Shown here one piece after another: positions 1-58,319 of a stretch of 58,319 nucleotides of DNA. The notes below the pieces were generated by a model that was given only the letters and a program-made list of their open reading frames with translations, was not told the origin of the DNA and made no database searches. The stretch is from Octopus sinensis (taxonomy: Eukaryota): NCBI RefSeq assembly GCF_006345805.1, contig NW_021833939.1:1-58319 (forward strand). Direction: 5' to 3'. Position 1 is the first letter of the stretch, and every line of letters starts with the position of its first letter. The position numbers were made by a program, and so were the translations under genes.

Positions 1-189
1 GTAGTTCATTGTATGTTTATGTGTAATAGATACGCAAATTGAGAGTGCTCACTGATAATCTCCATCCACCGGACTACTCCCACTGCACCACAAACAATAC
101 CAATCCTAACGCTGAGGCTAATACTAAATATAACGCCCGGTTAATTTCAGGTAATTATAACCCAAAAAACTCCACTTAGTACCCCCTAG

Positions 190-560
190 AAGACTATGTA
201 ACTGTAAACTCCTCTCCCTTGCAAAACAAATGCCTCACGAGAAATATGGTACATAAGTATATGGCCACTACGGAAGATTCCAAGAATGCATATATCACCT
301 CGAGCAGCACTACCTTCAAAGCCAGAATTAGTAACCATTATTCTGGCTTTAAATCTCAAGTGTAAACTAATACTATATTTATATCTAGTCTCATTCATTA
401 CCTAAAACATAATTCAGTTGTATACAGTTTAAAGTGGACTTTTATTACTCACGCCAACAAATGCGATCTCTGCATCGCAGAAGTCTTATCTGTTATGCAA
501 TGCAGCAACTGTTTTAATGAACGAAGCTACTTTATTCTTAATTGCCAACACAAATTATGT
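190..560 (+). mobile_element. Degenerate Penelope-like element GIY-YIG endonuclease region
   Basis: Cross-frame translation NKCLTRNMVHKYMAT...AYITSSSTTFKARISNH...KCDLCIAE...NCQHK matches the PLE pattern C..KCL...VY...YIG.T...FK.R..NH...C.LC..E...C.H. Confidence 0.7.
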
Positions 561-2072
561 AATACATATGTGTGTGTGTATATGTATGTATGTACATGTA
601 TATATATATATGTGTGGTGTGTGTGTGTGTGTGCTCCCTTCTTCTGGCCCTCATTACACCCCAAACAAAGCTTTTTAAAATACAAATTTTAAAATACGCC
701 CCCCAATGAAGCCAAGGTTCAATTTGGTTAAATACCTATTTGTGTACATGCGCCGCTCGCTTACTTCTATCCTATCCTATATGTATATACCACCTTACAC
801 AATTACATGAGACACCACAAAATGTGTGATTATTATACTACATAACATGAAGAATTCAGTTGCATATAATTGATATTTATTCATAAAACTTCAATCCCTC
901 CTATACACAGAAAATATCTTACACAGCGAAAAGCACCCAGCAACTGGATAACAGACGTCCAGACTGCACCCATCCCACTTTCACCATCCCCACAAAAAAT
1001 CAGCATCTCACCACCGTCTACTTATATATGATCAACCACATCAACCACTATAAAGCGTTGTATTTGACTAAGATATCTGTCCCAGAGACACAGCATCTGT
1101 CTCATCAAAATTTGCAATATCGTGTGGGAGTATCGGTTAGTTTCGGTTTAGAAAAATACTGTCTGGTACGAGTGTTAAGAAGTGACGCAATTCATCACCT
1201 TCGACAATGTTCAACCCTCAGAAATCAACACCACACATGTCTCAACGACGGAATCTATTTCAACGAATTGATGCATAGATGCTACATCCATGTTACCCAT
1301 ACAGTAGATACTGAGGCCACGAGTGTAGTTGACTTCACAGATCCTGCTAAACAGGTCCTCGGTGCTATCATATGCATTCACTGACAGTTCTATCGAAAGG
1401 CACAACATCTGTGAAATAAAATATAACAGGGCGAATGGGTGTGTCCATAATATAGTCAGTATAGGAAGGTTTGTGGTCTTTCCGGACGCCATACACTGGT
1501 GAAATTTCTTTTTTTAATTCTTTAAAGTGTTTCAGCTTTAAAGTTGCGGTCATGCTGAGGCACTACCATTACAAAATTGTTAACGGTCGCACTCTCACAT
1601 CGAACACATATGAGTATTCACCATCTTTTCCCCTCCTCATTGTAAAATATAGTCACGACACTCAGATTTCTGACATTTCATTGCATGATACCAATATAGT
1701 TTAACAGGCTACCTACAAACTACAAGATTTATTGTATTGCTGCGTACTAGAAACCGTTTGTGAGAAAGCATGGTAGCTTTTCTTTTTTCATACGCTTATT
1801 TAAAATCTACTTTAGTCCTACTTCAGTGCCGGTATTGAGATCTAGATCTTTATACGATTAACTTGAAATATATGGATGTATTCATAAAAGGTACAAATAT
1901 GTTTCGACTTATATTTATTAAATTCCACTTAAATCTCTGAAACCTAAGTATACAAACCCACAGCCCAGCCTCAAACTAATTGCAATGAAACTAGGGTCAG
2001 TGGGCAGGCCACCGTTGGTGAGACGAGAATTTTTGACAACGAGAAATAAATGTTCAAATAAAGTTAATATTC

Positions 2073-2111
<39 letters not shown>

Positions 2112-2112
<1 letters not shown>

Positions 2113-2564
2113 GTACTCTTACTCTTTTACTTGTTTCAGTCAATTGGCTGCGGCCATGCTGGAGCACCGCCTTTAATCGAGCAACTCGACCCCGGGACTT
2201 ATTCTTTTGTAAGCACAGTACTTATTCTATCGGTCTCTTTTGCCGAACCGCTAAGGCAACGGGGACATAAACACGCCACCATCGGTTGTCAAGCAATGCT
2301 AGGGGCACAAACACAGACACGCAAACACACACACGATATATAATATATATATATATATATATGTATATATATGCGTGTCTGTGTTGAGCTATATATACAT
2401 ATATACGACGGGCTTCTCTCAGTTTCCGTCTACCAAATCAACTTACAGGCTTTGGTCGGCCCGAGGCTATAGTAGAAGACACTTGCCCAAGGTACCGCGC
2501 AGTAGGGCTGAACCCGGAACCATGTGGTTGGTAAACAGGCTACTTACCACACAACCACTCCTAT
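2112..2564 (-). mobile_element. tRNA-derived SINE (octopus-type)
   Basis: Minus-strand head with A-box-like tggttgtgtggt and B-box-like ggttcagccc, then a body and a central microsatellite. Multiple copies occur in the window. Confidence 0.85.
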
Positions 2565-2585
2565 ATCTATTTATGTATATATATG

Positions 2586-2616
<31 letters not shown>

Positions 2617-2701
2617 GTATATTTGCATACATGCATGTATATACACATACATACATATAAATACCATACATATTATATATATATATACATATATATATGT
2701 G

Positions 2702-2746
<45 letters not shown>

Positions 2747-4177
2747 TATAAGAAAAGGAGAAAAATATTGTGGATACTTATTGCATTTGTATCACAATAA
2801 AAACATAGCAAAATGTTTAATGCAAATAAAATTTTAATGAACAAACATACACATAAAATAAGCAGAAAAAGTGCTACACATGTTTCAAGCTGTTCACTAT
2901 GAAAACAATGCTTCGGATCCGCAGGGTTCGAACCATGTTAATAGTTGTAAATGTCAAAAATAACAAAGTGACCAGATATCTTCAGGGTTGTCATGTGCAA
3001 AATGCTAATGCTTACTTATTTTTTCACAGGAATTCCAGTTGGTAAAAAACTTACTAGATAAGATGGATTAGGACCACTTATTCATATATATTAAGTATCT
3101 ACGTAATGTAAACATTAGTTTGTTAAAAATAAGTAAGAGGGAACGCCGAGGGAGTAATGGGGAAGGTATTAGCTAATCAAATCTTTCAAAACAGTTATTA
3201 AGGATTTGAAAAATAGACGGTTATGTGTTTTGAGGGACATTATGCAATCATTTAAGAGAATATATAGCGGTTAGGAGTTGTGAGGGACGTTATGTAATTA
3301 GTTTAAGATATTGTGAAGACGTTAAAAAAAGATTGAATTAAAGAGAAGAGATAAGAGATAGGGAGAGATAAGAAAAAATTTTAAAAAGTAAGAATACAGA
3401 GAGAAATAAATTTATTGGGGAAAAGAATAACGAATTAAAAAATTTAGCTAATTGAAAGAAGTTATAAAAAACAATGAGTGATAAGGGATAAAGTATATGT
3501 GCAGATTTTAATATTTTAAAGTTATGGCTAAGAAAGATTATGCTATATTGTATACTTAGGTAATTCTAAAGTATGAGTTCAATTAAAGGTTCACTTGTAA
3601 AGAGGCTTATATCTTCACTGATTATGACCAATTAATAGTGGAGGATATACAAGCAAAATGAAATTTAAAGATAAGGCTCTATCGTTCGATTATGAAGAAA
3701 CTTTTTCGTACTTTTAATCTCTATAAAACAAGCACGACATTTAGATTACAGAGGCTACAAACATAGAAATAGACAAACCGAGCCTCAACAGAAAGGGGGG
3801 AAAAGAGGATAAAACAAGAACCATATACAGTGTAATCGCAGAGAAAACAAACATGCACACGTGGTGTGATAAAATATAAGAAGCAGAGATAAATAACTAA
3901 ACAAAAAACTATATAAAGGGCACAGATACAAACAATACAGTAAGCAAACCTACATACACAAACAAACACACAGTAAACGCCATGTAAATGGCGGGCTTTT
4001 TCGAATTGCATTTCGGTAACAATGTGCTTATTCGGAATAAAAATTCAGTATTGAATATACCGGTTAAATTTATAATTTAAAATAGTATAAAATCTTCATA
4101 AGAATTTATCAAGTAGTTAGCGTGAAAAACCTCATAAGAGAAAAAATTCCACCATTTTTTCACTTAAATATATTTAT

Positions 4178-4560
4178 TTGTGACTATACAAACTGTAATT
4201 ACCGACGTAAGTGTGTCGTTGTGAATTTTAACACTACAACATCGGAAATACCTTTTAAGGAAACCCATGCAAGTTGTTGTGCTTTGAGGTGTAATAATTA
4301 CTGATAATTACTAATATCAAACTACTCTCCCTTTGAAACTGTCCCCTTTAAGCACAAATTATTGTTTCTGTGTATATGAGTTAAATTTAAAGAAGCATAT
4401 TCCACATCTTATCTGCATAGCTATGACGATGTAATTAGAAACATTCCTAAATTTATTTCCAAGAACTTTCTTAGGGTGTTTTCTCTCTTGGTATTTGCAT
4501 AACTAACTGGAAACAATTCTATAATTAAAGAAAGTTCAGTCTTTAAAATTAATGTATTCT
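4178..4560 (+). pseudogene. 5'-truncated paralogue of the sushi gene (last 41 codons + 3'UTR)
   Basis: Encodes CDYTNCNYRRKCVVVNFNTTTSEIPFKETHASCCALRCNNY*, aligning to 15723-15849. The UTR aligns to 15850-16107. No upstream coding sequence is present. Confidence 0.9.
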
Positions 4561-4864
4561 TTGATTTTGCTTCTATTAACGTTTCCTTTTCCATTACGCA
4601 CATTTTTTTACACATTCTATTATCTCGACAAGTGTTTTTTCGGAGACATTCTGAAACTAAGAACTATTTAGTAAGTAGTTCACAACGTGTTCATGTGTAT
4701 AGATGCACAAATTGACAGTGCTCACTGATAATCCTCCCCCCTCGGACTGCTTCCACTGCACTACAAAACAATACCAACCCTAACGCTGAGGCTAATACTA
4801 AATATTACTCCTGGTTAAAATCAGATAATCATAACCCCACAAACCCCACTTTATATCCTCTAGA

Positions 4865-5265
4865 AGTCATTGCAGCTGTAAATGCTCCATCTCCTGTTCC
4901 TTATAAATCAAATGCCTCACAAGAAATGCAGTACAAATGTATGTGGTCACCACGGATGATTCCAAGTAAGTATATATCAGAACTAGTACCACCACCTTCA
5001 AGGCCAGAATTAGTAACTATTTTCTGGCTTTAAATTTCAAGCGACAACTAATACTACCTCTTTATCTAGGCTCATTCATACTTAAAAATTAATGCAGTTG
5101 TATACAGTTTAATATGATCCTTGTTACTCATGCCAAACCGTAAACGGTTATAGCAACAAAAATGCGATCTCTGCATCGCAGAAGTCTTATCTGTTATGCA
5201 ATGCAACAACTGTTTCAATGAACGAAGCTACTTTATCCTGAATGGCCGACACAAATTATGTAATA
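4865..5265 (+). mobile_element. Older paralogue of the same PLE GIY-YIG relic
   Basis: CSCKCSISC...KCLTRN...VYIRTSTTTFKARISNY...TTSLSRLIH...KCDLCIAE...GRHK, with stops and frameshifts. Confidence 0.7.
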
Positions 5266-5491
5266 CCTTCTGAAGTTACAAATAATTCTACCTTCCCCTA
5301 TAATTCCCTACCAATCCTCCTACATCAGCGTCACTTGAATTTCTTCAAAGTATTTATAACATATACTTTTTAAAGCTATTTTCATACATTTCCTTAACAT
5401 TGTTAGATCTTTATAGCAAGGTGAAATATAAAGATTAATAAAAAAGAGAACAAAATTTTAGAGAGCACAATAGATTGTTAGACTCCAACAA

Positions 5492-5552
<61 letters not shown>

Positions 5553-5590
5553 CTAGCTTAAAGCCCGCCCTATCGGGCGGCTTTTGAGTT
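5553..5590 (-). mobile_element. Helitron-type 3' terminus
   Basis: Minus strand has a GC hairpin (gccgccc-gata-gggcgggc), then tttaag, CTAG and T. The 5' end was not identified. Confidence 0.55.
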
Positions 5591-5775
5591 TCCTGCATTG
5601 AGTACATATTAAATTGTTTTAGACTTAACCAATATTTTTCAAGCAATGAACAATTTTCATCAAAACAATGATATAATTTGTCGATTTGTAACTTATTGCA
5701 ATGCTGCACGATAAACAACATTTTTTGTCCTCCCACTCAGGCGTCAGTACAATTTTTTTCTGTCTAACCTCTTTT

Positions 5776-5838
<63 letters not shown>

Positions 5839-6287
5839 TTCTCTCCATCTCTCTCTCTCGCTTTCTGTTGGTTGTTTTCAGCCATCACCATCACCAGTAC
5901 CACCACCATCGCCACCACAACTGCCACACACACCATTCAGATTTCTGACGCCAGCTCCATCAATACCTTCGACTTCGCCGTCTTCCCTTCCACCACCATC
6001 ACCACTGTCTTTTACATTGCTTACTATCACTGTCATCCCTGAACTGCGACCACCATCATCACTGTTACCTCCACCTCTATCACAACTACAGCTCATACTA
6101 TTATTATCAGCCTATTGCCATCACAACCATCAATCTACTACCGTCTGTATGCCTACTAATACTCTCACCTCATCACGCGGAATAGTAGAAATGTCACTGA
6201 ATAGTGAAAGAGGGGCTCAAAGTGTGACACACTGACACACAGAAATTCGCATTGGCATTTATTATTATTATTATTATTGTATTGTTG

Positions 6288-6326
<39 letters not shown>

Positions 6327-6392
6327 TATTATTATTATTATTATATGTATATATATATTATATGTACATATATATATATATATTATATTATA

Positions 6393-6440
<48 letters not shown>

Positions 6441-7434
6441 ATAATTGCCACAGCACATGAGCTGAAATTGAAATTCAAAAAATATATATATATATATCTA
6501 TATATATATATATATATATATTATAATATATATATATAGTTAATCGAAAACATGAAAACATAAAGAGAACAACACCAACACGCGAGGACGTGGAACAAAT
6601 CTAGTATTATTGGACGCTCAGGAAGGAAGGTATATGTATATATAATATATATATATAAATTGTAAAAGGATGCGTGGCGTTCGATCATATAATAATATCA
6701 ATAATATATAAATATATGCATATATACATACATATATGTACTGCTTACATATATATATATATATGTATATATACATGCATATATGGGCACAGGACATCAA
6801 AAAACGTTGAACACAATTAGAAACGAAAACATGAAAACAAAAACATAGAAACGAACTTTTTTTCGAACAACGAAAAAAACAGAGAAACGAGACATGCAAC
6901 ATAAAGAATATTCCCCTTCTTCAGTTGTCCCTGTTCCATCTACTCCACGTTCGAAGGCAAGGACAATACGTGACTTCGTTGAAACAGTCCTTCCTGCAAA
7001 GCAAATTAAATAAAATTTGGGATTTTTTGCGGGGGGGTGAATGTGGTAACAAGAACAGGACTGTGAGAACAAAACAGCAAAAACAAACGTTAAGCCAAGA
7101 CGATAGAAAAATTATTATGAACGCTAGGAAGACGAGCTTATGAAGGAGGCAGTATAAGCACGTTTTGTCTTTACGAAGGTAGTGGGCAAAATGATAGATT
7201 CTCTTTCGTCACGTGTTAGCGACGAGAGAGTCGAGGAGGAGGAGTGAGAGAGAGGGGACGGTGAAGAGGAGAGGAGAAGAATAAAGAAGGGTGGGAGAGA
7301 AAACCAGAAAGGATGAAGAACAAGAGAGGGAGAAAGATAGACAGAGAAGAGATAGTAAAGATAGAAGAGTGCGCATCGTAATTATTAAGATGAAACTTCC
7401 TTGGAAAAGGATGCGTGGCGTTCGATATATATAT

Positions 7435-7494
<60 letters not shown>

Positions 7495-7599
7495 TGTGTG
7501 TGTGTGTGTGTGTACATGTGCGCGAGCGTGTGTTGTGTGTGTGTGTGTGTGTATGTATGTATATATAAGTTTATGAATTTATGCTGCAAATCGGCAATG

Positions 7600-8050
7600 T
7601 CGGTCAACTAGAATCTAGCACTATGAAGAGCATCCAGGAAGTAGCTAACTCCATTCACCAGAGTAATAAAGTAACAATAGACTACCCTAGCAAGCGCTCG
7701 AACTACCGGTTTCAAACTGCCAACTAAAAATAGTAAGGTCCAGATCCTTCATTCCCGTTATGCCAAACCCATGCCCTCTAAACACCTTGTCCACAAGAGC
7801 GCAGCTATTGCAGACAACGCCAAGTTCAATATCCTAATAGCAGACTTGGTGAGAGTGATGAGGAATGGGCCTTGCACGTGCAACCCAATAGAATTGGAAA
7901 GACACATACAGCACCTCATCCACCGTATGCAATTCCTGGTTACAACCAAAGGGAAAGGATTAGCGTGTACAAAAGAGCCAGGGCTAAGTACAATGCCAAC
8001 ATGCGATACATTTTGTCTGTGTTCATGTATGACGAAAGTAAATTATTGAT
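7600..8050 (+). mobile_element. Penelope-like RT C-terminal/thumb fragment
   Basis: IQEVANSIH..KVTIDYPS...ILHSRYAKPMPSKHLVHKSAAIADNAKFNILIADLVRVMRN...HIQHLIHRMQ resembles the PLE RT C-terminal region. Confidence 0.65.
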
Positions 8051-8389
8051 TTCATCCCAAGATGTCCTATACCGTTCCATATTTCAAACTTTTCGTGAAC
8101 TGAACTCCGTAAGTATTATAACTTTATCTATAAAAGTAAATTTACAATTAAATTTTTTCTTTTTCTTTTCTTTTTTCTTTTCTTTTTGTGGTAGCAACAA
8201 TCTATATCATTGCTGATAAATAGTCACTAATGAACACCGTTGGAAGATTAGAGGATAGAGACATGTGCATAAACATAGGGCTATCGTTTAAAACAGAGGA
8301 AACCTCGGTAACATATAATAATGTTGACCCAAGAGAGTGGGCAAAAAACTCATAGGTTGACTATAAATGAGCTATGCTATAACTGTGAA

Positions 8390-9518
8390 ATCTTGCATGC
8401 ATTAATTTCAGTTATTCTTATTAAAATCTGCATTATTTCTTTACACGTAAATTGAAATCTGACAGATCAAAGAACACTGTTATCAAGTACCAGCAGAAAA
8501 CGTGTTTAGTCACTCAGGTACATTCATGCTGCCATGCTTGCTATATTAAGGGATGACGCTCCATCTTCATCAACGGTGCAAAAGCAGATAGGTGAATTTA
8601 GGCGAGGATGGAGGGTTTTAAAGATCACCCAAGGTCTTTACGTCTTGCAACTACTACCACCGAAGAAAACGTTGGTCATGTTCACCACATGGTGAGGGAT
8701 GGCATATGATTGACTATCAATCAAATAACCAATTCTAAAAGCGTATACCGTGGGAGTTATTCTACACAATGAATGTGGCATGACGAAGGTATTGCTCGGT
8801 GGACTCCATGTCTTTTGACACCTGATCAAAAGCGCACCAGGCTGTCGACATCACAGAAAAATCTGTCACTCTTTCAGACAGATTCAGCTGGTTTCCTTGA
8901 ACGTTTTCTTAGCCAGGATGAATGTTGGTTTCATCACTTTGAGCCAGGGACAAAGAAACAATCCATGCTGTGGAAACACCCATCCTCATCTTCTCTAAAG
9001 TGGACCACGGTCGTTTCATCTCAGGGAAGGTGACGACCTCAGTCTTTTGGGTTGCAAAAGGCATTGTGTTCGTTGACTATCTTCAAAAAAGCCACGTCAT
9101 CAGTGGAGAGAAATATGCCAACTTGCTGAAGCAGTTGCAAAAGGCAATCAAGACTAAATGCCGATGAAAACTGATGAAAGGGGTTTTGTTTTATCAGAGC
9201 AATGCCCCAGCACACAAGTCCTTGGTTTCAATGGCTGCTGTGAATAGAGTGGCTTTGAACTGGTTGATCACCAGTGGTTTGATACCACTTGACTATCATG
9301 TCCCCAACATCATAAAAAATACTTGGCTGGAAACAGTATCGCTGTGACGATGACGTCACATCTGCTCTTGATAATTTTTTGACCCACAGGATGAAAGCTT
9401 CTTCAATAATGAGATTCAAACACTACAACACCGATGAAAGAAATGAAATAAACCTCATTTAGTCAAATTCCATGAGAGTATCTTGATTAGCCTGGGGACT
9501 TTTCAACCGACCTTCATA
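8390..9518 (+). mobile_element. Degenerate mariner (Tc1/mariner) transposon
   Basis: WTPCLLTPDQK (WVPxxL-like), QDECWFHHFEP.TKKQS..W, VFW...GIVFVDYL, SNAPAH. A right-TIR-like end acttttcaaccgaccttcata is followed by TA. Stops and frameshifts present. Confidence 0.9.
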
Positions 9519-9585
9519 TATGTTTTGTTAGATCTAAGCTCTATTGAAATTCTTATGTTGGCGGACTTGTGCCATTCCTGTCATG

Positions 9586-9743
9586 GTAGGTGCAGGTGTG
9601 ACCGAGTGGTAAGATGTTTGCTTTCCAACCATATAGCTGTAGGCTCAGTTCCACTGCATGGCACGTTAGGCAAGTGTCTTCTACTGTAGGCCTAGGCCGG
9701 CCAGGGTCTTGTAACTGGATTTCGTAGAAACCCGTGATGTGTG

Positions 9744-9774
<31 letters not shown>

Positions 9775-9995
9775 ATGAGAGAGAGCGAGAGAGAGTGCGT
9801 GCGCGTCGCGTAAGTGTGTGTGTATGTCTTCGTCTTTGTAACAGTTCCCCACTCAATTTGACAGCTGATGTTCGCTTGTTTACTTCTCCGAAACTTCGCT
9901 GTTCTGCGATGTGTAGGCCGATAGGATAAGCGCCAGGCTTGAAAATATAGGTACTGGAGTCGACGCAGTCTAATGACTGAAACAAGCGACAAAGT
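9586..9995 (+). mobile_element. tRNA-derived SINE
   Basis: Head gtgaccgagtggtaag...ggcaagtgtcttctact, central (GT)/(GA) repeats and tail tgactgaaacaag, shared with other copies. Confidence 0.8.
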
Positions 9996-10310
9996 TTCAT
10001 AAGAATGTGTGCCTTTTTTTTTTAGTATACCCTTTAGTGGCTGTATTTTATTGATCTTTGATTTTCCATAGAATCAAACATTAATTAGAAAAACATCCTT
10101 CGATATTGTCATTTAATTCAACGAAACATTTAAGGCAACGAAACAAACATGCACCTTTATAACAGCCAACGAACTTCTGTGCACCAGCAATCTAGTAAAT
10201 TGCTGAGCTGTCGTAACACCGTCATTTGTAAACATTCGACTTGATTATATTTATAGCCATAATTCTTATTGTTAATAAAGTTGTACTCTAATGTTAATAA
10301 AGTTGTACTC

Positions 10311-10530
10311 TATGATGGGCGTGCTGAAAAGTTCCCGGCTTTAAGGATATTGTGAAAGCCTGGTTGATGGCCCAGTATTCCGAGTTCTTTTACAGGGTTT
10401 AAAAAACCTGAAAGGTGACTGCAATAAGTGTGCGAATCTGAGAGGGGAATATGTTGAATAAAATCATAATTAACTGATCCTTCTGCATTTTCTTTTACTC
10501 CAAATGAACCACAAGGCGTTTGAGATTTCT
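10311..10530 (+). mobile_element. Short non-autonomous mariner derivative
   Basis: Mariner-like terminus tatgatgggcgtgctgaaaagttccc, then mariner-like 3' sequence aagtgtg...ggggaatatgttgaataaa. Confidence 0.55.
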
Positions 10531-11772
10531 TCCCAATAAAGCTTGATGCTTTACAATTGACGGGCATTTTCACGAGATTTAATGAAATTCGTTTCTAGCT
10601 CCAAGGAGCCAATACAACATCTTATGAGTTGTATAAAATGTAATGTCATTGTTCATCGAAAATCTTTATATTTTATGCCTAATATTGGGAAGAAGGAATT
10701 CCATCAGTTCGCAAAATTGTGATCCATTAAACAAGGTGTAATTCCATAAGAGATTGAAAAGTTCAATAATCGTTTATGAGATACAGGAAACCGATTTAGC
10801 GATATTTTGAACTTGAAGATGTGACTGGAAAAGGTATCTTTTTAATGTAAATGTTGTCGAGGTTGATGCTTATACCCGGAAAAAAAGTTTAGAATTTAAA
10901 TACGAAAAAAAGCCAATGGAACTTCGTTGTGGTGGATACCGAAATTTATGGAGATTTTTTTTTTTTAAATACCCGTTTAATATCCAAATACGTGGAAATT
11001 TATATCCATTTTACAGCTGCCTTTTTCTACCACGTATTTTGTTGAACCAGCTTTTAGGACAACAAATTATTTTGTCACTAAATTGGAAAAAACTGACCCA
11101 CAAATCACTGAAACATGATTCTTTTGTATTTTCCTTATGAAAATAGAAACAGTTAGTTTCAGCCTCAAAAATTACAATTAAAGGTAATTTCTTTAAATTT
11201 TATAATTTATGCAGAGTATGTGAAGTACTTTCAAATAATTTTGCTGTTTTATGTACTGTGTAACGCTTGTCAGTTTTTTCTTGTTTTCAATTGAAATATT
11301 AATGAGTGGGAGGAAAACATTGCCTACACACGAACATTACAAAAGTGTGCACTGTATTAAAACTTGACTTGTAATGATGCAAGCGATCTATCTATCTTTC
11401 TATCTACATATGCATGCATTTGGCATACATACATACATACATGCATGCATCATACATACATACATACATACATACATACATACATACATACATACATACA
11501 TACATACATACATACTACATACACACATATACAGCATTCTATGCAGTACTGTATATATATATATATATATATATATAGATATATATATATATAATAATAA
11601 ATATTAGGGAATATATCCAAATTTACAGGGAAAAAAAATCAGATTAGGATTAAATCCAATTTTATAGTAAAATATTATAAAATATTATTTGAGACAAAAC
11701 CACTATTTTGCAAAACAAACAAGGAAAGACTTAATCAATACATAAAATTTAATAAATAGTAAAAAAAAACCG

Positions 11773-11815
11773 CCACTACAATCGTTTCTTGTCTTGATCG
11801 ACAATCTTCAGGTGG
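11773..11815 (-). ncRNA. Minimal type I hammerhead ribozyme (inverted copy)
   Basis: Exact reverse complement of 13770-13812. Confidence 0.85.
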
Positions 11816-13769
11816 ACTTCCAATCTAAAAAATCAAAATTTTAAAATATAAAAATAATACTTTTAAATAATTAAAGTATAAATGAAAAAATATAAGTATA
11901 TAATCCATATATAACCTATATATAATCCATATCGAAAATATAGATTAATTACCACGAATTCCCTAAAAAAAAAAAAAAAAAAAACCATGATAAAACAAAA
12001 CTCTTAAAACATATAACGATAAAATCTCCCTTTGCTAAACTCTATAACAAACCTATAAAGTAAACCCCCTAACCTAAACATTCACACACAAATACACACA
12101 CGTAACCACAGACTCACGACTTATACACATACCTATACAAACTTATAAACCTCAATATACAACAAAACCCACTCCCTCCCCACACAGACAAATTAACACA
12201 TACATCCCAAAACCTAAATAACAAACCCATATACACATTCACACAACAAAACACACACACGCACACAAAACACTCACACACAAAATACATATACTCCCTC
12301 ACATATACGCCTATACATACTCACTAAACTCGACATATACAACAATACTTACACACACCCACAAAAACATTATATACATTTATGAGCTTTAACTCACCTT
12401 AGCATCTCTAACAAACAACTTGCAGAAACCCAATCCCATTCTCTATACCTATCTCACTACTACACTATTCCATTCACATTCCGAGCAACGCTAGTCCACC
12501 ACCCGGTTATTCACGTGGCAAAACGAACACCACTCAAAAATTATGAATGAAACAATGTAAAAAAATAACCAACACCTAAAATAGACAAAATACCACAAAT
12601 TACCTAAAAAAAACCATGATAAACCAAAACTCATAAAAGCATATAACGATAAAATCTCCCTTTGCTAAACCCTATAACAAACTTATATAGCAATCCCCCT
12701 AACCTAAACATTCACACACAAAAAACCCACACATAAACCACAGACCCAAAACTTATACACAAACCTATACTAACTTATAAACCTCAATATACACCAAAAA
12801 CCACTCCCTCCCCACACAGACAAATTAACACATACATCCCAAATCCTAAATAACAAACCCAAATACACATTCACACACAAACACACACACACACAAAACA
12901 CACATACACAGATACATATGCTCCCTCACATACGCATATACATACTCACTAAAACTCGATATATACAACAATATTTACACCCACACTCATACAGATAAAT
13001 AAATTAATTATACAATTAAAAACTCACAACCAATCTCATATACATAAACACTCTTATGAAAACAACAATAAATACATCGTAATTAACCAGAATATCAAAA
13101 ATAACATTATGACATAAGGATAAATCAAATACATACTTACAATTCAGTTACAAATTATGAAGTGAAATTAGATTTTTAGCCGTTAAAAAACCAAACAAAA
13201 TTACGTTACCATGGAAATAACTAATGTAAAAAAAGAATACGCGCCATAGAAAGTAAACGTCATTCATAGTATGAATGGAGAAATATAATAAATGGAACTA
13301 AAAACTATTTCCACGTAGCAAACCAACATACTTAAAAAAATTTATTATGAATGGATTCTTTAAAAACTATCATGAAAAATCAATTATATACATTTATGAG
13401 CTTTAGCTCACCCTAGCAACTCTAACAAACAATTTACAGTAACCCATACTCAATGCCTACCTCATTACCACCCTAATCCATTCACAATTCCAAACAACAC
13501 TATACACCACACGGTTACAATTCCCAACTCTACCCATTCACAATTTCAACGACGTTCCCTACAACAACTCTACATATAAGCCTCAACATATACACCGGAG
13601 ATACACTTACACATCCGTGCGGATGGGTGAGAGTATACATTAAGTGTAGTGATGGGGCTCCCATTTCTAAACACATTTGTACCTGTGTGGTAGTCTCCAT
13701 GTGTATATTCACGCACGGGTATAAATATTATTTTTATATTTTAAAATTTTGATTTTTTAGATTGGAAGT

Positions 13770-13812
13770 CCACCTGAAGATTGTCGATCAAGACAAGAAA
13801 CGATTGTAGTGG
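13770..13812 (+). ncRNA. Minimal type I hammerhead ribozyme
   Basis: CCAC-CUGAAGA-UUGUC(GAUCAA)GACAA-GAAA-C(GAUU)G-UA-GUGG: complete core, 5-bp stem II, 4-bp stem I and a GUA cleavage triplet. Confidence 0.85.
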
Positions 13813-14267
13813 CGTTTTTTTTGACTATTTATTAAATTTTATGTATTGATTAAGTCTTTCCTTGTTTGTTTTGCAAAATAGTGGTTTTGTCTCAAATAAT
13901 ATTTTATATATATATATATATTATATATATATATATATATATAATATATATATATAATACTATATATATATATTATATATTATATATATTATATATAAAA
14001 ATATATATATATGTATATGAAATTATACAAAGTATCAACAATAAAATTTATTTAATATAATGTTATCGTTTTTCATAGTTTGTAATTTGTGCTTGTAATG
14101 TACTCAGTTTGATATTTAGTCTGGACATAATATTCTGTACTCTCTAAAAGAGGTGTATATGGGAGTATCCTTATTCATTCAATTAAAACGGTGTCAAATT
14201 CAAAAAAGTAAATATAAGTAAGTTTTTCTCAGTACTACTTATACGCTCCTGGGTGTGTTATCTCGAG

Positions 14268-14274
14268 TATAAAA
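14268..14274 (+). promoter_or_regulatory. Candidate TATA box (TATAAAA) of the sushi gene
   Basis: TATAAAA lies ~93 nt upstream of the ATG at 14367. Position only; no expression data. Confidence 0.45.
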
Positions 14275-14366
14275 GGTGCATTGAACAGTCACTGAAGGCA
14301 ACGAAATAACAAGTGTGAACACAGCGACCTTATCTTCACGAACAAGTTAGAAACAAAATTGAGAGA

Positions 14367-15849
14367 ATGATATCCAGAAAATTTTATTTCCTTTTCTTAA
14401 TTATATTAACAGTGAAGAGTGAAAATAATACATTTGGAAATGTTATGAAAAAGATCGTATCTGAATACAGTAATTCGACTTCAACCGAAAACAACTATGC
14501 TCCGTGGTTTTTTGAACAAATTATAAATATCCTAAACTGTGGTCCTTTATCGACATTAAAGAACAGTCGGATACATTATATTGTGAAATGGGAAGAGGCA
14601 AAAATACATCTGAAACAAAAGTGCAACCGCTATTTTGAAGCAAGCGTAGAGAATACAGCCGATATTATTTGTTCGAATGGTAAATGGATGTATGAAGATA
14701 AAAAATGTAAGTTAATAACTTGCCCGATTTTTCATAAACCTGCACGCAGTTTCATGATAAATGTTGCATACTCATATAACTCTGTTATTCGTTTTTCCTG
14801 CCTGTCTGGTTGTTTTTTACGAGGAAGCAATTCAATACGTTGTCAAGAAAATAAACAGTGGTCGTCTCTCCCACCAATCTGTGAAATTGTTAAATGTCTC
14901 CCACCGAACCCACCCAAACATGGCAATGTAAACAATACAAATGAAGTTAAAGTTAACGAAACAATTCATTTCAGTTGCTTAAAGCCATATAGTCTGAAAG
15001 GTGAATCTGTATTAACTTGTCTTTCAGACGGCAGCTGGAACTTTCCGGCACCTGTTTGTACTTTGAATTGCTTTGTACCTGAAATTGCTGGTAGAGTGGT
15101 GACTATTTCTGAAGGTACAATATTAAAACCAAGAACCTTAATCAACGAAGGAGGAAAAGTCATATATTCTTGCAAACGATCCTTCATTCCTATCGCGTTT
15201 GGTGTCGTTCAATGCTTGTCAAGTAAATGGTATCCAGATATACAGTGCAGAAACGCGTGTAAAATGAGAAACGAAATGGGTTAAATTTTATTTTGTCACG
15301 TAATTTTTCGGTTATTGAATATAGTTGTCCGTTGGAGAAACATTGTTGGGAGATTCAAAAAGAACCTGTTTAGAAAATGGAACATGGAGTGGAAAACTTC
15401 CACAGTGTGCAAAGAACTGTCAATTGTTGCGAAAATTTGGCATATATAGCTACCGAAATTCGGAAACTTTGAAATATCTTCCGTATGGCAGTACAGTTCC
15501 AGAAAATACGAACATTACTTATTCTTGTGAATTCCCAAATTCGAAGAAATTGAACGAGAGCGTAATGTGCCATAAAGGTATACTGACCCCAACACCAGGC
15601 TGTGCATTTAAAAATATTCGACTTGATCGTAACAACAATCTTCTTTACAAGAATATTTCATCAGATTCCCATGTTTCCGGAACAAACATTGATTGCAAAT
15701 TTTTTGGTTACCGCCAGTACACTTGTGACTATAGAAACTGTAATTACCGACATGAGTGTGTCGTTGTGAATTTTAACACTACAACATCGGAAATACCTTT
15801 TAAGGAAACCCATGCAAGTTGTTGTACTTTGAGGTGTAATAATTACTGA
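14367..15849 (+). CDS. Secreted multi-sushi (CCP/SCR) protein: signal peptide + 6 CCP modules + 7-Cys C-terminal tail, ~494 aa if two 1-nt deletions are restored; no introns evident
   Basis: ORF 14367-15284 begins with a hydrophobic signal (MISRKFYFLFLIILTVKS) and has four C..C..C..W..C modules, e.g. CLPPNPPKHG...FSCLKPYSLKGESVLTCLSDGSWNFPAPVC. A third frame over 15263-15328 reads NEKRNGLNFILSRNFSVIEYSC and links to ORF 15325-15849 (SVGETLLGDSKRTCLENGTWSGKLPQC...). Adding one A at ~15261-15264 and one T at ~15328 gives one continuous frame. Many N-x-S/T sequons. Confidence 0.88.
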
Positions 15850-16068
15850 TAATTACTAATATCAAACTACTCTCCCTTTGAAACTGTCCCCTTTAAGCAC
15901 AAATTATTGTTTCTGTGTATATGAGTTAAATTTAAAGAAGCATATTCCACATCTTATCTGCATAGCTATGACGATGTAATTAGAAACATTCCTAAATTTA
16001 TTTCCAAGAACTTTCTTAGGGTGTTTTCTCTCTTGGTATTTGCATAACTAACTGGAAACAATTCTATA

Positions 16069-16074
16069 ATTAAA
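16069..16074 (+). promoter_or_regulatory. Candidate poly(A) signal (ATTAAA) of the sushi gene
   Basis: ATTAAA lies 220 nt after the stop and is conserved in the paralogue (4524-4529). Near-identity between the paralogues ends ~33 nt downstream. Confidence 0.4.
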
Positions 16075-16419
16075 AGAAAGTTCAGTCTTTAAAATTAAAT
16101 GTATTCTGCATAATTTTGTTTTATTAACGTTTCATTTTCCATTGTACACATTTCGTTACACATTCTGTTATCTCGGAAACTTTTTTTTTTTTTGAGGCAT
16201 TCCTGCTGAAACTAGGAACTTACATTGTAAGTAGTTCATTGTATGTTTATGTGTAATAGATACGCAAATTGAGAGTGCTCACTGATAACCTCCATCCACC
16301 GGACTACTCCCACTGCACCACAAACAATACCAATCCTAACGCTGAGGCTAATACTAAATATAACGCCCGGTTAATTTCAGGTAATTATAACCCAAAAACT
16401 CCACTTAGTACCCCCTAGA

Positions 16420-16790
16420 AGACTATGTAACTGTAAACTCCTCTCCCTTGCAAAACAATGCCTCACGAGAAATATGGTACATAAATATATGGCCACTACG
16501 GAAGATTCCAAGAATGCATATATCACCTCGAGCAGCACTACCTTCAAAGCCAGAATTAGTAACCATTATTCTGGCTTTAAATCTCAAGTGTAAACTAATA
16601 CTATATTTATATCTAGTCTCATTCATTACCTAAAACATAATTCAGTTGTATACAGTTTAAAGTGGACTTTTATTACTCACGCCAACAAATGCGATCTCTG
16701 CATCACAGAAGTCTTATCTGTTATGCAATGCAGCAACTGTTTTAATGAACGAAGCTACTTTATTCTTAATTGCCAACACAAATTATGTAA
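16420..16790 (+). mobile_element. PLE GIY-YIG relic (duplicate of 190-560)
   Basis: Near-identical to 190-560. Confidence 0.7.
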
Positions 16791-16826
16791 TACATATGTG
16801 TGTGTGTATATGTATGTATGTACATG

Positions 16827-16868
<42 letters not shown>

Positions 16869-18136
16869 CCCTTCTTCTGGCCCTCATTACACCCCAAACA
16901 AAGCTTTTTAAAATACAAATTTTAAAATACGCTCCCCAATGAAGCCAAGGTTCAATTTGGTTAAATACCTATTTGTGTACATGCGCCGCTCGCTTACTTC
17001 TATCCTATCCTATATGTATATACCACCTTACACAATTACATGAGACACCACAAAATGTGTGATTATTATACTACATAACATGAAGAATTCAGTTGCATAT
17101 AATTGATATTTATTCATAAACCTTCAATCCCTCCTATACACAGAAAATATCTTACACAGCGAAAAGCACCCAGCAACTGGATAACAGACGTCCAGACTGC
17201 ACCCATCCCACTTTCACCATCCCCACAAAAAATCAGCATCTCACCACCGTCTACTTATATATGATCAACCACATCAACCACTATAAAGCGTTGTATTTGA
17301 CTAAGATATCTGTCCCAGAGACACAGCATCTGTCTCATCAAAATTTGCAATATCGTGTGGGAGTATCAGTTAGTTTCGGTTTAGTTGACTTCACAGATCC
17401 TGCTAAACAGGTCCTCGGTGCTATCATATGCATTCACTGACAGTTCTATCGAAAGGCACAAGATCTGTGAAATAAAATATAACAGGGCGAATGGGTGTGT
17501 CCATAATATAGTCAGTATAGGAAGGTCTTGTGGTCTTTCCGGACGCCATACACTGGTGAAATTTCTTTTTTTTAATTCTTTAAAGTGTTTCAGCTTTAAA
17601 GTTGCGGTCATGCTGAGGCACTACCATTTACAAAATTGTTAACGGTCGCACTCTCACATCGAACACATATGAGTATTCACCATCTTTTTCCCTCTCCTCA
17701 TTGTAAAATATAGTCACGACACTCAGATTTCTGACATTTCATTGCATGATACCAATATAGTTTAACAGGCTACCTACAAACTACAAGATTTATTGTATTG
17801 CTGCGTACTAGAAACCGTTTGTGAGAAAGCATGTAGCTTTTCTTTTTTCATACGCTTATTTAAAATCTACTTTAGTCCTACTTCAGTGCCGGTATTGAGA
17901 TTCTAGATCTTTATACGATTAACTTGAAATATATGGATGTATTCATAAAAGGTACAAATATGTTTCGACTTATATTTATTAAATTCCACTTAAATCTCTG
18001 AAACCTAAGTATACAAACCCACAGCCCAGCCTCAAACTAATTGCAATGAAACTAGGGTCAGTGGGCAGGCCACCGTTGGTGAGACGAGAATTTTTGACAA
18101 CGAGAAATAAATGTTCAAATAAAGTTAATATTCATG

Positions 18137-18172
<36 letters not shown>

Positions 18173-18198
18173 ATATTATATATATATATATATATATA

Positions 18199-18425
18199 TC
18201 TGTACTCTTTACTCTTTTACTTGTTTCAGTCATTTGGCTGCGGCCATGCTGGAGCACCGCCTTTAATCGAGCAACTCGACCCCGGGACTTATTCTTTTGT
18301 AAGCCCAGTACTTATTCTATCGGTCTCTTTTGCCGAACCGCTAAGCAACGGGGACATAAACACGCCACCATCGGTTGTCAAGCAATGCTAGGGGCACAAA
18401 CACAGACACGCAAACACACACACGC

Positions 18426-18458
<33 letters not shown>

Positions 18459-18656
18459 ATATATGCGTGTCTGTGTTTGCGTATATATACATATATACGA
18501 CGGGCTTCTCTCAGTTTCCGTCTACCAAATCAACTTACAAGGCTTTGGTCGGCCCGAGGCTATAGTAGAAGACACTTGCCCAAGGTACCGCGCAGTAGGG
18601 CTGAACCCGGAACCATGTGGTTGGTAAACAGGCTACTTACCACACAACCACTCCTA
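18199..18656 (-). mobile_element. tRNA-derived SINE (duplicate of 2112-2564)
   Basis: Near-identical to 2112-2564. Confidence 0.85.
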
Positions 18657-18747
18657 TATCTATTTATATATATATGTATATATATATATATACATATATA
18701 TATATGTATATTTGCATACATGCATGTATATACACATACATACATAT

Positions 18748-18778
<31 letters not shown>

Positions 18779-18788
18779 CATATATATA

Positions 18789-18830
<42 letters not shown>

Positions 18831-20089
18831 TATATATATATATATATATTACTATAAGAAAAAGGAGAAAAATATTGTGGATACTTATTGCATTTGTATC
18901 ACAATAAAAACATAGCAAAATGTTTAATGCAAATAAAATTTTAATGAACAAACATACACATAAATAAGCAGAAAAAGTGCTACACAGTTTCAAGCTGTTC
19001 ACTATGAAAACAATGCTTCGGATCCGCAGGGTTCGAACCATGTTAATAGTTGTAAATGTCAAAAATAACAAAGTGACCAGATATCTTCAGGGTTGTCATG
19101 TGCAAAATGCTAATGCTTACTTATTTTTTCACAGGAATTCCAGTTGGTAAAAAACTTACTAGATAAGATGGATTAGGACCACTTATTCATATATATTAAG
19201 TATCTACGTAATGTAAACATTAGTTTGTTAAAAATAAGTAAGAGGGAACGCCGAGGGAGTAATGGGGAAGGTATTAGCTAATCAAATCTTTCAAAACAGT
19301 TATTAAGGATTTGAAAAATAGACGGTTATGTGTTTTGAGGGACATTATGCAATCATTTAAGAGAATATATAGACGGTTAGGAGTTGTGAGGGACGTTATG
19401 TAATTAGTTTAAGATATTGTGAAGACGTTAAATAAAAAGATTGAATTAAAGAGAAGAGATAAGAGATAGGGAGAGATAAGAAAAAATTTTAAAAAGTAAG
19501 AATACAGAGAGAAATAAATTTATTGGGGAAAAGAATAACAAATTAAAAAATTTAGCTAATTGAAAGAAGTTATAAAAAACAATGAGTGATAAGGGATAAA
19601 GTATATGTGCAGATTTTAATATTTTAAAGTTATGGCTAAGAAAGATTATGCTATATTGTATACTTAGGTAATTCTAAAGTATGAGTTCAATTAAAGGTTC
19701 ACTTGTAAAGAGGCTTATATATTCACTGATTATGACCAATTAATAGTGGAGGATATACAAGCAAAATGAAATTTAAAGATAAGGCTCTATCGTTCGATTA
19801 TGAAGAAACTTTTTCGTTACTTTTAATCTCTATAAAACAAGCACGACATTTAGATTACAGAGGCTACAAACATAGAAATAGACAAACCGAGCCTCAACAG
19901 AAAGGGGGGAAAAGAGGATAAAACAAGAACCATATACAGTGTAATACGCAGAGAAAACAAACATGCACACGCGTGTGATAAAATATAAGAAGCAGAGATA
20001 AATAAGTAAACAAAAAACTATATAAAGGGCACAGATACAAACAATACAGTAAGCAAACCTACATACACAAACAAACACACAGTAACGCC

Positions 20090-20478
20090 ATGTAAATGGC
20101 GGGCTTTTTCGAATTGCATTTCGGTAACAATGTGCTTATTCGGAATAAAAATTCAGTATTGAATATACTCCGGTTAAATTTATAATTTAAAAATAGGATA
20201 AAATCTTCATAAGAATTTATCAAGTAGTTAGCGTGAAAAACCTCATAAGAGAAAAAAATCCACCATTTTTTCACTTAAATATATTTATTTATATTATATA
20301 GAGAGCATTATTTTTTCTCTTATGAGGTTTTTCACGCTAACTACTTGATAAATTCTTATGAAGATTTTATCCTATTTTTAAATTATAAATTTAACCAGAG
20401 TATATTCAATACTGAATTTTTATTCCGAATAAGCACGTCGTTACGGAAATGCAATTCGAAAAAGCCCGCCATTTACAT
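20090..20478. repeat. Long inverted repeat (arms 20090-20269 / 20310-20478, ~40 nt spacer)
   Basis: atgtaaatggcgggc...cataagagaaaaaa versus ttttttctcttatg...gcccgccatttacat. A further partial copy lies at ~20780-20880. Confidence 0.9.
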
Positions 20479-20875
20479 AGATGTATAAGGGATGAACATT
20501 TCTAAATACTACGGTGGATACGATGGTAGTTCGTCTGATATGTTGATTTTGTTCATTCATTATAAATCTTGAATTATGCTTGCACTGACGAGTAAAGAGT
20601 GCAAAGCACTGCACTGATTACGAAATTACAGGTGATATGCAGCTGAATTCTGTTTTAAATGTCTTGCTTCGAGAATTGCATTTGGTAAGATATGTTTATT
20701 TATTTTAGTAGTTTTGACTTTGAGTCCCTCCTAGCGTGTGGCATTTATGCGAAATAATCCCCTCTATATAATATAAATAAATATATTTGAGTGAAAAAAT
20801 TGGTGGATTTTTCTCTTATGAGGTTTCTCACGCTAAATACTTAATAAATTCTTATGAAGATTTTATTCTATATTT

Positions 20876-20917
<42 letters not shown>

Positions 20918-20990
20918 GAAGTGAAGAAAATGCTGACAAAATAATTTAAGTAATTTAAGTAATTTAATTAGGTGAAAGTTCTTTATATAT

Positions 20991-21054
<64 letters not shown>

Positions 21055-21941
21055 CGAATGAGAAGAGGTTACTCTTTTGGAGGGATGTATTTTATCCATG
21101 TTAACACTTATGATGTTCTAGTTGTTGTTAAAGATGTTTTCATCCATTCGATATAGAGCAGAATTTTAATTATATAATATAAAGAAAATAGAGAGCTTGA
21201 ACACAGAAAAAAATCAATTTATTTATATAATAGTCAATTTCATATCACCTACGTACGTTTCAAGTTCTTACTTTCATTCATATTTTGCAAATTAAGATTG
21301 CATTATACAATTAAAAGGCAAAAATCTCATCAGGGAAAGAAATTGACAAATATTCACATCGTAATGGATGGAGAGTTGCTTACAGACTGAGAAAGTAGTA
21401 TGCTTTTTTCTGCTTGTGTTTGTCAGCATGTGTGTCGTTTGGATTCATTTCAAATAATAGCTTGAGTGACCACATTGGACAATGGCTAGTTGTAGGTCGG
21501 AGGAACTAGGTCTTACAACCATTCTCCTTAGATTGGTTTTATAAAGACTGGCTACTACTCTATCTCTACTCGTGAAAAGAATAAAAATAAAATATATAAA
21601 TTAACAAGAATGCAAATCAATACATTTATTTAACTCCTACTTATTCAGTCGTGAGAATTTCAATTTATTTAGATGTATTAGTCGTATTTATTGAGAGTTT
21701 AGGTTGTATATATTAGTTAAATTAATTTCTATATTTAACGGGGGGTATGATTCACTAGGTATCACATATATGAAGTTAGACTATTTCCAAATGGTGAGGG
21801 TATATTTCATTATAAAATTACTTCCTATGTTTATTTTGATTTTTATCATTCAATTTAATACATTCCCAAACTAAGAATAAATCTAACAGAACAGCAGGAA
21901 CACGATAAAATATCCATATTATTGCAGAAAAATTTGCCAGC

Positions 21942-22015
21942 AGCCAGCCGTGAGACACGAACTCACATCCCCGTGATTACTGGCCGTAATGCTTTACCAT
22001 TAAGCTAAACTGTCC
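21942..22015 (-). pseudogene. tRNA-Thr-derived sequence (pseudogene or SINE head); partial second copy at ~22211-22290
   Basis: D arm agcttaatggtaaagc, loop CCAGTAA (AGT; the second copy has CCGGTAA), T-loop gttcg, mismatched acceptor stem. Confidence 0.6.
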
Positions 22016-22330
22016 ACTGACAAATTAATCTGCAATTTTTGAAATTATAAATCTAGCTTTATAAGACGCTAATGTTAAATTTAAATTACGATGGAAGTAA
22101 ACAAAGTTTGCTTTAGGAGCGTGCAGACCTATTGAAAGATACAGAAATAATAAATTCTCAAACGCAGAATGATGCTTACAGAATAGCAGGAACGGAATAA
22201 AATATCCATATTATTGCGGAAAAATTTGCCAGCGGCCAGTCATGAGACTCGAATCCACATCCCTGTGATTACCGGTCATAGTGCTTTAGAAGCGTTTGAG
22301 AATTTATTATATGTGTGTATATGTAACATG

Positions 22331-22629
22331 AAAAATACACACTGTGTACAGGACATCACCAACGAGTGAAAAATACGTAAACACACGAGAGAAAAGTACA
22401 GGACAAAATATCAAAAGAAAATAACTCCTCATCAGTCGGACTGTTTATTACTCCTATTTCGTGCTTTTACGACAATATAGGGAACTTCATAAGACAGCAG
22501 CATCCAGAAATTTTTTAATAAAACTGATGAGGAGCTATCTTCTTTTGGCATTTTGTCCTGTGCTTATCTCTCGAGCGTTTACGTATTTTTTCACTCGTCG
22601 GTGATGTCCTGTACACAATGTGTATTTTT
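22331..22629. repeat. Imperfect inverted repeat (arms 22331-22436 / 22523-22629) abutting a PLE RT
   Basis: aaaaatacac..tgtacaggacatcacc...ctcctcatcagt versus actgatgaggag...ggtgatgtcctgtaca...gtattttt. Confidence 0.8.
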
Positions 22630-22633
22630 CTTT

Positions 22634-23600
22634 TTATTTATTTGTCCTGTATCTCTCCTCTATTTCCTGGTAGAGGTTTTGTTCTAAGTATCCCATCACC
22701 GAGTTCGTGTAAACGGGAGCAAATCTCGTTCCCATGGCCGTGCTTTTAATTTGGATGTAGTTCTTTCCGTTGAAGAAGAAAGTATTGTTTGCCATAATAA
22801 GTCTGACTGAGTCTAATATAAATGTCACTGTGAATCTGTTGGGAATTGCTTCTCTATGTTTATCTACCCAGTATTTAATCGCCTTGTGGGATATTGGTGT
22901 AAAGGCTTACTACATCAAACCTCAGTAGGATTGAGTTTGTTTCAGTTGTTTTGGGAAGATGGGACAGGAAATCGTTATCATCCCGAATGAAGCTGGGTAT
23001 GTAGGTAAATAGTAGTTTCAAAATAATGTCGATGAAATTGCTTTGACGATGGGTAGGGAATGCTGGGCCAACTATAATTGGTCTAAGCTTTAAGTCTTTT
23101 GGATATAGTAATTTTATGCATTCACTTCCTTGTTCTTTTACTGCCTGTTGAATATTTTCTGACTTATGTATTTTTGCCAAGCCGTAAAAGTTGCTGGGTT
23201 TTGGTTCGAAATTGGTAATGTATTCCCTTTCATTGTCAGTGAGTGAGTTGTAGTGTTTTGAAACCAGGTAGTTGATCTTCTTCATGATGTGGTGCTCTAT
23301 ATTAGAGGGTATTTCACAATAGAAGGTTGTATCCTTCAGTTGGTCCTCAACAAAATCCTTGTAGTATTCCACATCCACAATAACAATTGCACCTCCTTTA
23401 TCTGCTTGCTTAATTATTATTGTTTCATCGACTTGTAAGCGTTTAAGTGCAGATATCTCTGATTTGTTAATGTTAGGTCTAACCTTAGTAATGTGTTTTA
23501 GGAGAAAAATTGATAAGATATCAATATATTGGTCAAGGTAGATATTTCTGCCTGTTGGTGGGGTAAAATTTGATTTATTCCTTACTAAGGATTCTTCGGT
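22634..23600 (-). mobile_element. Penelope-like RT fragment
   Basis: ADKGGAIVIVMD...FYGLAKIHK...LRPII...FIRD..DFL...LLRFDVVSLYTNIP...NNTFFFNG..YIQ..TAMGTRFAP, which are PLE RT motifs. Confidence 0.92.
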
Positions 23601-23615
23601 TTCATTACTATTATT

Positions 23616-23655
<40 letters not shown>

Positions 23656-43547: not shown

Positions 43548-43574
43548 CATTATTATTATTATTATTATTATTGA

Positions 43575-44785
43575 GTGAGTAAGAGAGCAGTGCATGCCAT
43601 CAAAGTGACACTGGGGTAAAATATACGAAGCCCAGTATACCCATCATGACTACCCGTCTGATAAGAGTACATCAGGCACATGCATCACAACCATATGTGC
43701 GCGAGATGGTGATATCATATCAAGATAGATAGCACATGACCTTGCAGGTGGGGCCCAGTTAGAATTTTCTTCAGGTCGAGTAGCCCATCCCGCTCAAAAG
43801 GTCTATGAATATGAGTTGCTTAAGGATGTTGAACGAAACACCCATGTTTCCAGCAATGAATTATCCAAATCCCAAAGAATCCCTCTTGTAGTGACGCTAT
43901 ATAGCGGCGCGCGCGCGCACCGTCCATTTTCTATCTCGCGCGTGCGAGTGTTGGTGCCTTCACCAAGGCACAGAAAGGAAGGGCCCTCTCGCGCATGCGC
44001 GAACCACCGGAAGCACGACCCTGGCCAAGGCAGGGGGATCGTAGAACGTTTGACCACTAGCAGCAGTCAGCGGGGACTTTGAGACATGGCTATCGAAGGC
44101 AACGGTCACGTATATTCTCTCTCCGTCAGGACTTGGGACAGCAGCGATTGAAGGAGACGGTCACGCATATTTTCTCTCCGTTCGAACTTGCTTCTAGCAG
44201 TCCTTACCAAAAGGCCTTTAACCTGGATTGTTGCAGACATCATCTTCCCTGTTCGACGCCATCTTGAACCCGTTCTGGTTTTTAGCGGCTGAATATTGTA
44301 AATATTACAATCGATTAACTTTCAGCCTTGCGCGCCCCGAACCAAGGACATCAGATAACACACTTATTGTTATTGTTACCAAGAAAGAGAATAAAGTAGT
44401 ATATATATATTTTACGTCTGCGTCTTGTTGTTTCTGACTGGTAGAATTCTGGATTATTAAAGCAACGGCTAGTGATTGCTTTCTTGTACCCCGAAAGTAC
44501 AAGACAAGATATTCACTCACACACAAAGTTCGTTACACTCTCAACACATAGCTATGATGCTCCCCCGCTATTTTTGCTCATGATCAGAGATGCACATATC
44601 CTCAACCACTAAGGGCGATACTCAACTGGTTACGGTCAAACAACTGACAAGCAAATCTGTGGTACTGAGCAGAATATTTGCTGTAGACCATCTTTTATGC
44701 CAAGACAAAACAATGTACATGATAACACTTACAATCAGTTAAGATCAGGAGCCATGAGAGCCACTGTCTGGTACTGCATCAGGGC
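43575..44785 (-). mobile_element. Second copy of the ~480 bp element, interrupted by a solo LTR
   Basis: Colinear with 42923-43400 on both sides of 43887-44537. Confidence 0.75.
43887..44537 (+). mobile_element. Solo LTR (651 bp), likely Ty3/Gypsy
   Basis: TGTA...TACA termini and a 4-bp TSD CTCT (43883-43886 / 44538-44541; single in the uninterrupted copy). Internal AATAAA near 44389. Orientation is tentative. Confidence 0.8.
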
Positions 44786-44808
44786 ATTTATTATTATTAT
44801 TATTATTA

Positions 44809-44844
<36 letters not shown>

Positions 44845-44908
44845 GTTCTTATTATTATTATTATTGTTCTTATTATTATTATCATTATTATTATTATTAT
44901 TATTATTA

Positions 44909-44941
<33 letters not shown>

Positions 44942-44944
<3 letters not shown>

Positions 44945-45331
44945 TTAGTTTTTTTTTTTATAGCGTGCTTTCACTTCACTACCGAGCGCAGCTCTGTGTG
45001 CCTTGGGTATGTGCTGTGATTTGTTGTGATGCTCTGATGGTTATTGTATGGAAAGTGTTATGCGTAGGATGTGTGCAGTGCCTAGTAGTGCAATTTTCTG
45101 TATGTTATATGTGTTTGTAAGTCCTGGTGTTTTTGTTATGTATTTGTCTGAATATTTTTTTATCATGCCTAATGCACCTACTATGATAGGAATTGTTTCT
45201 GTTTTCAGATTCCACATTCTAGTTACCTCTATTTCCAGGTCTTTGTATTTTGAGAGTTTCTCCATTTCTTTTAGAGACACGTTGTCATCAGCCGGTATTG
45301 ATACATCAACTAGAAAGCATTTTTTTTCTTC

Positions 45332-45335
<4 letters not shown>
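44942..45335 (-). mobile_element. 5'-truncated R4/Dong family B insertion
   Basis: CFLVDVSIPADDNV..KE.EKLSKYKDL...IPIIVGALG. Same 3' terminus as at 35066. Confidence 0.88.
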
Positions 45336-45361
<26 letters not shown>

Positions 45362-45362
<1 letters not shown>

Positions 45363-48300
45363 TTTTCTTCTTCTTTCAAATTTGCTTCCATTTCTTGCCG
45401 AGTGTCTTCCCGACTCCTAGGGCAAAGAAACTCATAGTATACATTGGTAGGCCATTAAACTAAACTCACTAGTTCGTTCATTTTTTTTTTTTGATAGAAA
45501 TAAAGTTAAATTAAAATACATGGGTAGTAATAGTTCTCACATCGACAATGCTCTTCTCAATACGTGTGATGTACCAGTTAAGACAATCTTTTACATTTCT
45601 TGCTGGGATGGTAAGCCAGGGATCATTCTCATATAATTTTCGGTCCCCTTCTTGATCATCCTTAGTGCTCCTACGATCACTGGTATTGTAACCGCCTTGA
45701 GATGCCACATTTTCTCAATTTCAATGAGCAGGTCTTTATATTTTCTGAGCTTGTCAAACTCTTTCGCCGAGATATTATGATCACAGGGGATGCTCATGTC
45801 GATCAATAAGCAAACTTTATTGTTTTGGTCTTTCACAACAATATCCGGTTTATTAGCTTTGATGGTTCGGTCTGTATGTACTGGAAAGTCCCACAGAATC
45901 GTTACATTTTCTCCTTCAGTTACAGCTTCAGGGTGGTGATTATACCACTTGTCGGCAGTTTTGATATTGTAATGCCGACTTATTAGCCAGTGGAGATATT
46001 GGCCAACTCTGTCATGTCTTAATTTATACTCCACTGGTGCTAAGACTTTACATCCAGAGATTAGGTGATCTACTGTTTCAATCATGTCGTTGCAGAATCG
46101 GCATTTTGGGTCTACTCCATTTTTCATCACATTGGCCTGGTAGTTCTGGGTTAATAGGCTTTGATCTTGAGCAGCCAGGATGAAACCTTCGCTCCCTGCT
46201 TTTAGCCCTGAGCTCCGTAGCCACTGATGGGTTTGCTTCTGGTCAACATCAGCTTGTTTGCTACGGGCCACATATTTGCCGTGCAGAGGTTTCTCTTCCC
46301 ACCTATCAGCCAATTGCTCGTGCGCTTTTTTCGTTGCCATTATTTTCACCTTCTTTGCAACAACAGTTGCCGTACTTCCCTCGGGTTGTTCAGTTTGGGT
46401 ATCCTGCACGAGATCAATAGCAAATTTTTTGCTTTCCTTTATGATAGAATGAAGCTTCTTTCGTCTCTCGTGATTTTCTACGAGCTTTAGCATCCAGTCA
46501 TTCTTTATTTCAAGATATTTGGCCAGTCCAATTGTGGTTGTTTTGTAAGCTAGTTCAAATTGGATCAGGCCTCGACCTCCTTGGGCTCTGGGGAGGTAAA
46601 GGCGATCTACGTCTGCCTTTGGGTGTTGTATCCTATTACAACTCAGCAGCTTGCGTATTTTCCTATCTATATTCTTTACTTCATACTTCACTCATATTCC
46701 AGTTCAACACATTGTAGCAACAGGAACTGCTAAGGAATTTATAGCTAACATCTTGTTACGTGCATTTAGTTCAGATTTCGGGACTGCTCGAACTCTCCTA
46801 TAACATTCCTTCCTGATCTTCTCTTTCATGCTTGCATGCTGAATACAAGAGCCTTCATTTATCCCTAAATATTTGTATATTTGTTCTTGCTCAAGCTCTC
46901 TTATGACTGTGTCAACATCTAACACGGCTGAATTTGTGGTTTTCACTTTCCCTTTCTGGAAAGTGGCCTTGGCACACTTCTCAAGCCCAAACTCCATCCC
47001 AATGTCATCGCTGAATGCTTTCACAGAGCGCAATAGGCCTTCAAGTTCATTATCGTCTTTACTATAGAGTTTTAGGTCATCCATATAAAATAGATGGCTT
47101 ATTTTTTTATTGACAATTTTATACCCATACCTTGTTCTGTTTAATTCACTTGTAAGGGGTATTAGGGCTATGCAGAATATTAAAGGTGAAAGTGAATCAC
47201 CTTGAAAAATGTCACAGTTGATGTTTATATTCTCTGAGGCAAGTACTCCATTAGAGTGGTATGATTGGAGATTCGTATTCCACAACGACATATAGTGCTT
47301 CAGGAAGTTTGAAATCACAGGGGAAATTTTGAAGATGTCCAGCGATCTCAAGATCCATGAATGCGGCATACTGTCGAAGGCCTTTTTATAGTCAATCCAT
47401 GCGGAGCTGAGATTTCTGCGCTGGCTGTGACAGTTCTCATGGATCATACGACTAATTAGCAGCTGATCTTTGCATCCGTAAGAGCCTCGGTGGCACCCTT
47501 CTTGTTCAATGGGGAAAATATCGCTCTTTCCCATGAATGCATATGTTTTCTCCGCTAGGATAGATGTTAGGATTTTATACGTGGTGGATAAGCAGGTTAT
47601 AGGCCGATAGTTTTTTGGAAGTTTGGTTTCGTTATTCTTTGGGAGTAGGTAAGTAATACCACTTGCTAACCATTCAGGTGTTTTCTTTGGGTCTCTCATA
47701 ATTCCATTGAGCAGCTGAACTAGCTTACTGTGTGCGCATGGGAGCGATGCGAGCCAGAAATTCGGCACCCTATCTTTACCGGGGGATTTCCAATTATGGG
47801 CCTTCGTGAGTGCCTTTCTTAGGTCTGCTATTGTGATGTCTTCCCATGCTTGTTGTTGTAAATTTTGGTAGGATCCTTCAGTTTGTATAATCCAGTCTGC
47901 ATTTATGTTGTACGTCTTCTCGTCACTCCAAATCCTTTTCCAAAAGTTTTGAACTTCTTCCATGGGAGGGGGGATCTTTAACGGTTACTTTCTCCTTCCC
48001 TATTTCTCTGTAGAATTTTTTGGCATTGGATGTGAACAGCTTATTTTGCTTGTAAAACTTGTTTCTCTTCTCAAATCTTCGTATTCTTTGGGCTTTTGCT
48101 TGGACTTTTTGTTTCAGCGTTTCTTTTATTGATATCAGTTCTTCTCTTGGTGAGGATCCAAATTTTCTCTTCATCTTTCTTCCTATTCTGGATCTTACAT
48201 CATTTCCACATATTAGTTCATTTAATATTGATATTTCCCCTCTCATAAATTCAATCTCTTTTTCAATTTTACTTCTCCAGGTTTGATTTCTTCCCAGGTT

Positions 48301-49335
48301 TTGTTTTCTTTGTTTTTTCGGGGGCATACAGCTGGTTTCAATTGCCCTAGCAGAAGCGTAAATAATTTCATTTAACTCAGTAAAATCAGGTTTTAATTCT
48401 TGTATTATTTCATTTGTTACATAGTTGCCAATTTTGATTTGTTTTTTATTTTGGTTTGTATTTGAGAGTTTATGAAGTGGTTCTCTATCATTCATACTTG
48501 TATGTCTTACAACTTCAAGCGTATTCAGGATTTTCTGCCTCATTTCTGCCATAGACTCTCTGTGTTCTTCAGCAAATGCGAGATCTTCAGTTACTGTTGT
48601 TTTATCATTTTTCTGGCTATCTTTAACAAGTTCAATAGAATTTCTTGTATCTTCAGGCCTTTGCGTGCTTTGGTCAGATGGCAGTCTTTCAATTAAGCCT
48701 TGTGGCGGGCTATTCTGTTCATCTGATTCTTCATTTCCTTTGTGTCTTATATTTATGTCATTTTCCGTTGCGTCCTTGATCGCGCTTATTTCACTGTGAG
48801 TCCGTTATTTCTAAGGATATCCCTCTTCACATTTGCCAATTTGTTCTCGCCCAAATAGGGTCTACTGTCTTGATTCGGTGTTCTCCATATACTGTAAGAG
48901 TTTGCAGTGTGTCTCTCTTGAGATGGCCTACCTAATGCATAGTAATAAGCGTATATTACTTCTTTATACTCTTCTCGGGTCCATTTGTTCCGCTTACATT
49001 TTTCTTTCTGTGGTGGTTGTGGTGGTGAACTTGGAGGGCTCGAGTTGGGGAATTTCCCGTTCAAGTGACCATCCATGTCCGTATTCAGAGAAGAGTTTGT
49101 GCCAGTTGATGACTTTTCGATCCCAGGCTTGCTCTTCCCTGGGGGACGCGCTTCCAGATTAACCATAGGACAAGCGATTTGGTATACTGATTTAGTTTTC
49201 CTTTTAGTTTCCAAAAACATTTTGGTGCTACGATAATGTTATCATTTTTGAGCTCTGAGTGGCTCGCGGGGAGACGGCCATCATTGCCGTTACAATTATA
49301 ATCGTACCATTATAGCAGCCGTAGCCGGCTTATTA
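45362..49335 (-). mobile_element. R4/Dong-type LINE, family A copy 2 (near full length, few frameshifts)
   Basis: Long ORFs 48786-49220, 47923-48552, 46704-47963 (RT, FYMDDLKLY) and 45591-46691 (CRFC..ETVDHLISGC, KPDIVV). Highly similar to 23656-27590. Confidence 0.95.
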
Positions 49336-50264
49336 TTTTTATTATCATCACCATTATTATCACTATTATTATTATCACCACTATTACTATCATTATTATC
49401 ATCATCACCATCACCATCATCATCATCATCAATGATATTGTTTTATGTGTAGTCACAGCAGTATCTTATTATTGTTATTTTTGTTTTTATCATTATCACC
49501 ATCACAGTACGTTGGCAGCGGGTTGAGTTGTGTGTCTGTTTGTCTCGTTGGCTGGCTGGGTGGTTGGCTGGCTGGCTGGCTGTCTTCAACGCCAGAATTC
49601 TTGCCTGTCAGATGATACTTTCATGTTTGGTTAACATCTAAAGAGCCGAGGTGAAGTTTGTGTTGGCTGAACTCTGTGTGTGTGTGTACGTGTGTGTAGA
49701 TAGATAGATTATCACCACTATTACTATCATTATTATCACCATCACCATCACCATCAGCATCATCATCATCAATGATATTGTTTTATGTGTAGTCACAGCA
49801 GTATCTTATTGTTGTTGTTTTTTTATCATTACCACCATCACCACCACTACTACCACTGTTTGGGGCAGTAATTGGTGAAGAGGTCATGCTCTATAGGTCT
49901 ATAAATAGATTCAGCAGATGGTGGAGAGATAGCCCAAGAGACAAAGGACATTAATGGTCAGGAGAGGTCAAACCTGTTTACTTTTTTTTTCTTCCTTTTT
50001 TTCAGCGCTTGTTGAGTGAGAGAGCAGTGCATGCCATCAAAGTAACACTGGGGTACAAATATACGAAGCCCAGTATACCCATCATGACTACCCGTCTTAA
50101 ACCAATGATTCCGGATTAATAATCCAATTAGAAGAATACTCATTATAACCCTTACTATCAGCTGATATACTTAAATAAATAAATTAACAATTATATTAAG
50201 TAATTGTAGGACACAGAACTTAGATTCATATCAGAAATATATGTATAGATATATAGATCTGTAT

Positions 50265-50317
<53 letters not shown>

Positions 50318-50557
50318 CAAAGCTATCAGGAGGCGTTCGATGCTTCCTAGGGCTATACAGCGGTGGTGTACCTCCTACTGTCACGTTCTTGTTAGATTGA
50401 CAGTATACAACCATTCTATCGCCCCACCACCGTACATGTCTCTACGAGAGATTTAGAAATTCAATATTTCTTATATATATATATATATATATAATATATA
50501 TATATATATAATATATTGAGTTGTGGTGTCTGTGTGTGTGTGTATGTGTGTGTGTGA

Positions 50558-50589
<32 letters not shown>

Positions 50590-50814
50590 ACTTAATAAAT
50601 TTTAAATAAATTATTTTTAAATAAACATTTCGTGATAAAATGTTTCTGTGAAGAATATGGTTTTTAAAATCCACTCGAAAATTTCTCAATGTACAGCGTT
50701 GTTTAGGGATCAGCACTCCATTACGACTCATCACATTCTCATTAGAGTTCTTTACATAAAGAAGTTAACATGAATAAGTAATATTCGTGTAATGTGTGTC
50801 AGTGTGAGTAAGTG

Positions 50815-50846
<32 letters not shown>

Positions 50847-50913
50847 CGCCATATGTGTACGTACATATTTCTATATGTGTATGTGGATATATGTTTGTAT
50901 ATATGCATATATG

Positions 50914-50948
<35 letters not shown>

Positions 50949-51084
50949 GTATGCATGTGTGTGTCTGTATGTGTGTGTGTGTCTATGTATGTAACTATGT
51001 ATATACCGTACGCACGTCTGTGTATACGCTTATATACATGTATACATTTGCTTACACATGTGTACATATGCGTATTTGTCTAAG

Positions 51085-51590
<506 letters not shown>

Positions 51591-51616
51591 AAAAAAAAAA
51601 TATGCATATATACATA

Positions 51617-52025
51617 CTCTTTTACTCTTTACTCTTTTTACTTGTTTCAGTCATTTGACTGTGGCCATGCTGGAGCACCACCTTTAGTCGAGCAAATCGA
51701 CCCCGGGACTTATTCTTTGTAAGCCCAGTACTTATTCTATCGGTCTCTTTTACCGAACCGCTAAGTGACGGGGACGTAAACACACCAGCATCGGTTGTCA
51801 AGCAGTGCTAGGGGGACAAACACACACACACAAACACACACACATACACATATATATACATATATACGACAGGCTTCTTTCAGTTTCGTCTACCAAATCC
51901 ACTCACAAGGCATTGGTCGGCCCGGGGCTATAGCAGAAGACACTTGCCCAAGATGCCACGCAGTGGGACTGAACCCGGAACCATGTGGTTGGTTAGCAAG
52001 CTACTTACCACACAGTCACTCCTAT
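51617..52025 (-). mobile_element. tRNA-derived SINE
   Basis: Same family as 2112-2564. Confidence 0.85.
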
Positions 52026-52030
52026 GTATA

Positions 52031-52542
52031 TCTATGTATATAAAACTGTAGTTGCGTGAGTGTCTGTCTCCTACGATTTAGATTCCTAACTCCTCCCACA
52101 TTTTGCGGTGCAGTTTAACCAAATTCGGGTATCTTATAGTCGTGATTAATATCGAGCCCGTCTGAGTATTAGCGCGCGTCTACGATGAGTCTACGATTTT
52201 AAAAATAATTTAACATCATTTTTTATTCCATTTTAATGCATAATCTTTCGTGTGTCAATGGCGGCGGAGTTGGCGTCCACGCTCAAACACCTGCACCTGT
52301 TTGCTTCTCTCCCTTCCCTCCCTCGTGAAGCTGTGGGGAAGGGAGTGTAAAGAAATCAACGTCGTAATGCGTTGTCAAGGAGACCAGCGTTCTTTTAGAA
52401 CAACGACTTCATGGCTTGAAGACACCAAAACAGAAATGGCTAAGAAAGCCCGAATTGGCATCTATAAGGGAAGTAACTCTCTAAAAATGCTTATATAGTT
52501 ATTTCCCTTACAAACCCGAGCAACGCCGGGCGATACTGCTAG
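52031..52542 (+). mobile_element. Non-autonomous Helitron (~510 bp)
   Basis: 5' TC after A; 3' hairpin cccg-agcaacgc-cggg (52515-52530), then CTAG followed by T. Confidence 0.8.
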
Positions 52543-52614
52543 TATTTTATATATATATATATACGCACACACACATATATATATATATATATATACGCAT
52601 ATATGCATTATATA

Positions 52615-53392
52615 TGTGGGTACAGGACGTCACCAATAATAAACAACATGAAATACGAAATCAAATAAGTTCAATACGCAAACAACGAGAGAATTAAATG
52701 GAGAAAGCGGGAGGCACAGAGTGAGACAGATTGTTTGCGTATTGAACTCAGTTGCTTTAGTATTTCATGTCGTCCTGTACCCATATACGCATGCGTATAT
52801 ATATATTATTATTTGACTGAACGCCACGCATCCATTTCCAAGTAAGTTTATCTTTATCTTTTTGATGCGACTCTACTCTATAGTGTTTTCTCTCTCATCC
52901 TTTCTCTAATTCCCTTTTTACCTCCCCTTCACTGTTTTCTATCTATATCTATCCTACCCTCCCTCTTCCTCCGTTTCTCTCTCTCGTTGCTCATTCGTGA
53001 CTTTCGTCCATCTTTCTCTTCCTCACGTGATAATCTTTCTTTTCTTTCAAGACTGTCTTAAGGACAGCACGTATCCTATTTCTCCTATCTGTTCTTTTGT
53101 TAAAGAAAATATTTCTCCAGCGTTCGCTATTTTACCCTCCATGTTCGTTTTCATTCGGTTTCCTTGTATGTCTCTCCTGTCCTGTTTTTGTTCCCAACTT
53201 TGACCCTCCATAAATCCCAAAATTTATTTTGGTACTTATAGGAGAAACTGTCTTCGAAGACTCAACTGATGAAGGGTTGTTCTTTATGTTACTTGTCCTG
53301 TTTTCCATTTGTTTCTCTCGTTGTTTGTGTATTGACCACAGTTTCTTTCGTGTTTCATGTTGTTTACTGTTGGTGACGTCCTGTAGCCATAT
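52615..53392. repeat. PLE-pLTR-like element with nested inverted repeats
   Basis: tacaggacgtcacc...ttcaatacgcaaacaa is inverted at 52731-52785 and again at ~53313-53392. Related to 22331-22629. Confidence 0.65.
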
Positions 53393-53407
53393 ATGCATGT
53401 ATATATA

Positions 53408-53470
<63 letters not shown>

Positions 53471-53506
53471 GCATGTATATATATATATATTATATATATA
53501 TATATG

Positions 53507-53559
<53 letters not shown>

Positions 53560-54085
53560 CATTATATAAAAGGGCTTAGTAAAATAATTACTTTGCCGCA
53601 TACTGAACTCATTAGAAATAGCAGCTAAAAAACTTTTTAAGGCTATTTCTAATACTTAAAGAAAATCTCTCTCATATATAGTGTTTGCATAATTTAACTC
53701 ACAAAAGTTGGGGGGTAATGACATCGAAAAATCAAATGCTAAGGTTATTCGAGAACGTACGTTTCAAGATTAGTCAAAACAACATTTCTATCATCGGCTC
53801 GGAAATTCCTTGGTTTGGATTTGGAAACACTGAAAATAAGAACATACCCTCTCGAAGATCTGCTCCCAACTAACAGTGTCAACAAATTCAAAATAAGCAA
53901 GCGAAGAATCTCTGTTCTCCCCTTTCCACCAGCGTGGGTTAAAATCATCAAACTCTATGCTTATTTCGGTAAAGTCCGAAGCATTAACAGAGGGAGATTA
54001 ATTATAATTTCAACAATTGAGGGCAAAATTAATTAATATTAATCAATTTCACCAAGTGTTCAGTATGCAAAGTATATAATTGTTG

Positions 54086-54120
<35 letters not shown>

Positions 54121-54547
54121 TAAATCTCTGAGCGATGTATAGACAGTAGCTGCACGACATCGTGAACTATGGCAAATATACTTCACGATGTCATGCAGTT
54201 ACGGTTTATACCTTGCTCAGAGATTTATTATTGCTTGTTTACACATTTTCGATATCAGTGACTTTTTGTCACTGGAAAAGGGATATATATTTGCATCGAG
54301 AACCTACTTTTCGTCGACAATCGGTGATTGTCACACGTTGATGACGGGTCAATACCCAGAAACTCGAGTCCGTGTGTATCATACAGGTTGAAGATGGGAA
54401 GGATGGCTTCCCCTTGCAAATACTGATAGGGCACAGAAGGTGTGTTAATAGCCAGCTGGAGGAGGGGTCCTCCTGGGGCTACAAGCTACAGTAGCATCCA
54501 CCCTTAAGGGTTAGCCACATTTAAGTGGCAAATATACTTCACGATAT

Positions 54548-54591
<44 letters not shown>

Positions 54592-54729
54592 GGAGTAAAC
54601 ACTTAAATGTGAAACAAGGTGGAAAAAAGAGTACTCAAATACCAGAGGTAAAGTAATATGCTTTATTTAAAGCAGCAGAAAATTCAACAAAACCTGTTAC
54701 TCTGAGTTTCCCGTTGCCGTTCACAGAGG

Positions 54730-54900
54730 GGACAAACAAAGACAGACAAACGGATTAAGTCGATTACATCGACCCCAGTGCGTAACTGGTACTTAATTTA
54801 TCGACCCCGAGAGGATGAAAGGCAAAGTCGACCTCGGCAGAATTTGAACCCAGAACGTAACGGCAGACGAAATACGGCTACGCATTTCGCCCGGCGTGCA
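54730..54900 (-). mobile_element. SINE of a second family with a conserved central domain
   Basis: Minus strand gggttcaaattctgccgaggtcgactttgcctttcatcctctcggggtcgataaattaagtaccag: a B-box plus a core seen in widespread metazoan SINEs. The superfamily was not assigned. Confidence 0.7.
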
Positions 54901-54949
54901 TTAAATACTACAAAACATATAAGTGGGACAAACACCAGATCCCTAATAC

Positions 54950-55290
54950 TTCATCAGTTATCGACCGAAAAATACTAAGTTGAAGTTGGAAGTTCTCCAT
55001 CATCCACCATGCTCACCTGATGTTTCTCCCACTGACAACTACTTTTTCCAGAATTTGGATAAAATTTTTCGTTAGGAGAAAAAATTTAATTCCGACGATG
55101 CTGTAAAACAGGCCTTCCAAGATTTTATTGACTCTAGATTATCAGGCTTTTTTAGTTCCGGGCTGGACAAGCTACCGCTGAAATGGCAAAAGTGTATTGA
55201 CAATATAGGTGCATACTTTGATGAATAAAACTATTCCTTGTATTTATAAAACATTAGCAAACTTTTTCTTTTCTACAAAATTCATACTTT
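54950..55290 (+). mobile_element. Mariner transposase 3' fragment with right end
   Basis: EVLHHPPCSPDVSPTDNYFF (YSPDLAP-like)...GLDKLPLKWQKCIDNIGAYFDE*, followed by caacctaata. Confidence 0.88.
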
Positions 55291-55374
55291 ACAACCTAAT
55301 ATGTGTGCTTGCGTATGTTTGTGTGTGTGTGTTTGCGTGTGTTTGTGTATGTGTGTGTGTGAGAGAGAGAGTTT

Positions 55375-55570
55375 TCTTTCTGTTTTTGTCTTCCACTATT
55401 GCTCGTCAATCGGTTTTAATCTGTTTAGGGATCAGTAACATAGCGATTCGGCCGAAGAGACCAATTGAAGACGTTCCAGGCATTAAAAAGTAAGTGCTGG
55501 GTCGATTCGTTCGAGCCAAAACCGTTAAAGGCGGTGCCTCTGCACGTCCGCAATCCAATGGCTAAAACGA
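55375..55570 (+). mobile_element. SINE 3' half, degenerate
   Basis: Similar to the SINE body (ggtcgatt...aaggcggtgc...tgg/act aaaac). Confidence 0.55.
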
Positions 55571-56919
55571 CTAAAACAGAAAAAAGTATTTATAAAAGGC
55601 ATTGGAAACATTTCTATACCTTTTATGAATACATCCATAAAATTAATCTTGAATTCATAAGAAATAAAACCTCAACAATAGCATTAAAAGATTACTAAAG
55701 TAAGCTTTAAACAGGCGTATGAAAGTAAAAGAAATTGTATGCCTTCTCCCGTACAAGTTCTAGGATACAAATAATACAATAAATTCAGTAAGATGTATGT
55801 AGGCAGCCTGTTAAACTATATCAGAAGCATGCAACGAAATTTCAGAATTATGAGCGAGGTGACCGAATTCGACACCCATAAAAATGAAAACATTTTCTAA
55901 TGGTCATATGGGTAGTGCAATATCCTACAGTGTTACATCTAACAATTTTATAGATATCAACAATGAAATTTTACCTCTGCATTGCGTTCGGAAAGTCCAC
56001 AAGACCTATCTACAATGAGTATATCATTGACAATCCATGCTTACACTTGCAGCTATATTTTCTCTCACAGATCTTGCACCTCTTAACAGAAATATTAGTG
56101 ATTGTATATGTTAGCAGTAATGACTTTTGTAGTGGGATCCGAGAATGCAAGTATAAATATGATCTCAGTACCTACAGCATAGGTAGCAAGGGTGTGGTAT
56201 CCCTGTATCAATCTGTTGATATAAATTTCGTTGTCAAGAAATGTGTGGAGTTGATCTGTAAGAGAGCGATGTCATATTAAACAATGTCGAAGTTGATGAA
56301 CTGGGTCTCTTCTTAACAGTCACTTGTATGAAGCAATTTCTTTTTGAACTGATTATCCCCTGCTAACCAAACGAGATAGAACTCCTTCGGCTGTTAGAAA
56401 GACCCTTAATGAACGCTGGCCCGGTTGGACCAAAATCAGACATACATAGCACGTGGTCATCTGTTGCACATGCTACCGATGCCAGCGAGACACAAAGATG
56501 TGCATCCATCAACTCCGCACGCACGCACACACACACACATTTGAACGATCCCTACTGTGTCCGAAATGCATTAGTTTATGTAAGATTTTCGTTCACTAGT
56601 CTGCTAGTCTGCAAACGAGGGAGACCACTTTGTTAATATAAATATTCTATAATAAAAGTTGCGACTTAAAATTTCAGTTTGAATTCAATATCGGTTGTTC
56701 TGATTTTCCTTTTCGTATTCAGCGCAAGAATGGCTATCGCTGATGATTCGTAACTAAAAGTTAAATCACATGCTACAAAAGTGCCATCCACCGGTACACA
56801 CGAACATTTCGTCAGACGACATGATCGGTGCTTGATTAGCACAAGTCTTAATAGATGATGTTTCCGGACATTTACCGCAGGTTAAACACTGCTCTTGTTA
56901 TGGCTAATTCATGTATACA

Positions 56920-57110
56920 TATTCTTTTATTCTTTTACTAGTTTTAGTCATAACACTCGGCCATGCTGGGGTACGCATTGAAGACTTTTCGTCAAATGAA
57001 TCGACCCCATTATTTCTGTTTTTTTCTTTTTTAACTTGGTACTTATTCTATCGGACACTTTTCCCGAACCCTAAATGTAAACACCACAATAGTGGAGACA
57101 AACAAGCACA
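56920..57110 (-). mobile_element. SINE 3' half
   Basis: ggccatgctgg...tcgacccc...ggtacttattctatcgg...ccgaacc, shared with 2112-2564. Confidence 0.7.
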
Positions 57111-57175
57111 TACACACATACGCACACACACAAACACACACACACAAACACACACACACACACACACACCACACA

Positions 57176-57206
<31 letters not shown>

Positions 57207-57316
57207 CACATGAACATTATATATATATATATATACATTCAAATTGTGACCGCGTGTGTACCGTTGGCGATTTTTTTTCCTCTGTCTTCCCTTCTCTGGA
57301 TCTTTCCTTCTCTTAT

Positions 57317-57351
57317 GTTTCCGACGAAGAACTCCGCTCGAAACGTAAAAA
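57317..57351 (+). ncRNA. Degenerate minimal hammerhead in a PLE-derived short repeat
   Basis: GUUU-CCGACGA-A-GAAC(UCC)GCUC-GAAA-CG-UA-AAAC. Core U4 is C and stem II is mismatched. The stem III region is a palindromic ACGU. Confidence 0.5.
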
Positions 57352-57438
57352 CCCTCCTTCTTTCCTGAGCGTCCAATAATACTATATTGTTCCACGTCCT
57401 CGCGTTGTGTGTTTTTTGTGCTTTCTTGTTTGGATTAC

Positions 57439-57489
<51 letters not shown>

Positions 57490-58015
57490 TAATGAAAAAT
57501 TAAAGAGGTGAACTCCAACAACACAGCGTAGGGCTCAATTTATTGTACAATTAGATTAAAGTATTAATTATAAAGAGACAAATTTCAAGGTCAATAACAC
57601 TCCTCATCAAAGCCGATACACATCTAATCATATAGGGTATATACGCGTATAAGCCATTATAAATATGCCAACATATAACATATAAAAGCAAATATATACA
57701 CATATAATAGTGTGATTCCGTGCCCAAAACAAAGTCAGACAAATAATTGCATAAATACATATAGATAAATCCAAAAGTCTCAAGCTAATGAGACGACAGT
57801 TCAGAATAATCCAAAAAGGAAGTGCTCAAATGAATCCAATAAGGGCGAAAGAATCTTACGGCCGTTTCTGGGAATGTGCCAAGAAGTGTATAGGTAAATC
57901 CTTTTGAACTTCAGTAAACCACATTTCCTTCAAAATTTTACCTACACACGTCTTCGCATATATAATATACATAATATATAGTATAATACATAATATATAT
58001 ATATATATATTATAT

Positions 58016-58050
<35 letters not shown>

Positions 58051-58061
58051 TATATCTTATA

Positions 58062-58097
<36 letters not shown>

Positions 58098-58319
58098 CAA
58101 AATAAGAAAATGGAGAAATACATCTAAATCAAGTATCGATTACCAGATAATACCCAATCACATACTTTATTAAACCACCACATAAGAAACTTTAAGGACA
58201 AACATAATAAAGTAGAACAAAATAGTGTACATAAAGGAGTGCACATAAAAGAGTAATGTTATACAGTAAGTACAATATGTATAAGAGAATATAAAAATAA
58301 GTAAATATAAGTATAGGTA

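Follow-up and report, generated by a model that had tools for sequence, protein, structure and literature searches.

How can two copies of a cysteine-rich coding end differ by amino acid replacements only, when the 3' untranslated region (UTR) that follows is free of substitutions and identity is then lost abruptly, shortly after an ATTAAA hexamer? The question is raised by positions 4178-4560 (hereafter copy A) and 15723-16107 (the 3' part of gene B) of the window analysed, which is the whole unplaced Octopus sinensis contig VCDQ01000542.1 (58,319 bp) of assembly GCA_006345805.1, assembled with PacBio reads and Hi-C according to the reference list of PMC12564688. Two further genes were used in the comparisons, called P0001 (XP_036354704.1; A-type) and P0019 (XP_029654565.1; the B-type counterpart of gene B). 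The contig is rich in retrotransposons encoding reverse transcriptase.

Realignment of the two stretches reproduced the pattern on which the original prediction was built. The coding part with its stop codon (126 nt, from 4179/15724 onward) contained four substitutions and no indels, and all four (copy A/gene B: AGA/ACA, R>T; CAT/CGT, H>R; GAG/AAG, E>K; ACT/GCT, T>A) were replacement changes, with the six cysteines of the 41-codon stretch kept in both copies. The UTR had no substitutions in 256 aligned nt, only 1-nt indels in A-runs at 16072 and 16097. Beyond 4561/16108 the sequences remained alignable, with 122 substitutions in 673 aligned nt (18%) and 12 indel events. Gene B carries ATTAAA at 16069-16074 and 16094-16099 (33 and 8 nt before the break, respectively), and copy A carries ATTAAA at 4524-4529 and ATTAAT in place of the second hexamer. 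By themselves, four replacement changes out of four are unremarkable (p = 0.42), and the excess of substitutions in the coding tail over the UTR (4/126 vs 0/256) reached nominal significance (Fisher p = 0.011). Where near-identical copies of this region were compared, 1-nt indels (12 of 15 indels) outnumbered substitutions (6); single-base indels were therefore distrusted, and the two UTR indels, as well as the frame breaks of gene B, may be long-read consensus errors. Substitutions are less suspect in this respect.

Copy A had been taken for a paralogous gene; it turned out to be a 3' fragment that starts at a rearrangement junction, with neither an ATG nor upstream coding sequence. Its homology to P0001 starts at nt 1359 of 1485, so that 1,358 nt of CDS are missing from its 5' side, and the open frame in which it lies (from 4086, 31 codons upstream) contained no ATG. 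The sequence upstream of 4178 had no coding homology, being just the equivalent of 20290 and what precedes it. Nor are the 41 codons a domain unit, their extent having been fixed by the breakpoint. Self-blastn matched 1-1151 to 16231-17384 at 98.8% and 1323-4179 to 17379-20290 at 96.8%, and the block ending at 4179 (equivalent to 20290) abutted the block starting at 4178 (equivalent to 15723) with a 2-nt overlap. The joint reads ...TATATTTATT/TGTGACTATACAAAC..., and in a three-way junction comparison its TT was common to both parents. The parental position 20290 falls within a palindrome loop, 6 nt off the loop centre. The palindrome is near-perfect (168-nt arms, 98% complementary; single-stranded DNA hairpin of -176 kcal/mol, z = -38.6), and the breakpoint is thus close to the centre of an inverted repeat. 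As assembled, 4179-4560 is the orphaned 3' end of an A-type gene at the joint of a 16.1-kb duplication (Table 1).

Table 1. Features of the locus, in window coordinates
Feature	Position	Strand	Basis or remark
Downstream flank of B-type gene, end of duplicate copy 1	1..4179	+	Equivalent to 16231-20290, self-blastn
Palindrome left arm in copy 1	3982..4147	.	Blastn of palindrome; right arm absent, sequence cut in loop
Rearrangement junction	4178..4179	.	Palindrome loop (equivalent 20289-20290) joined to mid-exon of A-type single-exon gene, TT microhomology
Duplicate copy 2 of 16.1-kb unit	4178..20290	+	A-type mid-exon through gene B to palindrome loop
Headless coding remnant, last 41 codons and stop of A-type gene	4179..4304	+	Homology to P0001
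3' UTR remnant, A-type, within conversion tract	4305..4560	+	0 substitutions vs gene B and vs P0001
A-type downstream flank	4561..5417	+	18% from B-type flank (to 5266), 0.85% from contig VCDQ01000500.1
TATA box of gene B (TATAAAAG)	14268..14275	+	Read directly; same motif in block common to O. bimaculoides P2 and P4
Gene B, intronless, B-type	14367..15849	+	ORFs 14367-15284 and 15325-15849; signal peptide, CCP modules, Cys-rich tail
Non-allelic gene-conversion tract, B-type/A-type	15093..16107	+	Silent divergence profile vs P0001; ~1 kb
Cys-rich tail, 83 codons (412-494) and stop	15598..15849	+	Hotspot of replacement differences, four-way site table
Putative gene B 3' UTR	15850..16107	+	ATTAAA at 16069-16074 and 16094-16099; poly(A) site predicted
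B-type downstream flank	16108..16793	+	Old paralogy with 4561-5266
Near-perfect palindrome	20090..20478	.	Arms 20090-20257 and 20311-20478; 53-nt loop 20258-20310

Gene B belongs to a family whose full-length relatives (44-89% identity, approximately 483-495 aa) were recovered from O. sinensis, O. bimaculoides and Argonauta hians alone, under database names such as 'complement factor H-like', 'SVEP1', 'CSMD3-like' and 'P-selectin'; the closest matches were O. sinensis proteins annotated as 'complement factor H-like'. Compared with P0001 and P0019, gene B as assembled lacks a single base at each of 15264/5 and 15330/1; these gaps were bridged by N placeholders for alignment, dN/dS being computed with the placeholders in place; the first of its two ORFs encodes 305 aa. 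Every family member with a retrieved locus had a single exon, and the genes formed clusters, confined to approximately 0.3 Mb of one chromosome in O. bimaculoides and to approximately 0.1 Mb in O. sinensis. The protein (approximately 494 aa) consists of a non-CCP leader of approximately 57 aa, about five to six CCP modules and a non-CCP tail of 83 aa. Membership of the sushi family was supported by Pfam Sushi (PF00084) scores of 94.5, 108.6 and 107.7 bits for the gene B conceptual protein, P0019 and P0003, respectively (cut-off 20.7), and beyond Sushi only sub-threshold matches to HRM and F54D1_6_C were obtained. AlphaFold2 predicted the CCP modules with pLDDT 70-90 and residues 416-495 with pLDDT below 50, from a 10-sequence alignment.

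The tail has a framework of eight cysteines (C438, C444, C454, C459, C465, C486, C487 and C491 in P0019 numbering) and a conserved FFGYR motif, with variable residues between the cysteines. When its 83 residues were searched, Pfam assigned them to no family and nothing meaningful was matched in the PDB. A tail profile run against 1.84 billion representative proteins retrieved only family members at E <= 1e-10, plus three further weak matches (E of about 2e-4, several short stretches each). Judged by these searches, the tail is an orphan 8-Cys domain. No paper citing the five RefSeq accessions was found, literature on octopus, sushi, venom and duplication held nothing about this CCP/Cys-tail family, and among the family-locus records looked up there were no RNA-derived contigs carrying these proteins. 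What is new at this locus is the family itself with its orphan, fast-evolving tail, found in Octopus and Argonauta only and undescribed in the literature searched.

Retroposition was considered for the spread of this intronless family and rejected. In its favour, O. bimaculoides P2 and P4 have just 2.26 kb in common, and the cross-species match of O. sinensis P3 stops near an internal A-run; the common block nevertheless includes the TATA box and extends past that A-run, and is therefore a DNA-level duplication. The A-type/B-type homology is not confined to the transcript but continues for 366 nt on its upstream side and 686 nt on its downstream side, no A-run is present at 16107, and the intronless structure is the sole retrocopy feature observed.

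The substitution-free UTR proved to be the end of a longer homogenised segment. Between gene B and P0001, dS was 0.18 (omega 0.37) in codons 1-242 and 0.019 in codons 243-411, the UTR had 0 substitutions in 257 nt, and past 16107 substitutions again reached 18%. The last difference of the old type was located at 15092, which limits the tract to at most 15093-16107. Silent and UTR differences amounted to 3/414 inside this tract (approximately 0.7%) vs 149/825 outside (18%; Fisher p = 1.6e-24), which supports gene conversion, one of the causes that had been offered for the sharp edge of identity, as the right class of explanation. Both flanks remain homologous (alignable at 78-90%), and the tract is therefore two-ended, pointing to conversion rather than a single crossover. 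Compared with P0001 and copy A, P0019 changes from identity to divergence at the same place as gene B, so that the tract should be older than the duplication. A non-allelic conversion of approximately 1 kb between neighbouring A-type and B-type genes would thus have preceded the duplication; the near-identity of copy A to gene B would derive from that event, and both duplicates would carry the tract.

Against this uniform background the tail stands out. Among four copies compared (gene B, P0019, P0001 and copy A), 20 positions were variable in the 252-nt tail, none of them synonymous, as compared to 6 in the 505 nt of CDS in the remainder of the tract (15093-15597) and 1 in the 257-nt UTR. The predicted association of a variable Cys tail with a conserved UTR was thus not only upheld but strengthened by the additional copies. 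The four differences first seen were, however, only in part those of copy A: R457T and H463R are older differences between B-type and A-type, E464K occurs in gene B alone, and just one of the four, T488A, belongs to copy A alone. Changes found in P0001 only were C459Y, C465H (2 nt), P478H and S485R; P0019 had N492E (2 nt) and a stop-to-Arg change, and gene B had H436 and S438, the latter at the cost of Cys438.

By the NG86 method, gene B and P0001 differed in the tail by Sd 0.5 and Nd 15.5 (omega of approximately 8), and the ratio of nonsynonymous to synonymous differences was 16:0 in the tail vs 38:25 in the body (p = 0.0017). Pairwise maximum likelihood (ML) estimates of tail omega exceeded 1 for P0019-P0001 (p = 0.014) and gene B-P0001 (p = 0.006), these being few and non-independent pairs. 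For O. bimaculoides P2-P4, tail omega was 2.6 (p = 0.059) and body omega 0.89. O. sinensis P3 compared with O. bimaculoides P2 and P4 gave 1.35 and 1.86 in the tail and 0.45 and 0.58 in the body, respectively, and O. sinensis P11 compared with O. bimaculoides P5 gave 0.97 and 0.32; in the three cross-species pairs the tail values (0.97-1.86) were not significant. Of the five informative pairs, all but P2-P4 had an ML omega of 0.39-0.58 in the body (CCP). The comparison of tail and CCP modules suggested in the original prediction thus leaned towards selection for the A/B-type pairs (tail omega >1, body approximately 0.4), but not to a significant degree across species. The P0001 lineage has accumulated five tail changes since its split from copy A, vs 0.5-0.8 expected (p = 2e-4 to 1e-3), and the copy A fragment only one since the same split.

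These sequence comparisons suggest that the tail has probably been under diversifying selection: within the homogenised tract differences are concentrated in its 83 codons, where every one is a replacement change. The selected tail would then be a binding or recognition surface carried on a conserved cysteine scaffold. Alternatively, the tail changes could be non-adaptive, arising from relaxed constraint in decaying copies, from a mutation hotspot or multi-nucleotide mutations, or from micro-conversion by unsampled divergent paralogues; we regard this as unlikely, although its chance of being right is appreciable. Cys438 is missing from gene B, which also has frame breaks, P0001 lacks Cys459 and Cys465, and in four cases two changes fall within 3-4 nt (TGT>CAT, AAT>GAA, GGA>AGC and CGTAAG/CATGAG); multi-nucleotide mutations or micro-conversion would inflate omega. 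The cross-species tail omega of approximately 1 to 1.9, not significantly above 1, also agrees with a non-adaptive origin. Relaxed constraint, however, cannot exceed the neutral rate, and tail dN was 0.08 vs a silent divergence of at most 0.02 in the tract, the P0001 lineage having a 6- to 10-fold excess of tail changes. Imported patches or an older ancestry of the tail would, at a dS of 0.11, be expected to bring along approximately five synonymous differences, of which 0-0.5 were seen, and the variant states that micro-conversion would have introduced were absent from all sampled paralogues.

The origin of the junction was traced with contig VCDQ01000500.1, an unplaced contig of the same assembly that carries intact A-type (P0001) and B-type (P0019) genes approximately 15 kb apart. 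It is colinear with window 4178-17202 (approximately 1% substitutions); positions 11359-12609 of the retrieved stretch with P0001 correspond to window 4178-5417 and comprise the last 127 nt of P0001 and 1.1 kb of downstream flank. The A-type downstream flank differed between the contig and the window by 6 substitutions in 703 nt, and between the P0019 region and that of gene B there were 33 substitutions over 3.2 kb. Six substitutions and two indels set window 1-969 apart from 16231-17202, and at each of them the final 967 nt of the contig had the state of window 1-969; the contig therefore runs into the start of the window. The simplest layout is thus an intact A-type gene, an intact B-type gene and its flank, the joint of palindrome loop and mid-exon, the A-type fragment, gene B, its flank and the full palindrome, with approximately 1% substitution divergence between the two copies of the 16.1-kb unit. 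The palindrome would have caused a break, or a switch of template, that generated this tandem duplication, with the left breakpoint inside the A-type exon; the second A-type copy would have been non-functional from its formation because that breakpoint cut the exon. To the account as a whole, comprising a headless fragment at a duplication joint, gene conversion before the duplication and a diversifying tail, we assign a probability of roughly 0.62.

An assembly artefact would account for the same layout if VCDQ01000500.1 and the window were two haplotypes of one A-B pair, with a chimeric mis-join at the palindrome at 4178. In that case copy A would belong to an intact allele as its 3' end, and what separates it from P0001 would be allelic variation. 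Both contigs are unplaced in a PacBio-based assembly, the copy-to-copy substitution divergence of approximately 1% is a level possible between haplotypes, one-base indels exceed substitutions, suggesting poor polishing, and no representative of the locus on chromosome scaffolds was present among the protein matches; a literature search for a published O. sinensis heterozygosity value, against which to weigh the divergence, found none. On the other hand, window 1-4179 has 43 substitutions of its own relative to 16231-20290, both being on one contig, and the two versions are further separated by 7.4-kb and 2.4-kb indels. In addition, the join has microhomology and lies in a hairpin loop, like biological palindrome-mediated breakpoints, and a mis-join would require several chimeric reads in agreement. 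An artefact is thus considered improbable, if still to be reckoned with, and tandem duplication is retained as the origin of the junction.

The original prediction had further drawn attention to the coincidence of the 3' edge with the likely end of the mRNA. Given the position of either ATTAAA, cleavage would be expected about where the break lies; a U/GU-rich stretch follows the break in both A-type and B-type, and the motif around the break is partly conserved in distant paralogues. The edge fits the predicted end of the mRNA, but it would be equally expected if conversion cannot spread into a flank that had already diverged by 18%. Conversion with a cDNA template, in which a 5'-truncated reverse transcript served for repair, anchored at the poly(A) site and stopping mid-CDS, appears doubtful indeed. 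The tract does end 8 and 33 nt past the two ATTAAA hexamers at its 3' side and within the CDS at its 5' side, the genes of the family are intronless, elements encoding reverse transcriptase are abundant in the contig, and for any chosen point of the 2.8-kb paralogous block the chance that a tract end falls within +/-30 nt of it is about 2%, which is suggestive. However, the poly(A) site is a predicted one and the boundary has no A-rich remnant, DNA-templated conversion commonly gives tracts of approximately 1 kb, the diverged flank past 16107 would alone halt heteroduplex extension, duplicates elsewhere in the family are DNA-level copies (TATA box, sequence past A-runs) and not retrocopies, and the edge was seen in a single tract only. 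Purifying selection on the 3' UTR alone, keeping 4305-4560 and 15850-16107 identical with no conversion, is very improbable: the absence of substitutions in approximately 256 nt among three copies (1 in the fourth) and the partial conservation of near-3'-end motifs in distant paralogues would fit such constraint, but the synonymous sites of the preceding 169 codons are homogenised equally (dS 0.019 vs 0.18), copy A is a dead fragment that cannot be constrained, and the UTR (0/257) has not diverged significantly less than the silent sites of the tract (2.5/157).

Non-allelic gene conversion in which a selected variable segment escapes homogenisation is known from globin, RH and MHC genes. Like such families in concerted evolution, the octopus paralogues switch abruptly from approximately 18% to approximately 0.5-0.7% silent divergence, over a tract of approximately 1 kb in the transcribed region and with a sub-region that differs. 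Unlike in the globin, RH and MHC cases, the variable segment is itself part of the tract and shows replacement changes only, which looks like divergence after conversion rather than exclusion from it. Secreted proteins that evolve rapidly on a cysteine framework between conserved non-coding flanks include snake PLA2, three-finger toxins, conotoxins and abalone lysin. The octopus family resembles these in being secreted (signal peptide), in its conserved cysteine scaffold, in the excess of replacement over silent changes and in a UTR more conserved than the tail. It differs from them in that the variable part is an 83-residue C-terminal domain on 5-6 conserved CCP modules and not a small processed peptide, and in that the conserved UTR is here attributed to recent conversion; the likeness to toxin or gamete proteins is one of sequence pattern alone.

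Factor H and other RCA regulators consist of contiguous CCP modules throughout (20 in factor H) and bind C3b or polyanions. The octopus proteins have tandem CCP/sushi modules (PF00084) in a secreted protein in common with factor H, but possess 5-6 modules, a non-CCP leader and an orphan Cys tail, and are intronless, and thus depart from the RCA architecture; the name 'complement factor H-like' reflects domain similarity only. Among cephalopod secreted cysteine-rich proteins with sushi modules are also the SE-cephalotoxin-type venom proteins, which are approximately 1,050 aa long and combine LDL-A, TSP-1, EGF and sushi (bioRxiv 10.64898/2026.04.09.716377; PMC13252362). The octopus family has, by Pfam, sushi only and no LDL-A, TSP1 or EGF, falls outside that type, and no relationship is claimed.

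The components of the locus are all of known kinds, namely a breakpoint relic associated with a palindrome, concerted evolution by conversion and a replacement-rich secreted cysteine domain. Copy A being a breakpoint relic, its four changes alone cannot be read as selection on a working gene. The names currently given to the family are misleading, and the cluster evolves by duplication and conversion. A CCP scaffold with a fast-evolving Cys tail is a usual candidate for a recognition function, which makes the family a reasonable target for expression and binding studies. A more far-reaching view, that in this octopod-restricted tandem family of intronless CCP genes the tail is a diversifying immune, gamete or venom recognition module, and that conversion keeps scaffold and UTR uniform, anchored at the mRNA 3' end via a reverse-transcribed template, is a speculation that we think quite unlikely to hold in full.

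Human translocations at AT-rich palindromic repeats break at the palindrome centre, and the octopus breakpoint likewise falls in a palindrome loop, the inverted repeat being long, near-perfect and AT-rich, with 2-nt microhomology at the joint. The octopus event, as assembled, is unlike these in being an intrachromosomal duplication of approximately 16 kb, with an exon rather than another palindrome as the site of the partner breakpoint. The junction is a clean candidate case of a palindrome-triggered duplication truncating a gene.

Which of the conserved cysteines are missing from the Cys-rich tail differs from copy to copy. The intact A-type gene XP_036354704.1 lacks both C459 and C465 (11375-11395 of its locus L001, retrieved from contig 500, VCDQ01000500.1; numbering follows the intact B-type gene XP_029654565.1), two residues that may possibly form a disulfide pair. 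C438 is absent from gene B, the intronless B-type gene of the window (position 15677), and all eight tail cysteines are kept in XP_029654565.1, in which the stop codon is replaced by Arg, making the protein one residue longer. Relative to both intact relatives, gene B carries two single-base gaps (15264-15331), by which it is divided into ORFs 14367-15284 and 15325-15849 with three different frames involved; these breaks reflect either a real pseudogene or a long-read consensus error. A further family member is present as a decayed fragment at 50633-50788 (minus strand), matching residues 382-433 at 46% identity and containing an in-frame stop. On O. sinensis CM016861.1, what reads as a continuous ORF of 491 codons (10001-11476 of the retrieved locus L009) is partly skipped by the RefSeq model XP_036357238.1 (390 aa), an annotation that appears to under-call the protein.

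The two duplicate versions are separated by large indels, both within repeat-rich spacer: contig 500 has an additional 7.4 kb (window 5417-5584 versus L001 12609-19996), and the window an additional 2.4 kb (11590-13967). About 170 bp (1151-1323) are exclusive to copy 1 of the duplicated unit. A partial third copy of the palindrome arm (20752-20883, about 92%) lies 270 bp past the palindrome, a hint that the arms belong to a small family of foldback or MITE-like repeats.

Repeats and mobile elements of the contig
Feature	Position in window	Strand	Description
Hexanucleotide microsatellite, TATTAT-like	29166-35068		5.9 kb, about 990 copies, 89% matches
Non-LTR retrotransposon, two copies	23627-27882 and 45332-49632	-	94% identical
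Additional reverse-transcriptase fragments	35064-35813 and 39482-41354	- and +, respectively	RVT_1

A succession of short ORFs in shifting frames (8534-9347) is DNA-transposase-like and decayed in appearance, and Pfam searches with two pieces of this stretch gave no match. GC skew is extreme in the microsatellite, which takes up most of the contig middle, and GC content at 38-42 kb is unusually high for the contig (47-55%). The downstream retrotransposon copy has kept long ORFs, with an RVT_1 domain at 46704-47963 and a zf-RVT-like region at 45591-46691.

Follow-up and report, generated by a model that had tools for sequence, protein, structure and literature searches.

A six-CCP gene of an octopod-restricted family, interrupted by two one-base frame breaks that are probably assembly errors

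Results

A single-exon six-CCP gene in three reading frames

The window, by which we mean the whole stretch of DNA analysed, is the entire 58,319-bp unplaced scaffold VCDQ01000542.1 of Octopus sinensis assembly GCA_006345805.1. PMC11202624 cites the paper on this assembly under a title that names PacBio reads and Hi-C as the basis of the assembly. The DNA of the window is AT-rich and carries many LINE reverse-transcriptase remnants and TA/CA microsatellites. On its forward strand, one exon (14367-15849) encodes a putative signal peptide, six CCP (sushi) modules and an 81-residue tail (Table 1).

Three reading frames share this exon. Frame 0 (14367-15263) continues to a premature TAA at 15282-15284, after CRNACKMRNEMG, as seen in a three-frame translation of 15198-15420. 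Frame 2 (15266-15328) reads NEKRNGLNFILSRNFSVIEYSCP, and frame 1 (15331-15849) reads VGETLLGDSKRTC and continues to a TGA at 15847-15849. None of the three segments contains an internal stop codon, and the terminus is the stop codon used by relatives. We aligned the gene with four intact O. sinensis paralogous genes, namely P0002, P0004, the tandem neighbour of P0004, and P0164. This alignment and the three-frame translation bear out the proposal of the initial annotation that the three successive frames are one gene. For codon analyses the two broken codons were masked (NNN or X), which gives a reading of 494 codons.

The 305-residue ORF that ends at the premature stop scores 79.4 bits against the Pfam Sushi profile (PF00084; gathering cut-off 20.7), and the intact relatives score 94-108 bits. 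The ORF matches intact proteins of 486-494 residues at E = 1e-196, a similarity far above chance. No Pfam domain other than Sushi was detected in the window ORF or in the intact relatives. Each of the six modules of the window gene has four cysteines, and the CCP tryptophan, placed between Cys3 and Cys4, is present in modules 1-5; module 6 lacks it throughout the family. The masked 494-codon reading contains 10 N-x-S/T sequons, and none of its hydrophobic stretches is strong enough for a transmembrane segment. The description from which this work started, an intronless and secreted six-CCP protein with many sequons and no transmembrane segment, agrees with the signal-like N-terminus, the six four-cysteine modules and the Sushi score. 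An extra cysteine that had been pointed out in module 2 (SGCFLRG) is indeed present, but it is not a family feature: it results from Y149C, a change private to the window copy at a position where every relative has tyrosine.

Downstream of the gene, identity between the window and the P0002 copy drops past ~16080. The frequency of ATTAAA poly(A) hexamers in this downstream region is not above chance for AT-rich DNA. NCBI and UniRef already contain the 305-residue truncated ORF of the window as a protein, and the RefSeq pipeline retained the truncated model.

Table 1. Features of the six-CCP gene and of related copies in the window. Positions are those of the window; residue numbers follow the masked reading.
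Feature	Position	Strand	Remarks
TATA box GTATAAAAGG	14267..14276	+	~90 bp 5' of ATG; unchanged across five aligned paralogous 5' flanks
ATG and putative signal peptide MISRKFYFLFLIILTVKS	14367..14420	+	Basic n-region, 11-residue hydrophobic core, V-K-S before likely cleavage site
39-residue N-terminal region with two sequons and conserved PWFF.Q motif	14421..14537	+	W47 and Q51 conserved in family alignment
CCP module 1 (C58-C114), private P62S	14538..14708	+	Four Cys and Trp; P62S derived in window copy
CCP module 2 (C119-C172), private Y149C (codon 14811-14813)	14721..14882	+	Pfam Sushi; Tyr in all relatives
CCP module 3 (C177-C231)	14895..15059	+	Best Pfam Sushi stretch: residues 177-231 cover profile 1-56 of 56; model pLDDT > 80
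CCP module 4 (C235-C294), divergent, long first loop	15069..15248	+	Four Cys and Trp; poor model, pLDDT 30-43
CCP module 5 (C298-C348), across three frames	15258..15408	+	C-terminal half matches Pfam Sushi positions 36-56
First frame break	15264..15265	+	Two bases left of Ile-300 codon; 1 fewer than each intact paralog
Premature TAA, frame 0	15282..15284	+	Closes 305-residue ORF, deposited as protein
Second frame break	15329..15330	+	Two bases left of Pro-322 codon; 1 fewer than each intact paralog
CCP module 6 (C352-C413)	15418..15603	+	Without usual Trp, as in entire family
Cys-rich C-terminal tail, 81 residues, and TGA	15604..15849	+	Family has 8 Cys; window copy 7 (C438S, codon 15676-15678)
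Probable 3' UTR	15850..16100	+	ATTAAA at 16069 and 16094; three copies same apart from private one-base deletions
Truncated sister copy (last ~42 codons and stop, P0002-like)	4178..4304	+	3' flank to 5417; 97.45% identical to L001 11359-12609
Distal 3'-flank copy	1..4179	+	Matches 16231-20290 at 98.8% and 96.8% identity
Old decayed family fragment (CCP6 region)	50588..50803	-	tblastn 45-59% identity; in-frame stop, Cys lost (YSC*LLYV, VMSRNG)

An octopod-only family

A search with the 305-residue ORF matched 11 proteins, and a profile built from nine full-length family members gave 14 matches, 11 of them in the family. Across the protein and profile searches, family members occur in Octopus sinensis, O. 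bimaculoides and Argonauta hians only; they are 483-495 residues long and have a common architecture. Outside the family, the profile aligns with generic multi-CCP proteins only, one module at a time. That the family profile finds members in Octopus and Argonauta alone supports the lineage-specific expansion suggested at the outset. A profile search of the whole library returned P0008, P0001 and P0010 as the only family members among the best 150 matches; because it was flooded by giant multi-CCP proteins, this search is uninformative on distant relatives.

The genomic loci of six relatives, Argonauta included, were compared with their proteins. All six span 3 x (residues + 1) bases on the genome and hence have their coding sequence in one exon. 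None of the five 5' flanks compared, among them that of the distant O. bimaculoides gene P0008, shows any variation in the TATA box, which lies ~90-115 bp upstream of the ATG. Two family genes on O. sinensis chromosome CM016861.1 are 99% identical and 6.5 kb apart, and three members in O. bimaculoides sit on one chromosome; the family genes form tandem arrays. Pairwise dN/dS values within the family (0.32-0.59) indicate purifying selection and suggest that the family is functional but evolving fast.

The locus in the window is a genuine gene that belongs to this uncharacterised, octopod-restricted CCP family, and both its truncated model and an intact twin are already in databases. A literature search covering the family accessions, octopus salivary-gland sushi proteins and gene-family expansions found nothing on the family beyond a table of skin-mucus proteins, to which we return below.

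An intact twin and a local tandem array

A cluster lookup groups the 305-residue ORF with the 495-residue protein XP_029654565.1 (A0A6P7TXA6, encoded by P0164), annotated as 'complement factor H-like'. This protein is intact and 98% identical to the window copy. Its gene lies on the unplaced scaffold VCDQ01000500.1, where it adjoins the P0002 gene. Over 1,483 bp this gene differs from the window gene by 15 substitutions, apart from the two bases that the window copy lacks. The two copies share gene structure, collinear flanks and the order of signal peptide, six CCPs and Cys-rich tail. Unlike the window copy with its two frame breaks, the twin retains an open frame, P62, Y149 and eight tail cysteines. 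It also has changes of its own (P125H, S154N, E261D, I276V, N492E and a stop-to-Arg change that adds one residue).

Window positions 5412-17202 are collinear with VCDQ01000500.1 at 96.7-98.6% identity, and the final 967 bp of VCDQ01000500.1 correspond to window positions 1-969 at 99.2% identity. Since the scaffolds are collinear and their ends match, we take them to be either adjacent units of a tandem array or two haplotypes. Within the window, positions 1-4179 repeat 16231-20290, which implies a tandem repeat unit of ~16.2 kb; the truncated sister copy breaks off where the duplicated block 1-4179 ends. This truncated copy and the old decayed fragment of the CCP6 region lie on the same scaffold, which indicates that real gene death occurs in the array.

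The two frame breaks and the indel background

Both breaks are single-base deficits relative to the intact paralogs. The first lies within AAAATTGAG, where the window has a single T and the paralogs have TT; it falls in the Ile-300 codon. The second is a lone A that is absent from TGTCCAGTTGG, in the Pro-322 codon. Neither break is in a homopolymer. The initial annotation had attributed both to homopolymers and had read K-N-E at the first. Both points need correction: the A4 run is full-length, the missing bases are one T of a TT pair and a lone A, and the intact relatives have K-I-E, within C-K-I-E-K-R-N-G. A lookup of the 305-residue ORF returned VCDQ01000542.1 as the sole contig, and the frameshift is therefore neither confirmed nor contradicted by an independent contig.

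As a measure of background, we counted one-base indels and substitutions between near-identical non-coding copies (Table 2). One-base indels occur at 3.79 per kb between the unplaced scaffolds versus 0.32 per kb in a chromosomal duplicate of similar divergence, a ~12-fold excess (Fisher p = 2.8e-4). The excess is also seen between intra-window duplicates (p = 8e-5). The largest of these has 18 one-base indels, of which 12, like both frameshifts, fall in runs of one or two bases. Over the first ~280 bp of the 3' flank, three copies differ by private one-base deletions alone.

Table 2. Substitutions and one-base indels between near-identical copies.
Comparison	Length compared	Substitutions	One-base indels
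Chromosomal tandem duplicate, same family (L002)	6.2 kb	53	2
Window vs VCDQ01000500.1 (L007 segments)	7.66 kb	85	29
Intra-window duplicates	4.1 kb	43	20
Window 4178-5417 vs L001	1.26 kb	16	12

The gene itself fits this background. Some 2.6 artefact-like deficits are expected per 1,483 bp, and 2 are observed. Between 15048 and 15584, where the window and the P0002 gene are 99.4% identical, the two differ by 3 substitutions and the 2 deletions. A Poisson model gives a value of 0.84 for both deficits being artefacts, even if the copy is free to decay. We place our own estimate below this value, because the indel excess might itself be biological. From the ~12-fold excess over the chromosomal duplicate, we judge that both frameshifts are probably assembly errors rather than real deletions. 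The pattern of indels may reflect residual long-read consensus error in repeats beyond the reach of short-read polishing. The expectation that the gene is intact is thus the more likely reading, for a reason other than homopolymers: the scaffold is rich in one-base indels of the same kind.

It follows that the truncation of the deposited 305-residue protein of this locus is probably an artefact. Given a one-base indel level ~12 times that of the chromosomal duplicate, we recommend distrust of frameshift-based pseudogene calls on the unplaced scaffolds of GCA_006345805.1. The density of one-base indels differs between coding sequence (1.3 per kb) and flanks (~3.8 per kb), so the noise may be non-uniform.

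Private substitutions in the window copy

The window copy and its twin differ at 12 nonsynonymous and 1 synonymous codons (dN 0.011, dS 0.003); these are small counts, and the skew is the same in the intact twin. We polarised these 13 codon differences with P0002. The changes derived in the window copy are P62S, Y149C, K367E, Y436H, C438S, K464E and possibly one at residue 435, a tally of 6-7 nonsynonymous and 0 synonymous. The twin has acquired 5 nonsynonymous and 1 synonymous changes and remains intact. Three of the window-derived changes, P62S, Y149C and C438S, strike positions that are invariant between Octopus and Argonauta: C438S deletes a conserved tail cysteine, and Y149C adds a cysteine at an invariant tyrosine. 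Substitutions are atypical as long-read consensus errors, and for this reason the window copy is probably evolving without the usual constraint of the family. Alternatively, young copies may be under diversifying selection, since the intact twin has the same nonsynonymous skew.

These substitutions are an argument for the strongest competing explanation, in which both frameshifts are real and the window copy has only very recently become a pseudogene, or is a null allele, in a birth-and-death tandem array, with protein made only from the twin and the other paralogs. A set of derived changes that is entirely nonsynonymous is expected of a copy freed from constraint, and this copy has lost a tail cysteine, gained what would be an unpaired cysteine and lost an invariant proline. 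The 12:1 ratio fits neutrality (p = 0.13) and fits the dN/dS of the family poorly (p = 0.005). Long homopolymers are the classic site of consensus errors, and neither deficit lies in one. The scaffold also carries the truncated sister copy and the decayed fragment, and the deposited protein model terminates at residue 305. Against this explanation stand the indel background, which predicts ~2.6 events per gene length without any biology and which places two-thirds of its one-base indels in runs of one or two bases too (in the largest intra-window duplicate), and the ratio of 3 substitutions to 2 deletions against P0002, which is unnatural. The three segments contain no in-frame stops, and neither the promoter nor the stop codon is damaged. 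In addition, a twin that is intact and yet carries 5 nonsynonymous changes to 1 synonymous suggests that the skew may come from diversifying selection in both copies. We regard a real pseudogene as the less probable outcome, though one to be taken seriously, and continue with assembly error as the preferred account of the two breaks.

Predicted fold and the eight-cysteine tail

The AlphaFold model of the full-length paralog P0004 is usable per domain only (pTM 0.36). CCP2, 3, 5 and 6 and the tail are modelled with confidence, CCP4 and the N-terminus poorly. A helix is predicted at residues 2-16, within the putative signal peptide, and the helices predicted in the 39-residue N-terminal region are of low confidence. 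In this model the confidently predicted CCP modules adopt the beta-sandwich fold expected of their class. Foldseek searches with it match factor H and beta2-glycoprotein I at E = 1e-18 to 1e-16. Taken together, Foldseek and PDB profile matches comprise factor H, CR1/CR2, CD46, DAF and beta2-glycoprotein I, and in the PDB profile search CCP15-20 of factor H align with residues 82-412.

The C-terminal tail has no significant match in Pfam, in the PDB sequence profiles or in Foldseek. When modelled by itself it is predicted to be all-beta, with a pLDDT of 82 in one of five models. Foldseek searches with the tail alone repeatedly return SRCR domains (MARCO, SCARA1/5, CD163 and DMBT1) at non-significant scores (E 0.3-6, TM 0.4-0.55, one of five models confident). 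SRCR domains are small, disulfide-rich and extracellular, as the tail may be. They differ in that the tail is ~20 residues shorter and leaves Pfam SRCR unmatched.

Discussion

The explanation that we favour, with reasonable but far from complete confidence, is that the window holds a young copy of an octopod gene family, broken by assembly error, whose product is a secreted defence binding protein. The locus would be a genuine and very young copy, either a tandem duplicate or an allele, of the XP_029654565.1 gene. Its predicted product is a secreted, N-glycosylated rod of six CCPs that ends in an eight-Cys, probably beta-rich domain without recognisable relatives. The scaffold is unplaced, rich in repeats and built from long reads, and the two frame breaks would be single-base deletion errors left in its consensus; if they are, the gene is intact in the animal. 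A putative role is that of a soluble binding protein in mucosal or humoral defence, possibly as a regulator or adaptor for thioester proteins of the C3/TEP/CD109 type.

The proposed role in defence draws on what CCP arrays do elsewhere and on the presence of the twin in mucus beside abundant thioester proteins. A0A6P7TXA6 is listed in the skin-mucus proteome of Octopus vulgaris with one unique peptide, one spectrum and 3% coverage; TEP1 and CD109 rank near the top of that proteome in abundance (PMC10138644, Table S2). Binding of thioester proteins in the manner of C3b/C4b is a candidate activity, for which the presence of the twin in mucus rich in TEP1 and CD109 is circumstantial; a thioester protein as the ligand of the window-gene product is speculative. 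Among the tissues that the initial annotation had put forward, an immune or skin function is in keeping with the occurrence of the twin in octopus skin mucus, and a venom-gland function finds no support in a protein whose only Pfam domain is Sushi. For mucosal immunity in cephalopods the family makes a sensible candidate, and a candidate only, with its presence in skin mucus as a first hint.

One can envision a broader scenario, which we consider rather improbable in its entirety. Octopods would possess their own family of single-exon, tandemly arrayed, secreted proteins that combine six CCPs with a new eight-Cys domain; young copies would be positively selected (dN exceeds dS between the twins), copy number would vary between haplotypes, and the proteins would act in mucus as partners or regulators of thioester proteins. 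If true, this would amount to a layer of mucosal immunity similar to complement regulators that evolved independently in a mollusc.

Origin of the window copy by retroposition, which had been suggested from its lack of introns, is very unlikely. According to this explanation the gene is a processed retrogene, reverse-transcribed from the mRNA of a CCP gene with introns. Introns are usual between the CCP modules of vertebrate RCA genes and are absent from the coding sequence of the window gene and of all relatives checked; LINE reverse transcriptases are also abundant near the window gene. However, the gene was duplicated together with its promoter, ~460 bp of 5' flank (which includes the invariant TATA box) and 3' flank over several kb, all of which its sister copies share. 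From this joint copying of promoter and flanks we conclude that the window copy was made by DNA duplication, not retroposition. The single-exon state dates back at least to the split between Octopus and Argonauta. The end of homology shows no trace of poly(A) (the run at 16166-16180 is poly-T), and protein searches, whose sensitivity is limited, found no intron-bearing parent gene. At the birth of the family as a whole, retroposition may have played a part.

Least probable of all is a venom or salivary-gland protein akin to the sushi-containing cephalotoxins: SE-cephalotoxin (SE-CTX, the only structurally classified one) and its decapodiform relatives are likewise secreted cephalopod proteins with Sushi modules, and the window-gene product is predicted to be secreted, Cys-rich, fast-evolving and tandemly duplicated, but the cephalotoxins are ~1,050-residue mosaics of Sushi, LDL-A, TSP1 and EGF, whereas the product has 494 residues (versus 1052) with no LDL-A, TSP1 or EGF in Pfam, the sole protein-level report on the family is from skin mucus, and the literature yielded no link between the family and the salivary gland.

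The vertebrate RCA proteins (factor H, CD46, DAF and CR1) and beta2-glycoprotein I provide the closest structural comparison. Like the octopod proteins, they are soluble or cell-surface strings of CCPs joined by linkers of 3-4 residues, and they give the best fold and profile matches; beta2-glycoprotein I also has a specialised domain at its C-terminus. The likeness does not extend to orthology with RCA genes, as no protein beyond Octopus and Argonauta matches the family profile over its full length. The octopod family differs from RCA further in its restricted lineage, its single exon, its 39-residue N-terminal region and its unrelated eight-Cys tail, a domain with no known relatives. Automated names across the family include 'complement factor H-like', 'P-selectin', 'SVEP1' and 'CUB and sushi 3-like', and the 'factor H-like' name of the twin is likewise an automated annotation.

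Scaffold ends and organization of the array

The first 969 bp of the window match the final 967 bp of the unplaced scaffold VCDQ01000500.1 (11868-12834 of L007, the locus from that scaffold) at 99.2% identity, with 4 substitutions and 4 one-base indels. VCDQ01000542.1, the scaffold of the window, and VCDQ01000500.1 could dovetail into one array containing, in order, the P0002 gene, the P0164 gene (the intact twin of the window gene), a truncated copy and the window gene. Alternatively, the two scaffolds may be haplotigs of one array.

Window positions 1-4179 and 16231-20290 constitute a segmental duplication with an offset of 16.2 kb. At its junction, 4178/4179, the distal flank abuts the final ~125 bp of a family coding sequence; this junction is either a real product of unequal exchange or an assembly join. 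Of the two proteins P0001 (376 residues, metaclust) and P0011 (A0A0L8GPB1, O. bimaculoides), P0001 follows a copy truncated after CCP4, crosses a 5' UTR without interruption and enters the beginning of the following copy. Given this read-through, a truncated unit appears to be fused upstream of a full unit in O. bimaculoides, as in the window.

Divergence among copies

Between near-identical segments, one-base indels in the window, L007 and L001 (the locus of the sister gene P0002), all of which are unplaced, are about 12 times as frequent as in L002, a chromosome-placed duplicate in the same assembly. Pseudogene calls based on frameshifts in such unplaced scaffolds are thus unsafe.

Three differences between the window gene and its twin fall inside 10 bases (15668-15677) and change DYYVCG to DSHVSG, a motif absent from the known paralogs. 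Because these substitutions are so tightly clustered, the sequence suggests either that several nucleotides changed in a single event or that a short tract was converted. In the intact sister gene P0002 (XP_036354704.1; L001 10001-11485), two cysteines of the eight conserved in the tail have been lost jointly, one replaced by Tyr and the other by His, and G105D and G222S both affect invariant positions. These changes may reflect co-loss of one disulfide pair or, alternatively, relaxed constraint over the whole unplaced sub-array.

Mobile elements and repeats

Repeats in the window
Feature	Position	Strand	Details
LINE-like element, copy 1	23627-27882	-	RVT_1 and zf-RVT reverse-transcriptase ORFs
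LINE-like element, copy 2 (downstream)	45332-49632	-	RVT_1 and zf-RVT; longer ORFs, 419 and 366 residues
Reverse-transcriptase ORF, other non-LTR element	35064-35813	-	
Reverse-transcriptase ORF, other non-LTR element	39482-41354	+	also matches L001 3153-5000, 68%
Hexamer TATTAT array, 5.9 kb	29166-35068		~990 copies, 89% match
Short interspersed repeat, ~400-600 bp	2089-2691, 18178-18782, 51597-52044		also several sites in L001 and L002

The short interspersed repeat lies near family genes on every O. sinensis locus fetched, at 72-90% identity. The TATTAT array has a G+C content of ~15% and a GC skew of -1. The plus-strand reverse-transcriptase ORF lies in a stretch, 38-42 kb, where G+C is unusually high at 47-55%. 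The two LINE-like copies share 94% identity, with 151 mismatches and 50 gap openings, and are another indel-rich comparison.
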